Positions 1 through 64,000 of a stretch of 64,000 nucleotides of DNA are shown piece after piece. The notes under the pieces were generated by a model that saw only the letters and a program-made list of their open reading frames with translations, made no database searches and was not told where the DNA came from. Source of the DNA: Escherichia phage vB_Eco_Tribble. How positions within the stretch are numbered: position 1 is the first letter of the stretch; the number at the start of each line of letters is the position of its first letter. The stretch lies in the sequence record OX016465; one strand, 5' to 3'. Both the position numbers and the translations under genes were made by a program.

Positions 1-1
1 C

Positions 2-1333
2 TTCAGACTTGCTGATAGATTATTCAACCAACCTTTACTAGCCACTGAATCATTAGCTCACTCAGCAGCAACTTATGTGAATAACAGATTGCTGGGTGAT
101 GTCCAAGCAGCAGTAAACTTTGATAAACCCAAAGGTGAAGCAAGAAGTCTTTTAAAAGTAAAAGATGACATTGCTATTATCCCTATTATGGGTGGTTTAA
201 CCCATCGTATGACATTCATTGATGCAATGTGTACAGGTGGATTAAGCTCTTATGAAGGTTTGCGTAGAGGCTTTGACGAAGCTTTAGCAGATGAGTCAAT
301 CAAGACTATTGTTCTGCACATTGATTCTGGTGGTGGTGAAGCTTCAGGTTGCTTTGAATTAGCACGTCACATTATGGCTTCAAGAGGCCAAAAGAAAATT
401 ATTGCTTATGTAGATGAGTTCGCTTGTTCCGCTGCATACGCTCTTGCATCTTCTGCTGAAGAAATTATTGCATCACCAGATGCAGATGTTGGTTCTATTG
501 GTGTAATTATGGTTCATCAGGAATTAACTAAAGCATTTGAAAAGAATGGCGTGACAATTAACGTCATCAAAGCTGGTGAGTTTAAAGGTATGGGTTCACC
601 ATTCCAAGCACTTTCAGAAGAAAGCAAAGAAAGACTTCAAAAGAGAATTAATGATACCTACGCAACCTTTACAGGTTTTGTAGCCGAATCTCGTAATCTC
701 TCTGAAGAAGCTGTAAAGAATACTGAGGCGAATGTTTATTCTGCTCAGGAAGCTCTTGAACTTGGTTTAATTAACTCAATCATGTCTCAAGATGATTTCT
801 TAAATTACTTACAAGGTTCTGAAGAGGCTCCTGTAAGTTTAAACGTTAACAATTCAGGTGAAGAAATGACTGAACAAGAAAAGCAAGAACTAGAAGCTTT
901 GCGTCTTCAGGTTGCTCAAATGAAAGCTAAAGAACAGGAAGCTGCTTTGTCAGATTTGACTAATAAGATTTCTGCTTCTGCTGAAGCTTTTGGGTTTGAT
1001 GCAAAAGAAGCTGCAACGGCTATTTTAGGTGCTGGTCTTGATAACCCTCTGAGCGTTCTGTTTATGAATGCTATGGAAGGTGCTAACCAGAAACTTAATG
1101 AAACTATCGCGTCCCATGCTTCTGCAATGGAAGAAAAAGAATCAGAAATTACCAAGCTGAAAGAAACTGCTGGTGCTGTTCTTGAACATTCCAACGCTAT
1201 GGAAGAAGTGGGTAATGACGGCGAAGCTGATTTGGTTGAAGAAGAAAAAGAACCAGCTAAGAATGCTTCCGAAGACACCGCTGAACAACGCAAACTGGCT
1301 CTCCAGAATGCTCTAAAATCTCTTATCAAATAA
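2..1333 (+). CDS. Prohead protease / scaffold fusion (S49 SppA/ClpP-like peptidase, lambda gpC-like); 5' end lies outside the window
   Basis: Reading frame is open from position 2 with no upstream stop. S49 motifs DSGGGEASG and ACSAAYALAS (catalytic Ser context). C-terminal half is acidic, Ala/Glu-rich and coiled-coil-like (scaffold-like). Confidence 0.7.
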   Translation, partial: FRLADRLFNQPLLATESLAHSAATYVNNRLLGDVQAAVNFDKPKGEARSLLKVKDDIAIIPIMGGLTHRMTFIDAMCTGGLSSYEGLRRGFDEALADESIKTIVLHIDSGGGEASGCFELARHIMASRGQKKIIAYVDEFACSAAYALASSAEEIIASPDADVGSIGVIMVHQELTKAFEKNGVTINVIKAGEFKGMGSPFQALSEESKERLQKRINDTYATFTGFVAESRNLSEEAVKNTEANVYSAQEALELGLINSIMSQDDFLNYLQGSEEAPVSLNVNNSGEEMTEQEKQELEALRLQVAQMKAKEQEAALSDLTNKISASAEAFGFDAKEAATAILGAGLDNPLSVLFMNAMEGANQKLNETIASHASAMEEKESEITKLKETAGAVLEHSNAMEEVGNDGEADLVEEEKEPAKNASEDTAEQRKLALQNALKSLIK

Positions 1334-1344
1334 GGAACACAATA

Positions 1345-1722
1345 ATGGCATATCAAGGTTTTACTAAGTTAGGTAACAGAGAACCTCTGAATGATATCAT
1401 TCTTTGGGAACAGATTACCCCAACAGGCCACTCTCGTAAAGAGTACACTCCGGTTGCTTCAACAGAATACCGTGTAGGTGAAGTTCTGAAAGCAGATGGT
1501 ACTAAGGTACAAGCTGGAGAAGAAGCCCAAGCAGACTCTGTATGTATCGTTAATTTCTACGCAGACCTGCAACTGTCTTATCATGGTCAGTTGAAAGTGG
1601 TAGGTATCCACCGTGATGCAGAACTAAAAGACCTGCTGACTCTTGAATCAAGCGTTAATGCTGCTGAAGTCAAGAAAGCTCTGGCTGCTAAAGGTATTGA
1701 TTTCGTACCAACTGGCCTGTAA
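1345..1722 (+). CDS. Head decoration protein (lambda gpD-like)
   Basis: 125 aa ORF between protease and capsid genes, the lambda C-D-E order; size and composition typical of gpD family. Confidence 0.45.
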   Translation: MAYQGFTKLGNREPLNDIILWEQITPTGHSRKEYTPVASTEYRVGEVLKADGTKVQAGEEAQADSVCIVNFYADLQLSYHGQLKVVGIHRDAELKDLLTLESSVNAAEVKKALAAKGIDFVPTGL

Positions 1723-1755
1723 TAACAATAATAAGACATTCTGGAGAATTTTACA

Positions 1756-2862
1756 ATGTTGACTAATTCTGAAAAAAGCAGATTTTTACTTGCTGACCTG
1801 ACTCGTGAAGTCCAGTCTATCCCAAACACTTATGGGTATATTTCCAACTTAGGTCTGTTCCGTTCAGCACCACAAACTCAGACAACCTTCCTGATGGACT
1901 TGACAGATTGGGATATCAGCTTGCTTGATGCTGTAGACCGCACTAGCCGTAAAGCTGAAACAAGTGCTCCTGAGCGTGTTCGTCAAATCAGCTTCCCAAT
2001 GATGTACTTCAAGGAAGTTGAAAGCATTACTCCTGATGAGATTCAGGGTGTACGTCAGCCAGGTACTGCAAATGAACTAACCACTGAAGCTATCGTTCGT
2101 GCTAAGAAGCTGATGAAGATTCGCACCAAGTTCGATATTACTCGTGAGTTCTTGTTCATGCAAGCTCTGAAGGGTAAAGTTATCGACGCTAATGGTGTTC
2201 TGTACGCAGACCTGTACAAACAGTTCGATGTAACTAAGAAGACTATCTACTTCGACCTTGACAATCCGAACTCTGATATTGATGCTCACATCGAAGACCT
2301 ACGTATGCACATGGAAGACGAAGCTAAGACTGGTACTGTAATCAACGGTGAAGAGATTCACGTAGTTGTTGACAGAACTTTCTTCAGTAAACTTACCAAG
2401 CATCCGAAGATTCGTGACGCATACCTTGCACAGCAGACTCCGCTGGCATGGCAACAGATTACTGGCTCTCTGAGAACTGGTGGTTCTGATGGTGTTCAGT
2501 CTCATATGAACACGTTCTACTACGGTGGTGTTAAGTTTGTCCAGTACAACGGTAAGTTCAAAGACAAGCGCGGCAAGACCCATACTCTGGTTAGCATCGA
2601 TGGTGTTACTCAGGATGGAACTGTAGGTGTAGGGCACGCTTTCCCTAACGTTTCTATGCTTGGTGAAGCAAACAACATCTTTGAAGTAGCTTACGCTCCA
2701 TGTCCGAAGATGGGCTACGCAAATACTCTGGGGCAGGAGTTGTACGTATTTGAATACGAAAAAGACCGTGATGAAGGTATTGACTTCGAAGCTCACTCTT
2801 ACATGCTGCCATACTGCACACGTCCTCAACTGCTGGTTGACGTTCGCTCAGACTCTGAGTAA
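1756..2862 (+). CDS. Major capsid protein (lambda gpE-like)
   Basis: 368 aa ORF directly after the decoration gene; size and position match lambda E-family major capsid protein. Confidence 0.55.
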   Translation: MLTNSEKSRFLLADLTREVQSIPNTYGYISNLGLFRSAPQTQTTFLMDLTDWDISLLDAVDRTSRKAETSAPERVRQISFPMMYFKEVESITPDEIQGVRQPGTANELTTEAIVRAKKLMKIRTKFDITREFLFMQALKGKVIDANGVLYADLYKQFDVTKKTIYFDLDNPNSDIDAHIEDLRMHMEDEAKTGTVINGEEIHVVVDRTFFSKLTKHPKIRDAYLAQQTPLAWQQITGSLRTGGSDGVQSHMNTFYYGGVKFVQYNGKFKDKRGKTHTLVSIDGVTQDGTVGVGHAFPNVSMLGEANNIFEVAYAPCPKMGYANTLGQELYVFEYEKDRDEGIDFEAHSYMLPYCTRPQLLVDVRSDSE

Positions 2863-2884
2863 TGATAGGTAAGGAGGGTTATGA

Positions 2885-3334
2885 ATGTGTTATACAGGCG
2901 ACCCAGCCAATAACCCTCTTGATAGAGTAAGAATCCTCTGCACAGACACTAATAATGATGAAATTCTTATTGAGCAGTCTGTGCTAGAGTGGTTCTATCT
3001 AGAATCTGGAAAGGATGAAAAGAAAGCAGCCATCAAAGCTCTTAAATATTTACTCTTTCAAGTAGCCAAGATGGGAGATGAGAAGGTTGGTGGTGTTTAT
3101 TTACGTAACTCTTCCAGATTCAAGTCTCTGAAAGCTGTTTATGACGACCTTGTTAAAAGCTCTGTTTCAGGACTACCCTATGCAGGTGGTATTAATCAGT
3201 GTGATATTGACATGCGTCGTCAGAATCCTTGCTCTGTCAAGAAATACACAGAATATGGTGATGCTGCCAGATACGAAGGCAGAGATTACTGCAACCGTGT
3301 TAATGGCGTATTTATTATCGAGCGAGATGAATAA
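2885..3334 (+). CDS. Hypothetical head/neck protein
   Basis: ORF with AAGGAGGG Shine-Dalgarno 6 nt upstream; lies between capsid and tail genes. Confidence 0.3.
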   Translation: MCYTGDPANNPLDRVRILCTDTNNDEILIEQSVLEWFYLESGKDEKKAAIKALKYLLFQVAKMGDEKVGGVYLRNSSRFKSLKAVYDDLVKSSVSGLPYAGGINQCDIDMRRQNPCSVKKYTEYGDAARYEGRDYCNRVNGVFIIERDE

Positions 3335-3816
3335 TGGTTAAAAGGGTTATTCACCCCGCTAGAGCAAAATTAGTCGGGGCTATGAAGAACTTGCAAACGG
3401 CTAATGCTCAAGTTGGGTATTTTCAAGAACAAGGTCAACATAGCTCTGGTTTTTCTTATCCTGCTTTAATGTATTTACAAGAAGTTATTGGGGTTCCTTC
3501 AGCTTCTGGTAAAGTATATCGTAGGTTGTTTGAAATCACTATGATGCTAAACAAACAGACCTTGTTAGAGCAGACTAAGAAGAATCTATATAAGCAACTT
3601 AGCAGTCTCAACACAGACCCTTCAAATACCTTAGAAGCATTTGCAAAGAATGCTCAAAAGGCAATTAAAAGGGGTTTTGGTAATTCTGCTATCCTCCCTC
3701 CTAACGCACCTTCCACAGTCAAGAAAAAAGGCTTTAACGCACCTCTTGTTGAGACAGGTGACTTAAGGGATAACCTTGCTTATAAAATTTCTACTAAGAA
3801 GGGTATTAAGAAATGA
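3334..3816 (+). CDS. Putative head-tail joining / virion morphogenesis protein
   Basis: Start overlaps the upstream stop (ATGA); located in the neck region. Confidence 0.3.
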   Translation: MVKRVIHPARAKLVGAMKNLQTANAQVGYFQEQGQHSSGFSYPALMYLQEVIGVPSASGKVYRRLFEITMMLNKQTLLEQTKKNLYKQLSSLNTDPSNTLEAFAKNAQKAIKRGFGNSAILPPNAPSTVKKKGFNAPLVETGDLRDNLAYKISTKKGIKK

Positions 3817-4214
3817 GACTCTTAAACAGACACAGCTTTGTAGTAAAGCGTAAAGTCTCTGAAGATGGTTATTATAATGATGATGGTGATTGGGTAGCTT
3901 CACAAGATATTGTAGAGGTTAACTGTAAAGGTAATATCCAGCCATATATCAAAGGTTCTGTAAAGAACGGTACACAGATTGCTTTACCGGAAGGTATTAG
4001 ACTTACCGATACAAGAATCCTGTATACCACATATAAGCTTAGAACTTCAGATGATGTAGAGTGGAATGAGTCTGATATTGTTATGATTGATGGTCATGAG
4101 TATGAAGTATTTATGACTATGGATTGGTCACAGCAATTAGCCCATACGTCCCATTATGAATATATCATTATTAGAAGGGATAAAATGAATGCAGTTAGAA
4201 ACAGCAGAACTTGA
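3813..4214 (+). CDS. Putative neck / head completion protein
   Basis: Translationally coupled ORF (4-nt overlap) in the head-tail connector region. Confidence 0.3.
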   Translation: MRLLNRHSFVVKRKVSEDGYYNDDGDWVASQDIVEVNCKGNIQPYIKGSVKNGTQIALPEGIRLTDTRILYTTYKLRTSDDVEWNESDIVMIDGHEYEVFMTMDWSQQLAHTSHYEYIIIRRDKMNAVRNSRT

Positions 4215-4788
4215 AAAAGGTCTAGTTAGAACCTTAGTGGATGTTATTGGTCACAGATTAGCTCGTGATAAAAATAATAGGCCAAACGTAATTAGGGCTT
4301 ACCCTTCTGATAACTCAAATGACAAAGGTTTAAAACCTGACCAGCCATTTATCACCGTATATTGTCAAGATGCTGCAACACCTTATGGTTGGGTTCTTGA
4401 TAAGTTTGTTGAGGATGATGTAGTTTGCTACAGAATTGCTTTTCAGATTCCTGTATTGATTACGGTAAATGGTAAAGGTGCTCACAGTATTATGCTTGAG
4501 CTTAAACAACGATTAGAGATGAGTTCAGTCAGAGATTTAATCCTTGAAGAAACAGGAGCTACAGTACTAGACACTGGAGCTATCCCGAATGACTATACTT
4601 ATCTCAATACAGATTTCGAAAATTCTGCGCCTCTTGTTGTAACTCTTGTAAAAAACTCAGTCCTGAAAGATGAACGCGGAAGTATTATTGAGCGTGTCAT
4701 TGTTGATGGTGAGTTGGTTTATGAAGAAGGACAAGAGCCACCAGAATATACTATCCATCTAGATGTAGACTCCAAAGGGGTAAAATAA
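4189..4788 (+). CDS. Putative tail completion / neck protein
   Basis: ORF immediately upstream of the sheath gene. Confidence 0.3.
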   Translation: MQLETAELEKGLVRTLVDVIGHRLARDKNNRPNVIRAYPSDNSNDKGLKPDQPFITVYCQDAATPYGWVLDKFVEDDVVCYRIAFQIPVLITVNGKGAHSIMLELKQRLEMSSVRDLILEETGATVLDTGAIPNDYTYLNTDFENSAPLVVTLVKNSVLKDERGSIIERVIVDGELVYEEGQEPPEYTIHLDVDSKGVK

Positions 4789-6141
4789 ATGTGGAATCCA
4801 ATTGTTAATGTAGATATTACATTGAACACCGCAGGAACTACAAGAGAAGGTTTTGGTTTGCCACTATTCTTAGCTTCAACAGATAACTTTGAAGAAAGAG
4901 TACGTGGTTACACTTCCTTAACTGAAGTTGCTGAAGATTTCGATGAAAACTCTGCTGCATATAAGGCTGCTAAACAACTTTGGAGTCAGACTCCTAAAGT
5001 AACTCAGCTTTATATTGGTAGACGTGCTATGCAGTACACTGTATCAATTCCTGATGCCGTTACCGAAAGTACAGACTACTCAATTACTGTAGCTGTTGGC
5101 GGTGGAATTTCTCAACCATACCAGTACACAGCACAAGATTCAGACACTGCTGAGGTAGTGTTGCAACAGTTTAAAACACAGATTGAAGCTGACCCAACAA
5201 TCAAAGATAAGGTTTCTGTGAATGTAACTGGTAGCAATGGCTCTGCCACAATGATTATTACCAAAGCTGGTGATAATGACTTTGTGAAAGTAACAACCAC
5301 AGCACAGACTGTATATATTGCAAGTACAACTGCCGATACAGCAGCAACTGCTCTGGCAGCTATCGAAGCTTATTCTACCGACTGGTATTTCATTGCAGCA
5401 GAAGACAGAACTCAACAGTTTGTCTTAGCAATGGCTTCTGAGATTCAGGCTCGCAAGAAAATCTTCTTTACAGCTAACTCGGATGTAACAGCACTGCAAG
5501 GCACAGAACTAGCCAGTGCAAATGATGTTCCAGCACAGCTTGCTAAGAATATGTACACTCGTACAGTTTGCTTGTGGCATCACGCAGCAGCAGAAGATTA
5601 CCCAGAGATGGCATACATTGCTTATGGTGCTCCATATGATGCAGGTTCAATTGCTTGGGGTAATGCTCAGCTAACTGGTGTAGCAGCTTCTCTACAACCA
5701 TCTAATCAGAGACCTCTGACAAGTATTCAGAAGTCTGCTTTAGATGTACGTCACTGTAACTTTATTGACCTTGATGGTGGTGTTCCAGTGGTTCGTAGAG
5801 GGATTACTTCTGGTGGGGAATGGATTGATATCGTCCGTGGTGTTGACTGGTTAGAATCAGACCTGAAAACTTCTCTGAGAGACTTGCTAATTAACCAGAA
5901 GGGTGGTAAGATTACTTATGATGATACTGGTATTACCCGTATTCGTCAAGTCATTGAAACCTCTCTGCAAAGAGCAGTCAACAGAAACTTCCTGTCATCT
6001 TACACAGTTAATGTTCCTAAAGCCTCTCAAGTTGCTTTAGCAGACAAGAAAGCGCGTATCCTAAAAGATGTTACCTTCGCAGGTATCTTAGCAGGGGCTA
6101 TCTTGGATGTTGACTTGAAAGGTACAGTGGCTTACGAATAA
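4789..6141 (+). CDS. Tail sheath protein
   Basis: 450 aa ORF followed by a ~150 aa tube-like ORF, the sheath-tube order of contractile tails. Confidence 0.5.
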   Translation: MWNPIVNVDITLNTAGTTREGFGLPLFLASTDNFEERVRGYTSLTEVAEDFDENSAAYKAAKQLWSQTPKVTQLYIGRRAMQYTVSIPDAVTESTDYSITVAVGGGISQPYQYTAQDSDTAEVVLQQFKTQIEADPTIKDKVSVNVTGSNGSATMIITKAGDNDFVKVTTTAQTVYIASTTADTAATALAAIEAYSTDWYFIAAEDRTQQFVLAMASEIQARKKIFFTANSDVTALQGTELASANDVPAQLAKNMYTRTVCLWHHAAAEDYPEMAYIAYGAPYDAGSIAWGNAQLTGVAASLQPSNQRPLTSIQKSALDVRHCNFIDLDGGVPVVRRGITSGGEWIDIVRGVDWLESDLKTSLRDLLINQKGGKITYDDTGITRIRQVIETSLQRAVNRNFLSSYTVNVPKASQVALADKKARILKDVTFAGILAGAILDVDLKGTVAYE

Positions 6142-6156
6142 TAGAGGTAAATTGGA

Positions 6157-6603
6157 ATGGCTATGTATCAGCAATATTCCCCTAAAGACGTTGTATGTAG
6201 CTGGAACGGCATTGCTATTGAAGGCTTTGCTCCAGACTCATTCTTGCGTCTACAGAGAACATCACCACTTGTGACACCAGTTGTTGGTGCAGGTGGTCAG
6301 GTTGCTCTGACAAGAAATGCAGACAAGACAGGCACTATTGAGATTGAGTTAATGCAGACTTCTCTCTCTAACCAGATGCTTTCTGCAATTCAAGCTAAAC
6401 AAGACAATATGGAACTTGAAGAAGATATCTCTTCTAACTTCGTAATCTACGACCCATCAGGCTCTGTTCTGGCAACTGGTATTAACGCTTGGTTGCAGGA
6501 GTTACCACAGATTGAACTTGGTCGTGACCAGAACTCTAAAACTTGGATTTTTGGTTGTGAGAAGTTAGACTACACTTCTACAATTCCAGCGTCAAGTGTT
6601 TAA
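6157..6603 (+). CDS. Tail tube protein
   Basis: 148 aa ORF after the sheath gene, followed by a terminator-like hairpin. Confidence 0.5.
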   Translation: MAMYQQYSPKDVVCSWNGIAIEGFAPDSFLRLQRTSPLVTPVVGAGGQVALTRNADKTGTIEIELMQTSLSNQMLSAIQAKQDNMELEEDISSNFVIYDPSGSVLATGINAWLQELPQIELGRDQNSKTWIFGCEKLDYTSTIPASSV

Positions 6604-6615
6604 TAAATCCTATAA

Positions 6616-6650
6616 GGGGGAGACTTTAAAAGGTCTTCCCCTTTTTTGTT
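6616..6650 (+). terminator. Intrinsic terminator after the tube gene
   Basis: GGGGGAGAC-loop-GTCTTCCCC stem followed by a T tract. Confidence 0.5.
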
Positions 6651-6676
6651 TCTTTTAAAAGTATTAAGGAATCACA

Positions 6677-7075
6677 ATGAAAACAGAATCTAGAGTAATT
6701 AATGGTAAGAAAGTAAATATCGTTCTGCTTGGGGCAAGAGATGGTATTAAGATGTCTATGAAGTTGGGTAAAATTGTTGTTCCAACCTTTGCACAGATGC
6801 TATCAAGTCTGACTGACAAGGATAAGAAAGAAGCTCCAATGGTTCCATTTAAAGAACTTGTTGAAGCTTGTTTTGACAGAATTGAAGAAATTAACCTTGA
6901 AGAGATGGCAACCCTGTTATTTCAAGGGGCAACTGTTGATGACTTCCCACTTAATATTGATACGTACTTCCAAGCAAACTACGGTGAATTTATTGATTAC
7001 CTAGCATTTGCGCTGGAGGCAAACTTCGGAAGTTTTTTCGAAGCAAGCATTTTCAAAAGCCTAACTTCTCAGTAA
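6677..7075 (+). CDS. Tail assembly chaperone (gpG-like)
   Basis: 132 aa ORF between tube and tape measure genes; candidate slippery heptamer near its 3' end. Confidence 0.5.
   Translation: MKTESRVINGKKVNIVLLGARDGIKMSMKLGKIVVPTFAQMLSSLTDKDKKEAPMVPFKELVEACFDRIEEINLEEMATLLFQGATVDDFPLNIDTYFQANYGEFIDYLAFALEANFGSFFEASIFKSLTSQ
7033..7039 (+). other. Candidate -1 programmed ribosomal frameshift site (T TTT TTC)
   Basis: Heptamer TTTTTTC in X XXY YYZ phasing relative to the 6677 frame; a -1 shift enters the 7078 frame with no intervening stop. Confidence 0.45.
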
Positions 7076-7077
7076 AC

Positions 7078-7316
7078 ATGGGTAATACTCTACAGACACC
7101 ACTGACTGATGCTGCTGTAGAGGCAACCTATGAAGAAGCAGACGAGATGAAATTTGTGCTTGCTATTTATGGTATGGAAGGGTGTAAAGAAACACTTGAC
7201 CAACTCTTTGCTATGACATTCTCTGATTTATTATCATTGAGACAATTTCTTGAGATTCAGAGGTCGTATAAAGAGGAAATTGCTTACAACGAACTTAGAA
7301 GAGCAGGAAAAATGTA

Positions 7317-7317
<1 letters not shown>
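7078..7317 (+). CDS. Frameshift extension of tail chaperone (gpGT-like C-terminal part)
   Basis: 79 aa ORF in the -1 frame relative to 6677..7075, immediately upstream of the tape measure gene. Confidence 0.4.
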
Positions 7318-15333
<8,016 letters not shown>

Positions 15334-15335
15334 TA

Positions 15336-16484
15336 ATGGCAGTAGGTGAAATTCAAATTAGTGCCTTGCCTCAAGCAGCCTTACCAATTGACCTTAGTGA
15401 TATCTTCCATCTTAAACAGGGTATCGAGGATAAGAGATGTACTCTTGAGCAATTACTTGCTCCACACTCAAGCCTAAGAAATAACCCACATGGTGTTACT
15501 AAGACACAAATTGGTTTAGATAACGTTATTAATGCTCTCCAGTTAGTTGCTGAAAATAACTTATCAGATATTGTTAATGTAGCTGAGGCAAGAGCGAATC
15601 TACAGATTATGTCTTCAGAAGAGGTTAATAATCTTATTCAACAGCATATTGATGATAAGAGCAACCCACACAATACTACTAAGGCACAGGTTGGGTTAAG
15701 CAATGTTCAGAACTGGGTGACATCTAACCTTTATAATGAGGATGCAGATAAGTATGCTACAGCAAGAGCAGTAAATAACTTGTACAAGGCTGTTCAGGCT
15801 TCTTATCCAGTAGGTACTATCCATCTCTCTATGAATCCTGCAAACCCTTCTACATATTTAATTTGTGGAGGTACTTGGGAGTTAGTTTCAAAAGGAAGAG
15901 CACTTGTAGGTTATGATAGTGCTTCTAGGCCAGTTGGTTCAACGTTTGGTTCGCAGACTACTGCACTGACAGTTAACAACATTCCTGCACATACTCACTC
16001 AGTATACGTCACTGGTGGTGGTCACACACACGGTGCAACGGCCTCTATCAGTGCTTTTGACTACGGTACTAAAGGGACTACAACGTTTGACTATGGAACA
16101 AAGACTGTATCTACTTATGACTATGGTAACAGAACAACCAGTGCTGCTGGTTTAACACAAACAACATTCATTAATCGTGGTTATGCTGATGGTGGTTGGA
16201 GAGGTTTATCAGTTGAGGGGGCAAGCTATGACCCAAGAGCTACGCTGACAACAGCTAACAACCACACTCACTCTGTAGCAATTGGTGCGCATAATCACAC
16301 AGTGGGGATTGGTGCTCACAGCCATTCTGTTGCAATTGGTTCCCACAACCACTCAGCAACAGTAACAGTAACCGGAGCAGGTGAGCATTCGCACTCTGGC
16401 ACAACTGGCACAACTGGTTCTGGTCAAGCGTTTAGCGTTGAACAGCCATCCTTCGTATTGTATGTATGGCAGAGAACAGCTTAA
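15336..16484 (+). CDS. Tail fibre protein with tail-fibre repeats and His-x-His tip
   Basis: Repeated NPHxxTKxQ(I/V)GLxNV motifs; C-terminal HTHS/AHNHT/AHSHS/SHNHS repeats; C-terminus resembles that of the next gene. Confidence 0.6.
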   Translation: MAVGEIQISALPQAALPIDLSDIFHLKQGIEDKRCTLEQLLAPHSSLRNNPHGVTKTQIGLDNVINALQLVAENNLSDIVNVAEARANLQIMSSEEVNNLIQQHIDDKSNPHNTTKAQVGLSNVQNWVTSNLYNEDADKYATARAVNNLYKAVQASYPVGTIHLSMNPANPSTYLICGGTWELVSKGRALVGYDSASRPVGSTFGSQTTALTVNNIPAHTHSVYVTGGGHTHGATASISAFDYGTKGTTTFDYGTKTVSTYDYGNRTTSAAGLTQTTFINRGYADGGWRGLSVEGASYDPRATLTTANNHTHSVAIGAHNHTVGIGAHSHSVAIGSHNHSATVTVTGAGEHSHSGTTGTTGSGQAFSVEQPSFVLYVWQRTA

Positions 16485-16494
16485 TTTCTTTACA

Positions 16495-16514
16495 GGGGCT
16501 GTATAGCCCCTTTT
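16495..16514 (+). terminator. Intrinsic terminator between the two fibre genes
   Basis: GGGGCT-GTAT-AGCCCC hairpin followed by TTTT. Confidence 0.5.
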
Positions 16515-16530
16515 AAGAGGAAAATTTATA

Positions 16531-18864
16531 ATGGCAGATTACAAGTTGAGTGAATTAAACTCAATTGATACAATTCGTTCAGACGACCTCCTTCATGTCA
16601 GGGTTAAAAAGAGACCTGAAATGCTGGGTGATGAAGACCGTCGAATGACCTATCAAGACTTCTTAGCGTCTTTTAAACTAGAAAGATTTGTTCAGATTGC
16701 TGGTAGCACTATGACGGGTGACTTAGGGATTGTTAAGTTACTTTATGGTGGTAAGGCAGTCTTTGACCCTACAGGCTCTTCTGAGATTACTATGGGGGAT
16801 GTTTTAAAGACTTTTAAAATTAATGCAAATGGTCTTAAACTAACTATTGCAGATGCTTCAAGGTCTGCAACTGTTTATCATACTCTTAATAAGCCAAGCC
16901 CTAATGAACTTGGGATGAGAACTAATGCTGAGAATGATGCTAGATATGCTAGATTAGAAGTACTAAATACTTTTAAGTCTAGGCAGACAATTGTAGCAGA
17001 TGGTCAAGCACTGTTGTTAAGAAGTGCAACTGATAGCCCTTCTCTCTATGTTAGAGGTCAAGACCCATCTGGAACTAATAAATGGTATGTTGGATTTAAT
17101 ACTTCAAATGTTCTTGGATTATCAAATGAAGCCTCTGGCACGACATTGACATTGGATTCAGCAGGTATTAATTCTAATAAGAATTTAAATATCACTGGTC
17201 AGGTTAAACCTTCAGACTGGTCTAACCTAGATGATAGATACTTTACCCAAACATTGGCTAATCAAAGATTTGCACAGTTGGCTGGTAATAACACTTTTAA
17301 CGGCACTAATACATTCAACCAACTGAGTGTTTTCAAAAAAGATGGTGAAGCAATTAGGCTACAGAATGCCAATGCTGCACAACCATTGTACATTAAAGCA
17401 ATTGATAGCACAGGTGTCAACAGATGGTACATTGGTAATAGTAACGAAGGTGATAACGTAGCTCTAGAAAACTACAAAACTAGTGGCAAGATTACTGTAG
17501 GGACAAGTGTTAATATCAATAAAACACTAACTGTAACTGGTCAAGTTCAACCTTCAGATTGGACTAACATTGACTCTAGATATATTCCGGCAGCAACATT
17601 AAGCACTCTTGCAAAAATTAATGCTAAGAATACTTTTTCTCAAGGTCAGATTATTAAGGCTGATGGAGAGGGTATTAGGCTTCAAGGGGTAAATGATACT
17701 GGTGGTTTGTTCTTGCAAGGTTATACTTCTGATGGTGCTAAAAAGTGGTTTATGGGTACTAATGCTTCAGGAAACTTTACTATCAGGGAGATGGTGTTAG
17801 GTACTGAACTGTCTCTTAGAGAGAACTATATCCAGTTTAATAAGAATGTAACAATCACTGGGCAGGTTCAACCATCAGACTGGACTAACCTAGATAAAAG
17901 GTACTATACCGGTTCAGCATCAAACGCCAGATACATGTATGCAGGAAAAACTGGTGAAGGTGATAATGATGCTGCTATTGCTTGGGATGCTAAGACAGGG
18001 CTGTATAATGTCAAGACTGGAGCTACATCATCAAATCTTTTACTTCAGTTATATCAGGGGTCTGAGTCATCTACACCGTCTGCGCAGCTAAGATTTAAAT
18101 GGGCGAATGGTGGTATGTGGTATAGGACATCAAGAGATGGTGATGGCTTTGAGAAAAGTTGGGCTATGGTGTACACAACTGCACAGAAGCCAACCCCTTC
18201 AGATATTGGTGCATACACTAAAGCAGAAACTGACCAGAAGATTGCACAGGCAGTAAGTGATTCAACAGACCTTAATAAAATCTACCCTGTTGGTATTGTA
18301 ACGTGGTTTAACAGTAACGTTAACCCTAATACAGCACTGCCTGGTCTAACTTGGACGTACCTTAACAATGGTGTAGGTAGAACAATCAGGATTGCAGCAG
18401 CTAACGGTTCAGATGTTGCTACAACTGGTGGTTCAGATTCTGTAACGTTATCTGTTGGTAACTTACCTTCACACACACACAGTTTTTCTGCTACTACTTC
18501 GTCTTTTGACTACGGAACAAAAAACACTAACACGACTGGTGCTCACACCCACTCTGTAAGTGGTTCTACTTCATCTGCTGGTAACCACAGCCACTCTATT
18601 TCGTGGATTGGTCAGAACTCACAGCACTATTCCGGTGGTGGTGGTGGTTACATTGGTACAGGGCCGGGTTACACCGATGCTAACGGTGCTCACACCCACT
18701 CTGTAAGTGGTACTGCCGCTTCTGCTGGTAACCATGCTCACAGTGTTGGTATTGGTGCTCACAGTCATACAGTTAGTGGTAACACTGGTGGTACAGGTTC
18801 TGGTTCAGCATTTAGTGTTACTAACCAGTTCTATAAGTTAATGGCTTGGGTGAGGACTGCTTAA
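16531..18864 (+). CDS. Long tail fibre / receptor-binding protein with internal ~100-aa repeats and His-x-His tip
   Basis: Four repeat modules each ending in T(I/V)TGQV(K/Q)PSDW(S/T)N(L/I)D(D/S/K)RY; C-terminal HTHS/NHSHS/AHSHT motifs; C-terminus …SGSAFSV…WVRTA parallels the 15336 gene. Confidence 0.65.
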
Positions 18865-18943
18865 TCCCTTATTGACTGATTGTTAAGATGGTGTTAATAT
18901 TCTTTATAGGTATTCTCACCATCTTGGCTGATGAGGTGATTAA

Positions 18944-19138
18944 ATGCCTACAATCCTAGCAATTCTCCTAAAAAATCTAGGTAGTTTCTTCTGGAAACTC
19001 ATTTTATCTCTTCTAAGTGAATACATGATTGAGAAAGTGTTCTTTAAGCTTGCAAGATACCTTGCGGGTAAGACAGACACCCCTATTGATGATGAATTCG
19101 TAGATAACTTAGAAAAAGCTTTTAAGGGGGAGAAATAA
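18944..19138 (+). CDS. Small hydrophobic protein (possible holin-like)
   Basis: 64 aa with hydrophobic N-terminal segment; at the 3' end of the late operon. Confidence 0.25.
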   Translation: MPTILAILLKNLGSFFWKLILSLLSEYMIEKVFFKLARYLAGKTDTPIDDEFVDNLEKAFKGEK

Positions 19139-19510
19139 ATGAAGTGGATAGAGGAAGCTTTTAAAAATAATATTGGTGCAATTGTTGTTGGTATTTTTAG
19201 TGTTATTGGGATGTATACCACGATGCAAGTTTCAAGTGGTAAGCAAGAGGTGTCTGTCACAACAAAATTACAGCAGCTAGATAATTATAGCAAATCTAAT
19301 TACTCAGCTATTCGTGATTTACAGTCTGACATAAGACTTATTCAGTTAGGGATGGAGAACCAGAAAGTTCAGTTAGAGAATGTTAAGGGTGAGAATGCAA
19401 AACTTACCAAAACTCTTGATAAATTCTCTGACAGTGTGAATAATCTGGCTCAATCAGTATCAGCCCTCCAAGCTATTACTGAAAAGAACACAAAGAATAC
19501 TGAAAAATAA
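19139..19510 (+). CDS. Membrane-anchored coiled-coil protein
   Basis: N-terminal TM-like segment (IGAIVVGIFSVIGMY) followed by a coiled-coil-like region. Confidence 0.3.
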   Translation: MKWIEEAFKNNIGAIVVGIFSVIGMYTTMQVSSGKQEVSVTTKLQQLDNYSKSNYSAIRDLQSDIRLIQLGMENQKVQLENVKGENAKLTKTLDKFSDSVNNLAQSVSALQAITEKNTKNTEK

Positions 19511-19516
19511 AATTTA

Positions 19517-19550
19517 AGGCTCCTTTTTACGGGAGCCTTTTTTTTTTTTG
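19517..19550. terminator. Bidirectional intrinsic terminator between convergent modules
   Basis: AGGCTCC-TTTTTAC-GGGAGCC hairpin followed by 12 T; sits between the end of the plus-strand late operon (19510) and the end of minus-strand thyA (19553). Confidence 0.7.
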
Positions 19551-19552
19551 TT

Positions 19553-20452
19553 TTACTTACCTACTGACAGAGGTGCTTCAATCTTTCCTGCATGTTGGTA
19601 GTTGCTAATACCACCAATAAAATCACTTGCGGTAAGGTGTTTTAGGTCACTTAGCGTGTTAAGCTGCACACCAATCTCAAAAGTAGGCGCATGGAACTCT
19701 TTATTGTTCATCAGTTCATAAACCTGCTTCATATGGTTCTGATAAATCTGAGTATCCCCAAAGACACCTATCAAGTACCGTGGAGTATATCCAGTCATCT
19801 TGCAAAGTACTTCCAGAATAAAACCATAAGATGCAATGTTAAATGGAAGACCTAAAAAGGTGTCTACAGAACGTTGATACCATTGTAAGTCAACCTCACC
19901 TTCGTTAGTGATATAAATCTGAAACAGAACATGACAAGGTGCTAAAGCCATTGAGTTAGCTGCAATATCTGCTGCATTCCAAGCATTAACAAGCATGTAA
20001 CGGTCTGTGATATCACCTTTCATCTTCGTTACTAAGGTCTCTAACTGGTCTACAACACAACCGTTATGACCTTCAAAGTTTCTCCACTGAACCCCGTAGA
20101 TTCTCCCACCTGCATCTTCTAACCAGTCTTGCTCAGAAGAATAGTTAGAGCTTAACCAGCGTTTAAAATCATCTGACCAGATAGTCCAACGTTCCCCATC
20201 ATTTTCACCCCAAGTACGGTAACGGAGTTCACCAAGTTTATTCTCACCATTCAGGAACCATAAAGCTTCCCCAATAACTTGCCGTGTAAACACCTGTTTA
20301 GATGTTAAGAGTGGGAAACCAGTACGCATATCAAAACGAAATTTTGGTGGAGCAAATGCAGAGATAACATCTCCAGTTCGTGTAGTACGCAGTTCACCAA
20401 CGGATAAAACATGGTTCAGGATATTTTTGTAACTCAAATCAGCTTGTGACAT
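19553..20452 (-). CDS. thyA: Thymidylate synthase
   Basis: Conserved ThyA motifs: FPLLTSK, EALWFLNGE, IYGVQWR, ALAPCH, LGLPFNIASY. Confidence 0.9.
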   Translation of the reverse strand: MSQADLSYKNILNHVLSVGELRTTRTGDVISAFAPPKFRFDMRTGFPLLTSKQVFTRQVIGEALWFLNGENKLGELRYRTWGENDGERWTIWSDDFKRWLSSNYSSEQDWLEDAGGRIYGVQWRNFEGHNGCVVDQLETLVTKMKGDITDRYMLVNAWNAADIAANSMALAPCHVLFQIYITNEGEVDLQWYQRSVDTFLGLPFNIASYGFILEVLCKMTGYTPRYLIGVFGDTQIYQNHMKQVYELMNNKEFHAPTFEIGVQLNTLSDLKHLTASDFIGGISNYQHAGKIEAPLSVGK

Positions 20453-20453
20453 A

Positions 20454-20999
20454 TCAAAAGTGTCCTTTTACTTGTGGAACATAGATTTCAAAGGTTGCTT
20501 TACCATCATCTGAAGGTCTCGACTGCACCTTTGCAAATACACGGTTATCATACAGCTTATCAAAGAAGTTTTCAAAAGGTAAATACACAGTGGTCTCTTC
20601 AGTAACTTTATGGAAAACTGTATGGAAAACTACACCAGCATATGGTAAAGCATCGACAAGAACACCTGCACCACCAATTACAAAGACATCTTCATCAATA
20701 GAGCTATCAAGATACTTCAAAAATGCTCCAAAGGACTCTTTGCTGGCCTTAGCATACATTACATCTTCTTTACCAAAATCTATACCATAATAAGGTACAG
20801 AGTTTGTTAAGATAAGGTTTTCACGTTCAGGTAAAGGCTTACTACCCAGAGTCTTAAAAGTCTCATTGCCCATAACTACTAAGTTGTTTTTAGTAAGTCT
20901 CTTAAACTCTTGCATATCTTGCTTATGTCGAGGCCACGGCATACCAGTTGGAGTACCAAACTCCCCATTTTCACCACTTGCAAAGATTAATTTAATCAT
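20454..20999 (-). CDS. folA: Dihydrofolate reductase
   Basis: DHFR-like N-terminus (MIKLIFA…GMPW…) and GG-containing core; adjacent to thyA as in T4 frd-td. Confidence 0.75.
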   Translation of the reverse strand: MIKLIFASGENGEFGTPTGMPWPRHKQDMQEFKRLTKNNLVVMGNETFKTLGSKPLPERENLILTNSVPYYGIDFGKEDVMYAKASKESFGAFLKYLDSSIDEDVFVIGGAGVLVDALPYAGVVFHTVFHKVTEETTVYLPFENFFDKLYDNRVFAKVQSRPSDDGKATFEIYVPQVKGHF

Positions 21000-21256
21000 T
21001 TTGTAAACCCTTTCTTAATAAACCAGTTGATAACATTCTTCACAGCTTTATTGCTATGGTAGATTAAGTGTGGTGTAGGTTGGTATAAACCATAAGCCCA
21101 GAAAGCAATGATTTCATTACATCCTGTACACCTTGTACTCTCTTCAGCAATATGACCGTTGACTATTTCACTTACCTCACCTTGTAAGTCTGTACATCCA
21201 CAATGTGGACATCGGATAGGTGTTCCATCAGACTCATAGCAGTGTTCAATTTTCAT
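20996..21256 (-). CDS. Small zinc-ribbon protein
   Basis: CPHCGC…CTGC motifs. Confidence 0.3.
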   Translation of the reverse strand: MKIEHCYESDGTPIRCPHCGCTDLQGEVSEIVNGHIAEESTRCTGCNEIIAFWAYGLYQPTPHLIYHSNKAVKNVINWFIKKGFTK

Positions 21257-21772
21257 CTATTTAACCTCAAAAACTGGCTCAAGAACCAATATAAAGTCTA
21301 CACAGTCATCTTCTTCATCCAGAATACCATCAAAATTCTTAGGAACGAAGTCGAAGAGGCTCATAACAAAACAGTCAGAAGTGACCCTGATAGTTCCTCC
21401 TATGTTCTCTACAGTTAACACTGTACGACTTTCTTTTACCTCCCTCAGAAGATTACTCACAAAGTCATCTAAGAAGTACTTCATCAGTGACTTGAAACCT
21501 TTAGGATAATCTGTACCAGAGTATGTTTCAATCTGTGGTACAAGCTTAACATTTATACTAGTCTTTGTTAAGAACGTTTTAGAGAACATACTATCAGGTA
21601 ACTTACAAACAGTCTTTCCAGTACCTTCATGCTCAATCTCAACAAAACCAGCTTCATCGCCACATGTAACTATTTTAAAAGATGCTTCATTCTCATACTG
21701 TGAAGCCATAAACTTTTTAAGCATCTCTTTAAGGAAATCTGCATGAGCATCTTGTAAGAAGATATCAATCAT
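21257..21772 (-). CDS. Hypothetical protein
   Basis: 171 aa ORF in the minus-strand gene series, tightly packed. Confidence 0.3.
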   Translation of the reverse strand: MIDIFLQDAHADFLKEMLKKFMASQYENEASFKIVTCGDEAGFVEIEHEGTGKTVCKLPDSMFSKTFLTKTSINVKLVPQIETYSGTDYPKGFKSLMKYFLDDFVSNLLREVKESRTVLTVENIGGTIRVTSDCFVMSLFDFVPKNFDGILDEEDDCVDFILVLEPVFEVK

Positions 21773-21785
21773 AGTTAATCACCTA

Positions 21786-22145
21786 TTATGGGAACAAGCA
21801 CTTAATGTCATCGTTTTTGAAAACAAAACTTGTGTAGTTATGACCATCAACATCCAACCAAACAGCTTGAACATCTACACCATCAAGATTCTGGTAAAGC
21901 TCTTTGATGAAGTGGTCTTTTACAATCTGACTGCTAGTTGTTTCCAACTTAATGTTCGAGATTGCTGAACCTACAGCCATATAACCCATGACACGTTTCT
22001 TCTCAGTATGCTTAATCTTACCATCTTTGTAAGCCATAATGAGATTGGAAAGAATCTTTACACCATAATACTTTTCAAGGTGAGTAGGTACACCATAAAA
22101 CCCTAATGCGAAGTTTTCAGAGTGGATTATGTTTTCACGTTTCAT
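21786..22145 (-). CDS. Hypothetical protein
   Basis: 119 aa ORF in the minus-strand series. Confidence 0.3.
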   Translation of the reverse strand: MKRENIIHSENFALGFYGVPTHLEKYYGVKILSNLIMAYKDGKIKHTEKKRVMGYMAVGSAISNIKLETTSSQIVKDHFIKELYQNLDGVDVQAVWLDVDGHNYTSFVFKNDDIKCLFP

Positions 22146-22146
22146 A

Positions 22147-22476
22147 TTAATCTGCCAACCTTAAATTGAAATTAACACCAAATTTTTCGCATACTTCCAA
22201 CATATACTCAAGGGAGACGTTACCAGTGAGGTGGATTATGTTGGATACACGAGCCTGAGAGATACCACAAATTTTAGCGACTTGCTCTTGAGAAAGACCT
22301 CTGGATTTAATCTCTCTCTTAAAACGATGTGCAACGAAGTCTCTCATTTCGTCTACATCCATTGGACAAATATAACTCTCCATTTCAGCCTCTCTATCAG
22401 CCTCCCAATCATCTTGTGGAGCATAAGGGTCAAAAACCTCATTCATCTTTCTTCTTCCGTTTGCGTGAAGTGTCAA
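22147..22476 (-). CDS. XRE-family helix-turn-helix DNA-binding protein
   Basis: C-terminal HTH signature GLSQEQVAKICGISQARVSNI; acidic N-terminus; true start may be the internal Met at about 22446. Confidence 0.55.
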   Translation of the reverse strand: MTLHANGRRKMNEVFDPYAPQDDWEADREAEMESYICPMDVDEMRDFVAHRFKREIKSRGLSQEQVAKICGISQARVSNIIHLTGNVSLEYMLEVCEKFGVNFNLRLAD

Positions 22477-22651
22477 TCAATGAATCTATGTTTGTAGCCC
22501 TAACCTTTTCACGTTCATCGTTAAGATAATCATCAAGAGCCTTTTCAATCTGTGAATCATCTTGACAGATAACTGTAAAGACTGTAAAGCCGTCTGTATC
22601 GTCAATTATCTTACCATAACCGCTTCTGGGATGTAACTTTTTAAGAGCCAT
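22439..22651 (-). CDS. Hypothetical small protein
   Basis: 70 aa ORF with basic C-terminal tail (RKRKKKDE). Confidence 0.25.
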   Translation of the reverse strand: MALKKLHPRSGYGKIIDDTDGFTVFTVICQDDSQIEKALDDYLNDEREKVRATNIDSLIDTSRKRKKKDE

Positions 22652-22652
22652 A

Positions 22653-23036
22653 TTAGATACCTGTGCAGCTTCTGTTTTCTAAGAAATACTCAACACCATA
22701 CATAGCTTTTTGCATCAAATCTTCTTTAAACTGGATACGGTGGTTGAGCATAGCCTGTATATCAATATCATCACGGTGTTTCTCTTTAATGTTTGCAGAT
22801 TGCAGGAAATACTCTGCAAGAACACGATACTGGTAGTCAGTCACCTTATCAGTCATCTCTGTTAAAGACTCTTCAGAGATTGGTTTAAGTAGCTCACCAT
22901 TCGCTAGAGCAACACCCTTTACAATCTGACAAGTATCCTCTGGGACGCCTGATAAGTTCACATTTGGTAGTTCTGTTGAATGAACTGGTAAACTCATTGT
23001 CATAACCATTGCAGCAGCTAATAAAATCTTTTTCAT
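22653..23036 (-). CDS. Secreted/periplasmic protein with signal peptide
   Basis: N-terminal MKKILLAAAMVMTMSLPVHS signal-peptide-like sequence; first gene downstream of repeat copy A and a candidate promoter. Confidence 0.4.
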   Translation of the reverse strand: MKKILLAAAMVMTMSLPVHSTELPNVNLSGVPEDTCQIVKGVALANGELLKPISEESLTEMTDKVTDYQYRVLAEYFLQSANIKEKHRDDIDIQAMLNHRIQFKEDLMQKAMYGVEYFLENRSCTGI

Positions 23037-23080
23037 AATGACCTCAAAGTTATATTAAATTTTGTATTACGTTGAGTATA

Positions 23081-23109
23081 AAAATAAGCTATAACACCTG
23101 ACTTGTCAA
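23081..23109 (-). promoter_or_regulatory. Candidate sigma70-like promoter (TTGACA-N17-TATTTT) for the 22653..23036 gene
   Basis: Minus-strand reading gives TTGACA, 17-nt spacer, TATTTT about 45 nt upstream of the start codon. Confidence 0.35.
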
Positions 23110-23270
23110 CAGACTTTATAGCTTATTTGGCAGATTTTTTATAAGGCTACTGCCATCCTTCCATACCTTACCTTACCACACCTAACCATACCTAACCAAA
23201 CTACACCATACAATACCTTGTTAAAAGACCCTCTTAAAGACCTTTTAAAAAGGAGCCTCCGAAGAGGCTG
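23101..23270. repeat. Intergenic repeat copy A (G-free YYACC-periodic tract plus conserved AAAAGACCCTCTTAAAGACCTTTTAAAAAGG box plus hairpin)
   Basis: Shares GGCTACT(G/A)CCATCC…CCTAACCAAACT…TTAAAAGACCCT(C/G)TT(T)AAAGACCTTTTAAAAAGG with 24365-24545; plus strand 23153-23219 has no G. Confidence 0.6.
23241..23270 (-). terminator. Intrinsic terminator (minus strand) after the 23281..23721 gene
   Basis: Minus strand reads AGCCTC-TTCG-GAGGCT followed by CCTTTTTAAAAG. Confidence 0.45.
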
Positions 23271-23280
23271 CCTAGTCAAC

Positions 23281-23721
23281 TTAGAAAGGTTTTCTACGTT
23301 GCTTGTTAATGTTAGCTTTCATAGCAGCTAAATGGTTTTGCTGTTCAATTAGTCGTGAACGTTCTTGATGGCTAAGTGCCATAGTGTTCACATTCTCAAT
23401 TGCTTGAGTGGCTTGCTTTAAAGCTCGACCAATCTTACCAGACATTTTACGTTTTGCAATAGTTGCTTGATGCTTAGGTTCAACCACACGATAACCAACA
23501 CCCATTGAAGCAACCAGATAAATCTTCTCTTCTTTAAGAAGCTTCTCAATAAACTTCTCAAGTCGGTTTAGACGTGTAAGCGCATAAGCCTTCATTTCAT
23601 CTTCGTACTTAACAATGTCACCTTGATAAGTTGGCTTCACAATACCTAAGAAGGTGTCCATCTCAGAATGTGATACAGTGTCACCGTAACTAAACTTTGC
23701 TGCTAATGCTTTCGTATTCAT
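23281..23721 (-). CDS. Hypothetical protein
   Basis: 146 aa ORF flanked by the two repeat copies; basic coiled-coil-like C-terminus. Confidence 0.35.
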   Translation of the reverse strand: MNTKALAAKFSYGDTVSHSEMDTFLGIVKPTYQGDIVKYEDEMKAYALTRLNRLEKFIEKLLKEEKIYLVASMGVGYRVVEPKHQATIAKRKMSGKIGRALKQATQAIENVNTMALSHQERSRLIEQQNHLAAMKANINKQRRKPF

Positions 23722-23723
23722 AA

Positions 23724-24329
<606 letters not shown>

Positions 24330-24364
24330 TTAGTTGATTGTTAAGTTGTTTGTAAAGAACCCTC

Positions 24365-24545
24365 AACAGAAGACTCTTTAGAAACTTGGTAGATTTTTAA
24401 CGTGGCTACTACCATCCACCCATACCTCACATCACCATACCATACCTGACCGGACCTAACCAAACTCCACAGCACCATACATCACATCACACAACCTTAT
24501 TAAAAGACCCTGTTTAAAGACCTTTTAAAAAGGTAAGTCTCATTT
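24365..24545. repeat. Intergenic repeat copy B (G-poor CA-rich tract plus conserved box)
   Basis: Homologous to 23101-23270 including GGCTACTACCATCC, CCTAACCAAACT and TTAAAAGACCCTGTTTAAAGACCTTTTAAAAAGG. Confidence 0.6.
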
Positions 24546-24660
24546 TAATGTAGCTGAGACTAACTACCCATACCAAACAGCACCGCACTATGCCTTACCC
24601 CACCTCACCGAGCCTCGCCCCACATCACTTAAAAAACCCTTTTCAAAGACTCTTAAGTGA
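24546..24660. repeat. Partial third repeat copy with inverted repeats
   Basis: G-poor tract CCCATACCAAACAGCACC…CCTTACCCCACCTCACC; 7-bp inverted repeat AGTCTCA/TGAGACT; 11-bp perfect inverted repeat ACATCACTTAA…TTAAGTGATGT. Confidence 0.5.
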
Positions 24661-24877
24661 TGTTGGTGAGTACCCGTTGGTTTATGCTGCTCAGTATACT
24701 CACCAAATTTTCTATGTCAACAACTTTTTATAAAAAAGTTCTGATAGCTATATGTGTCACGAAACAAAAGATTGTAAACAAGACACCTATTGCAAAAGAT
24801 GTGTCCAAAAGCTTACTTGCAACGTATGACAATACAAAGACAACCAGTATAAACAGAATGACTGTACTGAACATAGT

Positions 24878-26014
24878 TTATTCATAATCCCTAATAACTA
24901 GCCCTACAGGGAACTGTAAAGACCCCTTACGAGTCATCTTCTGGAACTGAACCGTTAAAGGTTTCCCGATAAACTCTTCAGGGTGTTCAGCAAGATACTG
25001 TTTCTTCTCGTGACTAGTCTTCCATGAAACATCTACAAAGACGTTAGGAAGAGTCTCTACAACGAACTTACCATGACCACGCTTATCGGTCTTGACACCA
25101 GTCACTTTAAACTCTTCAGTGTGCATCTTCTTGTGCTTAATCAAGAAGTATGAACGGTGACAACACTCATAGAAGGAGTCTTCAGAGATTGAACGGTACA
25201 TTGCACCTTCAAACTTAGATTCAACCCACTTATCATGAGCTTCATCAAACTCTTCCCAAGAATTTACACGGATAGTCTGTACAGGAACAACTCTACAGGT
25301 ATCCCCAAGCTCAACAATAGGTGAGTTATCAATAACTTCACGACGTTCAGGCCAAGATTTTGAATTGTCGCAGATATCATACCAGTAGAATTTAAGAAGG
25401 TGACGGTCTGGATTGTCAGCATTCTTAATCATAGACACAATATCTTCTAAGTCCCAACCATGAGCATAAATCTCACCATCAAAGTCTTCGACTTGTGGAT
25501 GCAATTTAAGCAACAAAAGCAAATCTGGGATTAGTTCTGCTGGGACGTTGTAAATAGTATTCTCACGAGAATAAGCCGTGAAGCTAACTAAATCAGCATC
25601 TCTTGAGATTCTACAACGTACACCATCAAGTTTTGGTTGAGCATCAGCAGGGAACTTCAGATACTTTGCATGACTAACCTTTGCAGCATCATGAGCAAGC
25701 TGTACACCTACCTTCTCAGTATTCTGTGCAGACTCTTTTGTGTAAGCATAACCTTTACGGTCAACTTGCTTTTTATACTTAGCAGCAACTTCAAAGAGAG
25801 CTTGCTGTTCAGCGTTACGCTCATTCTTTTTACCGATGTTCTTAGGCTCTGCTGTATACTCTTCAAACATCATCTTGCCATTTTCTTTACCATAGGTTGT
25901 AATAACTTTGTCACCTATAGCACCGCATGACCAGATGTTGAAGGAACCGTCTTTATTTTGTTTGTACAGTGTTGTCATTTTTAACCTCTGAGTGATACCA
26001 AGAGTTGCAAGCAT
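24878..26014 (-). CDS. ATP-dependent DNA ligase
   Basis: Nucleotidyltransferase motifs: KLDGVR (motif I lysine), FDGEIY (III), EGAMYR (IV), FLIKHKK (V). Confidence 0.8.
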   Translation of the reverse strand: MLATLGITQRLKMTTLYKQNKDGSFNIWSCGAIGDKVITTYGKENGKMMFEEYTAEPKNIGKKNERNAEQQALFEVAAKYKKQVDRKGYAYTKESAQNTEKVGVQLAHDAAKVSHAKYLKFPADAQPKLDGVRCRISRDADLVSFTAYSRENTIYNVPAELIPDLLLLLKLHPQVEDFDGEIYAHGWDLEDIVSMIKNADNPDRHLLKFYWYDICDNSKSWPERREVIDNSPIVELGDTCRVVPVQTIRVNSWEEFDEAHDKWVESKFEGAMYRSISEDSFYECCHRSYFLIKHKKMHTEEFKVTGVKTDKRGHGKFVVETLPNVFVDVSWKTSHEKKQYLAEHPEEFIGKPLTVQFQKMTRKGSLQFPVGLVIRDYE

Positions 26015-26171
26015 TACATGCGTAAAGCTCTAAGTCATTTTTATCCGGTTTATGAAAACAGTTTGCTCCGCAGTGGCAACGAAATGGCTTTCCACCAACT
26101 GTCAGGACGAAGGACTGAATCTTTCCATCAGGAGTTCGTACAGCATTTTTATGCTTATCTTCTTTGTTCAT
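25953..26171 (-). CDS. Small zinc-binding protein
   Basis: CHCGANC…CNACNSWYH cysteine/histidine cluster. Confidence 0.3.
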   Translation of the reverse strand: MNKEDKHKNAVRTPDGKIQSFVLTVGGKPFRCHCGANCFHKPDKNDLELYACNACNSWYHSEVKNDNTVQTK

Positions 26172-26374
26172 TTCCTCTTACCACCAATCTCTACGTCAAT
26201 AACTTGAACATCGCCAGCAACATCAAACTTATGAATGATGCTTTCCACAGTGTAAGTCCAATCCTCAATGCGAACCAACTCACCTTCTCGTGGGACGATT
26301 GGATTACGTTGAGCTACCGTTGTAGTGGAGTGAACAACATCATAACGATAGATATAGTTTACTAATACTTCCAT
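26168..26374 (-). CDS. Hypothetical small protein
   Basis: ORF in the minus-strand series; start placed at an internal Met to avoid overlap with the lipoprotein gene. Confidence 0.25.
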   Translation of the reverse strand: MEVLVNYIYRYDVVHSTTTVAQRNPIVPREGELVRIEDWTYTVESIIHKFDVAGDVQVIDVEIGGKRK

Positions 26375-26384
26375 CGTTAAAACC

Positions 26385-26627
26385 TCACTCAATAACCGTA
26401 GTATGTGATTGACCATTTTTGCCATAGCTATAAGATGTTGTTGTTTGAGAATTTGGACATCTTACAACAACAATATCTCTACTTATAGCATCACCATGTA
26501 ACTTGTACACTCTGCAATCTTGCATCTCTGGTGGGAGGCTGTAAGAAGCATTCTTATCTTCATAAGAAGGGTTGCAGCCAGATAGAAAAATAACACCAAG
26601 TGCAATTACTGCTTTCCACATAATACT
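26385..26627 (-). CDS. Small lipoprotein
   Basis: Signal peptide with lipobox (MSIMWKAVIALGVIFLSGC); about 80 aa mature protein. Confidence 0.45.
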   Translation of the reverse strand, partial: SIMWKAVIALGVIFLSGCNPSYEDKNASYSLPPEMQDCRVYKLHGDAISRDIVVVRCPNSQTTTSYSYGKNGQSHTTVIE

Positions 26628-26634
26628 CATCCTA

Positions 26635-26880
26635 TTACTGTTCACGATGTTCTACTTCTCTGTATGTGCGTCGGTAGTTTATGATAAGAGGTGCTAATTC
26701 ATTGCTTTTAACATTTGAACGTAACAGTTGCCAGTCAAAACCTTTAGCAACCCTCCCATATAAATTAAATAACTTTACTTTACGTTTCATTTTTTGGTAT
26801 CCCCAATATTCAGAAGTTAATATTAATACGTTCGCCCTTAAGGACTCCTGTGCGGTCTCTTGCAATCTTACCGTCAACAA
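26635..26880 (-). CDS. Hypothetical small protein
   Basis: ORF in the early minus-strand series; start uncertain. Confidence 0.2.
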   Translation of the reverse strand: MLTVRLQETAQESLRANVLILTSEYWGYQKMKRKVKLFNLYGRVAKGFDWQLLRSNVKSNELAPLIINYRRTYREVEHREQ

Positions 26881-27037
26881 TAAGAATATGTGCAGACCTT
26901 AAAGAATCATGATTAAAACCTTTTACGAACTTACTAGGCATCACTACAATAAGCATCTCCTGAATCAACTCTGGAGTATAACAATTGTTGTGAAGTTGCT
27001 GAATAACGTCTGCAAGTGTCATTTTTGATGTCTCCAA
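26810..27037 (-). CDS. Hypothetical small protein
   Basis: 75 aa ORF in the minus-strand series. Confidence 0.25.
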   Translation of the reverse strand: METSKMTLADVIQQLHNNCYTPELIQEMLIVVMPSKFVKGFNHDSLRSAHILIVDGKIARDRTGVLKGERININF

Positions 27038-27228
27038 TACTCAATATCAATAAGTTCTTGTGCAATGCTTTTTAGATTACCTTTCAAGAAAACCTTCTCA
27101 GAACCTGAAAGAGATGAATTGTCAATTAACCTGTTCATTCTCTCAAACAACTTCTGCTTACGGTTCTTGATAGTTTCCTTTGAAGCACCTTTCATCATCG
27201 CTGCATGGGTTCTTCCACGGTGGCTCAT
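27019..27228 (-). CDS. Hypothetical small basic protein
   Basis: 69 aa ORF immediately downstream of polymerase exon 2. Confidence 0.25.
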   Translation of the reverse strand: MSHRGRTHAAMMKGASKETIKNRKQKLFERMNRLIDNSSLSGSEKVFLKGNLKSIAQELIDIEYWRHQK

Positions 27229-27289
27229 AAGCCCTCCTATATAAGATATAGTATAAGGTACTCTTCCCTGAGCACCTTGTCAATACTAA

Positions 27290-27846
27290 TCAGTGTACCT
27301 CATACCAGCTTTTACCAACCTTACCAGTACCTGTAACAAGTGTTTCTTTCTTAAGACCTAAGTTCTTAGAAGCTTGTCCATAATACCAGTCAGTAACTGC
27401 CTTCACCTCTGCCGTCATACTTTCTGGGCATTCCCAACTTGTCTCGTCGTGATAGGAGCACAATAAACGAGCACCTATAGCTGGTTTACGACCGTTCAAC
27501 TTCATCAAACCTTCGTCAATCATACGACGGCAAGCAAGGTTAATTGCTTCATTCTGAACCTGCGCCTCACTACCCATAAGTGTGTAATTCAATAACTTAT
27601 GTGGAGATTTACACCATAACCACGCTCCAGCGACCTGAATGTACCCACCCTTAGCGATTGCAGCACTCTTGCCGAAAACCTCTTCTAATGCCTTCTTAGT
27701 GGCCTTAAAATCGGCTTCTAAGTTATCAAGTAGTTTCTTAATCTTTGGTAGACGCATATAGTAGGTCTGCTTAGTCAATGCACCTTCCTCTGTAGAAGCT
27801 GCCTTAATGGTTTTGGCAAACTTCTCATCACCTGCACCGAACAATA
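27290..27846 (-). CDS. DNA polymerase (family A), exon 2
   Basis: Begins with LFGAGDEK, completing T7-type motif B (T7: …IYGFLYGAGDEK…); contains HDE motif C (SYHDET). 5' boundary is a model. Confidence 0.65.
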
Positions 27847-28651
27847 CATCTGGTCAATACACTCGCAAGGTGTACCAGTTCTCTTATGAACTTCTCCGCA
27901 TTTCTACGGAGTGTCGGACTATATCACGTAGTAGTAATACTACCGTTGCACTTGGGAATGGTCATTAGCTTACCACCCTACTCTACTCAGTTCATACATT
28001 AAGTATGCTTTTCGATAGTCTCTGAACGTTTCTCTGTTAGGAACTCTAAAATACTATTATTTACTAAGGTATGCAATTGCTCTCTTCATGTTCTCTATAC
28101 TATCTGAGAACAGCCCAAGACCTCTGTTACAGTTGTGACACAGCATACCTCTTACCTGTCCTGTTTTGTGGTCATGGTCAACAACCAGCTTGGCTTTATG
28201 TCTTGAACCATCCATGATAAAACCTTCACCACCGCAGATTTGACACTTGTGACCACACTTACTTAGTAACTCTTCGACCTCTTCTCTTTCTAAGCCGTAA
28301 GTCCTTAAGTAATAGTTCTTTACCCTTCCCTTTTCTCCACAAGCAGAACTGCAATACGTCTGTCTTGCTGTTCTAGGTGTAAACTGGTTATTGCAACTTG
28401 GACATATTTTCTCTATGACACGACTTGCTGCTCTTCTGTCTACTTCAAGAACGCAGTTTCTACAACGTTTTTGATTGTACTGATATGGCTTAAACTCTTC
28501 GCCACATCTGGAACAAACTCTTTCTTTATAACCTGCCATTGTCTCTCTCCCATTTCTACTATAGGAGTCCTAACAGAGACTTCGCTGCTGATTACCATAT
28601 CTTTTAAGACTTAGGCTTCCAGCAATTCACAACGTTTTACATGCGCCACTG
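27847..28651 (-). mobile_element. Group I intron in the DNA polymerase gene, carrying an HNH endonuclease ORF
   Basis: Interrupts pol at motif B; R-like GTTCAGAGACTATC (plus 28014-28027) and S-like GATATAGTCC (plus 27914-27923); modelled exon 1 ends in U and intron ends in G. Confidence 0.6.
28057..28539 (-). CDS. HNH homing endonuclease (endonuclease VII-like), intron-encoded
   Basis: HNH core LVVDHDHKTGQVRGMLCHNCNRGLG; several CxxC zinc-finger pairs; lies between the two polymerase segments. Confidence 0.8.
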   Translation of the reverse strand: MAGYKERVCSRCGEEFKPYQYNQKRCRNCVLEVDRRAASRVIEKICPSCNNQFTPRTARQTYCSSACGEKGRVKNYYLRTYGLEREEVEELLSKCGHKCQICGGEGFIMDGSRHKAKLVVDHDHKTGQVRGMLCHNCNRGLGLFSDSIENMKRAIAYLSK

Positions 28652-30824
28652 ACGCATAGATACCATTCTTAGCCTTCTTACGGCCTTTAGTTATCTCGTG
28701 AAGGAGTTCCTCATCCTGTGTCTCTCTACAACGGATAATATCTTCTTCTTTGTTCAATGCAAAATAGATACTGTTAAGTGTATGCGCATCAGTACCTGTG
28801 TAGACTTCATACAAATCATTATCAGCATCGTAACGACAATATTTATCAGCCTCTGGATTTAGGTACTTATCAAGATGCTTGCAGTAGTATCGTCCATCAT
28901 CCTGTTTAGTGAACTCTACAAACTCTTTACCTTCAGTTACCGCTTTGGTGAAGTCTTTATCACCCATAAAGTTACACAGTAAAACAAGCTGTGCAGAGTT
29001 CTGGTCAACTGAAACGATATTAGTCCCTTCCTCACAAATCCACACCTCCCTCATAGGTGCTCCATAGACAGCAGCACCAGACGGTACGTTTACAATACCA
29101 TATTGTGTCATACGTCCAGTTGAAGTACCAAACACCATTGCACCAGCACTAAGGCGACCATCTGGACGAATCTGGTTCAACCAACCTTTTTCATCATCCT
29201 TTGAGTTCTCAATAGTTCTGCGTCGGTGCATCAAAGTATAGTACTTAGCAATCTTCTGTCCAAGTTCACCTTCAATCGTATCATAAGATGATTCAGTAAG
29301 TTTTGGTGAAGTACGGATTAAGCAAGGCTCAAGCAAATCTGTGTACTTCTTCACAGACCAGTTATGCTCAATGTACTGTACACCTTCATGTTCAACATAA
29401 CTCAAACCACACCGCTCAACCATTTCCTGCCACTTAGGATGTTTTGTAATCATCTTTTTATTGTCTTTGAAACGACAAACTTTGACAGGGCGACCATCAG
29501 AGTCTTTCTTGTAGTTCCAGTCATCTGGAATCCAACCAACTGATTTCAAGTAGTCTTTAACAACTGCTACCTGAGTCATACGAGAAACTTCAAACTCAAT
29601 TGGTGTATATGGTGCATCAATCAAACCTGTGTAGCGACTTGACTCAAGTTCAAAGTGGTTAACAACGTGGCTGTTATAATACTTCACAGTTTTAACTGTT
29701 TTTACTGGCTTCCAGTCTTTGCATTTCTTACCAATCTTTGCGTTCAACTCATTGCAAATTGCACGAGCATCCTTCATTGCTACAAAGCCTTCCTTGTACT
29801 CTTCACCAGTTACAGTGTTGGTTGGTGTATAGCAATTCCTTTTTTCAATGTTAAAAATCTTTGTAGTTGGCTTACCAAATGGTTTGATTTCGTATGTCTG
29901 CATCTCGCCATTACGTACCTGCTGACGATACTTTGTCTTAGGGTACTTGGTAATTCTTTTCAGTCCATCTGCATGACCAAATGTTTCAACATACTCATTC
30001 CAAGCTTTTGCAAACTCTTCTCCAGTAACTTTACCTTTAGTCTTAATAGTTGGAGGAAGATGTGGTTCAACTTCTGAAGCAAGCTCATTAGTCAACTTGT
30101 CAAGTTCCTTTACATGGAACTCCATAAGCTCTTTATCAGCTTTCCAACCATTGATAGCTTGTTGACTCATCCAGAAAGATGTTTCTTTAGCTCGCATGTA
30201 AGTTTCATAAGTGTCTATACCACACTTCTTAAGCTTGAGATACTCGTTATCAAGTGCCCGTTTAGTTTTGGCGTTAATACGGATATCTTCTACAACACGA
30301 GTGAAGATTTCTGCATTCCACACACCCCAATGTTCAATCTCTGGTTTACGGACACCAACACGAGCACCCCATGCAGCCAAACCATGAGCACCTTTATAAC
30401 CCTTTGGAGTTGGCCTATCCATCCACTGAACACGAGACTGGATAAGAGAATCCTGAAAGAAATTACTCCACGGCTTACATTTTGGATTATCAAAATTCCA
30501 TAAATCAGGTGCAATGTGATTGAAAACCCACCAGTCATATCCGAGACCATTATGGATGCAAAGACGTTTTGCCTTTAACGCAAACTCAATACCTTCTCGT
30601 AAGCCACCCTTAATGTACTTAGTGTACTTGTGACCGAGGATAGGCTCATCTGTAAAGACCCATACAGGTGGCTCTTCATCGTCAGATTTATAGTCTGCAA
30701 AGGCCATTACGTGAACTTTAGTGAACTCAAGGAGTAAACCATCAGTTTCTGTATCACCAACCAAATGTAAGTTTTTAAAATCTACGTTTTCCATTTTTAC
30801 TCCCTCTAAAACCATTAACCTCAT
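28652..30824 (-). CDS. DNA polymerase (family A), exon 1 with 3'-5' exonuclease domain
   Basis: Exo I motif LVGDTETDGL; polymerase motif A region (VSVDQNSAQLVLL); ends inside motif B (…RKKAKNGIY). The annotated ORF runs 14 codons into the intron before a stop at 28611. Confidence 0.75.
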
Positions 30825-31051
30825 ACATTACTGCAAAAAATTATAAAAAGCAAGTTGACAATGCACTTGACAAGGTGTTAATCTTTGCGAAGTGGGTTTT
30901 TACTTAAAAGGTTACTTAACAGTTTAACTATACAGATACTTTAAAACTCTTAAAAGATTATTTAATAGCTTTTAAAAAGCTTTAAAGTATAACGTATAGA
31001 ATACGTTAAGATAAAAGATTAAAACTTAATAGTTACTTAAAAGAGGCTTAC
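30825..31051. promoter_or_regulatory. Divergent intergenic control region between minus-strand and plus-strand modules
   Basis: 227 bp AT-rich; tandem TTGACA hexamers (30855-30860, 30867-30872); inverted repeat AACGTAT-AGA-ATACGTT (30991-31007); AAAGCTTT palindromes. Confidence 0.4.
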
Positions 31052-31474
31052 ATGCAGAAAATGTTTGTTCACCCAGACATAGCTGACTTTGTTAGAGCTT
31101 TGCAGAAGTTGGAAGAACTTGACATTGCTGCTCAACGGGAATATGCTCACCATCACAGGAGAATGGTTGATATACAACATGAAATAGAGTTGTCTGAAAA
31201 CTATGAAGATGACTTGAAATGCTCTGTATTTGAGCATATGAAAGATGTTGCTACAGCTAGACGTAAAGCTAAAGACACAGTTGCTTTACTAGATTCTCTT
31301 AAAAAGAGGTTGCAAAGTGGTACAGACCTGTGTAATCTAGCGTCACTGATTAACGATGTTGAAACTTCTTGGGATAGGCACTATTATCCACGTTCTGAAA
31401 AGACACTTGACTTTTCTTCATCCGAAAACTTAAAATGTTCTAGAAAGAAACTTAACCAACTGAGAGAGAAATAA
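31052..31474 (+). CDS. Hypothetical protein
   Basis: 140 aa ORF, first gene of the plus-strand module. Confidence 0.35.
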   Translation: MQKMFVHPDIADFVRALQKLEELDIAAQREYAHHHRRMVDIQHEIELSENYEDDLKCSVFEHMKDVATARRKAKDTVALLDSLKKRLQSGTDLCNLASLINDVETSWDRHYYPRSEKTLDFSSSENLKCSRKKLNQLREK

Positions 31475-31475
31475 T

Positions 31476-32276
31476 ATGAATATCGATGTAGAAAAGATGC
31501 TTGAAGAAAAAGGTATTGACGAAGCATTTTTAATCAATGCCGTAGAAAGCATGGCTATGATTCTTCGTGGGAACAACTACACAGAACAGTTTATGCCTGC
31601 AAGCTATAATCTGCCTAAAGACAAGTCTGATAACGGTGCTTTTGCAGAACAGGTCAACATGATGCTGACAGACACTACACTTGCTTTGGCATCTATAGTC
31701 GTAGGTGTTGATGCTCTTGCAGAGTTCATTTTTAAGGAGATGCAGAAAAATGATTATATCTCCCTTAACTCTGAAGAAAAGGACTTGTTACTGTCATTAG
31801 GTAATAATGAGTTAATTTCCATGATAATTTCATCAACAAGTGCTGTTATGGCTGCTCTTGAGAAGCGAATGGAAGAGAAGCTGTCACGATATGAAAAACT
31901 TGATTGGGGGGTAGAAGAACTAAACCCACGAATCCAAGAAATTATCCAGCAAACTAAAGATTCTTTGGAAGAAGCTGTTGAGAATGACTCTGTAGCTGAC
32001 ATCGAACCACTTCAGGTGAAAGTTGCACTGATGATTCCAGCTATCTCTACGATGATGAATATCGTTGCGCTAGTCCAACTGTCACAGATGATGAGTGTGA
32101 GTATTGAGTTCATTGAGGAGATGACTGGTGGTGTCAGTATGCAAGCAATCAATGATGTTTTGGTGAACATTGGTGCTTCCATCATTGAAGAGAAACTACG
32201 CATTAACTTCGGTGATGATTTTGTGAAGCAACTCTCAGCTATGGCTGAAAAAGAGTCTGCTGAGCAACTGCACTAA
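31476..32276 (+). CDS. Hypothetical protein
   Basis: 266 aa ORF followed by a terminator hairpin. Confidence 0.35.
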   Translation: MNIDVEKMLEEKGIDEAFLINAVESMAMILRGNNYTEQFMPASYNLPKDKSDNGAFAEQVNMMLTDTTLALASIVVGVDALAEFIFKEMQKNDYISLNSEEKDLLLSLGNNELISMIISSTSAVMAALEKRMEEKLSRYEKLDWGVEELNPRIQEIIQQTKDSLEEAVENDSVADIEPLQVKVALMIPAISTMMNIVALVQLSQMMSVSIEFIEEMTGGVSMQAINDVLVNIGASIIEEKLRINFGDDFVKQLSAMAEKESAEQLH

Positions 32277-32293
32277 GTCTTTATAAATTTTAC

Positions 32294-32320
32294 AAGCCTC
32301 CTTAGTTGGGGGCTTTTTAG
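32294..32320 (+). terminator. Intrinsic terminator
   Basis: AAGCCTCC-TTAGTT-GGGGGCTT followed by TTTTAG. Confidence 0.45.
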
Positions 32321-32337
32321 TAATTAAGGAAGTTAAA

Positions 32338-33081
32338 ATGAGTAATATTATTGCATTTACTGGAAAGGCACGTTCTGGAAAAGACACCTCGTGTTCTATT
32401 GTGAAGAATATCTTAGAGGATGAGTACGGCTACAATGTTGCAGTAATGGCCTATGCGGACAACCTTAAGCTATCTGCATCAAGGATATTTGACCTGACTT
32501 GGAATGACCTGTATGGTGAAACTAAAGAGACTCCGCAGGTTTTTGACTTATCATATCCTGAACTGTTGTTCAAAGTTACAGAAGCTATGGAGTTTACCTT
32601 CAAAGGTGAACGTTACCATATGGATTTTAAGCTTATGTCAGAACTAACCGGACGATTAATCATGGAGCTTAAGAAGGTTGCTAAACCGACTCTATTGACA
32701 CGCCTGGGATTTAGCAACAAGTATAAATTCTCATCAAGACAAATTCAACAGATTTGGGGCACTGAAGTTATCCGTAAAGTTATGGGTGACAAGTTCTGGG
32801 CTAAAGACCTCGAAAAACGAATGGTAAACTTCTTTGATATTTGTTCACTTAGAAATCAAGAGGGTGTTGTTTTAATCAGTGATTTAAGATTTGACTCTGA
32901 AGCTGAATGGCTGAGTAGATTTGCACACCAAACTATTGAAGTAAAAAGAAACAATATGGATAAAGTTTCATCACATGTTTCAGAAAATGGGATTTCTACC
33001 AAATATGCGCGTGACATTATTCATAATAATGGTACTCTTGAAGACCTTGAGAGCAAACTAAGAGCCATCCTGAAGATTTAA
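32338..33081 (+). CDS. Deoxynucleoside monophosphate kinase (T4 gp1-like)
   Basis: P-loop FTGKARSGKDT matches T4 gp1 SGVKRSGKDT; C-terminus NNGTLEDLESKLRAILKI resembles the T4 gp1 C-terminus as recalled. Confidence 0.7.
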   Translation: MSNIIAFTGKARSGKDTSCSIVKNILEDEYGYNVAVMAYADNLKLSASRIFDLTWNDLYGETKETPQVFDLSYPELLFKVTEAMEFTFKGERYHMDFKLMSELTGRLIMELKKVAKPTLLTRLGFSNKYKFSSRQIQQIWGTEVIRKVMGDKFWAKDLEKRMVNFFDICSLRNQEGVVLISDLRFDSEAEWLSRFAHQTIEVKRNNMDKVSSHVSENGISTKYARDIIHNNGTLEDLESKLRAILKI

Positions 33082-33089
33082 AAGAGAGA

Positions 33090-33290
33090 ATGAAGATGAG
33101 AGTAAAAGACAATTTTAAAGTTATTGACCACCGTTTAGTGGAACTCTCATCTCTTTCCAATGAGGTAATGATTGAACGTCTTAAGAGAGTTGAATCACGA
33201 AGGAAAGAGATTGCAGATGAAATTCATGAACTGGACAAGATTGAAAATGGATTAAAAGCAGAACTACAACGAAGAGGTGCTAATGTCTAA
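33090..33290 (+). CDS. Hypothetical small coiled-coil protein
   Basis: 66 aa charged helical ORF upstream of the primase-helicase gene. Confidence 0.3.
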   Translation: MKMRVKDNFKVIDHRLVELSSLSNEVMIERLKRVESRRKEIADEIHELDKIENGLKAELQRRGANV

Positions 33291-35268
33291 AGGTCGTAAA
33301 TTGAAAGAGGCTGGTCAGTTTATTGGTCATTGTGCATGTCCACGTTGTGGTTCATCAGATGCTGGTTCAATCTATCATCATGACGATGATTCTTATTCGA
33401 TGACTTGCTTTAGTTGTAACAAAGGTTTCCCAGAGTGGGACTTTGATAAAGGACAAATCGTGAGCACTTATTCTACTGGTTCAGACAATAAAAACCGTAC
33501 TTTCCGTGGAATGGATTTAGACGATGTAAAAGAAAACCTTGAAGCAATGGACTTAAAAGACAGGAAGATTCCTGCAAAAGTTCTTGAGCGTTTAGGTATC
33601 AAGGTAGACATTGACAGTGATGGTGAAATTGACGCACATTTCTACCCAACTTACAAACGCAATGAAGATGGTAAGTTAGAACATGTTGGCTACCGTGTTC
33701 GTCACCGTTATCCAGAAGACCATCCAAAAGAGCACCTACGTGGTAAGTTAAAAGACTTCTCAGGTGGTGTTGGAGACATTAAAGGTGAACTGGCAATGTT
33801 CGGTTCATGGATTGCTCCAGAAGGTGGTAACCGTCTATTCATCTGGGAAGGTGAGATGGAATGTGCGACAGCAATCTATATGACTTCTCTTGCGATTAAG
33901 GACAAATCTCGTCGTAAGAATTACTGTCACGTATCTGTTCCATCGGGTGCAAACATTAAGTCTATCAAAGACAACTATCAGTACATCACATCATTTGATG
34001 AGATTTACTTGTGCTTTGATAACGATGAAGCAGGTGCTAAAGCTACCAAAGAAGCTGCTGGTATCCTACCTATTGAGAAGGTTCGTTTATTCCAGTATCC
34101 AGAAGGTGTAAAAGACCTTAATGAATGGTGGACAAAGTTCTATAAAGAGAAAGATACAGTTCTGGAAGGATTTAAGCAGCGTATCTACAATGCACCTCGT
34201 TACTGTCCTGCTGGTATCAAGAACTTCGCAGATGGTTTTGAGGCAATGAAGAATCGTGGTCAGATTCCATTGATTCCTTTCCCAGAATCTTTCGGAGATT
34301 TGAACAGGCTGACTTATGGCGGTTACGGTTTAGGTGAGATTACAACGCTGGCAGCACCATCTTCAGTGGGTAAATCAGCATACACTCGTGAAATGATTTA
34401 TACTGCTTGGAAAGATACCGATTACAATATTGGTGTAATTCCTGTAGAGGATACCTATGAAGAGCTGATGGAGATGCTCTGCGCAATCCACCTGAGCAAG
34501 CAGATTTCTGAGATTCCTTATGACGAACGTGATTGGGATGAATTGAAGGAAGCACACGCAGAACTATCTAAAGGTCGTCGTATCCACATCGTTGACCATC
34601 AAGGGGCAATTGACCAAGATAACTTGCTGGAGTTTGTTGACTATCTTGTTAATAGTTTAGACTGTAAGATTATTATTCTTGACCCTATTACGTTGGCTCT
34701 GTCACGTTCAGATACGGATGAAGAGGAAGTTTTGTCTGAGCTATTGCGTCGTTGCAAACGCTACCAGTATGCACAGGTGAACGTCTGTCACGTTCGTAAG
34801 AGTGCAGGTGGTCAGAAGGCTAACTCTGAAGGTGGGGATATCTCTGAAGAGGATATTAAAGGTTCTGGTGCGTATTTCCAGATTTCTATGAACAACATCC
34901 TGTTGATGCGTAACAAGGTTGACCCAGACCCTGTTAAGAAAAACTTGACAAAAATCAAGTTAACTAAATGCCGTCGGCATGGTAAGTCAACTGGTATTGC
35001 TGGTCATACTTGGTACAATCCAGATACAGGACGCCTCATCAAAGCATCTGGTTGTGGGGTTGACATTGATGGTGCAGCAGAAAATATTCGCCAACAGTTT
35101 GGTATTGGTGAAGCTGAAGACCATTACGATGACTCTTTACCGCATTATGAGGATGAAGTGTTTGACCGTGAGACTGGTGAAGTCTATACTGAAGAGCAGC
35201 GTCAAAGCTCAACGATTCCACCTGTATTAAGTGAGGATGCAGATGACTGCCCATTCGAAACTGAGTGA
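33277..35268 (+). CDS. DNA primase-helicase (T7 gp4-like)
   Basis: N-terminal zinc ribbon (CPRCGSSD…CFSCN), TOPRIM-like region (…YLCFDNDEAG…), DnaB-type helicase Walker A (AAPSSVGKSAYT). Confidence 0.8.
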   Translation: MLMSKGRKLKEAGQFIGHCACPRCGSSDAGSIYHHDDDSYSMTCFSCNKGFPEWDFDKGQIVSTYSTGSDNKNRTFRGMDLDDVKENLEAMDLKDRKIPAKVLERLGIKVDIDSDGEIDAHFYPTYKRNEDGKLEHVGYRVRHRYPEDHPKEHLRGKLKDFSGGVGDIKGELAMFGSWIAPEGGNRLFIWEGEMECATAIYMTSLAIKDKSRRKNYCHVSVPSGANIKSIKDNYQYITSFDEIYLCFDNDEAGAKATKEAAGILPIEKVRLFQYPEGVKDLNEWWTKFYKEKDTVLEGFKQRIYNAPRYCPAGIKNFADGFEAMKNRGQIPLIPFPESFGDLNRLTYGGYGLGEITTLAAPSSVGKSAYTREMIYTAWKDTDYNIGVIPVEDTYEELMEMLCAIHLSKQISEIPYDERDWDELKEAHAELSKGRRIHIVDHQGAIDQDNLLEFVDYLVNSLDCKIIILDPITLALSRSDTDEEEVLSELLRRCKRYQYAQVNVCHVRKSAGGQKANSEGGDISEEDIKGSGAYFQISMNNILLMRNKVDPDPVKKNLTKIKLTKCRRHGKSTGIAGHTWYNPDTGRLIKASGCGVDIDGAAENIRQQFGIGEAEDHYDDSLPHYEDEVFDRETGEVYTEEQRQSSTIPPVLSEDADDCPFETE

Positions 35269-35524
35269 TAGTTATAAAAGAGAGGGTTTCACACCCTTCT
35301 TTGAAGAAAAAAGTTTAAATAAATTTCAGGAAGAGTGTTTGACAAAGATTGATAGGTTCTATAGAATGCTCTACATGAAATGTGATGGTGGTGTTGAGGT
35401 AGAAGAAAAGTTCCATCACAATATTATCACAGTCACTATTACTATACCTGAACATAATATTGGTTGGCTGTTTATAATGAAAGAAAATGTGTTTGAATAT
35501 CAAGTATATCGGAGAATATCATGA
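35231..35524 (+). CDS. Hypothetical protein
   Basis: 97 aa ORF overlapping the primase-helicase 3' end; start uncertain. Confidence 0.2.
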   Translation: MRMQMTAHSKLSDSYKREGFTPFFEEKSLNKFQEECLTKIDRFYRMLYMKCDGGVEVEEKFHHNIITVTITIPEHNIGWLFIMKENVFEYQVYRRIS

Positions 35525-35670
35525 AACACTCTAAAGCATTTGAAAAAGTTTTTGGGGATTCCTTAAAAGCCACTGCTGGAAAACCAGCAAAATACTATGA
35601 AGAAAAACGTGTAAGAACTGGAAAAACTGCACGTAAAGCAGCTTCTAAAGATAAGCACAACTTCCAGTAA
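35521..35670 (+). CDS. Small basic protein (49 aa), not in the ORF track
   Basis: ATG at 35521 overlapping the upstream stop (ATGA), GGAGA Shine-Dalgarno; translation MKHSKAFEKVFGDSLKATAGKPAKYYEEKRVRTGKTARKAASKDKHNFQ. Confidence 0.35.
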   Translation: MKHSKAFEKVFGDSLKATAGKPAKYYEEKRVRTGKTARKAASKDKHNFQ

Positions 35671-35677
35671 TTAGTAT

Positions 35678-35706
35678 TTGACAATAGAGTATCAACAAAT
35701 TAGAAT
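35678..35706 (+). promoter_or_regulatory. Candidate sigma70-type promoter (TTGACA-N17-TAGAAT) upstream of the SSB-like gene
   Basis: Perfect -35 TTGACA at 35678-35683, 17-nt spacer, TAGAAT at 35701-35706; start codon at 35743. Confidence 0.55.
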
Positions 35707-35742
35707 TGGTACTCTTCATAAATTGAGATAGAGGTTTAAATA

Positions 35743-36600
35743 ATGTCTAAAGTTGTTAAAATGAAAGCTCCGGTAGAGAAATACAATGGTACTGAACGCC
35801 AAACTCTGCGATACCTGCTGAAAGATGTCTGGTTTTATTACCTGAACACTTCACCACGTCCGGGAAAAGGTAAGTCTATTGATAAGAAATTCCCAGGAAA
35901 AGATTGTAACTACAGCGTATCAATTCTGGCAGAAGACGGTAACAAACTGTTTAAAGAGTTTACTAAGTCTAAGAAAAATCCAGAAGGTTGGGATAAAGTT
36001 ACTACTGAAGCAGTTGATGCAGATGACTTCGAAGAGAAGTTTGGTTGTAAACCACCTTTTGAAGCAGACACTTACTACATCTTGAAAGTAAGTCGTGCAG
36101 CAGCTTATAAAGATGGTGCTGTGTGGACAGCTAAACAGTCATTCCCTGTTATGCTTATTGAAGAAGTAAATGGTAAGCGTGTAGCTGTTAAGCAGCCGAT
36201 GAAGAAAATCAAAGCTCAAGCATCTGATAAACATGAAGATGACAAGAACTATGACGTAATTCATCCAGATATCGCAGTTGGTAACGGTTCTTTTGGTAGT
36301 GTGATTCTTTCTACTCACTTCTACACTTTTGAGAACAATGTTCTGACAAAACCTATTCAGGAACAGTTTATCATTGATACTCTTGTACCTTACACTGGTG
36401 GTAACGGTGCTAATGGCGAACCTGAACTGGATGAAGATGAACTGGCTATGCTTGGTCTTGATGGTGTTGAAGATAACGGTGAAATCACTGAAGAAGACGC
36501 AACAGACCATAAATCTTCGAATGATTCTGATGATGGTGATGATGAAGATTTGCCAGACCCAGATGACGAAGAAGATGAAGACTTCGATACAGAAGATTAA
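35743..36600 (+). CDS. Putative single-stranded DNA-binding protein (T7 gp2.5-like)
   Basis: Highly acidic C-terminal tail (…DEDLPDPDDEEDEDFDTED) with a near-terminal Phe; positioned between primase-helicase and exonuclease. Confidence 0.4.
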   Translation: MSKVVKMKAPVEKYNGTERQTLRYLLKDVWFYYLNTSPRPGKGKSIDKKFPGKDCNYSVSILAEDGNKLFKEFTKSKKNPEGWDKVTTEAVDADDFEEKFGCKPPFEADTYYILKVSRAAAYKDGAVWTAKQSFPVMLIEEVNGKRVAVKQPMKKIKAQASDKHEDDKNYDVIHPDIAVGNGSFGSVILSTHFYTFENNVLTKPIQEQFIIDTLVPYTGGNGANGEPELDEDELAMLGLDGVEDNGEITEEDATDHKSSNDSDDGDDEDLPDPDDEEDEDFDTED

Positions 36601-36619
36601 TCTCTAAAAGTTACTTTAA

Positions 36620-36646
36620 AGCCCTGTACTCAGTATGGGGCTTTTT
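36620..36646 (+). terminator. Intrinsic terminator
   Basis: AGCCC(T)-loop-GGGGCT hairpin followed by TTTTCAT. Confidence 0.4.
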
Positions 36647-36662
36647 CATATGGAGAGCCATA

Positions 36663-37703
36663 ATGGAGAAGTACACATTAACAAAACTTCCCGATTCAGT
36701 TACACATGTCTTTATTGACTCTGACAGTATTGCCTATAAAGGTGCTTGTGTAGTTGAGAAAGCAAAGTATAAATATGTCAATAAACTCACAGCAGAAGAG
36801 TCTGAGCCATTTGATAATGCGAAAGATGCCGCAAGATGGTTAGCAGACCAGAGAATCTTTGTGGAAGAGCTTGGTCTGACATTTGATGAAGATGAATGGG
36901 AAAGACAGACTTGGAAAGAAGCTAAGAGTGAAAAAGAAGCTATCATGGCTACTCAACAGGTTCTTCAGGAATGGCTTAAGGTTGTTGGTAAAGATAGAAC
37001 TTGGGTGGGTTATTTAACAGAGAAAGGTGTGCATAAACATAAAGACATTAAAGGTCTTGAGCACCAATATCAAGGTAACCGCAAAGATGCTGTCACACCA
37101 ACACACTTAGTTGCTTGTCGTGAATATCTTTTATCCAGACCAGAGTTCAAACTCTTAAGGGGTGGCTTCGAAGCCGATTCAATCGTAATTGCTAAAGCTG
37201 AAAAGATGGGTAAGAAAGCTGCTCTTATGAGTATTGACAAAGACCTTCGACAAGCTGAAGGAACTTATTGTATTGATATGACTTATGAAAAGTCACCACT
37301 AATTTTTATCGCTGATAATAATGTTGGTGATATCTGGGATTGCCCTATCAAATCAAAACCAAAAGCTGCAAAAACAGTTGGTGTAGGTTTTAAATTCTTG
37401 TGTTATCAGGCTGTTGCTGGAGATAATGCAGACAACTACTTTGGCCTTAAAGGTGCTGGTAAAGTAGCTGTGATGAATGCTTTAGAGGGTAAAGAAACCT
37501 ACAAAGAGTGTCTTGACGCTATCTATGAACTTTATGCTAAAAAAGACTCTTATACCTATGTGTCATGGGATGGTCAGACTGTTACAAAGACACCGTTAGA
37601 GTTAATGGAACAGCATTTCTGGGTGGCATATCAAGAGAGAAATCCAAAAGATAATTTCTCTTTTAAGAAATATAATTGGGAGCCGTGTATGAATGAAGAT
37701 TAA
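36663..37703 (+). CDS. 5'-3' exonuclease (T7 gene 6 / FEN-like)
   Basis: Acidic clusters resembling T7 gp6 as recalled: HVFIDSDSIAY, SIDKDLRQ, GDNADNYFGLKGAG. Confidence 0.6.
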   Translation: MEKYTLTKLPDSVTHVFIDSDSIAYKGACVVEKAKYKYVNKLTAEESEPFDNAKDAARWLADQRIFVEELGLTFDEDEWERQTWKEAKSEKEAIMATQQVLQEWLKVVGKDRTWVGYLTEKGVHKHKDIKGLEHQYQGNRKDAVTPTHLVACREYLLSRPEFKLLRGGFEADSIVIAKAEKMGKKAALMSIDKDLRQAEGTYCIDMTYEKSPLIFIADNNVGDIWDCPIKSKPKAAKTVGVGFKFLCYQAVAGDNADNYFGLKGAGKVAVMNALEGKETYKECLDAIYELYAKKDSYTYVSWDGQTVTKTPLELMEQHFWVAYQERNPKDNFSFKKYNWEPCMNED

Positions 37704-38190
37704 AGGATTTGGCAATTGCCCCACCTATGGCCATTGGGTATCTTTATGTGGGGAGGTTGACCCCACTAAACATTTTGGCTTTGTCTATTTAGTACACTGT
37801 AAGAAGACTGGACAATACTATATAGGAAAGAAACAGCTTAACAGTGTGACCAAAAGAAAAGTTGCTGGGAAGACTCGGAAGAAGGTAGTCACTAAGGAAA
37901 GTGATTGGATGACTTACGAGACTTCTTCTGAGTATATTAAAAAAGATATTGAAAGCTTTGGAAAGGAATCTTTTGACTTTTACATTATCCAAACCTACTA
38001 CACAAAAGGTGGCCTAGTTTATGGAGAAGCAAACCTTCAACATAAGTTCGATGTAATGACAAAAAGGATTGACTCGAAGCTCAGACTCTTCTACAATGCC
38101 AATATTGCAGCAATTAAGTTTATTACTAAAGAAACTTATGAAGATGCTGAAAAAAGAATCCATAAGGTAATGAAAGCAAATTGTGCTTGA
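37693..38190 (+). CDS. Hypothetical protein with possible GIY-YIG-like nuclease motif
   Basis: GFVY-x10-YIGKK spacing resembles GIY-x(9-11)-YIG; otherwise unassigned. Confidence 0.25.
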   Translation: MKIKGFGNCPTYGHWVSLCGEVDPTKHFGFVYLVHCKKTGQYYIGKKQLNSVTKRKVAGKTRKKVVTKESDWMTYETSSEYIKKDIESFGKESFDFYIIQTYYTKGGLVYGEANLQHKFDVMTKRIDSKLRLFYNANIAAIKFITKETYEDAEKRIHKVMKANCA

Positions 38191-38211
38191 TAACTATTGA
38201 GAGAGAATAAA

Positions 38212-38460
38212 ATGTTTAACAAAAGTAAAGCTGTGAGCCATGTAGCAAAAGTTGACAGCAAGATTGAAGAACTTGAGCGCATCCTTGCAAATGCTAGAGA
38301 GTCAATAATTAAAGAAGTTGAATCTGTTGAATCTCAAATGCAGCACCTAATGCTTAAACGTCAAGAGCTACGTGAGCATCTAGAATATATTGAAACACGA
38401 GAGCTAAAGGTTAACAAATATTTTAAGGAGTCCGAATGTTTAACTCAAGAGAATCAGTAA
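38212..38460 (+). CDS. Hypothetical small coiled-coil protein
   Basis: Start placed at ATG preceded by GAGAGAA; helical charged protein. Confidence 0.3.
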   Translation: MFNKSKAVSHVAKVDSKIEELERILANARESIIKEVESVESQMQHLMLKRQELREHLEYIETRELKVNKYFKESECLTQENQ

Positions 38461-39191
38461 AAAACTGGAACCTTCGTTGTGGAAACACTCAAAAGCAACC
38501 TTACAGTGATGAGTATTGGGAATCTTTAAAATCTCAATCTCTGTGTATGCTTGAAGAAGCAAAAGAGCTTGTAAAAGCAATTGAAGAGAAAGACCCCATT
38601 GAAACACTGGATGCTCAGGCAGATTTACAATATGTTCTTGACGGCTTGATTTATCTGTCACAACATGACCATAACGGTGCTATGAAAGCTGTTTGCCATA
38701 ATAATGACCTGAAGTACACAGATGACTATGAAGAAGCTTTAAAACGTCTTGCAGACATTGAAAAGCGTACTGGTCAAGAGTGTATTATCAGAATGTCAGT
38801 AGTTGATGGTAAAGAGTGGTATGCGATTGTTCGTGCAGCCGATGGGAAGATTATGAAGCAATCAAATCTCCCTAAAGTACAGCTTGGTGAATACATTGTA
38901 GAACTTGAAAGCCAAGAACTTTTTGTGGTAGTATCTGAGACATGCGTTATCTGCAAAGGTATTGTAGGTAGCTTAAAGGATTTGGGTGTAGATGGTTTTG
39001 TAGAAGTTAATCCAATTACCTCTAAAGCAGATAAAGACTTCTGTAAAGAGAATGGACTATGGATTGCAGATATTGTCTATTATGATGGTGAGCAGTTCCA
39101 TGTAACCTCATACCCGAAACTGAATTATGATGCTAATAACCTGAAGTGCTGGTTAAAAGGGGTTGGTTATAATGGATTCACAGAACATTAA
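38436..39191 (+). CDS. Hypothetical protein with possible MazG-like pyrophosphohydrolase N-terminus
   Basis: N-terminal EExxE…D…D pattern (MLEEAKELVKAIEE…DAQADLQYVLDGLIY). Confidence 0.3.
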   Translation: MFNSRESVKNWNLRCGNTQKQPYSDEYWESLKSQSLCMLEEAKELVKAIEEKDPIETLDAQADLQYVLDGLIYLSQHDHNGAMKAVCHNNDLKYTDDYEEALKRLADIEKRTGQECIIRMSVVDGKEWYAIVRAADGKIMKQSNLPKVQLGEYIVELESQELFVVVSETCVICKGIVGSLKDLGVDGFVEVNPITSKADKDFCKENGLWIADIVYYDGEQFHVTSYPKLNYDANNLKCWLKGVGYNGFTEH

Positions 39192-39495
39192 TAAAGAGGG
39201 TGTGGCTCAGAAGAGCCACTTCTCAAACTACAATATTTCTATGACGGTGTTTATGAATGACCCGTTACTTGAAAAGTATGGTGAGACTCCAGATACACTT
39301 CTGGATAATGAACAAGTTTTAAAAGCAGTCCTGTACAAATACGGGATTGACATTGAGAAAGAGTATTCTTTTGAAATCTGCCAACACAGAAATACTTTCG
39401 GTAAAGTTGTGATGGCTCCACTCTTTATGGGTGTAGAAAGGACTGATTATGGTTGGTTGTATCTAAAAAGAAACTTGGAGAAATACCGTGTCTAA
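39163..39495 (+). CDS. Hypothetical protein
   Basis: 110 aa ORF in the plus-strand series. Confidence 0.25.
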   Translation: MVIMDSQNINKEGVAQKSHFSNYNISMTVFMNDPLLEKYGETPDTLLDNEQVLKAVLYKYGIDIEKEYSFEICQHRNTFGKVVMAPLFMGVERTDYGWLYLKRNLEKYRV

Positions 39496-39824
39496 AACAA
39501 AAAAAGCTATCTTATGATGACATCATCTCAGGTGCTAAGTTAGGTGTTGACAGTATCGGACAAGATATCAAGCACGGGGACACAGTTATGTACTGTGATG
39601 ACCGAAGAGGAAGAAGCGCAATCTTGTTTGGGAGAATTGTTTGCAAGATGCGAGGTAATTATGTTGTTGCAGACATGGATGTGAACGTTACACAAAAACT
39701 TGAAACGATTATGGGTGATAATACACCGTCATGGCTCCTGAATTGTATGCACACTTCTTCAGTCACAAAAGTAAGTGATAAGTTTTACGATATGTGGCAG
39801 AATGAGCAAATTTTCAAGATTTAA
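39453..39824 (+). CDS. Hypothetical protein
   Basis: 123 aa ORF followed by a terminator. Confidence 0.25.
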   Translation: MVVSKKKLGEIPCLKQKKLSYDDIISGAKLGVDSIGQDIKHGDTVMYCDDRRGRSAILFGRIVCKMRGNYVVADMDVNVTQKLETIMGDNTPSWLLNCMHTSSVTKVSDKFYDMWQNEQIFKI

Positions 39825-39828
39825 ACTA

Positions 39829-39853
39829 TGGAGCCTCTTCGGAGGCTCTTTTC
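39829..39853 (+). terminator. Intrinsic terminator upstream of nrdA
   Basis: GGAGCCTC-TTCG-GAGGCTC followed by TTTTC. Confidence 0.55.
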
Positions 39854-39870
39854 ATCTGTAGGACTCAAAA

Positions 39871-42105
39871 ATGATTAAGACAATTAAAAAATCAAACGGT
39901 ACAGTAGTCAGCTTTGACCCAGAAAGACTGAATAAATGGGCATCATGGGCAGATAAACGTGGAATTATCTGGTCAGAAGTCACTATGGAAGCTATGAAAC
40001 GTGTCTATGAGGGTTGCACTACAAAAGAGATGCACCAAGCCATGATTGATGTTTGTGTTGATAAACAAACTCAAGAGTACTCAGACATGGCTGGACGACT
40101 GCTTTTGGGTATTATCTACAAAGAAGCCTTTGGAGGCTTTACTAAGGTTCCTACGCTGGTCACCTTCGTTAAAAATATGGAGAGAGCAGGACTTTGGGAG
40201 AAGATGGATTATTCACAGGAAGAGCTTGAATACCTGCAAGGTTACATCGTACACTCAAAAGATATCTCTTACGGTTATGCAGTCTTGAAACAGTTCAGAG
40301 ACAAGTATGGTATCCGTGATATTAAAACGGGAAGACTTTTTGAGTCACCACAATTTATGTTTATGGGTATGGCTATGAAAGCTTTTGAGAAGCAACCAAA
40401 GCACCGTAGACTGCAAGATGTTATCAAGCTGTACACTTATCTATCTGACCTGAAGATTAACGCCCCTACGCCTTATTTAAATGGCTTAAGAGCAACTAAA
40501 TCAGGTTATGCGTCATGCTGTTTGATTAAGGCAAATGATACTGCTGAGTCTCTCGGTATTGCTGCAAAGGTTGCTTATGATATGACCACAAAGCAAGCTG
40601 GTATTGGTATGCTGATGGAGACACGTACTATTGGTGATGGTATCCGTCAAAATACGATTGAGCACATGGGTAAGCTGCCTTATTACAAGCTTGTACGTTC
40701 ATCTGTAGAGGCAAACAAACAGAAGAGCCGTGGTGGTTCAGCTAATAACTTCTACACTGCTCTAGACCCGCAGATTGAAGATTTACTGCGTTTGAAGCAC
40801 CCTACAACGGTTCCTTCTAAACGTATTAATGAGATGGACTACTCATTCGGCACAAACGATTATTTCTGGCAGTGTGTTCAGTATGATACAGATTGGTTGC
40901 TATTCTCTTACAAAGATGCACCAAAACTCTATGACATGTTCTACACAGCATCTGCTGATGAGTTTGCTATGGCAGTTGGTCACGCAGTACATTCAGGAGT
41001 TAAGCACAGACGAGTAAAGGCTCGTGAAATTGCTAAGCTGTTTATTCAACAGCGTTATGCTACAGGTCGTGTGTATCCATTCTTCACTAACAATGCAAAC
41101 ACACATACACCATTTAAAGAGCCTTTGAAGATGTCAAATCTTTGTATGGAAATTGTGTTGCCAGTGTATGGTTTTGAGAAAGAGACAGACCTTTACAGAG
41201 ACGATGCTGTGAAAGAGGATGGTGAGGTGGCTCTTTGCTTCCTAGCTAGTTTGGTTGCAGGGAGAATTTCAGAAGATGAATACGCTGACGTTGCTTATTA
41301 TGCTCTTGCAATGGTTGATTCCGTTATTGACCTTATGGATTATCCGTATCCGTCGATGCATAACCATGTTCAGAAGCGTCGTTCTGTTGGGATTGGCCTT
41401 ACAAATGTGGCTCATTACCTTGCGAAGAACTACGTGAACTACTCTTCACGAGCAGGTAAGACGAAGCTTCATGAACTTGCAGAGATGCACTCTTACTATC
41501 TGCATGAAGCCTCTCTGAGACTTGCTAAAGAGCGTGGTGTTCCAGAGTACATGAAGTTCACTAAGTATCCTGAAGGCTGGGTTCCTCCAAAGACAGCTAA
41601 CAAGAAGATTGATGAAAAGCATGATGCAAAACTAAGATATGATTGGGATGACTTAGCACAACGTATCAAAGAGAATGGTGGAATCCGAAACTCTGTATTA
41701 GAAGCTTACATGCCTAATGAGAGTTCTTCACTAGCAACTAATACGACAAATGGCTTGTACCCAATTCGTGACTTTATTTTAACTAAAAAGTCTGCAACTG
41801 GTAACGTACTGTTTATTGTTCCAGATTATGAAGAGTTGAAGTATGTTTATGAAATTGCTTGGGGTATTGACACCTTTGATATAATTGATTGTTATGCAAT
41901 TGTTCAAAAGTTCACTGGTCAAGCTATTTCTTCAGACTTCTATGTTGACTATGCAAAGTCTAAGAAGGTATCATTGGCTCAAGCTCTGAAGTACATGATT
42001 TATGCCAACTCGGTAGGTATGAAAACCATGTACTACCTTAACAGTCGCATTGGTGTAGGTAAATCTGCACTGCAAGATGCTTATTGCGAGGGCTGTGGTG
42101 TTTAG
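39871..42105 (+). CDS. nrdA: Ribonucleoside-diphosphate reductase large subunit (class Ia)
   Basis: N-terminal ATP-cone-like segment; active-site region SNLCMEIVLP; 744 aa. Confidence 0.85.
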   Translation: MIKTIKKSNGTVVSFDPERLNKWASWADKRGIIWSEVTMEAMKRVYEGCTTKEMHQAMIDVCVDKQTQEYSDMAGRLLLGIIYKEAFGGFTKVPTLVTFVKNMERAGLWEKMDYSQEELEYLQGYIVHSKDISYGYAVLKQFRDKYGIRDIKTGRLFESPQFMFMGMAMKAFEKQPKHRRLQDVIKLYTYLSDLKINAPTPYLNGLRATKSGYASCCLIKANDTAESLGIAAKVAYDMTTKQAGIGMLMETRTIGDGIRQNTIEHMGKLPYYKLVRSSVEANKQKSRGGSANNFYTALDPQIEDLLRLKHPTTVPSKRINEMDYSFGTNDYFWQCVQYDTDWLLFSYKDAPKLYDMFYTASADEFAMAVGHAVHSGVKHRRVKAREIAKLFIQQRYATGRVYPFFTNNANTHTPFKEPLKMSNLCMEIVLPVYGFEKETDLYRDDAVKEDGEVALCFLASLVAGRISEDEYADVAYYALAMVDSVIDLMDYPYPSMHNHVQKRRSVGIGLTNVAHYLAKNYVNYSSRAGKTKLHELAEMHSYYLHEASLRLAKERGVPEYMKFTKYPEGWVPPKTANKKIDEKHDAKLRYDWDDLAQRIKENGGIRNSVLEAYMPNESSSLATNTTNGLYPIRDFILTKKSATGNVLFIVPDYEELKYVYEIAWGIDTFDIIDCYAIVQKFTGQAISSDFYVDYAKSKKVSLAQALKYMIYANSVGMKTMYYLNSRIGVGKSALQDAYCEGCGV

Positions 42106-42160
42106 TTTTAATAACTATGAGGGTCGTAAAAGACCCTCTAAAAATAACTTTGGAGAGACC

Positions 42161-42418
42161 ATGAAAGATTTAATAGAAAAACATGAGCGACCTATATACT
42201 TGCTCCACAAGCCTCGGAAAACGATGTACTATGTGAGTAGCACAGATATGATGATAAAACAAAAGGATGACTCATGGGTTGCTGGTATCTCTTACATCTC
42301 TACAGCAGATGGTAAAATCTACGCAAGACCTTATGAGATGTTCAACAAAGAAAATTGGGAAGTTTTAGACAGAAAACAAGCCTCAGAAATGATAAAGAAA
42401 GGAGAAATCACACTATGA
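42161..42418 (+). CDS. Hypothetical small protein between nrdA and nrdB
   Basis: ATG at 42161 preceded by GGAGAGA; ends at the nrdB start (ATGA overlap). Confidence 0.3.
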   Translation: MKDLIEKHERPIYLLHKPRKTMYYVSSTDMMIKQKDDSWVAGISYISTADGKIYARPYEMFNKENWEVLDRKQASEMIKKGEITL

Positions 42419-43488
42419 TTAACCAGCATCCAATCTTTTTAGGTGGTGAGAGAAAAACTTTTGACTCACTCAATAAGCACTACCCAAAAATCTTTGAACT
42501 TTATAAACAACAAAAAGCACAAGATTGGTCAGAAGATGAGTTCCCTTTTGAACAATCACGTCTTGATTTTGAGAGTGTCCCAGCATCAATGTCAGGTGTA
42601 ATGCTTGAGATTCTTAAGTGGCAATGGGAAGCAGACACTCAAGTTGCTAAGAGCTTGGCATTTGCCTTTGCACCCTTTATCTCTGACGACATCTATGCAA
42701 CTGCAATTATGAAGCAGTCTGAGATTGAAAACCTACATGCTCTTACTTACTCAGAGATTGTAAGACAATGTATTAAAAACCCTGAAACAATCTTAGATGA
42801 GATTAACCAGAATGTTGCTGTGCAAGACCGATTAAAAACTGTGAATCGTGTTCTTGAAGAATTACTGGATGAGGGTATAAACTATCGGCTGAGTTATGTG
42901 CGTGACTCACTTTTGGACAAAGACCCTTTACACTTCCATAAAGTGATTCTAAAAGGTCTGTTTGCAGTGACTGCACTTGAAGGTATATCTTTTATGGCAT
43001 CCTTTGCATGTACCTTTGCACTTGATGCTCAAGATAAATTTCAGGGTATTGCTCAAGCTGTCCAGAAAATTATGCTTGACGAAATTCTTCACACTAAAAT
43101 TGATATTGAAGTTTTAAAAGAAACTTTAAGAGATGATGAGTGGCAGAAAGCTTTTCAACAAATTCTTCCAGAGATTAAAGTAATCTTAGATGAAGTAGTT
43201 GAAAGTGAAGAAAAATGGTCGTATTATATCTTCTCTGAAGGGCGTGCTGTAGTTGGCTTAAATACAAAGCTTCTTCATGAGTGGGTTTACTATAATGCTG
43301 CCCCACTGTATGATATGTTTGGCATTCCAAGAGATTTTGTAGCTCCCAAAGAACCACCTTTGAAGTACATGATTAAGAAGATGGAAATTGATAAAGAGCA
43401 GAATGCTAATCAGGAGCAACAGAACGGTGCGTACCTATTGAATACTGTTGTAGATGATTTGAATAGTGGATTTTTAGAGGTTCCTTAA
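42415..43488 (+). CDS. nrdB: Ribonucleoside-diphosphate reductase small subunit
   Basis: Start reassigned to ATG 42415 with AAGGAG Shine-Dalgarno; NrdB-like ferritin-type helices with conserved Glu/His positions. Confidence 0.75.
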   Translation: MINQHPIFLGGERKTFDSLNKHYPKIFELYKQQKAQDWSEDEFPFEQSRLDFESVPASMSGVMLEILKWQWEADTQVAKSLAFAFAPFISDDIYATAIMKQSEIENLHALTYSEIVRQCIKNPETILDEINQNVAVQDRLKTVNRVLEELLDEGINYRLSYVRDSLLDKDPLHFHKVILKGLFAVTALEGISFMASFACTFALDAQDKFQGIAQAVQKIMLDEILHTKIDIEVLKETLRDDEWQKAFQQILPEIKVILDEVVESEEKWSYYIFSEGRAVVGLNTKLLHEWVYYNAAPLYDMFGIPRDFVAPKEPPLKYMIKKMEIDKEQNANQEQQNGAYLLNTVVDDLNSGFLEVP

Positions 43489-43730
43489 TGACTTATGTAA
43501 TTTACTCCAAAACTGGATGCCCTCAGTGTGAGACTGCAAAGAATTTTGCAAAAGCTCGCGGTATTGACCATGTTGTGAGGATGTTAGGGCAGGATTATGA
43601 GCTATCAGAACTAATGGATATTGCACAGATGCCAGTTCGTCAGATGCCATTCATCATGAAAACTGATGGACAAAACCTAAAACCTGTTGGGACGCTACAG
43701 AATTTTATGGCAGAGGTGAATAATGCTTAA
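43488..43730 (+). CDS. Glutaredoxin-like protein (NrdH/NrdC-type)
   Basis: 80 aa with CPQC redox motif near N-terminus; directly follows nrdB. Confidence 0.6.
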   Translation: MTYVIYSKTGCPQCETAKNFAKARGIDHVVRMLGQDYELSELMDIAQMPVRQMPFIMKTDGQNLKPVGTLQNFMAEVNNA

Positions 43731-43929
43731 ACGCCTTTGGGAAGGTTTGGTTATTGATGCACCAGTTATTGTAATTGGTATGCTTATTGCTAACCTATTT
43801 ACTGACTTTAAACAAGGTTTGTTGTTTGGAGCCATGTTACTATGGGTTATCTTTGAGATATTAGAGATACAGTTAGGTATCACTGAAAAACTAAGAGAAC
43901 TCTTTGCGAAGTTTTCTAAAAAGATTTAA
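43723..43929 (+). CDS. Small membrane protein
   Basis: 68 aa with two hydrophobic segments. Confidence 0.3.
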   Translation: MLKRLWEGLVIDAPVIVIGMLIANLFTDFKQGLLFGAMLLWVIFEILEIQLGITEKLRELFAKFSKKI

Positions 43930-43936
43930 AATGAAA

Positions 43937-43958
43937 GGGTCTCTTCGGAGACCTTTTT
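43937..43958 (+). terminator. Intrinsic terminator
   Basis: GGTCTC-TTCG-GAGACC followed by TTTTT. Confidence 0.55.
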
Positions 43959-43977
43959 AGCATATAAAGGGGCAATA

Positions 43978-45174
43978 ATGAACAAAGTACAGATTATTAA
44001 AAAGAACGGCTCACTCGAAGAACCAGATATCAAAAAAGTTTTAGCAGCAGTCACTAAGTCAGCTAATAGGGTTGGGTATAAAGAACTACCACCAGATGTT
44101 ACCCAAGCTCTTGAGTCAGCATTTATGAGGATTCTGGTAAAATCCACTAAGCAGAATAATTTACTCATTTCAGTAAATGATATTCACAGTATTGTTGAGG
44201 GTGCTTTGGCAGAAGTCAATCACGAGATTTATGAGTCTTACTCAACATATAGAAATTACCGTAAAGAAGTTGCTCAAAATTGGGATGAACTCTACCAGAA
44301 GACCAAAGATACACTCTTCTTAGGCGACAGAGAGAATGCTAACTTTGACAGCAGTTTAATTTCTACAAAAGGCTCAATTATTCGTGGTTACCTGACTAAA
44401 GAAATCTTTAAACAGTACCATTTAACACCAGAGGAACTTGAAGCCATTGAAAAAGGGTTTATCTATATCCATGATTTAAGAGACCTAATTTTTGGTGGTA
44501 TCAACTGTTGCCTGTTTGACATTGGTAAAGTGCTGAAAGGTGGCTTTGAAATGTCTGGCATTGAATACTGTGAACCGAAGTCTGTGCTGTCAGCCTTACA
44601 GGTTATTGGTGATGTAGTTCTTTCAGCAACTGCACAGCAATTTGGTGGCTTTACTTTAGCAGAGATTGATAAGGTACTTGTACCGTATGCTAAGAAGTCT
44701 TTAGTGTACCACTCAGAGAAAGCTGAAGAGTACGGAATCCCTAAAGAGCAACACTATAATTACGTAATGGAGCAATTACAGAATGAGTTAACACAAGGTT
44801 TCCAATCTCTTGAAATGAAACTTAACACTGTTCCTTGCAGTCGCGGTGATTTTGCATTTACTACTCTGACATTTGGTCTGTTGGAACCAGATATGCACAA
44901 TGAAGATAACCGTCTTCAGTTTATGATTGCCAATACAATCCTTAACGTAAGGATGAACGGGCAAGGAAAAAGCAAAAAACCTGTTGTGTTCCCTAAACTT
45001 GTGTATATCTATGAAGAAACGAGACATAAGCTTGATGTATGCCAAGCAAGGTTGTTTGAAAAAGCTATTGAGTGTTGCTCTAAAGCTATGTATCCAGATT
45101 TCTTAAGTGTAACTGGACATGGTGCTGTAGCAGAGGCTTTTGAGCGTTCTGGTAAGGTAATTTCCCCGATGGGT
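43978..45174 (+). CDS. nrdD: Anaerobic ribonucleoside-triphosphate reductase (class III), exon 1
   Basis: N-terminal ATP-cone; ends …VISPMG, matching E. coli NrdD …TPMG|CRSFL…; annotated ORF stops one codon later inside the intron. Confidence 0.75.
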
Positions 45175-45916
45175 TAACAAGCTCTATAGCTCATCTAAAA
45201 CGTGCCTAAACAGGGAAACTCTACAGATGTAGACAATCCTGTGCTAAATGATGTACGATGTAAGAAACTATACAACATAGGAGTCTTACATGCCAAACTA
45301 TCACGTCACTGAAGATGGAAAAGTCTTTAGGGAAAATGGTGTAGAGCTTACGCAGTGGAAATCCAACACTGGGTATATGAAAGTGAGGTTTTACGGTAAG
45401 AAGAATCGTGACATGTATGTCCACAGGTTAGTTGCTGAGAAATATGTACCTAACCCGAACAATCTTCCAATTGTAAAACATAAGGACGATAACAAACTAA
45501 ATAACCACGTATCTAACTTAGAATGGGGTACTCATTCTGAGAATGCTAAAGAAGGTTATGAGAATGGATGTTACAAGTTCCACAAGCGTTCATATGCCGT
45601 GAAAGCCACACACAAAGTGACAAAGGAAGTTATTGTTACTAAGTCAATACGAGAGTTATCCAATATACTTGGATACAATCGCAAGACCATCTCTTCAATA
45701 TTGAAGGGTGTAAAAGAGCATAATAACTTCGAATATGAGTTTGAATACATCTAAATGCCGAACGACTAACCGTGATGAATGTAGCGGTGTAGGGTCAAGC
45801 GACTCGAAATGGTACGCTACTTAGAAATAAGTAGAAGATATAGTCTGGACTTACTGGCGACAGTAAGCAGCTTGAATAAAGCGGGGTAAGCTTAGCGAAC
45901 TTACCTGAACAATAAG
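45175..45916 (+). mobile_element. Group I intron in nrdD carrying an HNH endonuclease ORF
   Basis: Exon 1 ends in U (…ATG GGT), intron ends in G (…AATAAG); P-like AACAGGGAAA (45209-45218), Q-like AATCCTGTG (45235-45243), R-like GTAAGAAACTATACA (45260-45274), S-like AAGATATAGTCT (45835-45846). Confidence 0.7.
45290..45754 (+). CDS. HNH homing endonuclease, intron-encoded
   Basis: HNH motif VHRLVAEKYVPNPNNLPIVKHKDDNKLNNHVSNLEWGTHSEN; AGGAG Shine-Dalgarno before ATG. Confidence 0.8.
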   Translation: MPNYHVTEDGKVFRENGVELTQWKSNTGYMKVRFYGKKNRDMYVHRLVAEKYVPNPNNLPIVKHKDDNKLNNHVSNLEWGTHSENAKEGYENGCYKFHKRSYAVKATHKVTKEVIVTKSIRELSNILGYNRKTISSILKGVKEHNNFEYEFEYI

Positions 45917-46864
45917 TGTAGAGCATTTTTATCATCATACCATAACGAATATGGTGAAGAGTTTTATGTAGGTCGTGCTAACATTGGTGCTGTATCTTTG
46001 AACTTACCAATGATTTACCAGTATTCTAAAGAGAATGGCTTAGATTTCTGGAAAGAGCTTGATAAGTACCTAGAAATGATTCGCAGCTTCCACAAGAAAC
46101 GTTACGAAATGATTGCTAATATGTCAGCAAGTTCTAACCCTCTTGCGTTCACACAAGGTGGTCTGTACAAAGGGAATAAGAAACCTACTGACAAGGTTGG
46201 CTGGGATATCGTGAAGTCCTTCACAGCTTCTTTTGGGGTTACTGCGCTTGATGAGCTATCTGTTCTTGCTGAAGGTAAACGACTTCATGAAGTTGGAAGC
46301 TGTAGTTTTGCATATGATGTTCTGGAATATATCAACATGAAGACTGAAGAGTTTAAAAATGAAGATGGCTTCTTATATGCAGTCTATGGCACTCCAGCAG
46401 AATCACTTTGTGGAACTCAGCTAAAACAGTTCAGAGATATGTTTGGCGTTATCAAAGGCGTTTCTGACAAGGAATACTTTACAAACAGTTTCCATATGAA
46501 TGTTGCAGCAGATATTACACCATTTGAGAAGCAGGACTTAGAAGAACCCTTCTTCCATATCTGTAGAGGCGGCAGAATCCAGTATGTAAGAGTGGCTAAC
46601 CCAGAAAACTTATCAGCACTTAAGAGTTGTATTACAAGAGGGATGTTGAAAGGTTTCTATCAGGGACTTAACTTTGACTTAGCAATCTGTGAACATTGTG
46701 GTAACAGACCAAAGGCTGATGCTGAAGAATGTGAGGTTTGTCATTCACACGATATCTCTGTGATTAACAGGGTGTGCGGATATTTGGGATGGACTAAGAT
46801 TAAAGGTGAATCCCGAATGAATGATGCAAAAATCGCTGAGATTCGCGACAGAATTTCTATGTAA
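45917..46864 (+). CDS. nrdD: Anaerobic ribonucleoside-triphosphate reductase, exon 2
   Basis: Frame open from 45917: CRAFLSSYHNEYGEEFYVGRANIGAVSLNLP aligns with E. coli CRSFLGVWENENGEQIHDGRNNLGVISLNLP; C-terminal zinc ribbon and glycyl-radical loop RVCGYLG. Confidence 0.75.
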   Translation, partial: CRAFLSSYHNEYGEEFYVGRANIGAVSLNLPMIYQYSKENGLDFWKELDKYLEMIRSFHKKRYEMIANMSASSNPLAFTQGGLYKGNKKPTDKVGWDIVKSFTASFGVTALDELSVLAEGKRLHEVGSCSFAYDVLEYINMKTEEFKNEDGFLYAVYGTPAESLCGTQLKQFRDMFGVIKGVSDKEYFTNSFHMNVAADITPFEKQDLEEPFFHICRGGRIQYVRVANPENLSALKSCITRGMLKGFYQGLNFDLAICEHCGNRPKADAEECEVCHSHDISVINRVCGYLGWTKIKGESRMNDAKIAEIRDRISM

Positions 46865-46880
46865 AACTTGACAAGGTGAT

Positions 46881-47261
46881 GTGGGTCTTGATAGGCTTAC
46901 ACCACCTTTTATTTGGAGTTACATTATGGACTTGTGGCTTTATGTAGCAGTTTGTGGGATTGTATGTCTGATAATCTTATTTATTCTTGGAATAATGCGA
47001 TTTAGAGACATCATACAGTCAGATTTTTTGCCTGAGTTTGCCATGATGGTTGGAGTTATTGCACTTTGTGTCTTGGCGGTGTTCTATTCATACAAAACTG
47101 TGATACGGATGAAGGCAAACAATTGTGTAAAAACTCATCAACATCGTGAGGTTACTTATTTTGTGAGTGTACTTAGTGGGAACACCACTGTACTTGTCCC
47201 ACAAACTTCTGTAGAGTATCTTTACACATGTGATAATGGTAAAACTATATGGTGGAATTAA
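46881..47261 (+). CDS. Membrane protein
   Basis: Two hydrophobic helices (LYVAVCGIVCLIILFILGI; MMVGVIALCVLAVFY); true start may be Met at about 46926. Confidence 0.3.
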   Translation: MGLDRLTPPFIWSYIMDLWLYVAVCGIVCLIILFILGIMRFRDIIQSDFLPEFAMMVGVIALCVLAVFYSYKTVIRMKANNCVKTHQHREVTYFVSVLSGNTTVLVPQTSVEYLYTCDNGKTIWWN

Positions 47262-47464
47262 CAATGACAACAATCTTAAAGGTATTGACACCCATACTAC
47301 ACATAGTAATCTTCTTCTTTGGTGTTAGTGTTATGGTATGGGGTTTTTCAGACCCACAATGGAATTTCTCATATCATGGTAAGATGGATTTATGGTCATG
47401 CTTCAAACCATTTTTAGGGTTAGCTATAGCATTCAGTGCATTACCAACCAAGGTGAAATTATGA
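47249..47464 (+). CDS. Small membrane protein
   Basis: 71 aa with two hydrophobic segments. Confidence 0.3.
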   Translation: MVELTMTTILKVLTPILHIVIFFFGVSVMVWGFSDPQWNFSYHGKMDLWSCFKPFLGLAIAFSALPTKVKL

Positions 47465-47856
47465 TTAAGTTGAACCAAAAACAGTTAGAGTGGATTAAAG
47501 ATTACGCCTCAGAGTGTGGCTCTTGCGAAAAGAACCACGTAAGATACTCAACATTCCATACGGCCTTCACATTGTATATTGGTGACAATGTTCTAAGTGA
47601 TTCTGTAGAAGATGGTGTAGCATTGCCTAATGAATTACTTGATAAACTAGCTGTAGTCTCTGGAACTTGGTCTGAAGAAGATGGTCACGAACTGTCTGAT
47701 GATGTTGTCTTCTACACCCTTGAAAGCATCATGAACCCAGAGTACGTTATGCTAATGACTTGCGCACAAGATTGTGTACCTTTACAAAACTTCATTAAAG
47801 AGCACTGTGAAGAATTTATTACTAAACAGGTTCCTTGTCAGGTGGTATTTGAATGA
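47461..47856 (+). CDS. Hypothetical protein
   Basis: Start placed at ATG 47461 overlapping the upstream stop; acidic protein. Confidence 0.3.
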   Translation: MIKLNQKQLEWIKDYASECGSCEKNHVRYSTFHTAFTLYIGDNVLSDSVEDGVALPNELLDKLAVVSGTWSEEDGHELSDDVVFYTLESIMNPEYVMLMTCAQDCVPLQNFIKEHCEEFITKQVPCQVVFE

Positions 47857-48152
47857 GTAAAACAATTCGAAGAAAAGGTTTAAAGAACGTTCATGGACTT
47901 TATGAGTGGAGAAATGAGGTACGTAACAGAGAAAATGCTTCAGAGGTCTACTACCACTCTGATATGATGTCTAGAAAAGGTGGCTCTTACGACTTTACAA
48001 GTCAGCCTTGCAGAGAGATTAAGAAGGCTACTAAACGTCTTACAAGAACACAAATAAGGCAGCTTTCTAAGACATCCTTCTTAGATGAGGACTTCGACAT
48101 TGATAGTAAGTCCCCAAAGAAAGCTGCTAAGAACACTTATATGTATTGGTGA
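47853..48152 (+). CDS. Hypothetical basic protein
   Basis: 99 aa ORF overlapping the upstream stop. Confidence 0.3.
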   Translation: MSKTIRRKGLKNVHGLYEWRNEVRNRENASEVYYHSDMMSRKGGSYDFTSQPCREIKKATKRLTRTQIRQLSKTSFLDEDFDIDSKSPKKAAKNTYMYW

Positions 48153-48161
48153 GGTAACTAG

Positions 48162-48647
48162 ATGAATTACATGGAGATTAGACCATTTGATACAGCTAAT
48201 GGTGAAGGGGTTCGTGTAAGCCTCTTCGTAGCTGGTTGTAAGCATCACTGTGAAGGCTGCTTTAACAGAGAGTCTTGGAAGTTTAATGCTGGTAAAGAGT
48301 TTACTTATGCAAACCTCTACGGAATCATCCAGCTAATGTGCGATAATGCCGTCAGTGGGTTGTCGATACTTGGTGGAGAACCTCTGGATGATAGAAATAT
48401 TCAAGAGGTCACCAATATATGTAAACGTATTAAAACTGTTTACCCAGAGAAATCTATCTGGCTCTGGACAGGTTTTCAGTTACACGAAAAAATTCACCTA
48501 GATGTGATGAAATATGTTGACGTGGTGATTGATGGTAAGTATGATTCATCTAAACCAACAGTTAAACCATATCGTGGTTCTGATAACCAAAACCTCTGGA
48601 GAAAAGAGTATGGGTGGCAAGGCGATTGCCAATGGCGAACAGAATGA
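48162..48647 (+). CDS. nrdG: Anaerobic ribonucleotide reductase activating protein (radical SAM)
   Basis: CKHHCEGC radical-SAM-type cysteine cluster near N-terminus; size about 160 aa; downstream of nrdD. Confidence 0.75.
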   Translation: MNYMEIRPFDTANGEGVRVSLFVAGCKHHCEGCFNRESWKFNAGKEFTYANLYGIIQLMCDNAVSGLSILGGEPLDDRNIQEVTNICKRIKTVYPEKSIWLWTGFQLHEKIHLDVMKYVDVVIDGKYDSSKPTVKPYRGSDNQNLWRKEYGWQGDCQWRTE

Positions 48648-48885
48648 TTATTCTGGTAAGTGGACTTATGACATCAACAAGTTAGATGCCTGGATGATTT
48701 ATACGAGAGAAAAATTTGGTGAGCGTTCATTATGTGCTCTTGCAACGATGGTGAAGAACGTTACCTTTGAAATTCATGAATCAGATAAGTTTGGAGACTT
48801 CTACAGGATTCAAAACATCAGGGAAGGTATAACTCCAATCGGTATCACTGAAGAAGAACTTCATAAGTTCTGTATTAAACTTTAA
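48610..48885 (+). CDS. Hypothetical protein
   Basis: Start placed at internal ATG 48610 (MGGKAIANG…), overlapping the nrdG 3' end in another frame. Confidence 0.25.
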   Translation: MGGKAIANGEQNDYSGKWTYDINKLDAWMIYTREKFGERSLCALATMVKNVTFEIHESDKFGDFYRIQNIREGITPIGITEEELHKFCIKL

Positions 48886-49166
48886 TGAGAGAGACTAAAA
48901 TGGGAATTTTAGGCAATATGAAAGCTGGCTTCTTGAAGGCACTGGCAAAAGCAGCAGCAATCATTTCTATGACTGGAAAACAGGTTGGTGTAGATGCTTC
49001 AGCAATTGCACAGGTTCTTGCAAGCCAAATTGAACATCAGCCTTACATCCACGTTGGACGTGGTAAAGGTGGTAAAAAACAAGCACATCGACCAACTGGT
49101 GCAGCAGCAATTAAACGTGCAGCTAAGAAAGCTCGTAACCGTAAACGTAATAAGAAGGCTAAATAA
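48885..49166 (+). CDS. Hypothetical protein with highly basic C-terminus
   Basis: C-terminal KRAAKKARNRKRNKKAK tail. Confidence 0.3.
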   Translation: MRETKMGILGNMKAGFLKALAKAAAIISMTGKQVGVDASAIAQVLASQIEHQPYIHVGRGKGGKKQAHRPTGAAAIKRAAKKARNRKRNKKAK

Positions 49167-49168
49167 TC

Positions 49169-49489
49169 ATGAGCAAAGTTTATAACACTCGCAAATTACA
49201 GATTTTCGTACTGTGCCAGTTTATGGCTAAAGAATACAACTTCTACTATTGCGGCACAGGTTTTATTAGCGATGATGATGGTTCATACCTCCCATTCAAA
49301 GAAGCTGTAAAGCTCTTTAATGAAGAGAAAAGCTCTAAGAAAGATATTGAAAAGGTGAAACTAACCTACAGCAAGAAAGATAAGAAGATTATCTGCCTAG
49401 ATAACTTTGTAAAAGTTACTGGAGAAGCAAAAGAGTTTATGGATGAGGGTGAGATTTCATTCACAAGCATCTTGAAAGTAGCTCAGTAA
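49169..49489 (+). CDS. Hypothetical protein
   Basis: 106 aa ORF followed by a terminator. Confidence 0.3.
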   Translation: MSKVYNTRKLQIFVLCQFMAKEYNFYYCGTGFISDDDGSYLPFKEAVKLFNEEKSSKKDIEKVKLTYSKKDKKIICLDNFVKVTGEAKEFMDEGEISFTSILKVAQ

Positions 49490-49502
49490 ACAGATACTAT
49501 AG

Positions 49503-49532
49503 GGGAACTGTAAAGGTTCCCTTTTTATTTTG
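49503..49532 (+). terminator. Intrinsic terminator
   Basis: GGGAAC-TGTAAAG-GTTCCC followed by TTTTTATTTT. Confidence 0.55.
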
Positions 49533-49540
49533 GAGATAAT

Positions 49541-50056
49541 ATGTACCTGTCAAATCTGAAACGTTCGGCTGCAATGTCAGTGTTAAGGCTCAGCTTTGAG
49601 GAACGTCAAGAGTTCATTGACTCCCACCAATACGACCCCTCCAACTCCAATCACATGATTCTCTGGAATCGTGAGAGTGCTCGTGAAAGAGCATTATTCC
49701 GATATTATCCACACTACACCATAGATAACCTGTATGAATGTTTTGTTGTGAAGAACACCATTACAGTACTCAATAAACTTTGCAGATACACAGGTAGTCA
49801 ATCCTTCACATTAGGACACCACAAACCTGTTACAAAGGGTGGTGAGCATCACTGTGCAAACTGGTTTATCCAGACTAAACTTGATAACCAGAAGCAAGGG
49901 GATAGTCTTTTAAGCACCCCTAAGATGACCTACGAAGAGCAAGAGAAATATATCAAAAATAATATGCCAGATGTGCTTGACAACAACTATACAGATTTGG
50001 CAATATCTCTCCTGTTGAAGTTCGAGACAGTTTATAGGGCAACTTACAATGGCTAA
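49541..50056 (+). CDS. Free-standing HNH endonuclease
   Basis: HNH core LGHHKPVTKGGEHHCANWFIQTKLDNQ. Confidence 0.6.
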   Translation: MYLSNLKRSAAMSVLRLSFEERQEFIDSHQYDPSNSNHMILWNRESARERALFRYYPHYTIDNLYECFVVKNTITVLNKLCRYTGSQSFTLGHHKPVTKGGEHHCANWFIQTKLDNQKQGDSLLSTPKMTYEEQEKYIKNNMPDVLDNNYTDLAISLLLKFETVYRATYNG

Positions 50057-50327
50057 AGAGAAGTGGGAGATTTTACCATTAGTCAGTGAAGGCGGTAATG
50101 GTTGTGAAATGTACATGATACGTGGTCATGTTCCAGAACCAATTGCACTTGAGATGGTAAACAACTTTACAGATGGCTCTTACAAAGACTTAGGGGAGCC
50201 AACTATAAAGCAGCAATGGGTAAAGCCTGTACCAGACAGCACAGGTAACTGTAGTGTACTTTATCACGTTGTAGACCCTGCAAAATGCAAATCTGCAATG
50301 GCAGTAACAAACGTAACTTTTGATTGA
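50049..50327 (+). CDS. Hypothetical protein
   Basis: 92 aa ORF immediately upstream of the Prs-like gene. Confidence 0.3.
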   Translation: MAKEKWEILPLVSEGGNGCEMYMIRGHVPEPIALEMVNNFTDGSYKDLGEPTIKQQWVKPVPDSTGNCSVLYHVVDPAKCKSAMAVTNVTFD

Positions 50328-51220
50328 GAGAGAAAACTATGAAAACTGTTATTGAAGCCGTCGTCACCGCACAAGAGAAATTCTTCCACACAGAAAAATT
50401 CAATATCATTCAATTTCCATCTGGAGAAATTGGTGGAAACTTCTCTGAAGATTTTGTTAAGTTTGCTGAGCGTAATGCTGGTAAGATTGATAATGTTATA
50501 TTTACTGTACAGGGGTATGACAAAGATACACTGTTTGCATTAGCTTTGGCTAAGGATGCCGTTGACAGTCTTGTTCCCCAGAAATCAGCGATGAAAACCG
50601 TTGTTTTCGGGTTCTTACCAAATGCTCGATATGACCGCCACATGTTCAAAGGTGATGCAGCAGCACTGAAAGTCTTTGCCAACCTAGTTAATGCAATGGG
50701 CTTTGATGCAGTATGTGCTCTTGACCCTCACAGTAATGTTGCAGAAAACTTATTTAAGTGCTTTCAGAGCATGAAGCAAAAAGATGTGGCAGTACACTTT
50801 GCAAGCGACCCACGCATTGATTACTTAGTAGCCCCAGATGCAGGTGCTTCTAAGAAGATTGCAGAGACTGCTAAAGAGGTGGATAAACCATATATCACAA
50901 TGTCTAAAGTGCGTAACCTTAAGACTGGTGAAATTACTGGTATGCGAATCCTTGATGATGTTGATTTGACAGATAAAACCGTCATGATTCTGGATGATAT
51001 CTGTGATGGTGGTCGAACCTTCGTAGAGGCAGCTAAACACCTACGTGAAGCGGGTGCAAAACGTGTGGAACTCTATGTAACTCATGGTATTTTCTCTAAA
51101 GGTGTTGAAAACTTACTTGACAATGGTATTGACCATATCTACACTACAAACACTTTAGGTGAAGCTAAAGACCGTGGCTTAACACATTACGCCCAAGTTA
51201 CTGTAGCAACCATTGATTGA
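50324..51220 (+). CDS. Ribose-phosphate pyrophosphokinase family protein (PRPP synthetase-like; possibly ADPR-PP synthetase of NARP1)
   Basis: Phosphoribosyltransferase-type motif VMILDDICDGGRTF; about 300 aa; immediately upstream of the NAMPT-like gene. Confidence 0.7.
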   Translation: MREKTMKTVIEAVVTAQEKFFHTEKFNIIQFPSGEIGGNFSEDFVKFAERNAGKIDNVIFTVQGYDKDTLFALALAKDAVDSLVPQKSAMKTVVFGFLPNARYDRHMFKGDAAALKVFANLVNAMGFDAVCALDPHSNVAENLFKCFQSMKQKDVAVHFASDPRIDYLVAPDAGASKKIAETAKEVDKPYITMSKVRNLKTGEITGMRILDDVDLTDKTVMILDDICDGGRTFVEAAKHLREAGAKRVELYVTHGIFSKGVENLLDNGIDHIYTTNTLGEAKDRGLTHYAQVTVATID

Positions 51221-51229
51221 AACTTTATA

Positions 51230-51250
51230 GGGGCTTGAAAGCCCCATTTT
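51230..51250 (+). terminator. Hairpin / weak terminator between the Prs-like and NAMPT-like genes
   Basis: GGGGCT-TGAA-AGCCCC followed by ATTTT. Confidence 0.35.
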
Positions 51251-51265
51251 GAGAGAGATTAAAAG

Positions 51266-53047
51266 ATGACTAAATCACTTTATGCAGTACCAGCAGGTTT
51301 AAACGCGGACGCTTACAAATCTGGCCATGTTTACCAGTACCCTAGTGCAACAGAATACTTAATGTTCAACCTGACACCACGTAGTGACAAATGGTTTAAC
51401 AGCCCCTTAGCAATTGATGGTGTAGTGGCTTTTGGTATTCAACGTTTTGTTAAAGATTACTTGATAGACCACTGGAACGCCACTTTCTTTGAACGTGATA
51501 AAAAAGAAGCAATTGACGAAATCTTAGAAGTCATGAATGGTGTTCTGGGTAAAGATGCTATCGGTCGAGAGCATTGGGAAGCACTTCACGACTTAGGTTA
51601 TCTACCAGTTGAAGTATACTCTGTAGAAGAAGGCACAGTTGTCCCGATGCGTGTCCCAATGATTGTCTTCCAGAACACTGTTTCAGGTTTCCATTGGGTA
51701 GCAGGTTATCTGGAAGACGCTTTCTCTGCTGAGATTTGGAAGGCTTGCACCATTGCAACTATTGCATTGCACTACAAACGTATCTGTAAGAAGTGGGCTG
51801 ACCTTACTTGCGACAACGACTTTCATTTACCTTATCAGTGCCATGACTTTGCTATGCGTGGTATGTCCGGCTTTACTGATGACGCATTTAATGCTGTAGG
51901 CCACTTAACCAGTTTTAAAGGGACTGACAGCTTCCCTGCTGTATACACAGCTAAACGAATCTATGGACAGTCTTACCCAATCTCTGATATTGGTAGTTCT
52001 GTACCAGCCACTGAACACTCTGTAATGTGTGCAAACATTGCTTGGGAAGGTGGTAATGAATTGATTGAAGAAGAAAGACGCTTTAAAGGTGAGTTACAAA
52101 CCTTCCGTCGCTTCTTAACAGAAACTTACCCAACTGGTATTGCAAGTATTGTTTCAGATACTTATAACTTCTGGAGAACTGTGTCAGAAATCTTACCAGC
52201 ACTTCGTAAAGAAATTATGGAACGTGATGGTAAGCTGGTAATTCGCCCTGACTCTGGAGACCCTGTACATATTGTCACGGGTTATAAAGCAATCCACTTA
52301 GAGTGTGCTAAGAAGGCTTATTACGAGCACCTAAGCAAGCTGGAAGCTAGTGACACAATGTTGAATGCTGTTATGAACATGAAGCTTGAAAACATCAACT
52401 ATGGAATTGCTGGATGGCTACTGTCAGAAGGCTACGAAATGGTTGTTGACAGAGAAGACTTTGAAGCTGCTGATACGGTGATGTTGAAAGATGCTTATAT
52501 GGTTGGTTCTGCAAACGTTGTAACACGTCCTGTAGCTGAAATTGATGGAGCTATTAAGACACTGTACAACATCTTTGGTGGAACTATTAACTCTAAAGGG
52601 TTTAAGGTACTGGATGAGCATATCGGCCTTATCTATGGTGACTCTATCACACTGGAACGTGCAAACGAAATACTGAAGCGTCTGTATGAAATGGGTTTTG
52701 CAAGCTCTAACGTAGTGTTTGGCGTAGGCTCTTACACTTACCAGTACATGACTCGTGACACCTTTGCATTTGCTGTTAAAGCAACTCTTGCAAGCATTGG
52801 TGGTAAAGAGATTATGCTTGCAAAAGACCCTAAAACAGATAGTGGTGTTAAGAAGTCTGCTTTTGGTGGTGTAGCACCTATGTGGGATGGTGATAAGTTG
52901 AAAGCTGTAGATGGCTATGGATTCCAGAGCTTTGCAGATGCACTTGAACATCCAGCTTGTGCTTTACGTTTAGTCTTTAGTGACTCTGAGCAGTTCGGTT
53001 ACACAACTCTTGGTGATATTCGAAACAATATTGACAAGCAGCTTTAA
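51266..53047 (+). CDS. Nicotinamide phosphoribosyltransferase family protein (NadV/NAMPT-like; possibly Namat of NARP1)
   Basis: 593 aa; N-terminal …NADAYKSGHVYQYP… resembles the NAMPT TDSYK-type region; adjacent to the Prs-like gene. Confidence 0.7.
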   Translation: MTKSLYAVPAGLNADAYKSGHVYQYPSATEYLMFNLTPRSDKWFNSPLAIDGVVAFGIQRFVKDYLIDHWNATFFERDKKEAIDEILEVMNGVLGKDAIGREHWEALHDLGYLPVEVYSVEEGTVVPMRVPMIVFQNTVSGFHWVAGYLEDAFSAEIWKACTIATIALHYKRICKKWADLTCDNDFHLPYQCHDFAMRGMSGFTDDAFNAVGHLTSFKGTDSFPAVYTAKRIYGQSYPISDIGSSVPATEHSVMCANIAWEGGNELIEEERRFKGELQTFRRFLTETYPTGIASIVSDTYNFWRTVSEILPALRKEIMERDGKLVIRPDSGDPVHIVTGYKAIHLECAKKAYYEHLSKLEASDTMLNAVMNMKLENINYGIAGWLLSEGYEMVVDREDFEAADTVMLKDAYMVGSANVVTRPVAEIDGAIKTLYNIFGGTINSKGFKVLDEHIGLIYGDSITLERANEILKRLYEMGFASSNVVFGVGSYTYQYMTRDTFAFAVKATLASIGGKEIMLAKDPKTDSGVKKSAFGGVAPMWDGDKLKAVDGYGFQSFADALEHPACALRLVFSDSEQFGYTTLGDIRNNIDKQL

Positions 53048-53060
53048 AAGTATATGATAA

Positions 53061-53088
53061 GAGGCTCCTACGGGAGCCTTTTTAATTT
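53061..53088 (+). terminator. Intrinsic terminator
   Basis: AGGCTCC-TACG-GGAGCCT followed by TTTTAATTT. Confidence 0.6.
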
Positions 53089-53100
53089 CTGGAGAAGATT

Positions 53101-53445
53101 ATGGATAGCCTTTCTATATGGTTTAACAAGAAACCTGTACAACCTAAATACTTACAAGTTGCCTATACAGACATCCTTGAAGTTCTCGGTAAGGAAAAGT
53201 TTGAAAAGTTCTGTGAAGGTATCTATAATCACCATTGTCAGTTTGCTACGAAAGAGGGTATGTTTGTCATAGAACAGTTCTTTGGCAGAGACCCAGATGA
53301 CTATGAAGAGATTAGCTTTGTAATGAAATACATGATAGAGTATATTGAGAATCGTGGATTCGAAGTTAATCCTGAATTTTATGAACATGAGGGTGTACCT
53401 TTAGCAAAAGGTTTTGATGGTATACTTGTTAACTGGACTTGGTAA
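53101..53445 (+). CDS. Hypothetical protein
   Basis: 114 aa acidic ORF. Confidence 0.3.
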   Translation: MDSLSIWFNKKPVQPKYLQVAYTDILEVLGKEKFEKFCEGIYNHHCQFATKEGMFVIEQFFGRDPDDYEEISFVMKYMIEYIENRGFEVNPEFYEHEGVPLAKGFDGILVNWTW

Positions 53446-53786
53446 AAGTTATGAAAATCAAAGAGATGAACATCAACGTTGTCCTAGAAGAACGTTGGGA
53501 AAACATTAAGAAACCTGAAGATGGTAAAAAGTTTCTTAACAAAATTTTAGTAGCAGCTAAAGAAGAACTTACGGGTAAGGTTGCAGCAGCAATCACAATA
53601 AAAGTCTGTGTAAAAGGTCTTCCACAACATCACCAATTTGCTCTTGATGAGTTTAAAGAAAACTTCTACAATCCAAATAAACAGATGCTTGAAAGTAACT
53701 TTGCAGTGTCTACAAGTATCGTCCATGACAGAAGCTTTATCCTTTACAAAAATATGAGAGGTGAGTCATGCAAGCATATTGGATAG
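53439..53786 (+). CDS. Hypothetical protein
   Basis: 115 aa ORF; start uncertain. Confidence 0.25.
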   Translation: MVKVMKIKEMNINVVLEERWENIKKPEDGKKFLNKILVAAKEELTGKVAAAITIKVCVKGLPQHHQFALDEFKENFYNPNKQMLESNFAVSTSIVHDRSFILYKNMRGESCKHIG

Positions 53787-53944
53787 AAATTTTACTGTCA
53801 CTTGGTAGTGTAGCAGTGTTCGTTTACCTTCTTTGCAAGTACTATGCAGAGTACAAGAAGTGTGATTACTGCAATGGGGAAGGGTATACAAGAGCAGGTT
53901 GTTGCCCTATGTGTGGCGGTTCTGGTAAAATGTTTAATAAGTGA
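53768..53944 (+). CDS. Small membrane-anchored zinc-finger protein (58 aa), not in the ORF track
   Basis: ATG 53768; N-terminal hydrophobic helix (WIEILLSLGSVAVFVYLL) and CxxCxGxG…CxxCxGxG motif (CDYCNGEG…CPMCGGSG). Confidence 0.35.
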   Translation: MQAYWIEILLSLGSVAVFVYLLCKYYAEYKKCDYCNGEGYTRAGCCPMCGGSGKMFNK

Positions 53945-53972
53945 TTTAACAGTAAACTAAGAGGAAAGTATT

Positions 53973-56339
53973 ATGCGCATGGTAAACGACCACGCAGAAG
54001 TGATTAAGAGTTCAACTTCTTTGGAGACATCTCAAGCACAGATTACAATGACACCTGAAATGTTCAGCCTTCTGAGTTCTGGTGTATACACATTCAAAGA
54101 AAGGGCAGTGATTCGTGAACTGTCATGTAATGCAGTAGATGCTCAGAAAGAAGCTGGAAAAGAGAACATCCCATTCCATGTGCATTTACCTACTCGATTT
54201 GAGCCTTACTTTGAAGTCCGTGACTTTGGAACTGGTTTAACCCATGACAAAGTAATGAGTTTGTACCTGAACTACGGGGCTTCTACGAAGAACGACTCTA
54301 ATGATTACATTGGTGCAATGGGTATCGGCTCAAAGTCACCGTTTGCAATTGCTCAGTCATTCACGGTGTCTAGCTATGTTGATGGTGTTGTTAATAAATA
54401 CTCTGTTTACCTTGAGAATGGCATCCCTCAAGTGACTAAGCTTACTACTAACCCAACAAATGAACCTAATGGCTTAGCTGTACGTGTGGCAGTTGCTGAC
54501 CACCGTATTTCAAAGTTCTTTGAAGAGGCTGGTCACGTATACTCATACTTTGCTGTAAAGCCAGAAAGTAATATTGTATATGATGACGTGTTAGCAGATA
54601 TGAACGTCATTGCTCGTGAAGAAGGTGTTTATGACGCTATGATTCATAAGCAAAGCTGGCGTTCTAGTGGTAACAGGACAGAGTTTAATGTGGTGATGGG
54701 TAATATTGCCTATCCAGTCAATATGGAAGCATTACTTGGTGATGATTTCTTCAAAGTCTTGCCAGAGTTTTTCCGTAGGAGCGTAGACCTTGTAAACATC
54801 TACATGCCTATTGGTTCAGTTGCTATTGCAGCTTCTCGTGAAGCATTGCAGATGAATGACACGACAAAAAATGTTATCATTGAGGCTACCAAAAAGATAA
54901 CTGAAGCAATTACAAAGGATGTTATCAAGAAAGTTAATAGCCAACCTACACTCATGGATGCTGCACAGGCTTACGCAGAGTTACGTTTGAACTCACGAGA
55001 AATGTTTAATGCTGTGTGTCCAAAGCTAGAGTGGGGAGGTGTTAAGCTTGATTCTCTGGAAGAAGAATTGCTAAACATTCGTCGTGGAATTATCTACGCA
55101 GAAGACGGCTCAGTCATTTATGAACGTGACGGTAAAGGTAATATTAAGGTTGATAGGAACGGGGACAATATCCCTAAAGTGGACTACCTATACAATCCAG
55201 TTGCTTATGTCAAGTTCAACTCTTTAGAGAGTAAGATTCGTGCAACAGCACTTTCCTACACTCAAGAGGCAAGTATGTTCAATATCTTTGGTGCAATGCG
55301 TAAAAGCCAAATTGAACAGTTTTTGTTCGTGATTAATGACCGTCGCAATAAAAACGGTACTGAGAAGACTGTAGGACGCAATCAGATTCTGCGTGGTGCA
55401 TGTCGAGACTATGCCAGCGAGTCAAGTCTGTTTCACAGATACAATGGTATTGTCTTTGTATTCCCTAATGAGAAAGAGCTAGATGATTTAATCAATCTGC
55501 ACAAACTTGATAAAAGCTTGTTAAAGATTGTGAAAATGTCTGATAAGGAACATCATTATCAGCGTAAAGAAGCTGTAAGAGGTGTTGTAAAACTTTGGAA
55601 AGCTGTTCCAGCAGAAGGTGTAGCTTCCTATAAAGAGGTTTCAGAGGACTTTGATACAATTGAAGAACCTCAGCTTTATATTAAGGCAGTCGGTGACACA
55701 GTTGATGGTGAATGTTTTTGCTCATCTCCAGAAGATGTAGCTAAGTCAGTTGCCAATGTCATTGGAAAGACAGTCTATGTTTTCCGAAAAGCAAATTGGA
55801 AAAAGATACCAGAAGACTGGATTGAAGTAGATGAGAAGCTCTTGAACGACAGCTTAACTGATGTTCACTGGATTAATCATAACAGGTATATGACACGTAT
55901 CTATATGAATGGTGTCCTCGACCTTACAAGCAGTTGGATTATTGCCAGAAACTTTACATTCAATAACAGGAAGATTTCTCGTGGCTATTGCTATTCACGA
56001 GACACAAACAAAACTATCTTCTTAGAAGGTAATGAAGATGCTGTTGAGGCAATGTTTGGTAAAATCCAATACGTTGCTGCACCGTTTGCATACACTTACA
56101 CTATTAGTAGATTGCAAACTTTGAAAGAATGCCTTGACAATGATACAAAGCTGTACAAGAAAATTAAGAAAGCTGGTGACCGCATGGTCATTAAGGTGAC
56201 AAACTACCTTTCAAAAAGAAAACAAGAAAACTTCTTGCTTTCTCATTTAGATTGGAATAAAGTGTCCCCCATCGAAGTGAGTAAGTTCTTAGGCTTTGAT
56301 GTAAAATGTGTTCCAGAAGGTACAACAGTTTACGATTAA
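53973..56339 (+). CDS. rIIA: rIIA-like protein (N-terminal GHKL ATPase domain)
   Basis: Bergerat-fold motifs: ELSCNAVDA, DFGTGLT, GAMGIGSKS; 788 aa; followed by an rIIB-like gene. Confidence 0.6.
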   Translation: MRMVNDHAEVIKSSTSLETSQAQITMTPEMFSLLSSGVYTFKERAVIRELSCNAVDAQKEAGKENIPFHVHLPTRFEPYFEVRDFGTGLTHDKVMSLYLNYGASTKNDSNDYIGAMGIGSKSPFAIAQSFTVSSYVDGVVNKYSVYLENGIPQVTKLTTNPTNEPNGLAVRVAVADHRISKFFEEAGHVYSYFAVKPESNIVYDDVLADMNVIAREEGVYDAMIHKQSWRSSGNRTEFNVVMGNIAYPVNMEALLGDDFFKVLPEFFRRSVDLVNIYMPIGSVAIAASREALQMNDTTKNVIIEATKKITEAITKDVIKKVNSQPTLMDAAQAYAELRLNSREMFNAVCPKLEWGGVKLDSLEEELLNIRRGIIYAEDGSVIYERDGKGNIKVDRNGDNIPKVDYLYNPVAYVKFNSLESKIRATALSYTQEASMFNIFGAMRKSQIEQFLFVINDRRNKNGTEKTVGRNQILRGACRDYASESSLFHRYNGIVFVFPNEKELDDLINLHKLDKSLLKIVKMSDKEHHYQRKEAVRGVVKLWKAVPAEGVASYKEVSEDFDTIEEPQLYIKAVGDTVDGECFCSSPEDVAKSVANVIGKTVYVFRKANWKKIPEDWIEVDEKLLNDSLTDVHWINHNRYMTRIYMNGVLDLTSSWIIARNFTFNNRKISRGYCYSRDTNKTIFLEGNEDAVEAMFGKIQYVAAPFAYTYTISRLQTLKECLDNDTKLYKKIKKAGDRMVIKVTNYLSKRKQENFLLSHLDWNKVSPIEVSKFLGFDVKCVPEGTTVYD

Positions 56340-56344
56340 AGTGT

Positions 56345-56374
56345 TTGACAAGGGGCTTTGAAGCCCCTTAGAAT
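56345..56374 (+). promoter_or_regulatory. Candidate promoter TTGACA-N18-TAGAAT with a GC hairpin in the spacer, upstream of the rIIB-like gene
   Basis: TTGACA 56345-56350; spacer AGGGGCTTTGAAGCCCC is a perfect hairpin; TAGAAT 56369-56374. May alternatively be a terminator for rIIA. Confidence 0.35.
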
Positions 56375-56418
56375 AACCTCACAAAATGATTTATTAACTA
56401 ACAAGAGAGAGTAATAAG

Positions 56419-57528
56419 ATGACTACTAAAACTAAAGCACAGATTGACGCAGAAATTTACAAACTGGTTAAAGAAGGTAAGCTGACTAAAACAGCTATTG
56501 CACAGAAATTTAATACTTCAACCCGTTCAGTTGGTCGTGCTGTAGAGCGTCATGAAGCAACCTTAAAAGGTAATAAGAAGGCGACTTCTACACCAGCTAC
56601 GAAGACTTTGAAACAAGTTGCTAAGACTTTTAAAAAGAAATCTGGCAAACAAGTTGAAAAGGTCGTTAAAGAGTCTGTACAGAAAGCTCCAGTAAATAAA
56701 CTGCATGAAGCTATGCAGAAAGATGACAAGATAGAGTACATGATTACTGGTGACTCTGTAATTATGACTTACGGTTCAGAATCTGAAATTGTTGAGTCTA
56801 CTCATCCGAACTATCAAGAGATTGTAGTTCATGTTGTGAAAGGTGAGTTTAAGAAAGCCTTTGAACTGATGAACATTCGTAAGTCTATCGAGAACTTCAC
56901 TCAGGGTGCTATCACAATCAAAGGTGACAAGCTGTTCTACGGTGCTGTTGAGATGCGTTCTACTCTGGTTGACCGTATTCTTCACATGATGAAGACTGGG
57001 GATAAAGGCTTTGAACGCCTTGTGATGTTCTTCGAAAAACTGATGGAAAACCCATCTAAAGACTCTGTAGAACAACTTTGGGGCTTCGTATCTCACCTTG
57101 ATGTTGAAATTGATGAAGAAGGCTACATCATTGGTTGGAAGAAAGTCTCTACTCGTGAAGGCAAGCTGGTTGATTCTCACACCTACAGAGTGCCTAATGA
57201 TTTGGGCAACGTTGTAGAAATGCCACGTTGGATGGTTGATAATAACCGTAACGTGACTTGCTCTCAAGGTCTTCACGTTGGTGCTTGGGATTATGTTCGT
57301 TGTTTCTCAGGTGATACAATTCTGAAGGTTCGTGTCCATCCACGAGATGTTGTATCTGTTCCAACTGATTACAACGATATGAAGATGCGCTCATCTCGTT
57401 ATGAAGTTGCAGCAATCGTTGATAATCAACGTAAAGTGTTGAAAGCATGGGATGGCAAGACTGAAGCTTTACATGTCATCGTTGGTACTGCTGGTGAACT
57501 CATCTCTCAGCGTAAACGTGAAATCTAA
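56419..57528 (+). CDS. rIIB: rIIB-like protein
   Basis: C-terminal region (…CSQGLHVGAWDYVRCFSGDTILKVRVHPRDVVSVPTDYNDMKMRSSRYEV…) resembles the T4 rIIB C-terminus as recalled. Confidence 0.65.
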   Translation: MTTKTKAQIDAEIYKLVKEGKLTKTAIAQKFNTSTRSVGRAVERHEATLKGNKKATSTPATKTLKQVAKTFKKKSGKQVEKVVKESVQKAPVNKLHEAMQKDDKIEYMITGDSVIMTYGSESEIVESTHPNYQEIVVHVVKGEFKKAFELMNIRKSIENFTQGAITIKGDKLFYGAVEMRSTLVDRILHMMKTGDKGFERLVMFFEKLMENPSKDSVEQLWGFVSHLDVEIDEEGYIIGWKKVSTREGKLVDSHTYRVPNDLGNVVEMPRWMVDNNRNVTCSQGLHVGAWDYVRCFSGDTILKVRVHPRDVVSVPTDYNDMKMRSSRYEVAAIVDNQRKVLKAWDGKTEALHVIVGTAGELISQRKREI

Positions 57529-57544
57529 TAAGTAATTTCTTAAA

Positions 57545-57570
57545 AGGCTGCTTCGGCGGCCTTTTTTATT
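57545..57570 (+). terminator. Intrinsic terminator after the rIIB-like gene
   Basis: GGCTGC-TTCG-GCGGCC hairpin (one G-U pair) followed by TTTTTTATTT. Confidence 0.55.
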
Positions 57571-57597
57571 TGTATTTTGTGCAGAGTGCTGTATAAT
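57569..57597 (+). promoter_or_regulatory. Candidate promoter with perfect TATAAT upstream of the transglycosylase gene
   Basis: TATAAT at 57592-57597 with weak -35 TTTGTA 17 nt upstream; contains TTGTGCAGAG, related to the iteron core at 61.7-61.9 kb. Confidence 0.35.
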
Positions 57598-57628
57598 TGT
57601 TGTCACGATAAACTAAACAGGAGAACCA

Positions 57629-58177
57629 ATGAAGAAATTGATTCTAGGTTTGTGCTTAATGTTTACAGCACACTTATCTTATGCAGTTGACTGCCCAGAG
57701 CTATCAATTAGCCAAAAAGTAAACATGTTAAAAGCTTACCAGTATGGTGAGAACAACATGGGTAAAGGTTGGGGTATCACTCTAGCTGCTATAGCCTTAC
57801 AAGAGTCAGAGTTAGGTCTGAAGGTAGAGAATAAAAAGACACATGATTATGGTATTTTCCAGAATCACTTGAAGACTGTTGTAAAGCGTAACAAAATTAG
57901 TCCTAATGTGGCTAAAAAGAAACTCTTAAAAGACTTTAACTATGCTGCGAAGGAAACGCACAAAGAACTTGAGTTTTGGACAAAGGTGCATGGTCAGCCA
58001 AAGTCAAAGAAGACTTTACAAAAAGTTTTAGCATCATATAATGCTGGGTATTCGTACAGAATCCCTAAAGCTAAGAAATATTCTCAAGATGTCTATAACA
58101 ACATGAAAGTTATTGCTCAATGTGAATTTGCAACAAACATTTCTAAGGTAAACCATGAAAAAATTAAAAAAGTCTGA
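57629..58177 (+). CDS. Secreted lytic transglycosylase-like protein (SLT domain; candidate endolysin)
   Basis: Signal peptide MKKLILGLCLMFTAHLSYA; SLT-type motifs AIALQESELG (Glu-Ser), GIFQ, SYNAGYS. Confidence 0.5.
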   Translation: MKKLILGLCLMFTAHLSYAVDCPELSISQKVNMLKAYQYGENNMGKGWGITLAAIALQESELGLKVENKKTHDYGIFQNHLKTVVKRNKISPNVAKKKLLKDFNYAAKETHKELEFWTKVHGQPKSKKTLQKVLASYNAGYSYRIPKAKKYSQDVYNNMKVIAQCEFATNISKVNHEKIKKV

Positions 58178-58730
58178 TGAAGTACTGTGTCATGCTTACG
58201 ACTTACATCCTCATGAGTTAGGTCTTGATTCCTGTGTATGTACTCCAGAACAGTGTAGGGATTTTGAAGACACCGCAAGAGAAGTCGTATGTTCACTCGA
58301 AGAGTTCCACACATCAGAGCCAATTGTGAATGTTGTAGATAAAGAGACTGGACAAACTATAGGTGTAAGTCGTGATAGCTTAGTCATAGTCAATAAAGAC
58401 CTTGTAGAAAAAGGTAACCTTATCTTAGCAGACATTGATGGTGTTCTTACAAATTTTAATCACGAAGATTGCTCAACGGAATTGATTGATGGGTCATTTT
58501 CACAGTACACTAATTTGCTTGACTCTGTAAGAGCAAAACCAACGTATGTTTTCAACATCATTGACGCAATTGCTAATCATGCCGCCATTGGACTCTTGAC
58601 AGCGAGAGGTGAATCTCAGAGAATACCTACTGAGATGTTTTTAAGGCATTACATAGAGCATGATTACATGCTTTTTATGCGTGGTTTTGGGACTAACTCT
58701 ATAAGTGCAGAAAGTTTGAAAGTGAGATGA
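58155..58730 (+). CDS. Hypothetical protein with possible HAD-like DxDG motif
   Basis: LILADIDGVLTNF resembles HAD motif I; start uncertain. Confidence 0.25.
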   Translation: MKKLKKSDEVLCHAYDLHPHELGLDSCVCTPEQCRDFEDTAREVVCSLEEFHTSEPIVNVVDKETGQTIGVSRDSLVIVNKDLVEKGNLILADIDGVLTNFNHEDCSTELIDGSFSQYTNLLDSVRAKPTYVFNIIDAIANHAAIGLLTARGESQRIPTEMFLRHYIEHDYMLFMRGFGTNSISAESLKVR

Positions 58731-58859
58731 TTCAGTCTTGCATTCTGCCTTACTTTGATATAGTATGTTTTATAGAAGATACAGAGAAGAATGTGCAGAA
58801 GGTGAACAGAATCCTTCCACACATTAAAACTATGTTAGTAAAACATTGAGAGAAAACTT

Positions 58860-59324
58860 ATGAACAATATCATTACGGTAGCACTGGACGTTACAGCAAA
58901 CAAATCTGAAGTAGTTCGTAACATTATCAAAAGCAACTTTGAGGGTAAAATCTTCCGTGCTGTCAATGTAAAAGCAGACGGTAACATCCGAGAGTATCGT
59001 GCTCTTCTGAATGTTAAGAAACACGTCAAAGGTGCTGGTTCAACGACTGCACACAAAGAAAACCTGATGACTATCTATGATATGGGTATGGCTTCAGAGT
59101 TAGGTGCTGAAGGTATCGTTAAAGAAGGTGCTCCGTATCGCTCTTTCAATCTGGAAACTGCTCTTATGCTTTCCTTCACAAGTGGTTCTAAAACAACTAC
59201 TTACCTCTTTACTGATGCTGCAACGGTATCTGCTATCAAGGATAGCACTGTCAAAGCTGGGGTAGCTGCTGCTGCAAAAGCTTCTTCGATGGCTGCAAAT
59301 GTCCTTGCTAAAGTCCTCGGTTAA
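58860..59324 (+). CDS. Hypothetical protein
   Basis: 154 aa; Ala-rich C-terminus; followed by a terminator. Confidence 0.3.
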   Translation: MNNIITVALDVTANKSEVVRNIIKSNFEGKIFRAVNVKADGNIREYRALLNVKKHVKGAGSTTAHKENLMTIYDMGMASELGAEGIVKEGAPYRSFNLETALMLSFTSGSKTTTYLFTDAATVSAIKDSTVKAGVAAAAKASSMAANVLAKVLG

Positions 59325-59335
59325 GGTTAAGATAC

Positions 59336-59358
59336 AGGCTCCTTCGGGAGCCTTTTTC
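59336..59358 (+). terminator. Intrinsic terminator
   Basis: AGGCTCC-TTCG-GGAGCCT followed by TTTTCATTT. Confidence 0.6.
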
Positions 59359-59376
59359 ATTTCAGGAGATTGTTAA

Positions 59377-59724
59377 ATGACATTTAAAGAGTTCTGTCAA
59401 GCTACTTTCATAATTGTTTTCTTAGTTGGGGCAGGTGTCTGGGGAGGATACTCTTACAGAGACTATCAAGTTGCTGAAACTGAGCTAAACAATCAAAAGC
59501 TCATAAGTGTTGCTAAAGATGCTTATCAGGAAGGATTAGTAACATTGAGCACCAATTACAAAAATGATTTGAAGGATGTGCTTGCTAAGAATAAGCATAC
59601 AAAAGAGGTACTAACATATGAAAAAACTAAGCCAGAGTTTTATAATGTTTGTGTTACTGATAACTATGTCAGGGTGTTCAACGAACAAAGTGAGCAGTAC
59701 ATTCAAAAACTCCCAAGTAAGTGA
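59377..59724 (+). CDS. Putative i-spanin (Rz-like)
   Basis: N-terminal TM helix (FIIVFLVGAGVWGGY) followed by a coiled-coil-like periplasmic domain; overlapping lipoprotein ORF in another frame. Confidence 0.45.
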   Translation: MTFKEFCQATFIIVFLVGAGVWGGYSYRDYQVAETELNNQKLISVAKDAYQEGLVTLSTNYKNDLKDVLAKNKHTKEVLTYEKTKPEFYNVCVTDNYVRVFNEQSEQYIQKLPSK

Positions 59725-59887
59725 GAGTGATAAGTACACTCAAGAAGAATCACGGTATATCATCAAAGGCAACACAGGCAGTGATGTAGCAGCAGCCCTT
59801 GAGTTCTATCGTGACGGCTTTTACCAGTGCACAATCAAAGCTAACAACCTTATTGACATGATTTTATTAGGGAATAAGCAGCAATGA
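59618..59887 (+). CDS. Putative o-spanin (Rz1-like outer-membrane lipoprotein)
   Basis: Lipoprotein signal MKKLSQSFIMFVLLITMSGC with lipobox Cys; starts inside the Rz-like gene in a different frame. Confidence 0.45.
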   Translation: MKKLSQSFIMFVLLITMSGCSTNKVSSTFKNSQVSESDKYTQEESRYIIKGNTGSDVAAALEFYRDGFYQCTIKANNLIDMILLGNKQQ

Positions 59888-60153
59888 CAGAGAATGAAGA
59901 TACTTTCTATGTAGAAGGTTACTTACTGTTACCACGACCAAAAGAAACTTATATGCGAATTGACTTCATACCAACCATTATGGATAATGTGATGTGTCAT
60001 ATCTTTATGCAAGGTGTCACAGCACAGCTTAAGCATGTCGGTAAAGACTGCAAAATAAAGGTTGACACTCATCCAGAAATCAAAGAGAATCACTACACAT
60101 GGTTCTTACCAGACTCTAAAGAAATCTTAGCAGTTCTCAAAACGAGGAAGTAA
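59884..60153 (+). CDS. Hypothetical protein
   Basis: 89 aa ORF translationally coupled to the upstream gene. Confidence 0.3.
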   Translation: MTENEDTFYVEGYLLLPRPKETYMRIDFIPTIMDNVMCHIFMQGVTAQLKHVGKDCKIKVDTHPEIKENHYTWFLPDSKEILAVLKTRK

Positions 60154-60155
60154 CT

Positions 60156-60482
60156 ATGCAGATTAATGGAAGAGACTTTGTAGCCGTTTACTACGAGAAA
60201 GGTAAAGAGGTTGGTGTAGCACAAGTAACTTATGGCAATGGTAAGTGGCTGTATGGAACAATCGCAGTAGTAGGAACAAGAAGTGATACAAAAACTTTTA
60301 AAGATTGTGTTGACCTTCTTGAAGAATCCATCCAGAATCATTGGTGTCTGATATGGATGACTGATAACGAAGTGATAGAACGTTTCAAAAAGATTAATAT
60401 CAACATTGACAGTATTGAGCATGTTGATTTATATGAGCTAACTGAGAAGGTAAACTATGAAAGTAATACTAGCCAGAGATAA
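60156..60482 (+). CDS. Hypothetical protein
   Basis: 108 aa ORF. Confidence 0.3.
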   Translation: MQINGRDFVAVYYEKGKEVGVAQVTYGNGKWLYGTIAVVGTRSDTKTFKDCVDLLEESIQNHWCLIWMTDNEVIERFKKININIDSIEHVDLYELTEKVNYESNTSQR

Positions 60483-60684
60483 AAAGACACGAAAACTTAT
60501 CAGGTCAGCAGTGTTCATTGGACGAAATGAGGTCATCCCATTTACAGCAAATGATGTGATAGCTTACAGGAAAAACTTAGTATTCACTGACTGCTTACGT
60601 GGCTTCATCTCTGAACCATTGGAAGACTTTAAAAGTCGTTGTGGTAAAGGTATTATCATTCAAGAGGCAATTATTCATGGCTGA
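60457..60684 (+). CDS. Hypothetical protein
   Basis: 75 aa ORF. Confidence 0.25.
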   Translation: MKVILARDKKTRKLIRSAVFIGRNEVIPFTANDVIAYRKNLVFTDCLRGFISEPLEDFKSRCGKGIIIQEAIIHG

Positions 60685-60877
60685 CTTCTGCAAAGATTGT
60701 TCTATCGAAATGTTCGGACGTGATACAGGTGACTTAAAAGGTCTCATCACTGAAGATGACTTTAAGGCTGGCTATGCAATGCCAGTAATCTGTGAAGGTT
60801 GTGGGTGCATCTGGGTAGACCACGAAGGACAGCGTGTAAAACCTTCAGAAGATAAAGAATCTTGGGAGAGATGTTAA
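60677..60877 (+). CDS. Small Cys-rich protein
   Basis: Start at ATG 60677; CKDC…CEGCGC cysteine cluster. Confidence 0.3.
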   Translation: MADFCKDCSIEMFGRDTGDLKGLITEDDFKAGYAMPVICEGCGCIWVDHEGQRVKPSEDKESWERC

Positions 60878-61663
60878 ATGGGTATTGTAAAAATCATCAA
60901 AGGTGATATCTTTGAAGCATTTGATAAAGGTAAATTTGATATCATTGGTCATGGTTGCAACTGTATGAATTTCATGGGTGCAGGTATTGCAGCAACTATT
61001 TCTAAGCGTTATCCAAAAGTGTATGATACTGACACAGAAGTTTACCTGTTTGCAGGTGGCATTCGTCACAAACCCTGTGAAAATTTACTAGGTAATTTAT
61101 CTGTAGCACGTTTAAAACAAGGTCGTATAGCTAACCTTTACACCCAACTTCATACTGGTAAAGATGCACGATACAGTGCTTTAGAGTCATCTTTGAAACA
61201 GCTTAACAGATACTGTGAAGTCAATCAGTTGAAGAAAGTTGGTTTTCCTATGATTGGTGCAGGTATTGGTGGACTTGACCCTCAAGCTGTCACAGTTATC
61301 ATCAATCAGGTGATGAAGAGTGTGGATGTTTATCTGTATGTCTATGAAGGAGAGATGTACCACAAGTTACGCTCAGGTTGGAAGAACTACTGTGAACCAG
61401 AATACTTTGCAGGTGTAGTTGTGTTCACGGATAATGCAGTTACCCTCTTCAGACGAAGAAAAGGTAAGATACATCAAAGTAACCCTCCGGTTGAAAAGAT
61501 GTCTCTAAGTAACGCTCTAGTTACCCACCTGTCGAAGAGCAATCATAGAATTGCCGTGACATTTGGTAGTGATGCAGACACCTACATCTATGCAAGAACT
61601 GATGAGGATATCGAGACAGTTTTCTCTTCGCCAGAAGTTACCTTCTTAGACGCAAAGAACTAA
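60878..61663 (+). CDS. Macrodomain protein (TARG1/DarG-like ADP-ribosyl hydrolase fold) with C-terminal extension
   Basis: GDIFEAFDKGKFDIIGHGCNCMNFMGAGIAATISKRYP resembles the TARG1-type motif …AHCISEDCRMGAGIA… as recalled; second Gly-rich loop FPMIGAGIGGLDP. Confidence 0.55.
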   Translation: MGIVKIIKGDIFEAFDKGKFDIIGHGCNCMNFMGAGIAATISKRYPKVYDTDTEVYLFAGGIRHKPCENLLGNLSVARLKQGRIANLYTQLHTGKDARYSALESSLKQLNRYCEVNQLKKVGFPMIGAGIGGLDPQAVTVIINQVMKSVDVYLYVYEGEMYHKLRSGWKNYCEPEYFAGVVVFTDNAVTLFRRRKGKIHQSNPPVEKMSLSNALVTHLSKSNHRIAVTFGSDADTYIYARTDEDIETVFSSPEVTFLDAKN

Positions 61664-61710
61664 GAAACTTCGTAGGATATTCACAATAGACTAAGCCTTT
61701 CTTATCTGGT

Positions 61711-61915
61711 AAATTTTTCAGGTAAGGAGGGCTTTTTCATTTCAGAATTGTGCAGGTATATTTCTATAGAGAAATCTGTAGAGTGAATTTTGAACTCCAA
61801 AGAGAAAATTCATTTTCAAACTGTGCAGGTAATCTCCAAAGAGCTTTTTCATTTTCAAAACGTGCAGAGAAAAATCAGGTCGGGCAAGAAAAATCATTTG
61901 AGAATTGTGCAGGTA
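61711..61915. repeat. Array of 4-5 direct repeats (iteron-like), core TTTTCATTTTCA(A/G)AANTGTGCAGGTA
   Basis: Copies at 61733-61758, 61805-61832, 61845-61870, 61889-61915 and a partial at 61711-61727, in a 510-bp noncoding region. Confidence 0.6.
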
Positions 61916-62092
61916 GGTGGGTGTAGGTGGGGCTGTCGCCATTTCTCACAAGGCTACCACATCTGAAAATAAAAGTCAAAAGAAAAATTTGTAGCGGATT
62001 GAAAAATAATTCTTGATTGTAGTTCTGTTTTGTGGTAATCGCGCGCACCCGTTTCATTACATTTTTGCCAAAAATATTTTTAAAAATTTTCA

Positions 62093-62121
62093 TTGACTCC
62101 TTGAACGGGTTTTTATAGTAT
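62093..62121 (+). promoter_or_regulatory. Candidate sigma70-type promoter TTGACT-N17-TAGTAT upstream of the small-gene cassette
   Basis: TTGACT 62093-62098, 17-nt spacer, TAGTAT 62116-62121; about 55 nt upstream of ATG 62175. Confidence 0.45.
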
Positions 62122-62174
62122 TTGCATCAGACGGGGCGACAAGCCCGACAGCCTTAAACTAGGAGAACTTAAAA

Positions 62175-62381
62175 ATGCTATACGGTCGTGAATTGATGGT
62201 TACAACTAACGTTAACACAAAGGTAAAACGTTTTTACATGCAAATCTGTGGCGTATGGTCTAGAATATCAGAAGCTGACTATTGCAACTATGTAGAAACA
62301 GCAATCAACTCTGATTGCTACCTTACAAGAAATACAAGAAAGCACATAAGACAGACAGCAGTTTATTACTACGATATCTAA
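62175..62381 (+). CDS. Hypothetical small protein (cassette gene 1)
   Basis: 68 aa; GGAGAACTTAAAA leader before ATG. Confidence 0.4.
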   Translation: MLYGRELMVTTNVNTKVKRFYMQICGVWSRISEADYCNYVETAINSDCYLTRNTRKHIRQTAVYYYDI

Positions 62382-62472
62382 TAAAGTACTTTACAGGGGG
62401 CTTAAAAGTTGATATCTTAAGCCCCAGATAAAGAGCTTTACCACATTAACCCTTAAACTAGGAGATTCAGAA
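62379..62472 (+). repeat. Conserved intergenic repeat A (stop codon - TTTACA - GC hairpin - AGATAAAGAGCTTTACC - RBS)
   Basis: TAATAAAGTACTTTACAGGGGGCTTAAAAGTTGATATCTTAAGCCCCAGATAAAGAGCTTTACCAC…GGAGA; 9-bp stem GGGGCTTAA/TTAAGCCCC. Confidence 0.6.
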
Positions 62473-62856
62473 ATGGCTTATCGTGCACCGAAATTCATCA
62501 ACAAAGACAACTTTCGCAACGTACTGGAGAAGTCACTTGATGAGAATTTCAAAGGCAATAAAATTGTTGTTCACTCATTTAATTTTAAATATGACATCAA
62601 CGGGAATAAAATCAACCATTACACGGCAACCATGATAGATGGTACACTCTCAAGCGAAAAAACCATACTGAATGCACTTGCAGGACGTGGAAAAAACCTG
62701 ATAAAATGCAATAAGAGACGTTATCAGGGTGGCGCATATGGTTATGATGATGCCATTTATCATCTTGAAAATATGGGCTATTCAGTAGAAAAAGTTGGAG
62801 TGCCGCAAATCATTGGTAGCGATGGTTATATAACTATCTTCAAAATTAACAAATAA
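62473..62856 (+). CDS. Hypothetical protein (cassette gene 2)
   Basis: 127 aa; preceded by repeat A and a GGAGA Shine-Dalgarno. Confidence 0.4.
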   Translation: MAYRAPKFINKDNFRNVLEKSLDENFKGNKIVVHSFNFKYDINGNKINHYTATMIDGTLSSEKTILNALAGRGKNLIKCNKRRYQGGAYGYDDAIYHLENMGYSVEKVGVPQIIGSDGYITIFKINK

Positions 62857-62942
62857 AGTACTTTACAGGGGGCTTAAAAGTTGATATCTTAAGCCCCAGA
62901 TAAAGAGCTTTACCACTAAATCCTAAATTGGAGAACTTAAAA
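62854..62942 (+). repeat. Conserved intergenic repeat B
   Basis: Near-identical to repeat A (same hairpin and flanks). Confidence 0.6.
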
Positions 62943-63233
62943 ATGGCTATTATCAAAAACGTTGTAATTACTGCAAAAACTCGTGATGATGCTCGCATTA
63001 TGGCTAAAAAGTTATGCGGTAAAGTTGTTGACAACGGAAAACAGTCTGCTGTAAGGTGGGGCGTGAAGGTTGATAAACAGTTGAAGTTAAAAAATTCACC
63101 AATAAACCTTTTTACATGTGTAAACACTATCGGGAAGACAAATATATACACGAAAAAGGCATATATTAGACGCGTAGCCTTAACCTCCCCCATTCGTACA
63201 ATGAGAGGTCATGCAAAGCTGAAAATTAACTAA
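62943..63233 (+). CDS. Hypothetical basic protein (cassette gene 3)
   Basis: Start reassigned to ATG 62943 (MAIIKNVV…) downstream of GGAGA; 96 aa. Confidence 0.4.
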   Translation: MAIIKNVVITAKTRDDARIMAKKLCGKVVDNGKQSAVRWGVKVDKQLKLKNSPINLFTCVNTIGKTNIYTKKAYIRRVALTSPIRTMRGHAKLKIN

Positions 63234-63321
63234 TAAAGTACTTTACAGGGGGCTTATAGTTCGATAAAGTAAGCCCCAGATAAAGAGCTTTACCACTAAA
63301 TCCTAAATTGGAGATTCTAAA
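63231..63321 (+). repeat. Conserved intergenic repeat C (same stem, different loop)
   Basis: Flanks identical to repeat B; hairpin GGGGCTTA-TAGTTCGATAAAG-TAAGCCCC keeps the stem while the loop differs. Confidence 0.6.
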
Positions 63322-63618
63322 ATGAAATTATCAAATAAAGTTCGTGAAAATCTGAGCAAGTTACTTAATAAAATTGATTTCATTGAAACATCAAGAAATA
63401 GCCACGACGTTATGGAATGGTTACACGGAAAAATTAAAGGACGTCGTGTAGTGATTTGCTTGTGGAATAGTTGCAGGGAGTATAAAAACCCTGTATTGCA
63501 AGTCAATATTTACGATGATACTTTTAAAAGTCCAGTAAAGTCTAAAAGTGACTTATTAGAATCCTATGAGATAACTGTAAGCGGCAAAGTATCACGTAAA
63601 GAGGAATCACCATGCTAA
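63322..63618 (+). CDS. Hypothetical protein (cassette gene 4)
   Basis: 98 aa; preceded by repeat C. Confidence 0.4.
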   Translation: MKLSNKVRENLSKLLNKIDFIETSRNSHDVMEWLHGKIKGRRVVICLWNSCREYKNPVLQVNIYDDTFKSPVKSKSDLLESYEITVSGKVSRKEESPC

Positions 63619-63944
63619 TGACTGGCATCACTGCAATTATTGCCATTTTCGCGCTCTATAAGGCATATAAAGCCTATAACCTAGCAAATAAGGCAATCAC
63701 GCAACAGGTCAATAATAGCCTTGTAATGAGCTTTCTGGAGCGTTTAAGTGATGAACAAATAAAACGGTTAGAAATGAGTTTCAGATTTCAATCGAGAACT
63801 TATCAAATCAGCGACATCTTTAAAGATGATTTTCAGTTAGTCGATGATTATAACTCTCTGATAAATGCTTTAAATATCAGTGACTTAAAAGACTACTACG
63901 CTGTAATTGTTCAAGAACTGAGCAAACGAAAAAATTTATCTTGA
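63612..63944 (+). CDS. Hypothetical protein with N-terminal hydrophobic segment (cassette gene 5)
   Basis: 110 aa; N-terminal ITAIIAIFALY hydrophobic stretch; overlaps the upstream stop. Confidence 0.35.
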   Translation: MLMTGITAIIAIFALYKAYKAYNLANKAITQQVNNSLVMSFLERLSDEQIKRLEMSFRFQSRTYQISDIFKDDFQLVDDYNSLINALNISDLKDYYAVIVQELSKRKNLS

Positions 63945-64000
63945 TTTTGATTTTAAAAACAAGTAAATTACTAATCAACGGGGAGGGAATGACCTTCCCC

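Follow-up and report, generated by a model that had tools for sequence, protein, structure and literature searches.

An ordinary programmed −1 ribosomal frameshift very probably gives rise to a short and a long tail assembly chaperone from one start codon in Escherichia phage vB_Eco_Tribble. The predicted slip site is a TTTTTTC heptamer close to the end of the chaperone gene, within the 64,000 nucleotides of sequence record OX016465 that were analysed as a whole (the window), and comparison with the sequences of relatives makes the case for this site decisive. The feature is already known, as it is annotated at the same heptamer in close relatives. Our analysis adds its breadth and nucleotide-level rigidity across the PF21822 family, and evidence for a selected Shine-Dalgarno (SD)-like element 13 nt upstream.

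The chaperone locus and its probable slip site

Over the 1.6 kb queried (bases 6100-7700 of the window), identity is 100% with Escherichia phages fjerdesal (MN850605) and Barry (LR880803); with Salmonella phage Felix O1 it is ~98%. By these identities the phage is a Felixounavirus of the subfamily Ounavirinae and has a contractile tail. An ARAGORN scan of the 64-kb window yielded no tRNA genes; Felix O1 is reported with 22 tRNA genes (PMC5543628), and we assume that a cluster of this type lies outside the window.

The genes for sheath, probable tube, chaperone (G), its −1 extension (T) and tape measure follow one another on the plus strand (Table 1), which is the standard position of a G/GT pair. 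The 132-aa product of 6677..7075 matches Pfam PF21822 (Phage_TAC_15; E = 1.2e-19, 71.5 bits against a gathering cut-off of 22, residues 9-124) and phrog_1613 ('tail assembly chaperone', E = 8e-49), and PF21822 also scores above its cut-off in 5 divergent relatives (55.9-106.6 bits). The gpT analogue matches phrog_4963, likewise 'tail assembly chaperone' (E = 2.8e-55). NCBIfam returned no family, a PDB sequence search gave nothing meaningful, and an AlphaFold2 model of the fusion built without an alignment was unusable (mean pLDDT 33). We also observed that bacterial assemblies include deposited 132-aa chaperones which share a 90%-identity cluster with this one, for example 'Staphylococcus hyicus' WP_252560994.1 (contig up to 47.6 kb) and several E. 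coli/Shigella entries; these copies are most likely phage contamination or carry-over.

The tube and chaperone genes are separated by an intrinsic terminator (−19.7 kcal/mol, z = −2.95), whose stem is followed by TTTTTGTTTCT, and a terminator is annotated at the corresponding place in the record of phage Mordin. Through this terminator, the chaperone and tape measure genes would be transcribed less than those for sheath and tube. The sole match in Rfam, a sub-threshold one to GibS over the terminator hairpin, was set aside.

Table 1. Features of the chaperone locus, in positions of the window; the last column gives variable positions in an alignment of 28 unique Ounavirinae sequences
Feature	Coordinates	Strand	Basis	Variable positions
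Tail sheath gene	4789..6141	+	phrog_205	
Probable tail tube gene	6157..6603	+	phrog_280 virion structural protein; Pfam KPP10_Orf10; directly after sheath; tube label from gene position, not from a direct family match	
Intrinsic terminator	6614..6652	+	13-bp stem (hairpin 6614-6643), then T run	
Frame-0 tail assembly chaperone ORF (gpG analogue), 132 aa	6677..7075	+	ORF list, Pfam, phrog	
Zone with frames 0 and −1 both open, 79 nt	6997..7075	+	translations of both frames	
Shine-Dalgarno-like GGAGG, candidate 5′ stimulator	7015..7019	+	13 nt 5′ of heptamer	
Predicted slippery heptamer T TTT TTC, X XXY YYZ phase	7033..7039	+	sequence; conservation in relatives	
−1-frame part of predicted fusion (gpT analogue), 92 codons and stop 7315-7317	7039..7317	+	includes listed ORF 7078..7317	
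Tape measure protein gene	7317..9545	+	phrog_4036; Pfam TMP_3	
G upstream of cassette	6677-7012			149/336 (44%)
SD-like element to slip site	7013-7039			3/27 (11%)
Overlap 3′ of slip site	7040-7075			3/36 (8%)
T linker	7076-7120			21/45 (47%)

An earlier note on this DNA had proposed a −1 site joining two chaperone ORFs, and its geometry is borne out. TTTTTTC stands exactly at 7033-7039 in the X XXY YYZ phase of 6677..7075 (codons AGT TTT TTC, with the heptamer beginning at the last base of the first codon), and ORF 7078..7317 is in the −1 frame relative to 6677..7075. A −1 slip at the heptamer meets no stop, as had been claimed: in the translation of the −1 frame the last upstream stop is at 6994-6996, and from 6997 onwards the next one is at 7315-7317, directly at the tape measure start (7317). 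The stated distance of 12 codons before the zero-frame stop is correct if the stop is counted; the sense codons between the heptamer and the stop at 7073-7075 number 11. The proposed gpG/gpGT arrangement upstream of the tape measure gene is supported by gene order, by PF21822 and by the conserved heptamer with its open −1 extension. The predicted fusion CDS is join(6677..7039,7039..7317), of 213 aa.

The heptamer at 7033-7039 is the sole in-phase X XXY YYZ heptamer found in G. The long ORFs of the window contain 40 in-phase X_XXY_YYZ heptamers (Y = A or T) in 18,364 codons (~1 per 460), and the chance expectation for one in the 26-codon doubly open zone is ~0.057. TTTTTTC is also rarer than expected on the two strands of the window (13 versus 26.9 in dinucleotide shuffles). 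Taken from this one sequence alone, the evidence of the heptamer is suggestive to moderate and not conclusive.

Just two of the 13 TTTTTTC copies are on the plus strand, at 7033 and 29840. A second, weaker in-phase slip motif is present in the overlap, the tetramer T_TTC at 7051-7054 (plus strand); it is kept in close relatives only, in which every position around it is under dual-coding constraint. The tape measure gene in turn holds in-phase A AAA AAG (7604-7610) and A AAA AAT (7499-7505) on the plus strand, at which a −1 slip would lead to a stop after 7 and 11 codons, respectively, and to a truncated tape measure protein. A AAA AAG is the most shift-prone heptamer in E. coli, and the tape-measure AAAAAAG is found in Felixounavirus loci and is not listed for Mordin. 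These tape-measure heptamers are probably incidental.

Conservation of the heptamer and of the −1 frame

We compared the locus with its relatives in two ways. When 50,697 phage records were searched by tblastn in an unbiased way, with the 132-aa protein as query, nine lineages were recovered: Felixounavirus, Mooglevirus, Suspvirus, Kolesnikvirus (phiEa21-4), Pectobacterium phage Wc4, Yersinia phage P778 and three Vequintavirinae (A5-4, CR8 and Av-05, at 27-30% protein identity). All nine (9/9) carry an in-phase TTTTTTC at the aligned position, and in all nine the −1 frame opens a few codons ahead of the heptamer and closes just short of the tape measure gene; the +1 frame closes fast. Every relative examined, down to ~25% protein identity, has the heptamer together with an open −1 extension. 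The protein alignment retains just 7 invariant columns, two of which are the Phe-Phe encoded by the heptamer. For the Erwinia phages, blastn detects only positions 346-386 of the query gene, which correspond to 7022-7062 of the window, that is, to the slip site and the dual-coding stretch 3′ of the heptamer.

The second comparison was a scan of IMG/VR seeded on the peptide motif [EQ][AVK]N[FY][GKS][SC]FF, which yielded 80 loci. Seeding on ...[SC]FF makes amino-acid conservation in this set partly circular; the codon-level test is not circular. T TTT TTY is present in phase (NNT TTT TTY) in 80/80 loci, as TTTTTTC in 72 and as TTTTTTT in 8: the first Phe codon is TTT and the preceding Ser or Cys codon ends in T (Ser being AGT or TCT) in every locus. 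The −1 ORF is open for 71-126 codons in every locus (71-118 across the IMG/VR set). Clustering at 60% identity reduced the loci, whose GC content ranges from 0.35 to 0.65, to 28 lineages. The NNT TTT heptamer is found in 28/28 of them, against 5.35 predicted by the codon usage of the individual loci. Multiplied together, the per-lineage probabilities give ~1e-24, an approximate value, as are the other P values given here, since the lineages are related and not fully independent. In these comparisons, fixation of the site extends to the nucleotides themselves and holds for at least 28 lineages and two phage subfamilies.

Synonymous constraint has its own profile along the gene. In the alignment of 28 unique Ounavirinae sequences, third-position entropy in the G frame is 0.4-0.9 bits over most of the gene and 0.06-0.18 bits across 7007-7066 (windows starting at 7007-7052), and variable positions are distributed as listed in Table 1.

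Deposited annotations agree with the predicted junction. Joined CDSs with matching start and end are recorded for Salmonella phage Mushroom (KP143762, 98% identical) and for Citrobacter phages Mordin and Maleficent. The Mushroom fusion that we built at the heptamer (213 aa) is exactly the deposited AJF40599.1/YP_009600435.1, and the Mordin fusion built in the same way (212 aa) is exactly the entry common to Michonne, Mordin and Maleficent (AKU44019.1, YP_009177317.1, AYR00813.1). Because the built fusions match deposited proteins exactly, the same junction has been annotated before. Moogle has its own deposited 212-aa fusion in the same cluster. Genes, heptamer and junction are alike throughout the annotated Felix O1-like set (Mushroom and the Citrobacter phages Moogle, Michonne, Mordin, Mijalis and Maleficent), in which the annotations are computational only. 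The protein collection has no entry for the window's own fusion sequence, with Ser5 and not Phe5. Two genome announcements refer to the frameshift (PMC4319497, PMC5543628), and a search of the searchable literature found no protein-level or reporter proof of the fusion for Felixounavirus/Felix O1-like or rV5-like phages.

Candidate stimulators around the slip site

Upstream of the heptamer, most of 29 sequences have GAGG at positions −17 to −14. For the Glu codon behind this motif, 21 of 25 lineages use GAG, compared to 7.7 expected (P ~4e-9), where the expectation is taken from Glu codons followed by G in the same loci, which are GAG 32% of the time. A test of the SD motif against in-phase background is confounded by amino-acid conservation, and the codon-level tests alone are usable. 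Four lineages (phiEa21-4, P778, L041 and L068) have GAA and no GGAGG, and the element is therefore not essential. SD-like stimulators of −1 shifts are described at a spacing of 9-14 nt to the shift site (PMC5009743). The 13-nt spacer of GGAGG falls inside this range, as in a dnaX-like arrangement. Retention of GGAGG by synonymous selection suggests dnaX-style 5′ stimulation. We propose that pairing with the anti-SD sequence aids the shift, because of the GAG preference and of a spacer within the described range.

The earlier note had also suggested a search for a downstream stimulatory structure, and folding found none near the site. The 61 nt after the heptamer (7040-7100) fold at −3.4 kcal/mol, more weakly than their shuffles (z = +1.42). 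The segments 7040-7130 and 7043-7075 likewise showed nothing near the site, and the equivalent regions of five relatives from other lineages gave no significant fold, by a method that covers structures other than pseudoknots. There is no dnaX-like stem-loop 5-9 nt after the heptamer, and Rfam has no frameshift element at the locus. Two hairpins were considered and rejected. One at ~7088-7122 begins 49 nt downstream, in the most variable stretch, and is not significant (z = −1.13). The other, upstream at 7013-7029, came from the terminator scan (−6.5 kcal/mol); it keeps all six pairs in only 8/29 sequences and has no coherent covariation. In E. coli, H_HH.U_UU.Y motifs are among the most efficient, and U_UU.U_UU.C and U_UU.U_UU.U each give >0.1% shift with no stimulator (PMC4066793).

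A different element was observed in distant relatives. Exact GGTATTGG, which encodes Gly-Ile-Gly in frame 0 and Tyr-Trp in frame −1, lies 9 nt after the heptamer in 8/28 distant lineages (L054, L055, L062, L064, L066, L068, L070 and L080). In several of these (L062, L068, L080 and L070) pairing with a CCAAT..CC farther downstream makes it one arm of a hairpin (−17 to −28 kcal/mol) that begins ~6 nt after the slip site and may be a 3′ stimulator in that sub-branch. The element is absent from the lineage of the window.

We tentatively raise the possibility, somewhat short of an even chance, that all PF21822 chaperones, from 35% to 65% GC, share a fixed cassette of (G)GAGG, a 13-nt spacer and U UUU UUY, in which the SD-like element would be a conserved rRNA-pairing stimulator, with one sub-branch adding the GGTATTGG 3′ hairpin and the Felix O1 branch adding none. 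No description of a family-wide (G)GAGG cassette was found in searchable papers. If true, there would be a family-wide stimulator for a recoding event that is usually said to need none.

Proposed mechanism, alternatives and known systems

We propose that translation from the ATG at 6677 would mostly end at 7073-7075 and give the 132-aa chaperone, while a minority of ribosomes would slip back one base with two tRNA-Phe on UUU (P site, 7034-7036) and UUC (A site, 7037-7039). The tRNA pair would re-pair with UUU UUU (7033-7038), and reading in the −1 frame would resume at CGA (7039-7041) and continue to the stop at 7315-7317. The predicted 213-aa fusion consists of residues 1-121, ending ...ANFGSFF, followed by RSKHFQKPNFSVNMGNT...GKM, with the junction peptide ANFGSFFR expected from a slip at the heptamer (...GSFFRSKHFQKP...). 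The slip is probably independent of 3′ RNA structure and probably helped by pairing of the 16S rRNA 3′ end with GGAGG (7015-7019). On the analogy of lambda gpG/gpGT and P2 gpE/E+E′, the short and long products would both coat the tape measure protein, which would be bound by the short product itself and by the G part of the long one; the T part, an extra C-terminal domain, would recruit tube subunits and start tail polymerisation, and both forms would leave before the tail is completed, with neither in the virion. The ribosomal nature of the shift and its efficiency are thus parts of a model, as are the role of the SD-like element and the function in assembly, whereas the geometry, conservation, synonymous constraint and match with deposited fusions are read directly from the sequences.

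It is highly improbable that the locus holds two independent genes, with the 79-aa ORF translated alone from ATG 7078 and the heptamer incidental. This ATG does stand 3 nt after the frame-0 stop, and most database records, including fjerdesal, the Felix O1 RefSeq record, JLBYU32 and many others, give two separate CDSs. However, the 15 nt scanned upstream of it contain no SD-like motif, its place is taken by an Ile codon even within the genus, in the 99%-identical contig L023, and there is no ATG at this position in Mordin, phiEa21-4, Wc4 or P778; most distant lineages either have their first ATG in the second half of the −1 ORF or lack one. The −1 frame 5′ of ATG 7078 encodes HFQKPNFSVNMGNTLQ..., and its peptide FFRSKHFQKP is conserved, with the Vequintavirinae counterparts FFRQERFRD and FFHERRFRKP although the DNA differs. 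The start-codon, SD-motif and upstream peptide evidence thus makes independent initiation unlikely, and as far as can be read from it the downstream ORF is without initiation signals of its own. Retention of the heptamer at synonymous sites in 28/28 lineages also argues against a merely incidental T run.

The two remaining alternatives accept the fusion and differ on how or where it arises. Transcriptional slippage, in which RNA polymerase adds one U within the T6 run, is improbable. The run is homopolymeric, an inserted U would give the identical 213-aa protein, and 8/80 loci have T7; yet the bacterial sites described as slipping productively are runs of ~9 A or T (PMC5009743), and the run here is 6 T (7 in those 8/80 relatives). 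Extension from TTC to TTT would be synonymously free, yet 72/80 loci keep the C, which matches the ribosomal hierarchy of A-site tetramers, with U_UU.C just above U_UU.U (PMC4066793), and the conserved SD-like motif at the spacing of a ribosomal stimulator has no role in transcription. A real shift elsewhere in the 79-nt overlap is very improbable. The in-phase T TTC at 7051-7054, at which the junction would read ...FFEASIFQKPNF..., is the example to consider, as U_UU.C is the second-best tetramer in E. coli; maximal frameshifting at tetramers, however, is ~10-fold below that of the best heptamer (PMC4066793). T_TTC is found in close relatives only, the heptamer in all, and in some relatives the −1 frame opens just 0-3 codons before the heptamer, which sets an upstream limit there.

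A ribosomal slip at 7033-7039 remains the preferred reading, and it implies an annotation correction: fjerdesal, the Felix O1 RefSeq record and many Felixounavirus records should have both G and the fusion join(6677..7039,7039..7317). The locus is one more very well conserved example of a tail chaperone frameshift, and it hints that the balance between short and long chaperone may be set by a Shine-Dalgarno-like sequence inside the gene. It may interest engineers of Felix O1-type therapeutic phages and builders of frameshift predictors.

Lambda gpG/gpGT is reportedly made by a −1 shift at G GGA AAG, as described by Xu, Hendrix and Duda in 2004, and the efficiency of the lambda frameshift is low. 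A lambda-type chaperone pair consists of overlapping ORFs before the tape measure gene, with a shared N-terminus and a minority long form (PMC5009743), and the present locus is like it in having two overlapping ORFs before the tape measure gene and products that would share an N-terminus. It is unlike lambda in its heptamer (G GGA AAG there) and in belonging to a myovirus and not a siphovirus. E. coli dnaX, with A AAA AAG, a 5′ SD and a 3′ stem-loop, is similar in having an SD-like sequence 9-14 nt 5′ of a −1 heptamer; unlike dnaX, the phage locus has a different heptamer and no 3′ stem-loop, and its SD-like stimulation is a candidate.

Phage P2 uses the slip site TTTTTTG for gpE/gpE+E′ with no downstream hairpin, and its frameshift product is described as experimentally established (PMC3091744), whereas the one here is predicted from sequence. 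The last base of the heptamer is C here and not G, so that the A-site codon is Phe UUC where P2 has Leu UUG. The chaperone here belongs to PF21822, and the likeness to P2 is one of layout and slip site: both phages have a contractile tail, a six-T slip site and, between the genes for tube and tape measure, a −1 extension, with no downstream hairpin.

Follow-up and report, generated by a model that had tools for sequence, protein, structure and literature searches.

T4 gp37-like tips and three paralogous shaft modules in the tail fibres of a Felix-O1-like coliphage

What two neighbouring fibre genes with internal repeats and histidine-rich C-termini contribute to a phage tail, and whether the resemblance between them reflects descent or exchange, are the questions raised by this locus. 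The window, that is the whole 64,000-nucleotide stretch of DNA analysed, is 99.9% identical to Escherichia phage vB_EcoM_Alf5 (Felixounavirus), and the two fibre ORFs are present exactly where a sequence-only reading had put them, at 15336..16484 (382 aa) and 16531..18864 (777 aa). By full-length collinear alignments and by a shared location downstream of the wedge and platform genes, both belong to the Felixounavirus orthologous groups represented by gp26 and gp27 of phage Bas63 (Escherichia phage JohannRWettstein; genome accession MZ501086), and they are the short (STF) and long (LTF) tail fibres of a Felix-O1-like coliphage. The STF also matches phrog_2097 (tail fiber) at 1e-127 and the LTF matches phrog_4277 over its full length. 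The gene order is that of Bas63: wedge 2 of 489 aa, wedge 1 of 285 aa, a 100-aa platform, a 382-aa STF and an LTF of ~780 aa.

12702..15031, + strand: baseplate wedge genes carrying the fibres, a 489-aa Baseplate_J protein (wedge 2) and a 285-aa protein (wedge 1) (Pfam PF04865; lengths equal to Bas63 wedge 2 and wedge 1)
15031..15333, + strand: 100-aa protein in a position orthologous to the Bas63 gp25 'LTF platform' (length and position as gp25; phrog_4141)
15336..16484, + strand: gene for the 382-aa STF, orthologous to Bas63 gp26 (ORF; 98% identity to gp26)
16531..18864, + strand: gene for the 777-aa LTF, orthologous to Bas63 gp27 (ORF; 67% identity, collinear)
19516..19539, no strand: bidirectional terminator-like hairpin that closes the structural operon, with two small ORFs ahead of it

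In Bas63, gp25 has the role of a T4 gp9-like attachment point (PMC12609058). A fibre chaperone was sought downstream of the fibre genes, where the two small ORFs gave no Tfa- or gp38-like matches.

Much of what this locus encodes is already known from orthologues. Cryo-EM of the Bas63 STF (gp26) and LTF (gp27), published in 2025, described T4-gp37-like tips of collar, needle and head with seven and six HxH motifs, and a long-fibre shaft of repeated beta-domains (PMC12609058); the same fibre architecture was published in 2025 for gp52/gp53 of Shigella phage Sf14 (PMC11821841). Neither the architecture nor the number of HxH motifs is thus new, and the same holds for the variable beta domains and for the T4-like tip that both fibres carry. 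The present phage shares with Bas63 the HxH counts, the five-domain shaft, the variability of beta domains 2-5 and the variable tip, but in its LTF the head, the fifth domain and the bodies of the modules are of other sequence types, and the head-proximal motif is NHSH where that of Bas63 is HHNH. Neither the Bas63 nor the Sf14 paper reports that only three of the five shaft domains are paralogous in sequence or that cassettes reassort. As a discovery the analysis matters little; what it leaves for practical use is a map of the Alf5 fibre domains at residue resolution, together with a corrected repeat count, three paralogues within five domains. We hold it to be very probable, if short of certain, that the locus is best explained as a whole by an STF and an LTF with T4-gp37-type tips, a five-domain long-fibre shaft with three paralogous modules, and cassette swapping.

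The STF and the distal part of the LTF divide as follows.

15336..15764, + strand: baseplate-binding N-terminal region of the STF, in which the helix-turn motif NPH..TK.Q.GL.NV occurs twice, at aa 50 and 110 (motif positions; role from the Bas63 structure description)
15765..15989, + strand: STF collar, aa ~144-218, of the type known from gp37 and from the C-terminal part of T4 gp10 (PF21939 Gp10_C, 1.6e-17; PDB 2FKK/5HX2 for gp10, and 2XGF)
15990..16115, + strand: ascending needle strand of the STF, with three FDYGTK-type repeats and two HxH (aa 219, 230) (histidines 100% conserved, 71 homologues)
16116..16262, + strand: hypervariable head of the STF (aa ~261-309), predicted to be the distal loop that binds the receptor (10-31% identity to homologues; sits between His boxes like the T4 gp37 head)
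16263..16484, + strand: STF descending needle strand, five HxH (aa 310, 319, 328, 337, 351) and C-terminal GSGQAFSV...WQRTA
18274..18465, + strand: LTF collar, aa ~582-645 (PF21939 Gp10_C at 23.5 bits, under the cut-off of 27; aligns with the STF collar; 96-99% conserved)
18466..18594, + strand: LTF ascending needle strand, HxH at aa 648, 672 and 686 (aligned to 2XGF; histidines 97-100% conserved)
18595..18690, + strand: LTF head loop, predicted distal receptor-binding tip, aa 689-720 (aligns with the T4 gp37 tip 933-959 region; variable, 46-71% identity)
18691..18864, + strand: LTF descending needle strand, HxH at aa 721, 735 and 744 and C-terminal GSGSAFSV...WVRTA

The strings that had first drawn attention to the C-termini of the two fibres (AHTHSV, GNHSHS, AHSHTV and the shared ending GSG(Q/S)AFSV...W(Q/V)RTA) are all present. 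Seven HxH motifs occur in the 382-aa protein and six in the 777-aa protein, all of them within the C-terminal ~170 and ~135 aa, and they flank the head as 2+5 in the STF and as 3+3 in the LTF. It could be argued that such clusters are simply compositional low complexity, arising from Gly/Ser/His-rich repeats and devoid of any metal-binding role, since the tip region is indeed repetitive and rich in Gly, Ser and Thr. However, the spacing is strictly H-x-H, and shuffled tip regions of the same composition contain on average ~1 such motif, the observed numbers being reached in 0/20000 and 2/20000 shuffles. Moreover, histidines are kept while adjoining residues vary: all 12 HxH histidines of the LTF are conserved at 97-100% (120 homologues) and the 14 of the STF at 77-100% (71 homologues), where the sequence-only reading had named a lack of conservation as grounds for giving up its proposal of metal-coordinating tips. 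Finally, LTF H686/H688 align with H929/H931 of T4 gp37, which have been verified by experiment as iron ligands and whose replacements H929A and H931A are null/lethal (Islam et al., 2019). The low-complexity explanation has an almost negligible probability.

Similarity to the gp37 needle (PDB 2XGF) extends over LTF aa 642-756 (5.3e-18) and STF aa 146-352 (3.2e-14), thus including the collar of the STF, which matches PF21939 with 65 bits (cut-off 27), while the His-box repeats of the LTF match PF03335 (1.2e-8, 34.7 bits, cut-off 20). As in gp37, HxH motifs lie on both the outgoing and the returning strands with a variable head in between. The T4 needle holds seven iron atoms (Islam et al., 2019) and has seven HxH, whereas the LTF has six and a shorter needle. 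Predicted monomer structures (AF2) are informative for the shaft module bodies only: both tips come out with low confidence, the modelled LTF tip (aa 578-777) having a pLDDT of 30-40, whereas aa 150-180 of the STF, in its collar, reach 84-87, and a Foldseek search with the STF monomer model returned nothing significant.

On these grounds both tips would indeed be of the metal-coordinating kind, resembling the iron-binding gp37 needle. We infer that both fibres are homotrimers with their N-termini anchored to the baseplate, and that each ends in a T4-gp37-type module in which a gp10/gp12-like collar is followed by a six-stranded needle, built from the chain running out and back, with the head loop at the turn. 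Such a chain reversal at the head is suggested by the homology and by the published fitted models of Bas63. Each HxH would then supply two histidines per chain, so that three chains offer six ligands to one metal ion, and by analogy with T4 the six histidines of each HxH triad would coordinate iron octahedrally. Six predicted ions would staple the interwoven needle of the long fibre and seven that of the short fibre. Since the Bas63 fibre density precluded side-chain modelling (PMC12609058), iron coordination in the genus itself is extrapolated from T4. The sequence-only reading had placed the tip at the C-terminus; however, homology to gp37 and the Bas63 model point to a chain that turns back at the head, in which case the loop flanked by the His boxes would be the distal tip and the C-terminus would run back to the collar. 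This variable loop is the likely contact with the LPS core, which, in distinction to T4, is the receptor here, with no evidence for OmpC. Two other features set the fibres apart from those of T4: the T4 fibre consists of four proteins (gp34-37) whereas the LTF is a single polypeptide, and neither a gp38-like nor a gp57A-like chaperone gene was found beside the LTF and STF genes.

Both C-terminal regions are homologous to 2XGF, which favours the common fold in a two-fibre system that had been proposed as one source of the shared tip. The other proposal was module exchange, and it is conceivable that the resemblance arose recently within this genome, one fibre gene having passed the module to the other by gene conversion: both genes end with His boxes and a near-identical last motif, GSG.AFSV...W.RTA, and short DNA repeats (D2, D6, D8) connect them. 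However, the two tips share only 30% amino acid identity over ~250 aa, and DNA similarity between the genes is limited to short His-box/linker pieces of 32-49 nt with 61-78% identity. Each tip type is, moreover, conserved across the genus, and the two genes must evolve separately since the STF is 98% but the LTF 67% identical to its Bas63 counterpart. Recent exchange is largely refuted by these observations and we deem it very improbable. By sequence comparison, the STF and LTF tips are instead old paralogues.

The remainder of the long fibre, from the baseplate to the collar, comprises five domains.

16531..16953, + strand: N-terminal baseplate-binding region and first beta domain, aa 1-141, with a closing linker of 19 residues (92-100% conserved, 120 homologues; not homologous to modules 1-3)
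16954..17277, + strand: repeat module 1, PF20744 type, aa 142-249 (module HMM 8e-55; PF20744)
17299..17607, + strand: repeat module 2, PF20744 type, aa 257-359 (module HMM; PF20744)
17617..17940, + strand: repeat module 3, PF20744 type, aa 363-470 (module HMM; PF20744)
17971..18267, + strand: fifth shaft domain, PF12604 gp37_C / Mu fibre S-like, aa 481-579, with a closing linker of 19 residues (Pfam 8e-16)

The sequence-only reading had counted four tandem modules, each ending in TGQV(K/Q)PSDW(S/T)N(L/I)D(D/S/K)RY. A regular expression for this motif finds three copies, at aa 222, 336 and 443, and three is also the number given by pairwise statistics, by the HMM and by Pfam. The count of four is probably owed to the presence of five '[KQ]P[ST][PD]' linkers, at aa 121, 226, 340, 447 and 553. 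A BLASTP self-comparison of the long fibre gave no off-diagonal HSPs, and segment-wise Smith-Waterman scoring against shuffles was used in its place, on segments M0 (aa 30-148), M1 (149-237), M2 (238-351), M3 (352-458) and M4 (459-575). M1, M2 and M3 are mutually related with z = 26-32, and none of 300 shuffles equals their scores, so the alignment support whose absence would have spoken against repeats is firmly there. The three modules, ~107-114 aa long, have 25 invariant columns in common and correspond to three stretches of PF20744 (2.8e-51; 171.9 bits, cut-off 21.7), while at the DNA level an 82-nt linker repeat recurs three times in the gene with 71-82% identity. The domain duplication proposed for the long fibre is thus borne out, M1-M3 being true paralogues. 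A repeat HMM, which had been suggested along with a comparison of repeat number among related phages, finds three modules in each of the 121 genus homologues, where a regular expression for the linker motif gave a misleading 0 to 3; the number is constant within the genus and departs from three in two distant relatives, which have four and five.

It is possible that a single ancestral module gave rise to four or five units of the LTF, of which those at aa 30-148 and 459-575 have diverged past sequence recognition. The Bas63 paper does describe five beta-helix repeat domains (PMC12609058), a similar (K/Q)P(S/T)(P/D) linker closes all five LTF domains, AF2 predicts beta-sheet domains for M4 as well, and the module profile weakly matches residues 356-443 of Mu fibre S (E 0.02), overlapping the region matched by M4 (326-426 in PDB 8JU3). 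However, M0 and M4 show no similarity to M1-M3 in pairwise Smith-Waterman alignments (z <= 1.7), and hhalign of the M1-3 profile with the M4 and M0 profiles finds only boundary residues, with probabilities of 30% and 1%. M0 and M4 have in common only a linker of ~29 aa, VY.T..KP.P...G..T.AE.D; M4 falls into another Pfam family, PF12604 (58.4 bits, cut-off 22.5), and its slot carries unrelated sequences in some homologues. Such deeper common ancestry is therefore unlikely. We favour a shaft of five beta domains, each ending in a conserved linker, (K/Q)P(S/T)(P/D)..., of predicted helix-turn form; the middle three are PF20744 paralogues derived by tandem duplication and the fifth is a domain like that of Mu fibre S.

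Known fibres provide a counterpart for each domain type. The module profile aligns with residues 368-435 of the T7 gp17 pyramid domain (E 4.8e-7; PDB 4A0T/4A0U, 7BOZ), and the AF2 module bodies, predicted to be five-stranded beta bodies (pLDDT 75-89), recover 4A0U/4A0T with Foldseek. T7 has a single pyramid domain located directly under its tip domain, whereas three tandem copies form the LTF shaft and other domains follow. For the fifth domain, LTF aa 470-571 align with residues 326-426 of the Mu fibre S/S' (7.1e-21; PF12604; PDB 8JU3, 5YVQ), and the Mu fibre is the top Foldseek match of the AF2 LTF model, with T4 gp34 and T7 gp17 also among the top matches. In Mu this region lies near the distal end of a fibre that needs the Tfa chaperone, whereas in the LTF it is internal, a T4-type tip follows and a Tfa homologue is absent.

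Why the beta domains 2-5 are so variable is a question raised by the Bas63 authors. Among 121 LTF proteins, ~15 types occur per slot in 80 combinations, and the distance matrices of the slots are uncorrelated (rho 0.05-0.18). Module types also shift between slot 1 and slot 3 with up to 87% identity. Each of the four shaft segments of the present LTF gene recurs almost unchanged at the DNA level in other phages, and the sets of phages concerned are mostly different: the body of module 2 is shared at 95-99% nucleotide identity with a set composed mostly of E. coli phages, differing from the set for module 1, while the body of module 3 is found, besides near-identical genomes (Alf5, pinkbiff, LinBro), only in phages HY02 and DE7. 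The fifth-domain slot and the LTF head are likewise occupied by unrelated sequences in some homologues, those of the head lying between conserved His boxes, and a 50-nt direct repeat (18538-18587 / 18685-18734, 90% identity) sits on either side of the head. Bounded by the conserved linkers and His boxes, which on our reading act as recombination joints, the bodies of the modules, the Mu-S-like fifth domain and the loop of the head are thus cassettes that reassort independently among phages. They are exchangeable in nature; the joints between them are obvious cut sites if Felix-O1-type phages are to be engineered for other hosts, and provide a testable handle on the question of the Bas63 authors.

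Perhaps the variable module bodies form lateral binding surfaces for secondary glycan receptors, or are targets of host defence, and swapping them tunes host range. The ~15 discrete types per slot, their free reassortment and their movement between slots 1 and 3 would fit such a role, and the Bas63 authors leave both host recognition and escape from defence as possibilities (PMC12609058). Neutral tolerance of surface residues combined with recombination would, however, yield an equal pattern, and we regard such a tuning of host range as possible but doubtful. Unlikely, too, is the more inclusive proposal that the shaft is a slot-and-cassette array with near-free recombination at linkers, in which modules now and then shift slot or go from three to four or five copies, and whose diversity is selected through secondary glycan binding or evasion of host defence rather than being neutral. 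PhageMaP and receptor-prediction preprints contain nothing on these fibre genes. Mutations reported in the long fibre of a related phage after host exposure lie at aa 497 and 534, within domain 5 and not in the head, which speaks against the head as the receptor contact and for a role of the shaft in host range. At least slot 1, however, does not track host genus, since the body of module 1 is ~96% identical in nucleotide sequence to that of 19 Salmonella phages while the host here is E. coli K-12.

The short tail fibre (STF) and long tail fibre (LTF) are encoded by two open reading frames, called at the same coordinates as in the sequence-only reading:

15336..16484, + strand, STF, 382 aa
16531..18864, + strand, LTF, 777 aa

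Over this 3.5-kb fibre stretch, identity to Escherichia phage vB_EcoM_Alf5 (Felixounavirus) is 99.9%, and ~240 Felix-O1-like genomes match it partially. Immediately 5' lie genes for a Baseplate_J protein (489 aa), a baseplate protein (285 aa) and a 100-aa protein. Gene order and lengths match those of phage Bas63 (MZ501086; 489, 285, 100, 382 and 784 aa), where the 100-aa product serves the long fibre as a gp9-like platform (PMC12609058).

The proposal that the LTF was built by domain duplication is essentially right, but the four ~100-aa modules ending in a TGQV motif are in fact three. The motif TGQV[KQ]PSDW[ST]N[LI]D[DSK]RY occurs at aa 222, 336 and 443 only, and Pfam detects PF20744 'gp37_trimer' three times (E 2.8e-51). 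The segments closed by the motif (modules 1-3) align pairwise with Smith-Waterman z-scores of 26-32, scores reached by none of 300 shuffles, and share 36-40% identity with 25 invariant columns; judged by sequence, they are unmistakably paralogues. An 82-nt linker DNA repeat likewise occurs three times in the gene (71-82% identity, spacings 342 and 321 nt). The flanking segments, aa 30-148 and 459-575, show no relation to modules 1-3, either pairwise or profile against profile, and have in common only a ~29-residue linker (VY.T..KP.P...G..T.AE.D). A (K/Q)P(S/T)(P/D) linker ends all five shaft domains. The shaft thus consists of five linker-closed domains, three of them sequence paralogues. The earlier count of four can thereby be squared with the Bas63 LTF, in which helix-and-turn motifs separate five beta-helix repeat domains (PMC12609058). 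A profile built from 37 diverse copies of the module hits the T7 gp17 pyramid domain (residues 368-435, E 4.8e-7) and gives a weak hit to Mu fibre S; the fifth domain, which follows module 3, matches PF12604 and aligns to residues 326-426 of the Mu fibre (E 7.1e-21). In the AF2 monomer of the LTF, confidence is restricted to the module bodies and the fifth domain, modelled as five-stranded sheets (pLDDT about 75-89), and the N-terminus and tip are unreliable. Its best Foldseek matches are to the Mu fibre, T4 gp34 and T7 gp17; a fold search with the STF model gave no significant match.

Comparison of repeat number among relatives by a module HMM, as had been suggested at the outset, finds exactly three copies in 121/121 LTF sequences of the genus. 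Across 1.8 billion representatives, a profile search recovered the module in 236 proteins, mostly in one or two copies. Two of these, P0122 (901 aa, four PF20744 modules, five HxH) and P0121 (1015 aa, five modules, six HxH), are distant LTF relatives with N- and C-termini and His-box tips as in the LTF; a search for a close cultured relative of either found none. P0121 modules 3 and 5 share 64% identity, a sign of later duplication within the protein that may be recent.

Clustered HxH motifs, among them the strings originally quoted, are indeed present at both fibre ends: seven in the STF and six in the LTF, all within the C-terminal part. Shuffled tip regions average about one, and the observed counts were met in 0 and 2 of 20,000 shuffles, respectively. 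The similar C-terminus that had been claimed is also found, as a common ending GSG(Q/S)AFSV...W(Q/V)RTA. The T4 gp37 receptor-binding tip (PDB 2XGF) is matched by LTF aa 642-756 (E 5.3e-18) and STF aa 146-352 (E 3.2e-14), and Pfam finds the His-box repeat PF03335 as well as the gp10 C-terminal (collar) domain PF21939, which is clear in the STF and slightly under cut-off in the LTF. In the ungapped part of the alignment, LTF H686/H688 fall on gp37 H929/H931, which in T4 bind iron within a needle containing seven iron atoms; alanine at either position abolishes plaque formation, and the receptor-binding tip is made by residues 933-959 just after them (Islam et al., 2019). By this analogy, the idea of metal-coordinating tips is probably essentially right. 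The placement of the fibre tip at the C-terminus is probably not: LTF aa 689-720, between His boxes three and four, aligns with gp37 933-959, and this internal loop is predicted to be the distal, receptor-facing end. The chain would fold back at the head, its C-terminal strand running back to the collar, like that of T4 and of the Bas63 model. A 50-nt direct repeat (18538-18587 and 18685-18734, 90% identity) flanks the head loop and encodes 14 residues (letters not shown) on the outgoing and returning needle strands; it may permit out-of-register recombination or loss of the head.

Conservation of the histidines in homologues, on which the sequence-only reading had staked its claim, holds for both fibres. 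Among 120 LTF cluster representatives (67-100% identical), each of the twelve HxH histidines is retained in 97-100%, and the N-terminus, collar and needle are almost invariant, with variation concentrated in the module 1-3 bodies, the fifth domain and the head loop. Among 71 STF homologues (39-98% identical), all fourteen are 77-100% conserved, a lower figure because His-box number differs between homologues, and identity falls to 10-31% in the head (aa 261-309).

The shared tip had been attributed to module exchange or to a common fold in a two-fibre system. Identity between the tips is 30% over about 250 aa, the two genes resemble each other at the DNA level only in 32-49-nt pieces (61-78% identity), and identity to the Bas63 counterparts is 98% for the STF but only 67% for the LTF; the tip is therefore an old shared fold and does not stem from recent exchange between the genes. 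The STF and LTF genes also assort independently. An STF 98-100% identical to that of the window occurs in at least 26 phage records; two of these, Bas63 and Andreotti, have LTFs only 67-68% identical to the LTF here.

The whole fibre picture is already known from orthologues. Cryo-EM of Bas63 in 2025 described gp26 as a 430-Å short fibre and gp27 as a 630-Å long fibre, with T4-gp37-like collar/needle/head tips bearing seven and six di-histidine motifs; across the genus, sequence varies strongly in the tips and in beta domains 2-5, and repeat number stays constant (PMC12609058). Independent work on Sf14 notes domains like the T7 gp17 pyramid and the Mu fibre, a tip of T4 gp37 type and a domain resembling the gp10 C-terminus, and LPS core is the receptor class of Bas63/Sf14-type phages (PMC11821841 among sources). 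The original observation is real except for the repeat count, and its interpretation essentially right except for exchange and tip location.

What is added to the literature, as far as we have seen, is cassette mosaicism of the LTF; a Felixounavirus comparative paper makes no mention of recombination. At a 70% identity threshold, the variable segments of 121 LTF proteins fall into about 14-16 types each. Between different segments, the matrices of pairwise distances hardly correlate (Spearman 0.05-0.18), whereas those of the collar, head and returning needle vary together (0.62-0.76). Module types, mainly slot-specific although some are found in slots 1 and 3 alike (up to 87% identity), form 80 different combinations among the 121 proteins. 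Within 16963-18186 the LTF gene is a DNA-level mosaic, its closest relatives (88-99% nt) being mostly different phage sets per segment. Excluding the near-identical genomes Alf5, pinkbiff and LinBro, the module-1 body is ~96% identical to 19 Salmonella phages and the module-2 body 88-99% identical to about 15 mostly E. coli phages (>=95% in all but one); close relatives are only HY02 and DE7 for the module-3 body and only DE7 (89%) for the fifth domain, making DE7 the sole recurring phage.

In some homologues the fifth-domain and head slots hold wholly unrelated alternatives, always between conserved linkers or His boxes. The fifth-domain slot (17911-18186, aa 461-552) has at least three unrelated occupants in some genus members, one ~60 aa longer, and the head slot (18595-18690, aa 689-720) at least four unrelated cassettes (homologues P0063, P0082, P0095, P0117, P0118 and P0078). 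One head type drops two head-proximal HxH, leaving four in 3/4 such variants examined; another has a longer tip. The same principle reportedly operates in T-even gp37, where Tétart and colleagues are said to have described His-box-mediated exchange in 1998. The host of the window's phage is E. coli K-12 and module 1 is nevertheless common to Salmonella phages, which argues against a simple host-genus-choosing role for the cassette diversity. In a related phage, LTF mutations after Salmonella challenge fall at aa 497 and 534, within the fifth domain (PMC6669636).

Three features follow the LTF:

18944-19138, small open reading frame, 64 aa, phrog_402, function unassigned, before the operon terminator
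19139-19510, small open reading frame, 123 aa, phrog_4038, function unassigned, before the operon terminator
19516-19539, bidirectional terminator-like hairpin, perfect 9-bp stem, T-run on both strands

Neither small frame shows evidence of a fibre chaperone of the Tfa, gp38 or gp57A kind, and Mu-type chaperones are absent from Sf14 (PMC11821841). The 123-aa product has faint coiled-coil matches (spanin/tape-measure-like). The hairpin lies between the + strand structural operon and the - strand genes for thymidylate synthase and dihydrofolate reductase (19553-20999) and coincides with a GC-skew sign change near 20 kb. In the N-terminal half of the STF, the motif NPH..TK.Q.GL.NV occurs twice (15483-15527 and 15663-15707; aa 50-64 and 110-124), and by tblastn similar motifs match many unrelated phage fibres, including those of Bacillus SPbeta-like phages.

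Follow-up and report, generated by a model that had tools for sequence, protein, structure and literature searches.

The 64,000-nucleotide stretch of Escherichia phage vB_Eco_Tribble analyzed here (OX016465; hereafter, the window) is 100% identical in sequence to the Felix O1-like Escherichia phage Barry. On its minus strand, the coding sequence of a family-A DNA polymerase is divided between two open reading frames, with a third ORF between them. GenBank records present the locus as two separate polymerase CDSs and a separate ORF, the latter named "DNA polymerase I" in the Barry and EC6 records. An initial annotation made from the sequence alone had instead proposed one polymerase gene, interrupted in motif B by a group I intron that encodes an HNH endonuclease. 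The 737-aa upstream ORF, the 184-aa downstream ORF opening at TTG, and the 805-nt insert that it described were all found at this locus:

30824..28611, minus strand: upstream polymerase ORF, 737 aa, with C-terminal end ...RKKAKNGIYASVAHVKRCELLEA before the stop
28652..30824, minus strand: DNA polymerase exon 1, final base U 28652 (T in DNA)
28611..28613, minus strand: in-frame UAA stopping the exon-1 frame, 13 codons into the intron, within P5
27847..28651, minus strand: putative group I intron, IA2-like, 805 nt, with edges taken from alignment to uninterrupted alleles
28057..28539, minus strand: gene for a putative intron-encoded homing endonuclease, 160 aa, in the P6a loop
27290..27846, minus strand: DNA polymerase exon 2, first bases UAUUG (27846..27842)
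27844..27290, minus strand: downstream polymerase ORF, 184 aa, TTG start, reading (L/M)FGAGDEK

The exon 1 ORF opens at 30824, and the GenBank-annotated ATG at 30794 is preceded by a good Shine-Dalgarno sequence. Searched separately, the two polymerase halves gave only partial matches to Pfam DNA_pol_A (17.6 bits for exon 1 and 27.2 bits for exon 2). The conceptually spliced CDS of 2730 nt contained no internal stops, and its 909-aa product matched the same family with 58.9 bits against a cut-off of 34.3. Alignment of this product to T7 gp5, a check suggested in the initial annotation, was contiguous over gp5 residues 517-638 and ran across the junction (AKTFIYGFLYGAGDEK). Joining the halves also rebuilt motif B as had been predicted, restoring the Ala-Leu-Leu of uninterrupted relatives. 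This was the only family-A polymerase seen in the locus.

The limits of the insert were defined by comparison with polymerase genes of uninterrupted relatives, which read GIYA-LLFGAGDEK at the insertion point. The alignment gap corresponded base-precisely to 28651..27847. Judged from these alignments, such an exact match between the gap and the edges of the insert is well beyond chance. The insertion point lies inside a Leu codon, within the coding sequence of the O-helix/motif B. The intron starts with CAGUGGCGCAU and ends with ...CCAGAUG, placing omega-G at 27847. Between these ends, the following RNA elements were assigned:

28641..28657, minus strand: P1, exon AUGCGU (28657..28652) paired with guide GCGCAU (28646..28641)
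28586..28634, minus strand: P3 5' strand CGUUGUG (28634..28628), J3/4, P4 UGCUGG/UCAGCA, and P5/P5a hairpin; RF00028 match at 28624..28511
28568..28579, minus strand: P6/P6a 5' strand UCUCUGUUAGGA, pairing with 28042..28031 (12/12 complementary)
28031..28042, minus strand: P6/P6a 3' strand UCCUAACAGAGA
28014..28027, minus strand: R element GUUCAGAGACUAUC, comprising J6/7 and the P7 5' strand GACUA (28020..28016)
27954..28007, minus strand: P7.1 hairpin (28007..27993), conserved linker GAGUAGAGUAG, and P7.2 hairpin (27978..27954)
27916..27950, minus strand: P3 3' strand UGCAACG (27950..27944), P8 hairpin (27943..27928), and S element
27925..27916, minus strand: S element GAUAUAGUCC, including the P7 3' strand UAGUC
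27847..27911, minus strand: P9 hairpin with GAAA loop (27911..27894), P9.1 (27891..27878), P9.2 (27877..27851), and terminal G 27847

The features expected at group I splice sites (an exon U within a P1 U.G pair, a terminal G, and P10) were all present. P1 places U28652.G28646 at the 5' splice site. Its loop CAGUG (28651..28647) also forms the intron strand of P10, able to pair with exon-2 bases UAUUG at 27846..27842 (CAGUG/UAUUG, 5/5 bp). P1, P10, and omega-G were unchanged across 9/9 distinct Felix-like alleles, and the RF00028 alignment of the Tf allele set P1 on the same bases. The junction favored in the initial annotation (U at 28652, G at 27847) is supported by the alignment gap, the P1 U.G pair, and P10. 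As the junctions were deduced from DNA rather than from RNA sequencing, we considered a genuine intron that splices elsewhere, either a few bases away or at a cryptic site. This is very improbable. Only the 28652/27847 junction restores the conserved Ala-Leu-Leu; a one-base shift in either direction would give Ala-Val-Leu or Ala-Ser-Leu and would also forfeit the P1 U.G pair or the terminal G. The constancy of P1 and P10 in the 9 alleles and the identical P1 placement by Rfam likewise argue against shifted sites.

All helices from P1 to P10 could be drawn, with 87/87 proposed pairs canonical in the window intron. The R-like (GTTCAGAGACTATC) and S-like (GATATAGTCC) P7 core elements of the initial annotation were recovered at 28027..28014 and 27925..27916, respectively. 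When the same 9 alleles were compared pair by pair, 99.9% of cells were paired and one was broken, a percentage that is partly circular as the structure was drawn from the Barry sequence. Two pairs changed on both sides (in P6 and P8) and three changed on one side yet stayed paired, while most pairs were invariant and uninformative. The P6 change was a compensatory U-A to C-G replacement in the REP8 and BPS17W1 alleles, and that in P8 was a compensatory U-A/C-G change. Sequence variation among the alleles clustered in loops.

A broader comparison included 13 introns of the same architecture from unrelated viral contigs; an exact 20-mer of the R element was common to 48 viral contigs. In each helix, strands paired with their own partners at 95-100%, versus 46-66% with partners from other lineages, using hairpin strands chosen by eye from sequence anchors, with a strictly fixed offset for P3 only. 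This anchor-based extraction replaced a MAFFT alignment, which misaligned the variable hairpins. P3, P7.1, and P7.2 covaried across this wider family; P4 and P7 were invariant in the 13-intron sample and are uninformative on covariation. Overall, the P3-P9 core, with its P3/P7 pseudoknot, is conserved and draws support from the covariation of the variable helices. The folding energy of the ORF-less RNA resembled that of shuffled sequence (z = -0.68; calculated with coordinates off by 22 nt, local hairpins still being recovered). P7.1 and P7.2 lie between P7 and the P3 3' strand, and the linker carries G-U-A, as stated for subgroup IA2 (PMC3428280). With P2 absent, P7.1 and P7.2 present, and the ORF within P6a, we describe the intron as IA2-like.

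A covariance-model scan had also been suggested in the initial annotation, and it found a group I intron in relatives of the insert, with partial matches in the window itself. At the gathering threshold, an Rfam scan of the whole window returned zero matches. Below threshold, the window intron gave two collinear RF00028 matches of 23.8 bits (E 0.0013) and 15.2 bits (E 0.46). Natural alleles of the insert without the ORF matched the full model (positions 1-253) with 61.7-62.9 bits against a gathering threshold of 50 (E ~1e-13). The window core is 92.7-97.4% identical to these alleles in its 5' part and 99.5% identical in its 3' part. The low score of the window intron results from the 483-nt ORF embedded in P6a. 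It is the ORF-less alleles, rather than the window's own score, that place the insert within RF00028. Outside this family, Rfam at E<=10 returned four further matches, all weak (E 0.16-7.5) and belonging to snoRNA families or to a togavirus element. Other kinds of intervening element were rejected. An intein does not fit an exon-1 frame that meets UAA 13 codons in, nor an insert ORF whose only Pfam match is Endonuclease_7; a group II intron is contradicted by the lack of any group II family in Rfam at E<=10 and by the EndoVII-type nuclease encoded by the ORF.

The insert is polymorphic among relatives. Approximately 261 Felix-like records contain the polymerase gene, and ~96 of these carry the insert, 40 with the ORF and ~56 without it. 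Many other Felix-like records are contiguous in sequence across the conceptual exon junction. Inserts without the ORF measured 268 nt (REP8) or 311 nt (Tf, Mushroom). The endonuclease gene itself was found intact, frameshifted (VpaE1), or deleted. Exon sequences next to the insert were mosaic. Tf and Mushroom have a wV8-like polymerase backbone, the insert-free type, but are Barry-like in the 30-nt windows flanking the insert and in their intron cores, and REP8 has ~90 nt of Barry-like exon 2. These mosaics are as expected for co-conversion and, from sequence comparison, appear in line with homing. The insert thus has three allele classes, presence or absence at one site, and co-converted flanks, as anticipated for a mobile intron. 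In relatives of the SPT-1/GEC_vB_B1 type, where the polymerase region is ~500 nt longer, a second intron inside the polymerase gene was considered and rejected; the additional sequence is a free-standing HNH gene downstream. In many relatives, such a gene directly follows the polymerase gene.

The GenBank annotation, with its pair of polymerase CDSs and the ORF between them, corresponds to a truly split polymerase, in which a free-standing endonuclease gene has come to lie between two halves; each half would be translated on its own, and the two would combine into an active enzyme without RNA splicing. The in-frame TTG that opens the downstream part is compatible with this arrangement. However, this TTG (27844) has no Shine-Dalgarno sequence, unlike the ATG codons of the polymerase and the endonuclease. 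The break would fall within the O-helix/motif B, in the middle of a Leu codon. Furthermore, more than 50 relatives carry a 268-311-nt insert that lacks the endonuclease ORF and scores above the group I model threshold, and the helices of the insert covary. We consider a split polymerase most unlikely. A decayed intron remnant that splices inefficiently, tolerated through low-level splicing or another polymerase, would accord with the decay or loss of the endonuclease in some alleles and with a ribozyme activity that is predicted here from sequence, but it is scarcely credible given core helices that are whole in every allele and show compensatory changes, variation mostly confined to loops, carrier phages that are cultured, viable isolates, and no other family-A polymerase seen in the locus.

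The initial annotation correctly placed an ORF at 28057..28539 and called it HNH; by Pfam, the protein is not a classical HNH but matched PF02945 Endonuclease_7 (E 5.9e-20). Additional matches were to endonuclease VII in PHROG (E 8e-43) and, in the PDB, to Hpy99I (E 2.5e-7) and T4 EndoVII. The ORF is preceded by a Shine-Dalgarno sequence of its own (GGGAGAG, 28551..28545). Three CxxC pairs occupy the N-terminal half of the protein. The C-terminal half contains C99xxC102, D121 H122 D123 H124, R130, and C134xxC137 followed by N138, constituting the complete DHHRN motif (CxxC, D-H-(D)-H, R, and CxxC-N at the C-terminus). In the literature, ββα-Me nucleases of the EndoVII/Hpy99I type form the DHHRN homing-endonuclease family, and proteins of EC6, JH2, and FSL SP-010 are listed among its intron-encoded members (PMC6083498). 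Of these, the EC6 protein shows 100% identity with the window endonuclease. From these similarities, the ORF product is probably an EndoVII/DHHRN-type ββα-Me homing endonuclease, with activity and target predicted by analogy.

Taken together, 28651..27847 on the minus strand is very probably a mobile IA2-type group I intron that interrupts a family-A polymerase gene where it encodes motif B (O-helix). The sequence data show the anatomy of the insert, its polymorphism between present, absent, and ORF-less forms, helices that covary, homologues that match the covariance model, a restored protein, and mosaic flanks; splicing is inferred. In the proposed pathway, the polymerase gene would be transcribed as a single pre-mRNA, in which the intron RNA would fold into P1-P10. 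An external guanosine would attack after U 28652, and the freed 3'-OH of exon 1 would then attack after terminal G 27847. The predicted ligated junction reads ...UAUGCGU followed by UAUUGUUC... (also written ...UAUGCGU followed by UAUUGUUCGG...). The ligated mRNA would encode one 909-aa polymerase (...KAKNGIYA-L-LFGAGDEK...), with NGIYALLFGAGDEK as the predicted junction-spanning peptide; on unspliced RNA, translation would stop 13 codons into the intron. During co-infection, the endonuclease presumably nicks or cleaves the intron-less polymerase alleles of related phages close to the insertion point; recombinational repair would then transfer the intron, together with short stretches of flanking exon, to these alleles.

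The closest known systems are introns of T7-like phages, namely those of PhiI and W31 (Bonocora & Shub 2004, as cited in PMC3428280 and PMC6083498), Berlin-type Yersinia phages, and Pectobacterium phage Jarilo. These share with the window intron a family-A polymerase host gene, an IA2 layout with P7.1/P7.2, an endonuclease ORF that starts in P6a, and an identical P9.1 hairpin (GUUCAUAAGAGAAC). Precedent in T7-like polymerase genes, which the initial annotation invoked, includes the homologous IA2 intron and endonuclease of Jarilo and a Yersinia phage. Their endonucleases are 46-51% identical to that of the window over ~117 aa (51% for the Jarilo intron ORF). Jarilo and the Yersinia phage also have their introns in the same motif-B coding stretch; there they interrupt the Phe codon of AKTF, whereas that of the window lies 11 nt downstream, in the Leu codon after AKNGIYA. 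For PhiI/W31, PMC3428280 places the insertion at "site 881", which we were unable to reconcile with the motif-B site of the Jarilo and Yersinia phage introns. The systems also differ in host, a Felix O1-like myovirus versus T7-like podoviruses. The T7-like ORFs extend into J6/7-P7, whereas the window ORF stops short of the closing of P6a. At its N-terminus, the window endonuclease carries an additional CxxC module of ~40 aa. Sequence comparison thus points to one endonuclease lineage and one IA2 intron lineage at two motif-B points 11 nt apart, in unrelated phage families.

IA2 introns with endonuclease ORFs in P6a are known to splice in phage polymerase genes, as experimentally demonstrated for those of cyanophage Pf-WMP3 (I-PfoP3I) and of SPO1, SP82, and Bastille (I-HmuI, I-HmuII, I-BasI) (PMC3428280). 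Like the window intron, these reside in family-A polymerase genes, carry a nuclease ORF in P6a, and have an early intron stop; that of Pf-WMP3 also lacks P2. They differ in insertion, at E. coli Pol I positions 674/676 versus the motif-B region here, and in their enzymes, which are classical HNH rather than EndoVII/DHHRN type. F-CphI and the DHHRN family (PMC6083498) have the C-terminal EndoVII catalytic motif, the conserved residues of which all occur in the window protein. F-CphI is free-standing and adjoins an intron, whereas the window enzyme is encoded within one. The T4 td, nrdB, and nrdD (sunY) introns are likewise IA2 introns of an enterobacterial phage with optional endonuclease ORFs in peripheral loops, but lie in host genes other than polymerase. 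The T4 intron endonucleases belong to the GIY-YIG and HNH families, distinct from that of the window.

It is possible, although doubtful, that the intron/endonuclease pair jumped between phage families via conserved motif-B DNA and re-seated at a shifted site, and that the ORF-less Felix-like copies are still mobilized in trans, by ORF-bearing relatives or by the downstream free-standing HNH. If true, this would be a natural case of target-site shift combined with collaborative homing.

The element is real but ordinary, a mobile intron of a well-known kind annotated as a "split" polymerase, and it leaves the current understanding of group I introns unchanged. We found no dedicated description of it in the literature on Felix O1-like phages, only passing mentions. 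Its novelty is low, as a 2018 paper had, in a single sentence, already described the near-identical copies of EC6, JH2, and FSL SP-010 as "intron-encoded". In practical terms, our assignment corrects the records of roughly a hundred Felix O1-like genomes annotated with a "split" DNA polymerase, many from biocontrol or therapy candidates. It adds one more intron insertion site for family-A polymerase genes and illustrates how a peripheral-loop ORF can cause routine Rfam annotation to miss a genuine ribozyme, with ORF-less alleles of relatives rescuing the call. The clade also displays stages of the homing-endonuclease life cycle: empty site, intact, frameshifted, and two independent ORF deletions.

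Elsewhere in the window, a second, similar intron was observed in nrdD (45175..45916).

Comparison with related phages makes it very likely that the insert in the DNA polymerase gene is a functional group I intron of subgroup IA2, spliced at U28652/G27847. The polymerase region (3.7 kb queried) was 100% identical to that of Escherichia phage Barry (LR880803.1), a Felixounavirus, i.e. a Felix O1-like myovirus. The locus had been described with base accuracy in the initial annotation, including its ORFs, its R-like and S-like elements, the last base of exon 1 (T 28652), and the last base of the insert (G 27847; insert length 805 nt).

Polymerase locus of Barry
30824..28611, minus strand: upstream polymerase ORF, 737 aa, ending ...KAKNGIYASVAHVKRCELLEA before the stop
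28539..28057, minus strand: intron ORF, 160 aa
28027..28014, minus strand: R-like element
27925..27916, minus strand: S-like element
27844..27290, minus strand: downstream polymerase ORF, 184 aa, TTG start, reading (L)FGAGDEK

The polymerase gene is common to ~261 phage records, and a search with the insert sequence alone sorted these into allele classes. The full insert with its ORF was present in 40 records. Another ~56 carried only the insert ends, fused into an element of 268-311 nt without the ORF, and the remaining records had no match to the insert. When the conceptual spliced junction was used as query, many relatives matched unbroken, including ESCO45, momo, skuden, wV8, and Erwinia phages. 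Insert boundaries were set by base-level alignment to these uninterrupted alleles, which read ...GGC ATC TAC GCC C/TG TTA TTT GGA GCC GGA GAT GAG AAG (GIYA LLFGAGDEK; slash, junction), with insert-bearing alleles reading ...TAT GCG T/insert/TA TTG TTC GGT GCA GGT GAT GAG AAG. The initially preferred junction, U28652 to G27847, proved correct, as it is the only one to regain the Ala-Leu-Leu of uninterrupted alleles; moving it by one base in either direction gives Ala-Val-Leu or Ala-Ser-Leu.

Joining 30824..28652 to 27846..27290 produced a 2730-nt frame with zero internal stops, encoding 909 aa. Taken separately, the halves fell short of the Pfam DNA_pol_A cut-off of 34.3 bits (17.6 and 27.2 bits), which the C-terminal 404 aa of the joined protein exceeded at 58.9 bits. 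Alignment to residues 517-638 of T7 DNA polymerase (solved structures) was unbroken at the junction (RKKAKNGIYALLFGAGDEKF vs RDNAKTFIYGFLYGAGDEKI), across motif B, the O-helix of family-A polymerases. This continuity agrees with the earlier proposal that splicing rebuilds motif B. Shine-Dalgarno sequences precede the polymerase ATG (GAGGGAG) and the endonuclease ATG (GGGAGAG), but none was found at the downstream TTG. Because of these protein-level tests, including the TTG without a Shine-Dalgarno sequence, separate translation of a C-terminal polymerase fragment from the downstream ORF is unlikely.

An Rfam scan of the whole window at gathering score gave no match. With permissive filters, the Barry region yielded two collinear partial matches to RF00028, the group I intron covariance model (gathering score, 50):

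28624..28511: P4-P6, 23.8 bits, E 0.0013
28068..27894: P7'/P9, 15.2 bits, E 0.46

In the decisive test, the ORF-less alleles of Shigella phage Tf, Salmonella phage Mushroom, and Escherichia phage REP8 matched RF00028 whole (positions 1-253; 61.7-62.9 bits, E ~1e-13). As these pass the threshold and have cores nearly identical to those of Barry (5' core segments 92.7-97.4%, 3' core segments 99.5%), it is only the 483-nt ORF within one peripheral loop that keeps Barry below it. The covariance-model fit of the ORF-less alleles and the restored Ala-Leu-Leu uphold the group I model of the initial annotation.

A full structure was drawn from the Rfam alignment and family comparison, with all 87 of 87 pairs canonical in Barry. 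P2 is absent. The layout is that of subgroup IA2 as given for other phage polymerase introns (PMC3428280).

Structural elements of the Barry intron
P1: AUGCGU/GCGCAU, with U.G at the splice site
P3: CGUUGUG/UGCAACG
P4: UGCUGG/UCAGCA
P5/P5a: hairpin, 28616..28594
P6/P6a: 12-bp stem, UCUCUGUUAGGA/UCCUAACAGAGA, ORF in the loop
P7: GACUA/UAGUC
P7.1 and P7.2: hairpins, conserved linker GAGUAGAGUAG between them
P8: hairpin, 27943..27928
P9: hairpin, GAAA loop
P9.1, P9.2: hairpins, 27891..27851
Omega-G: 27847
P10: 5 bp, CAGUG/UAUUG

Among nine distinct Felix-like alleles, 99.9% of cells paired, compared with 26-44% when partners were slid by 1-3 columns, a contrast biased by the structure having been drawn from Barry. 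Two pairs changed on both sides (P6, U-A to C-G; P8, U-A/C-G), three changed on one side with pairing kept, and only one cell was broken; other variation was confined to loops and bulges.

The wider family provided stronger covariation support than the Felix-like clade alone. A collection scan for an exact 20-mer containing the R element found 48 IMG/VR contigs (listed lengths 6.6-236 kb), the majority outside the Felix-like group. This 20-mer, GTTCAGAGACTATCGAAAAG, comprises the R element plus J7/7.1, and the contigs bearing it (L011-L058) contain a widespread IA2 clade with the same conserved joints, freely covarying stems, and other host genes; some of these introns have ORFs in P6, P8, or P9. 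The Barry architecture recurs, with differing stem sequences, in 13 of them. P3 strands were extracted by their constant distance from invariant anchors, and the other hairpin strands were chosen by eye relative to the anchors. Besides that of Barry, P3 versions included CCUCUUG/CGGGAGG (contig L028), CGCAUUG/CGGUGCG (L012), CUUCGUG/UGCGAAG (L027), and CCUAUUG/UGGUAGG (L043). For each of P3, P6, P7.1, P7.2, P8, and P9, with 8-10 distinct versions per helix, strands paired 95-100% with their own partners vs 46-66% with partners from other lineages.

The intron had been proposed to encode an HNH endonuclease. The ORF does encode a predicted endonuclease, but its Pfam family is Endonuclease_7 (E 5.9e-20) rather than a classical HNH type. 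The 160-aa protein also matched PHROG "endonuclease VII" families (E 8e-43) and, among solved structures, the catalytic domains of Hpy99I and T4 endonuclease VII. Catalytic residues are kept (C99xxC, D121-H-D-H124, R130, C134xxC, and N138), giving the full "DHHRN" homing-endonuclease motif of the family defined around F-CphI (PMC6083498). Beyond Felix-like phages, its closest kin are ORFs within T7-like polymerase-gene inserts (Jarilo, 51% identity; Yersinia pestis phages, 46%).

Barry's insert is a textbook mobile intron. The endonuclease gene is intact in Barry and EC6. Two different deletions of it account for the 311-nt and 268-nt alleles, and empty sites are common as well. In VpaE1 the gene is a decaying copy (L009 709-1169, insert 780 nt vs 805), frameshifted into two parts, an N-terminal zinc ribbon (101 aa) and a C-terminal catalytic part (78 aa, TTG start). 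Tf and Mushroom have polymerase backbones 93-100% identical to intron-less wV8, but switch to Barry-type sequence around the insert: the 30-nt windows flanking the intron match Barry at 90-100%, and the intron cores are Barry-like too. REP8 combines an ESCO45/skuden-like exon 1 with Barry-like sequence over the first ~90 nt of exon 2. These mosaics are short co-conversion tracts of the kind that homing would leave.

In many relatives, in any intron state, the polymerase 3' end is immediately followed or overlapped by a homing-endonuclease gene of the free-standing HNH (AP2-domain) type (relatives L001 3836-4369; L002 3864-4400; L004 3339-3842; L060 3911-4423). The corresponding stretch in Barry (window 27229-27289) is just a 61-nt spacer. 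This enzyme may help move ORF-less introns (collaborative homing). The ORF-less Felix-type intron also occurs at 98.5% identity in MG065664.1 and MG065668.1 ('Campylobacter phage A132/A126'), which probably contain Felix-like (enterobacterial) phage sequence as mislabelled or mixed assemblies.

The Barry intron is known in kind and has received a passing mention, but is not characterised. SPO1, SP82, Bastille, and Pf-WMP3 have polymerase-gene IA2 introns with P6a nuclease ORFs and experimentally documented splicing, as do the T7-like phages PhiI and W31 (PMC3428280). Jarilo (L010 3190-3838) and a Yersinia phage (L059, about 1019-1699) have a homologous IA2 intron with the same layout, an identical P9.1 hairpin, and a homologous EndoVII-type endonuclease, inserted within the Phe codon of AKTF (motif B), 11 nt upstream of the Barry-equivalent position. 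In their records these loci are split polymerase genes or lack annotation. The Felix O1 genome paper gave an uninterrupted polymerase of 906 aa and reported no introns (PMC3185647). Later papers described endonuclease genes "inserted into genes" without naming introns (PMC3728262, PMC4837284), and one listed "two introns" among ncRNAs without detail (PMC9951933). Fang et al. 2018, in one sentence, called EndoVII-motif proteins of JH2, EC6, and FSL SP-010 "intron-encoded" (PMC6083498). Since EC6 and Barry share 99.5% identity across the insert DNA and 100% across the encoded protein, the element was already recognised in print. Our literature search found no description of its host gene, junction, structure, subgroup, or allele series.

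The chief practical consequence is a corrected genome annotation. The GenBank record of Barry gives the polymerase exons as two separate CDSs without an intron feature, and its endonuclease ORF (28057-28539, minus strand; LR880803.1 BARRY_0093) is labelled 'DNA polymerase I', a label originating from EC6 via BLAST.

A second group I intron probably interrupts the anaerobic ribonucleotide reductase gene nrdD, between plus-strand ORFs at 43978-45177 and 45998-46864:

43978..45174, plus strand: nrdD exon 1, ending ...SPMG at T 45174
45175..45916, plus strand: intron, beginning UAA, terminal G 45916
45290..45754, plus strand: HNH_3 ORF within the intron, 154 aa
From 45917, plus strand: nrdD exon 2, CRAFLSSY..., sharing the frame of the 288-aa ORF ending at 46864

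This insert has collinear partial RF00028 matches, one of 15.6 bits at 45210-45293 and one of 33.1 bits (E 5.6e-6) at 45687-45867. A P1 helix can be drawn (GAUGGGU/GCUCAUC). The ORF sizes agree with the "split nrdD" of phage UAB_Phi87 (PMC4837284).

Follow-up and report, generated by a model that had tools for sequence, protein, structure and literature searches.

Whether the gene nrdD of Escherichia phage vB_Eco_Tribble is divided into two separately translated halves by an endonuclease gene, or is restored by splicing of an intron, is the question raised by a 742 nt interruption in its reading frame. We analysed this locus within a 64,000 nucleotide stretch of record OX016465 (hereafter the window), in which all of the parts of the nrdD locus described here lie on the plus strand. 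On the sequence evidence, the interruption is very probably a mobile group I intron that carries an I-HmuI-like HNH gene, and that would be removed from the transcript by splicing and spread between phages by homing. The presence of an intron in nrdD is already known and is not a new observation: Salmonella phage Meda, which belongs to the same genus as the window phage, has the same nrdD intron, its record gives nrdD as a joined CDS (as does the record of phage ECGD1), and its genome announcement calls the interruption an intron (PMC6486253). Most of the approximately 95 Felixounavirus records with the element present nrdD as two fragments together with a free-standing homing endonuclease, where the correct annotation would be a single spliced CDS joined at GGU|UGU and an intron-encoded HNH gene.

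Boundaries of the insertion in nrdD

The window is a Felixounavirus sequence, with 99.2% identity to phage Alf5 over nrdD, and this gene is interrupted exactly at 45174|45175 and 45916|45917. The insert is 742 nt long and ends in G, as the earlier note had read it. Exon 1 (43978..45174, 399 codons), which was delimited from the ORF list and Pfam matches, encodes the ATP-cone domain and the N-terminal half of NrdD. Its 3′ end reads ...ISPMG, with GGT as the last codon and U45174 at the 5′ splice site, in agreement with the earlier reading, and a TAA in the exon 1 frame follows directly at 45175-77. Exon 2 (45917..46864, 315 codons plus stop) encodes the glycyl-radical domain, with matches to Pfam NRDD and Gly_radical, and reads CRAFLSSYHNEYGEEFYVGRANIGAVSLNLP from 45917; its first codon encodes the Cys that aligns to Cys290 of T4 NrdD. 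Of the Pfam NRDD profile, positions 1-250 fall in exon 1 and positions 264-560 in exon 2. The exon 2 frame itself opens at 45896, and none of the listed start codons lies between 45896 and 45917. No start codon is listed at or before the Cys codon, and the annotated second CDS begins at a TTG at 45998, 27 codons downstream.

The exact junction follows from intron-less alleles of the same genus. In Felix O1, garuso, Barry, DR094, DE17 and typing phage 11 the gene joins at GGT|TGY and reads ...CCGATGGGT|TGCAGAGC... (PMG|CRAFL) straight through, with nothing between; the earlier note had proposed such relatives as a check on a PMG|CRAF junction, and the six alleles agree with it exactly. A one-base sliding ambiguity (T/T) is settled by the group I rule of an exon-terminal U and an intron-terminal G. 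The ligated exons are predicted to read ...AUGGGU|UGUAGAGC..., that is ...CCGAUGGGU|UGUAGAGCA..., and the intron separates the Gly codon from the Cys codon in the PMG|C finger-loop motif of the class III ribonucleotide reductase gene. When conceptually spliced, the ORF is that of a class III (anaerobic) NrdD, colinear throughout and including both the finger-loop Cys and the glycyl-radical domain. The 714 aa product aligns to residues 20-590 of the T4 NrdD chain 1H78 (E=1e-78), with PMGC at residues 287-290, in the segment that reads ...SPMGCRSFL in T4 (residues 286-294). Exon 1 of the window is colinear with the intron-less alleles, and in every intron-bearing allele examined both exons are likewise colinear with them and free of frameshifts and stop codons. 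An intein was also considered and ruled out by the stop codon directly after exon 1 and by the location of the endonuclease ORF in another frame.

Structure of the intron RNA

The element at 45175..45916 was assigned to subgroup IA2 of the group I introns from partial matches to Rfam family RF00028, from its structure and covariation, and from homology to the T4 td intron. For comparison we used introns that occupy the same nrdD site in other phages (same-site introns). An internal guide sequence (45181..45195) is directly complementary to both exons. Its 3′ part (GCUCAUC, 45189-95) forms P1 with the 7 nt that end exon 1 (GAUGGGU, 45168..45174, read from the sequence), and its 5′ part (GCUCUAUA, 45181-88) pairs with the start of exon 2 (UGUAGAGC, 45917-24) in a perfect P10 of 8 bp. 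A U45174·G45189 wobble stands at the 5′ splice site, and this U·G is invariant in 7/7 same-site introns. The outermost P1 pair covaries in these seven introns (G-C, C-G or U-G), and P1 is also the hairpin of the MFE fold (z = -2.9). At the 3′ end, ωG is G45916, and a terminal G was found in all 12 same-site introns that were extracted.

The core is complete from P3 to P9.2, with P7.1 and P7.2 and with a P3/P7 pseudoknot. The 5′ core (45201..45255) was placed by Rfam alignment and by compensatory changes in P3, P4, P5 and P6a. It consists of the P3 5′ strand (45201-06), P4 (45210-14/45238-42), the P5 hairpin (45220-33) and the 5′ strands of P6 (45243-44, paired with 45757-58) and P6a (45250-55, paired with 45746-51), the last with double-sided change at 6/6 pairs. 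The 3′ catalytic core (45764..45845) was placed by Rfam alignment to the GAAGAUAUAGUC consensus, by pair counts and by alignment with td. Here P7 (45764-68/45841-45) encloses P7.1 (45769-72/45785-88) and P7.2 (45792-96/45801-05), both with compensatory changes, the P3 3′ strand (45811-16), P8 as a short intact hairpin (45817-23/45828-34) and J8/7 (AAGAUA, 45835-40), and J8/7-P7 matches the consensus. A peripheral 3′ domain (45850..45916), defined by the helix table and pair counts, contains P9 (45850-56/45861-67), P9.1 (45870-73/45879-82) and P9.2 (45885-90/45900-05). Subgroup IA2 is reportedly set apart, in the 1990 scheme of Michel and Westhof, by two additional hairpins, P7.1 and P7.2, that separate the P7 5′ strand from the P3 3′ strand, and the window intron has both in that interval. 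It lacks P2; since the same-site introns of JSE, ECGD1, HMD-6, F100 and an IMG/VR contig (L052) also have no room for P2 between P1 and P3, we regard this absence as a family trait and not as decay.

At the gathering score (50 bits), RF00028 gave no hit in the whole window. Partial hits of 33.1 and 15.6 bits were obtained on either side of the ORF, and the 3′ half of the intron matched with E=2e-6 on the local region. A reasonable but indirect account of the low score is that the 465 nt ORF within P6a splits the match: the natural 316 nt ORF-less allele of phage momo, which has a near-identical core, scores 54.4 bits against the threshold of 50, and the same-site introns of ECGD1 and L052 score 70.4 and 70.5 bits, respectively. 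Covariation strongly supports conservation of the group I core. Seven same-site nrdD introns, drawn from five phage lineages, were aligned with MAFFT on sequence alone. Standard pairs filled 99.3% of the 408 pair cells versus 31-42% with the partners slid, and both-sided (compensatory) change was found at 24 of the 59 pairs counted in 13 helices versus 1-2 when slid; none of 500 shuffles equalled the observed pairing or covariation values. MAFFT misaligns the variable-length hairpins P5, P8 and P9.1 and the tip of P7.2, where only base-proximal pairs were counted, and a hand-curated helix table, itself biased towards structure, agrees for P5, P8 and P9.1. A 192 nt IMG/VR intron (L053), to which the helix definitions for P6 and P9 did not apply correctly, was excluded from these counts. 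The partial hits, the score of the ORF-less allele and the covariation together uphold the earlier assignment of the insert to group I.

The route by which such an RNA would splice can be proposed from these elements. The guide at 45181-95 would form P1 with the end of exon 1 (7 nt) and P10 with the start of exon 2 (8 nt), and the P3-P8 core, with its P3/P7 pseudoknot and P7.1/P7.2, would bind guanosine in P7. Attack by the guanosine after U45174 would be followed by attack of the exon 1 3′-OH after ωG45916, which would join the exons into a 714-codon nrdD frame.

The HNH gene, its distribution and the linked exon 2 tract

The ORF at 45290..45754 encodes a predicted 154 aa I-HmuI-like HNH homing endonuclease, identified by Pfam and by its match to PDB 1U3E. 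As the earlier note had proposed, it belongs to the HNH group: HNH_3 (PF13392) scores 41.2 bits against a cut-off of 24.8, and the match to I-HmuI (PDB 1U3E) is full-length (E=5.6e-9). NUMOD1 reaches 17.6 bits, below its cut-off of 22.8, yet the C-terminal part still aligns with 1U3E through residue 170. The same note had placed the ORF between the R-like and S-like elements, where P8 would lie; this proved wrong, as the ORF actually sits in the P6a loop, downstream of Q (P4 3′ strand, 45238-42) and upstream of R (P7 5′ strand, 45764-68). Its last two sense codons, UAC AUC (45746-51), are at the same time the P6a 3′ strand, and its UAA stop is at 45752-54. The note had further counted the nrdD intron as the second in the window with an HNH endonuclease; the ORF of the other intron, in the family A DNA polymerase gene, matches Pfam Endonuclease_7 and not HNH_3.

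The catalytic His and the two Asn of the motif correspond to H75, N87 and N96 of 1U3E, and 6 homologues keep all three. Where I-HmuI has its metal ligand Asp74, the proteins of the window, JSE and HMD-6 have a Lys and that of Vibrio phage F100 has a Cys, so that the endonuclease cannot be assumed to be catalytically competent. This position is variable in many HNH_3 proteins. Over 45-50 nucleotide differences the ORF has a dN/dS of 0.06-0.07, which indicates purifying selection and strong constraint on the predicted protein. A hairpin at 45258..45291 encloses the Shine-Dalgarno (SD) sequence AGGAG (45279-83) and the first two start-codon bases of the ORF; its MFE of -9.8 kcal/mol is weakly better than that of shuffles (z = -1.8), and an analogous hairpin in phage JSE pairs the SD sequence as well (z = -2.1). 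By analogy with T4 intron ORFs, it may act as a translational brake on the endonuclease. A promoter scan near the ORF gave no signal above shuffled expectation.

Three allelic states occur in Felixounavirus, where approximately 60 records have the full intron, approximately 35 have an ORF-less 316 nt form and the rest of some 200-300 are intron-less. Loss of the ORF corresponds to one 426 nt deletion, found with the intron kept in about a third of the intron-bearing records. Beyond this genus, the same MG|C site is occupied by an intron with an HNH gene in Krischvirus JSE, in Vequintavirus HMD-6 and navn, and in Vibrio phage F100, and by ORF-less introns in Justusliebigvirus ECGD1 and in IMG/VR contigs; the ORF-less same-site versions measure 316 nt and 251-290 nt. 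The introns of Meda, JSE, ECGD1, HMD-6, navn and F100 have the MG|CR insertion point and the RNA family in common with the window intron, with compensatory changes, and all except that of ECGD1 have a homologous HNH ORF in P6a. Outside Felixounavirus, the RNA of same-site introns is approximately 70-77% identical, and the HNH protein approximately 40-53% identical, to that of the window. The ORFs of JSE, HMD-6 and F100 continue through P6 and end inside the P7 5′ strand, whereas the window ORF stops just past P6a. An IMG/VR scan with a 14-mer from the P7.1 loop returned 120 loci, nearly all of them chance matches; 10 had a downstream J8/7-P7 motif, including 4 same-site nrdD introns. The phage groups of the lineage proposed below are five: Felixounavirus, Krischvirus, Vequintavirus, Justusliebigvirus and Vibrio phages of about 138 kb.

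Comparison of alleles revealed a variant tract in exon 2 (45919..45970, +3 to +54) that is linked to the presence of the intron. The changes are mostly synonymous and include a His codon (CAU) in place of the Leu or Phe of intron-less alleles. The opening 60 nt of exon 2 differ at 12-14 positions between the window and intron-less alleles, compared with 3/60 between two intron-less alleles. This pattern holds across 7 intron-bearing and 6 intron-less Felixounavirus alleles, and in the same alleles nothing comparable was found on the exon 1 side. In the favoured reading, the HNH product is predicted to nick or cut intron-less nrdD near the insertion site in a mixed infection, and repair off the intron-bearing genome would copy the intron together with approximately 50 nt of adjacent exon 2 (homing with co-conversion). 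Alternatively, the tract could stem from selection acting on P10 pairing or on resistance to cleavage. A JSE-like donor was considered and rejected, as only TGTAGA and CATAAC are common to the two sequences, and no donor can be named. We propose, tentatively and with slightly less than even confidence, that one mobile intron and HNH lineage homes to NrdD G289|C290, immediately 5′ of the catalytic thiyl-radical Cys codon, that it has crossed between at least five otherwise unrelated phage groups, and that the co-conversion tract left behind, of approximately 50 nt, is strictly one-sided and confined to exon 2. Such a tract would point to an I-HmuI-like enzyme with both its recognition and its nicking site downstream of the insertion point. 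Neither a cross-lineage same-site family nor the exon 2 tract was found in the literature searched.

Three other explanations of the locus have to be weighed. Under one, the HNH gene is a free-standing insertion without a functional ribozyme and the halves of NrdD are translated separately and assemble, as most public records imply by annotating two nrdD CDSs around the HNH gene. A "split nrdD gene" has been described in the literature (PMC4837284), and in Aeromonas phage Aeh1, where mobE splits NrdA, the two halves are reported to assemble into an active enzyme (PMC3653736). We consider this the least probable explanation: the 277 nt outside the ORF make up a complete group I core with covariation, ORF-less same-site versions persist and pass Rfam, for which an endonuclease-only insertion gives no reason, and, because no start codon is listed at or before the Cys codon, a separate second product from the TTG at 45998 would miss the segment with the Cys aligned to T4 Cys290. 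The core evidence also makes it very improbable that the element is a decayed group I descendant that splices poorly or not at all, leaving nrdD a pseudogene that is tolerated because phages in laboratory hosts can do without anaerobic dNTP synthesis. The core helices are all intact, with 99.3% of cells paired and J8/7-P7 in agreement with the consensus GAAGAUAUAGUC, and no intron-bearing allele examined has a frameshift or stop in its exons. It is true that phages propagated aerobically probably do not need nrdD, and that the window copy falls under the Rfam threshold and lacks P2, but the last trait is common to JSE, ECGD1, HMD-6, F100 and L052.

A further explanation, which we regard simply as unlikely, accepts splicing but takes the HNH protein to be a remnant, a maturase or a regulator instead of a homing nuclease, with the distribution of the intron brought about by recombination and descent. 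Against it stand the strong constraint indicated by dN/dS and the conservation of the His and both Asn among homologues that are approximately 40-50% identical and come from four phage lineages, in each case from this one nrdD site; in addition, the intron-linked, one-sided exon tract is the product expected of homing with co-conversion. In favour of this explanation are the Lys in place of the Asp74 metal ligand, the sub-threshold NUMOD1 match and the retention of the intron in the approximately one-third of intron-bearing Felixounavirus records that lack the ORF. On balance, a mobile group I intron accounts best for the locus. It is of the textbook phage type, inserted in a nucleotide-metabolism gene at the codon that is most conserved and critical for catalysis, and leaves existing knowledge of group I introns and homing endonucleases unchanged; its three natural allelic states and the linked exon tract would make it a convenient system for the study of homing and endonuclease loss.

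Relation to the T4 introns and I-HmuI

Judged by sequence comparison, the window intron is a homologue of the td intron (IA2) of T4 and does not stand apart from the T4 introns. The T4/RB3 td intron has a homologous ribozyme in which J3/4, P4, J5/4 and P6 of the 5′ core are nearly identical to those of the window, and its sequence is 71% identical to the 3′ 160 nt of the window intron (E=4e-11), the two being colinear over P7, P7.1, P7.2, P8, J8/7, P9, P9.1 and P9.2 through the 3′ splice site. It is likewise of subgroup IA2, with an endonuclease ORF in the P6a loop and the P6a 3′ strand right behind the ORF. The two introns have different host genes and guide sequences (td, encoding thymidylate synthase, versus nrdD), td has a P2 hairpin whereas the window intron has none, the P7.1 loop is longer in the window intron, and the td ORF encodes the GIY-YIG enzyme I-TevI in place of an I-HmuI-like HNH protein.

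The T4 nrdD (sunY) intron, another phage intron of group IA, also interrupts nrdD and has similar termini (start UAAC..., end ...GAACA...G). It lies in codon 180, whereas the window intron is at G289|C290 in T4 numbering, about 110 codons downstream, and its ORF, I-TevII, is annotated in the T4 record as GIY-YIG while that of the window is HNH_3. Insertion site and endonuclease family thus rule out that the two are the same intron. The earlier note had rightly drawn the contrast in endonuclease family; with the difference in insertion site the contrast is stronger than it had claimed.

I-HmuI, from the DNA polymerase intron of Bacillus phage SPO1, is a strand-specific nickase. Its similarity to the window protein is of low identity but runs end to end, spanning the N-terminal β-strands, the HNH motif and the C-terminal helix-turn-helix, with Asp74 of I-HmuI standing against a Lys. 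Both proteins are encoded within phage group I introns, and the host genes and the introns themselves differ.

The nrdD locus and its predicted splice junction

The nrdD locus (43978-46864) is 99.2% identical to that of Escherichia phage vB_EcoM_Alf5 and 99.0% identical to that of phage pinkbiff, and as a query it matched 302 phage records, nearly all from Felixounavirus. The annotated records of Felix O1, garuso and Alf5 are syntenic with this neighbourhood, which identifies it as the nucleotide-metabolism block of Felix O1; its order is nrdB, a glutaredoxin gene, a gene for a small membrane protein and nrdD, with nrdG further downstream. Exon 1 (43978-45174, plus strand) encodes a product ending ...SGKVISPMG and is followed by an in-frame TAA at 45175, while exon 2 (45917 to the stop at 46864) lies on the same strand and begins CRAFLSSYHNEYGEEFYVGRANIGAVSLNLP.... 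The Pfam NRDD profile is divided between them, with positions 1-250 in exon 1 and 264-560 in exon 2; an ATP-cone lies N-terminal to NRDD and a Gly_radical domain at the C-terminal end. The joined product of 714 aa aligns with residues 20-590 of the crystallised T4 NrdD (E=1e-78). The coordinates proposed in an earlier note made from the sequence alone proved correct throughout.

A spliced probe, with 400 nt from each exon, was searched against phage records and matched 227 of them, 202 over most of its length (counts that include GenBank/RefSeq duplicates). Many records, including Felix O1, garuso, Barry, DR094 and DE17, gave a single uninterrupted match. The aligned intron-less alleles read ...CCGATGGGT|TGCAGAGC... 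at the junction, corresponding to PMG|CRAFL, in agreement with the PMG|CRAF splice sites that the earlier note had proposed. As the intron and exon 2 both begin with T, the sole freedom in the junction is a one-base slide. Group I introns follow a U at the end of the upstream exon and themselves terminate in G, a rule that places the junctions at 45174|45175 and 45916|45917. By sequence comparison, the predicted nrdD junction is precisely delimited by natural intron-less alleles.

Ribozyme core and endonuclease gene

At the gathering score of the Rfam group I intron family RF00028 (50 bits) no match was found in the window. In permissive mode there were partial matches on both sides of the ORF, at 45210-45293 (5′; model positions 60-138, 15.6 bits) and 45687-45867 (3′; 33.1 bits, E=2e-6 locally). 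The covariance model upheld the earlier group I assignment in shorter alleles: a 316-nt ORF-less allele in phage momo scored above threshold (54.4 bits), and ORF-less introns at the same site in ECGD1 and the IMG/VR contig L052 scored 70.4 and 70.5 bits, respectively.

Helix coordinates were read from the sequence together with the Rfam alignment. P1 (45168-74/45189-95) contains the U45174·G45189 pair, and P10 (45181-88/45917-24) consists of eight perfect pairs. The core comprises P3 (45201-06/45811-16), P4 (45210-14/45238-42), P5 (45220-24/45229-33), P6 (45243-44/45757-58), P6a (45250-55/45746-51), P7 (45764-68/45841-45), P7.1 (45769-72/45785-88), P7.2 (45792-96/45801-05) and P8 (45817-23/45828-34), an intact 7-bp hairpin, followed by P9 (45850-56/45861-67), P9.1 (45870-73/45879-82), P9.2 (45885-90/45900-05) and ωG at 45916. 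There is no P2, since the spacer between P1 and P3 is UAAAA only.

Covariation was assessed in seven same-site introns aligned by MAFFT alone, with the P6a loops cut from ORF-bearing copies. Pairs were counted for the helices named above, P3/P7 being treated as a pseudoknot, and the controls were 3′ partners slid by 1-3 columns and 500 column shuffles. Standard pairs occupied 99.3% of 408 cells, compared with 31-42% when the partners were slid, and double-sided changes occurred at 24 of 59 pairs compared with 1-2 in the slid controls; none of the 500 shuffles matched the observed pairing or covariation. All six P6a pairs showed double-sided change, and P3, P4, P7.1, P9 and P9.2 each contained several compensatory changes, whereas P7 and most of P1 were uninformative because they are invariant. 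The outermost P1 pair switches between G-C, C-G and U-G in step with the exon codon. A hand-curated helix table extends the covariation to the variable-length hairpins P5, P8, P9.1 and P7.2; because it was built to fit the structure, it deserves correspondingly less weight. On this sequence evidence the 742-nt insert (45175-45916) is a typical phage group I intron with a putative homing endonuclease.

The earlier interpretation of the intron was correct except in placing the ORF between the R and S elements, at P8. The ORF (45290-45754) instead occupies the P6a loop, downstream of the P4 3′ strand and upstream of the P7 5′ strand: its last two sense codons, UAC AUC, form the 3′ strand of P6a, and its UAA stop (45752-54) falls in the junction to P6. 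The window ORF thus stops just past P6a. Its homologues in JSE, HMD-6 and F100 continue beyond the 3′ strand of P6a across that of P6 and across J6/7; they end ...EMPND* and have their stop within the P7 5′ strand (GACUAG), so that in these phages translation must compete with ribozyme folding.

The HNH identification also held, as the 154-aa protein matched Pfam HNH_3 above threshold (NUMOD1 below threshold). I-HmuI is an HNH nickase encoded by an intron of Bacillus phage SPO1. The 154-aa protein aligns with it from end to end (PDB 1U3E, E=5.6e-9), and a His and two Asn corresponding to I-HmuI H75, N87 and N96 are also kept in the JSE, HMD-6 and F100 homologues. A promoter scan for the ORF gave no signal above chance. 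AGGAG and part of the AUG lie within a hairpin at 45258-91, and an analogous hairpin in JSE pairs the SD, each only modestly better than shuffles. Translational damping is known for T4 intron ORFs, and by analogy the window hairpin might perhaps act similarly.

An interruption likewise divides the family A DNA polymerase gene (27290-30824, minus strand) into an N-terminal ORF (28611-30824) and a C-terminal ORF (27290-27844; Pfam DNA_pol_A positions 218-380). This is presumably the first intron to which the earlier note alluded in counting that of nrdD as the window's second with an HNH endonuclease. The 160-aa ORF between the polymerase pieces (28057-28539, minus strand) matches Pfam Endonuclease_7, not HNH_3. 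Weak RF00028 matches flank it (28511-28624, 23.8 bits; 27894-28068, 15.2 bits). The polymerase intron of phage Meda is described as having no endonuclease (PMC6486253), so the window would carry an ORF-containing form. Elsewhere, an STnc100 sRNA match at 19464-19548 (plus strand; 27.1 bits, E=0.065) falls short of the gathering score of 47 and is probably due to chance.

Allelic forms and same-site relatives

The intron query matched 95 records at ≥90% identity, 60 of which cover ≥80% of the query and represent the full form, leaving approximately 35 with the ORF-less form (duplicates again included). Set against the 227 spliced-probe records, this indicates that roughly a third to half of the sampled genus carries the intron. 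The 316-nt insert of momo (L002, 1901-2216), EC6 (L140), SEP1 and BPSELC-1 is the same intron minus 426 nt within the HNH ORF, a deletion that removes nearly the whole gene, with the start codon changed to ATA and both P6a strands kept. Every 316-nt copy seen was equal in length, which suggests a single deletion event that later spread. Matches in records of Campylobacter phages A126 and A135 and Staphylococcus phage SA1 (H58, H78 and H104 in the collection) carry a Felixounavirus-like nrdD at 86-88% identity; these look like mixed or mislabelled assemblies rather than real host jumps.

A distant blastn search using the intron as query detected related introns in the nrdD genes of other phage groups, all at the ...MG|CR... 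codon boundary: Krischvirus JSE, Vequintavirus HMD-6 and navn, Justusliebigvirus ECGD1 and Vibrio phage F100. IMG/VR contigs L052 (251 nt) and L053 (192 nt) also carry same-site introns. The L053 intron (UViG_3300045988_115516, 5160-5351), in a more distant nrdD, is unusually small for a complete IA-type intron and falls below the Rfam gathering score; by eye P1, P10, P3-P9, P7.1 and P7.2 are present and P9.1 and P9.2 absent. F100 has two HNH endonuclease genes between its nrdD fragments (L007, 1-3700), and navn has an additional nrdD split upstream of the MG|C intron (L130, 1-2700).

Over the initial 60 nt of exon 2 there are 12-14 differences between the window and the alleles of garuso and Felix O1, compared with only three between garuso and Felix O1, the more divergent pair overall (90.5%). 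Among seven intron-bearing Felixounavirus alleles (five with the ORF, two without; VSe102 left out) and six intron-less alleles, exon 2 positions +3, +18 and +26 are fixed between the classes and +39, +48 and +54 nearly so, and no comparable intron-linked tract was found in exon 1. At +3 (U versus C) the intron-bearing state completes P10, and the +26 change replaces Leu or Phe with His. Such one-sided linkage would result from co-conversion initiated by a break or nick immediately 3′ of the insertion site. It would equally be expected from selection, either for P10 pairing or for resistance to re-cleavage.

Most records and two papers describe separate nrdD fragments flanking an endonuclease gene, without splicing; Moreno Switt et al. 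(PMC3728262) and Bardina et al. (PMC4837284) report a homing endonuclease interrupting nrdD in some Felix-like phages and do not use the term intron. Exon 2 speaks against this description: no start codon lies at its Cys codon or upstream of it, and the second CDS as annotated starts 27 codons further on. The description also leaves both the complete, covarying ribozyme and the survival of ORF-less introns unexplained. A decayed intron that no longer splices is improbable, since all helices are intact, as are both exons. The endonuclease itself may possibly be inactive, as the position of I-HmuI Asp74 is Lys in the 154-aa protein (Cys in the F100 homologue). Against this, dN/dS is 0.06-0.07 between Felixounavirus copies 45-50 nucleotides apart, and the protein is therefore under selection.

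An nrdD intron has already been noted in the close relative Meda, whose announcement describes an HNH endonuclease interrupting the anaerobic reductase large subunit and "another intron" in the DNA polymerase gene (PMC6486253), and whose record joins two nrdD pieces across an intron ~94% identical to that of the window. ECGD1 nrdD is likewise annotated as a join, and a "putative intron" in JSE is mentioned second-hand (PMC3468402); the existence of the intron has therefore been recognised. The Felix O1 paper states that these genes lack introns in that phage (PMC3185647), consistent with its intron-less allele here. We found no printed account of how the intron folds, of its IA2/td relationship, of its exact position before Cys290, of a same-site family in five phage groups or of the exon 2 tract.

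Insertion site and relation to T4 introns

Subgroup IA2 is reportedly distinguished by a pair of hairpins between P7 and the P3 3′ strand (Michel & Westhof 1990), and the nrdD intron has two extra hairpins, P7.1 and P7.2, at this position. Its last 160 nt are ~71% identical to the td intron of T4-type phages (blastn, E=4e-11), in an alignment that is colinear from J6/7 through the 3′ splice site, and the td 5′ core (UCUAUCUAAACGGGG...GACAAUCCCGUGCUAAAU) is almost identical to that of the nrdD introns; together these indicate a td-type ribozyme with an nrdD guide. The I-TevI ORF of td likewise lies in the P6a loop. Unlike td, the nrdD intron has no P2, its guide sequence fits nrdD and its endonuclease belongs to another family.

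In the alignment with T4 NrdD, SPMGCRSFL occupies residues 286-294, which places the intron at the boundary of the G289 and C290 codons (T4 numbering). C290 is the cysteine of the finger loop and is regarded as the site of the thiyl radical (Logan et al. 1999; Andersson et al. 2001). The contrast previously drawn with T4's own nrdD intron, which carries the GIY-YIG endonuclease I-TevII, extends to the insertion site, as that intron lies within codon 180, ~110 codons upstream. Although both nrdD introns are of the T4-type IA class, they are thus unlike in site and endonuclease.

Follow-up and report, generated by a model that had tools for sequence, protein, structure and literature searches.

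A Prs-like and NAMPT-like gene pair of a Felix O1-like phage, most probably the two-gene NARP1 operon known from Bas63

Genes for a Prs-like and a NAMPT-like protein that lie side by side in a phage genome raise the question whether their products serve canonical nucleotide salvage or rebuild NAD+ destroyed by host defence, as the NARP1 proteins Adps and Namat do. We considered such a pair in Escherichia phage vB_Eco_Tribble (OX016465); "the window" below is the whole analysed stretch of 64,000 nucleotides. NARP1 is an important recent discovery, since it shows that phages restore a metabolite destroyed by host immunity. It was found via the operon bas63_0079/bas63_0080 of phage Bas63 (Osterman et al., bioRxiv 10.1101/2024.02.11.579819), and sequence criteria distinguishing Adps from Prs and Namat from Nampt have been published in two structural papers (PMC13586617, PMC12774641).

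Locus structure and genomic context

The window belongs to a Felix O1-like phage (Felixounavirus). The two neighbouring same-strand reading frames of the original prediction, 50324..51220, which gives 298 aa if read from a TTG, and 51266..53047, of 593 aa, were both recovered on the + strand, and their family assignments hold with matches far beyond chance. The first protein matches the Pfam families Pribosyltran (2e-11) and Pribosyl_synth (3e-10) and the PHROGs family phrog_619, "ribose-phosphate pyrophosphokinase" (7e-99); the second matches NAPRTase (6.5e-35) and NAMPT_N in Pfam and phrog_448, "nicotinamide phosphoribosyl transferase" (4.5e-202). The predicted length of the Prs-like protein, on the other hand, is to be revised: the TTG shares bases with the stop codon of the preceding open reading frame, a Shine-Dalgarno-like motif stands ahead of the ATG at 50339, and the annotated Bas63 start is the counterpart of this ATG, hence a protein of 293 aa is more likely.

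Table 1. Features of the adps-namat locus (window coordinates)
Feature	Coordinates	Strand	Remarks
Upstream terminator-like hairpin	49501..49523	+	Pattern scan; fold -14.3 kcal/mol, z = -1.9 (weaker)
GAGAGAGA, purine-rich Shine-Dalgarno-like motif	50326..50333	+	5 nt before adps ATG; read from the sequence
adps, probable ADP-ribose pyrophosphate synthetase (Prs-like)	50339..51220	+	293 aa from ATG 50339; alternative TTG 50324, 298 aa
Intercistronic hairpin GGGGCT-TGAA-AGCCCC, then ATTTTG	51230..51245	+	Read from the sequence
GAGAGAGA, Shine-Dalgarno-like motif	51251..51258	+	7 nt before namat ATG; same motif as before adps
namat, probable nicotinamide ADP-ribose transferase (NAMPT-like)	51266..53047	+	593 aa; open reading frame and matches
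Lineage-specific insertion module of Namat	52289..52543	+	~85 residues, aa 342-426; coding region
Intrinsic-terminator-like hairpin with T-run	53059..53082	+	Pattern scan; 12 nt past namat stop; fold -17.2 kcal/mol, z = -3.05

The two genes are separated by 45 bp with no further open reading frame. This spacer carries a hairpin, and the 56-nt region around it has an RNA fold centroid of -11.5 kcal/mol (z = -2.9). The hairpin is identical in Bas63 and missing from phage phiEa21-4, whose two genes overlap; a partial terminator or an RNA-stabilising element are candidate roles for it. The transcription unit probably ends at the hairpin behind namat, and phiEa21-4 has an annotated terminator in the corresponding position. 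Together with the weaker upstream hairpin, the hairpin behind namat encloses four co-oriented open reading frames, of 171 aa, 92 aa, adps and namat.

Orthology to the Bas63 operon

Escherichia phage JohannRWettstein (Bas63) is of the same genus and arranges its genes in the same way, with NrdD/NrdG lying upstream of the pair and rIIA/rIIB downstream; the intergenic hairpin and the ribosome-binding motifs are also the same. At the DNA level, identity to Bas63 over the 2724-bp region is 96.2%. Protein lengths are equal (293 and 593 aa), with 284 of the 293 residues identical to bas63_0079 (97%) and 582 of the 593 to bas63_0080 (98%). None of the 9 substitutions in Adps and 11 in Namat falls on a mapped functional residue, every one of which is identical, and both genes are under purifying selection relative to Bas63 (dN/dS 0.08 for adps, 0.055 for namat).

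Orthologous to Bas63 genes 79-80, the window pair is therefore almost certainly the NARP1 operon, in its two-gene form, of a Felixounavirus. The proposal of a NARP1-type Adps/Namat pair is borne out by the protein identities of 97% and 98% and by agreement with most of the published residue criteria. The locus is, moreover, already known: as a near-identical ortholog of the founding NARP1 operon it is a type example rather than a candidate. The further claim that sequence cannot tell Prs/NadV from Adps/Namat does not stand, as the two are separable by Bas63 orthology together with the published sequence criteria. The window proteins show the large majority of the features listed there: all published catalytic residues can be mapped onto them, together with most of the specificity features.

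Sequence features of Adps

Residues of Adps were mapped by alignment to the ICP1 Adps structure, and E. coli Prs was used for the Prs comparison. The catalytic beta-hairpin lysine is kept (ICP1 K185, SpbetaL1 K162, window K190), as are all six acceptor-site residues (ICP1 to window: R87 to R97, H121 to H131, D161 to D167, D212/D213/D216 to D219/D220/D223). The I-C-D-G stretch is conserved, and F221 corresponds to F228. The adenine-stacking F18 of ICP1, contributed by the neighbouring protomer, corresponds to F16 of the window protein, whereas E. coli Prs has an arginine (Arg18) there. F92 of ICP1, which also stacks on the ADPR adenine, aligns to M102, with F103 beside it, in a loop region where the alignment is uncertain, and F223 aligns to E230.

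The PP loop reads CDGGRT-F in the window and CDGAAS (C215-S220) followed by F221 in ICP1, so that C, D, G and F are common and A218/A219/S220 are replaced by G225/R226/T227. The contacts of these three ICP1 residues, in the ATP donor loop, are mediated by backbone amides (PMC13586617). By its residues, the loop of the window protein seems to stand between those of ICP1 Adps and Prs. The C-terminal alpha11-alpha12 filament/regulatory module of Prs is absent from the window protein (293 vs 315 aa, with a C-terminal gap of ~20 columns against E. coli Prs), which scores 120 bits against the verified ICP1 Adps vs 65 bits against E. coli Prs.

Sequence and structural features of Namat

The Nampt-like catalytic core of Namat is intact: D13/Y15 of SpbetaL1 Namat correspond to D15/Y17, and F189/R192/D215/A242/H245/R306/D308 to F195/R198/D221/A248/H251/R327/D329, with D15, Y17, F195, R198, D221, H251, R327 and D329 being invariant in 38 homologs. 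The SCH adenine-clamp signature GS-X-phi-X-phi-X-phi-TRD, found only in Namat, is present as GSYTYQYMTRD (aa 488-498), where the third phi position is Met, the commonest residues being Asn and Val. The SCL loop is S40-D41-K42-W43. This loop supplies an adenine-stacking residue: its third position holds R, K or Y, and with K or Y there the stacking falls to the fourth; the K-W arrangement has been described for Bas63 Namat (PMC12774641).

The best PDB matches, both by sequence and by fold, are the SpbetaL1 Namat structures 9w5w/9w5x. The AF2 model (pLDDT 93) has a TM-score of 0.95 to the Namat crystal structures, above those for HdNadV and mammalian NAMPT, and the sequence scores are ordered similarly (429 bits vs SpbetaL1 Namat, 351 vs HdNadV, ~140 vs human NAMPT).

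These features bear on the possibility of canonical salvage, in which a true PRPP synthetase would make PRPP, a true NadV/Nampt would make NMN, and host enzymes would convert NMN to NAD+. Such labels are carried by essentially all of the ~250 related phage records and by Pfam and PHROGs, and SpbetaL1 Namat in vitro still forms NMN from PRPP when ADPR-PP is absent (bioRxiv 10.1101/2024.02.11.579819, PMC12774641), so that the window pair, too, may keep some canonical activity. However, given both substrates, Namat yielded NAD+ only, and ADPR-PP accumulates in infected cells only when the Bas63 operon is present (bioRxiv 10.1101/2024.02.11.579819); of the window proteins, Namat bears the adenine-clamp motif, which is missing in Nampt, and Adps is devoid of the C-terminal module of Prs. 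For the Bas63 proteins, with their 97-98% identity, canonical salvage has by now been disproved in large part, and for the window pair we regard it as highly improbable.

An insertion module in Namat

The Namat module at aa 342-426 is a detail so far undescribed for NARP1. It is confined to Felix O1-like phages and is confidently predicted to fold autonomously; comparison of the predicted model with known structures revealed no recognisable structural relative. The module changes more rapidly in evolution than the remainder of Namat, yet under constraint, and harbours 5 of the 11 Namat substitutions relative to Bas63. An added function in NARP1, e.g. control of enzyme activity, binding to Adps or some other partner, or escape from a host Namat inhibitor, is a speculative and rather unlikely reading; the module could just as well be a neutral surface feature at a site known as a hot spot for insertions.

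Flanking genes

Since 15% of NARP1 operons have known accessory genes, one of the small flanking open reading frames could be a third component, making the locus either NARP1-AP, whose extra enzyme is an ADPR-1''-phosphate phosphatase of the Macro-domain type, or NARP1 with a RyR-domain cADPR glycosidase. Consistent with this, the terminator-like hairpins enclose four frames, not two, and the order of a homolog of the 171-aa protein, a small frame, adps and namat is preserved in phiEa21-4, a distant Ounavirinae phage. At the same time, the frames at 49541-50056, 50049-50327, 53101-53445 and 53439-53786 belong to PHROG families of unknown function, and hmmscan found no Pfam match to a Macro (Adpp) or RyR domain at E<=0.05 in the two frames on each side, the mark of NARP1-AP being an Adpp gene within two genes of Adps/Namat; hmmscan is less sensitive than HHpred, which was used in the NARP1-AP paper. 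The rV5-like phage alia has a homolog of the 171-aa protein with no prs- or NAMPT-annotated gene inside 6 kb, the 92-aa frame is restricted to the phage group of the window, and the Bas63 phenotype came from deleting genes 79-80 alone (bioRxiv 10.1101/2024.02.11.579819). An accessory component thus seems very improbable and, judging from the lack of Macro and RyR matches in the flanking genes, the locus is the plain two-gene form of NARP1.

Proposed mechanism and implications

In the plain two-gene pathway, a host defence NADase of the SIR2, TIR or SEFIR type would split NAD+ into ADP-ribose and nicotinamide. Adps would then transfer the beta,gamma-pyrophosphate of ATP to the terminal ribose of ADP-ribose, giving ADPR-PP, and Namat would let nicotinamide displace the pyrophosphate of ADPR-PP, so that NAD+ would be regenerated and phage replication could go on. 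The reaction of ADPR and ATP to ADPR-PP and AMP has been demonstrated for the Adps of SpbetaL1 (bioRxiv 10.1101/2024.02.11.579819) and ICP1 (PMC13586617), and SpbetaL1 Namat prefers ADPR-PP over PRPP, with NAD+ as the direct product (bioRxiv 10.1101/2024.02.11.579819, PMC12774641). NARP1 enzymology has been done on the SpbetaL1, ICP1 and DyoEdafos homologs, while the evidence from Bas63 is the in-cell ADPR-PP; Bas63 without the operon forms ~20-fold fewer plaques on SIR2-HerA cells, with deeper NAD+ loss, and the rescue is independent of host pncC/nadR (bioRxiv 10.1101/2024.02.11.579819). By analogy with these homologs, the window proteins themselves presumably catalyse both reactions.

As no Adpp or RyDEP accessory accompanies the pair, the expectation is that the phage can withstand NADases of the SIR2, TIR and SEFIR types but would fail against aRES; via this locus it would neither overcome aRES nor recycle cADPR signals. 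This expected range would matter in choosing such phages for therapy. The locus contributes nothing new to NARP1, and its practical value is in annotation: in the phage collection searched, ~250 related records still carry the names "ribose-phosphate pyrophosphokinase" and "nicotinamide phosphoribosyltransferase" for these genes, and the residue criteria allow the names to be changed to Adps and Namat.

Comparison with known systems

Among the characterised NARP1 proteins, SpbetaL1 Namat (9w5w/9w5x; PMC12774641) shares the fold (TM 0.95), the catalytic residues and the SCH adenine-clamp motif with the window protein at ~38% identity in the fold-search alignment, whereas the latter differs in carrying insertions at aa ~258-273 and 342-426 and in having K-W in the SCL loop, where SpbetaL1 has R. 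The Adps of Vibrio phage ICP1 (PMC13586617) shares the fold, the catalytic lysine, the acceptor site and the loss of the Prs C-terminal module at ~36% identity.

The core Adps and Namat genes are also common to NARP1-AP of Vibrio phage Gary (Adps-Adpp-Namat) and to the NARP1+RyDEP locus of Mycobacterium phage DyoEdafos, but neither a Macro-domain phosphatase nor a RyR-domain glycosidase could be detected within the operon of the window or beside it. NARP2 (KVP40 Nampt with Nmnat/Nudix) has the same aim, restoration of NAD+ under NADase-based defence; it relies on a true PRPP-dependent Nampt and occurs in phages without Adps, whereas the NAMPT-like protein of the window has the Namat clamp motif and is encoded next to Adps. 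NARP3 of Bas30, again with the same aim, consists of unrelated PnuC-like transporter and NadR-like proteins. Finally, ancestry, fold and core phosphoribosyl-transfer chemistry are shared with bacterial Prs (E. coli b1207, to which the window Adps is 28% identical) and with NadV/NAMPT (H. ducreyi NadV, human NAMPT), respectively.

The gene pair and the NARP1 operon of Bas63

ORF calling found both predicted genes at the positions proposed for them (see the table). The product of the Prs-like gene, adps, matched Pfam Pribosyltran and Pribosyl_synth and PHROG 619 "ribose-phosphate pyrophosphokinase" (7e-99), and that of the NAMPT-like gene, namat, matched Pfam NAPRTase and NAMPT_N and PHROG 448 "nicotinamide phosphoribosyl transferase" (4.5e-202). 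In the case of adps the predicted reading frame was confirmed, but not its TTG start: the TTG shares bases with the upstream ORF's stop codon, GAGAGAGA stands in front of the ATG at 50339 just as it does in front of the namat ATG, and annotations of the closest relatives start the gene at this ATG. Thus, the adps product most likely comprises 293 aa rather than 298.

The original prediction read the pair as candidates for Adps (ADPR-PP synthetase) and Namat (nicotinamide ADPR transferase) of the NAD+-rebuilding pathway NARP1. In gap-free alignments to the founding operon, that of Escherichia phage Bas63, 284/293 residues (97%) of Adps are identical to bas63_0079 and 582/593 (98%) of Namat to bas63_0080. 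Deletion of the Bas63 operon reduces plaque numbers on SIR2-HerA cells ~20-fold and deepens NAD+ depletion, and a new metabolite, ADPR-PP (m/z 720.010), was seen only with the operon present; the SpbetaL1 homologs, used for enzymology, convert ADPR and ATP to ADPR-PP, and ADPR-PP and nicotinamide to NAD+ (bioRxiv 10.1101/2024.02.11.579819). Given this near-identity, the published phenotype and ADPR-PP, the NARP1 reading is correct; the literature already describes the system from a near-identical sequence. The locus is orthologous to the type NARP1 operon, and hence as a discovery it is known already and of little interest; its use lies in annotation correction and in predicting the defences this phage can overcome.

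None of the substitutions relative to Bas63 (9 in Adps, 11 in Namat) falls on a mapped functional residue, and in the same comparison the dN/dS ratios are 0.08 (adps) and 0.055 (namat). The two genes are intact and evolve under constraint.

Features of the locus and its surroundings
Feature	Position	Strand	Remarks
adps ORF	50324..51220	+	298 aa counted from TTG
namat ORF	51266..53047	+	593 aa
Terminator-like hairpin and T-run	49501-49523		upstream bracket
Terminator-like hairpin and T-run	53059-53082		12 nt past namat stop; -17.2 kcal/mol, z = -3.05
GC-rich hairpin	51230-51245 (to 51251 with tail)		between adps and namat; GGGGCT-TGAA-AGCCCC, then ATTTTG
171-aa ORF	49541-50056		phrog_3500
Namat ~85-aa module	52289-52543		aa 342-426
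Shorter Namat insertion	52037-52084		aa ~258-273
nrdD, two ORFs	43978-45177, 45998-46864		window 43978-46864
HNH endonuclease ORF	45290-45754		between the nrdD ORFs
Divergently transcribed block	~19500-31000	-	negative GC skew

Residues separating Adps and Namat from their relatives

Criteria separating Adps and Namat from housekeeping relatives come from two later structural papers (PMC13586617, PMC12774641). For Adps, we aligned the ICP1, window and Bas63 proteins and E. coli Prs, with sites mapped from the ICP1 structures (PMC13586617). The catalytic lysine is kept (ICP1 K185, window K190), as are the acceptor residues R87, H121, D161, D212, D213 and D216 (R97, H131, D167, D219, D220 and D223), the initial I-C-D-G of the PP loop, and F221 (F228). 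The adenine-stacking F18 corresponds to F16, the residue being Arg in E. coli Prs, and the window protein lacks the Prs C-terminal alpha11-alpha12 module, a loss regarded by the authors as a defining signature of Adps (PMC13586617). Other sites differ: the PP loop reads CDGGRT versus CDGAAS in ICP1, where the contacts are described as backbone amides (PMC13586617); ICP1 F92 aligns with M102, adjoined by F103, and ICP1 F223 with E230. Pairwise, the window protein scores 120 bits (36% identity) against the verified ICP1 Adps versus 65 bits (28%) against the Prs of E. coli; among solved canonical Prs structures the highest score is only 68 bits.

For Namat, with sites mapped from SpbetaL1 structures 9w5w/9w5x (PMC12774641), the protein has an intact catalytic core (D15, Y17, F195, R198, D221, A248, catalytic H251, R327, D329, G458-D459), and its residues 488-498, GSYTYQYMTRD, fit the adenine-clamp signature specific to Namat, GS-X-phi-X-phi-X-phi-TRD. 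In the SCL loop, which is variable, it carries K42-W43; the same K-W arrangement, with stacking by the fourth residue, is described for Bas63 (PMC12774641). The best PDB sequence matches are Namat structures (429 bits), followed by H. ducreyi NadV (351), Xanthomonas Nampt (179) and mammalian NAMPT (~140). The AlphaFold2 model (38-sequence alignment; mean pLDDT 93.1, pTM 0.91) likewise has Namat crystal structures as its top fold match (target-normalised TM 0.95).

Namat also contains an inserted ~85-aa module, present only in Felix O1-like phages and evolving faster than the remainder of namat. Structure prediction gives it, with high confidence, an autonomous fold, for which PDB and BFVD contain no relative; the Namat structure paper does not discuss it (PMC12774641). 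The shorter insertion directly follows the catalytic His motif EHSVMCAN, and the number of extra residues at this site ranges from 0 to ~37 among Namat homologs.

Chromosomes (megabase-size contigs) of Klebsiella, Cronobacter, Phytobacter, Kosakonia, Kluyvera and Erwinia encode ~496-aa proteins named "nicotinate phosphoribosyltransferase", with 46-48% identity to the window Namat and the clamp motif GS[FY]TYQYNTRD. They probably represent the type of bacterial or prophage NARP1 copy that PMC12774641 reports.

Operon anatomy and genome setting

The two terminator-like hairpins enclose four co-oriented ORFs (171 aa, 92 aa, adps and namat), and the annotation of Erwinia phage phiEa21-4 places a terminator at the site equivalent to the downstream one. 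The intercistronic hairpin, identical in Bas63, could act as a partial terminator or stabilise the mRNA and so set the Adps:Namat ratio.

For the 2.7-kb region there are 251 matching phage records, nearly all from Felix O1-like phages of Escherichia, Salmonella, Shigella and Citrobacter, with 95-99% identity in 30 of them; Bas63, a BASEL phage also named Escherichia phage JohannRWettstein, is 96.2% identical at the nucleotide level, and several Felixounavirus genomes are ~95% identical across the surrounding 24 kb. Records labelled "Staphylococcus phage SA1" (GU169904.1) and "Campylobacter phage" include Felix O1-like sequence with 95% identity to the locus; such labels most likely reflect mixed or mis-assigned assemblies, not real host range.

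The genes are arranged in the order class I RNR, split NrdD, NrdG, small ORFs, adps-namat, small ORFs, rIIA and rIIB. The ~820 bp dividing the two ORFs of nrdD (anaerobic ribonucleotide reductase) contain an HNH endonuclease ORF; no Rfam group I intron was found here at the gathering score, and Bas63 NrdD is annotated as a two-piece join. Elsewhere, one block has all its large ORFs on the minus strand, the window being otherwise plus-strand.

Comparison with known NARP systems

Two extended forms of NARP1 are known. NARP1-AP, with an additional Macro-domain ADPR-1''-phosphate phosphatase found in 15% of NARP1 operons, defeats aRES defence (bioRxiv 10.64898/2026.01.28.702374), and the locus of phage DyoEdafos includes a RyR-domain glycosidase through which cADPR signals enter NARP1 (PMC13232231). 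Both forms were rejected, as Pfam searches (E<=0.05) of the two ORFs flanking adps-namat on either side gave no Macro or RyR match; these ORFs fall in PHROGs of unknown function. The 171-aa ORF, which has a weak HNH-endonuclease-like match and a GHHKP...GG...N...N motif, is conserved across Ounavirinae and also occurs in rV5-like (Stephanstirmvirinae) phages, adjoining a UvrD-type helicase; in one of them, alia, no prs or NAMPT gene lies near it. The 92-aa ORF is restricted to the group of the phage studied here. Thus, the locus is the plain two-gene form of NARP1, and it would be expected to counter NADases of the SIR2, TIR and SEFIR types, but not aRES.

NARP3, formed by PnuC-like and NadR-like proteins, was rejected, as was NARP2, in which a Nampt without the adenine clamp occurs in phages without Adps, whereas the window has both the clamp motif and Adps.
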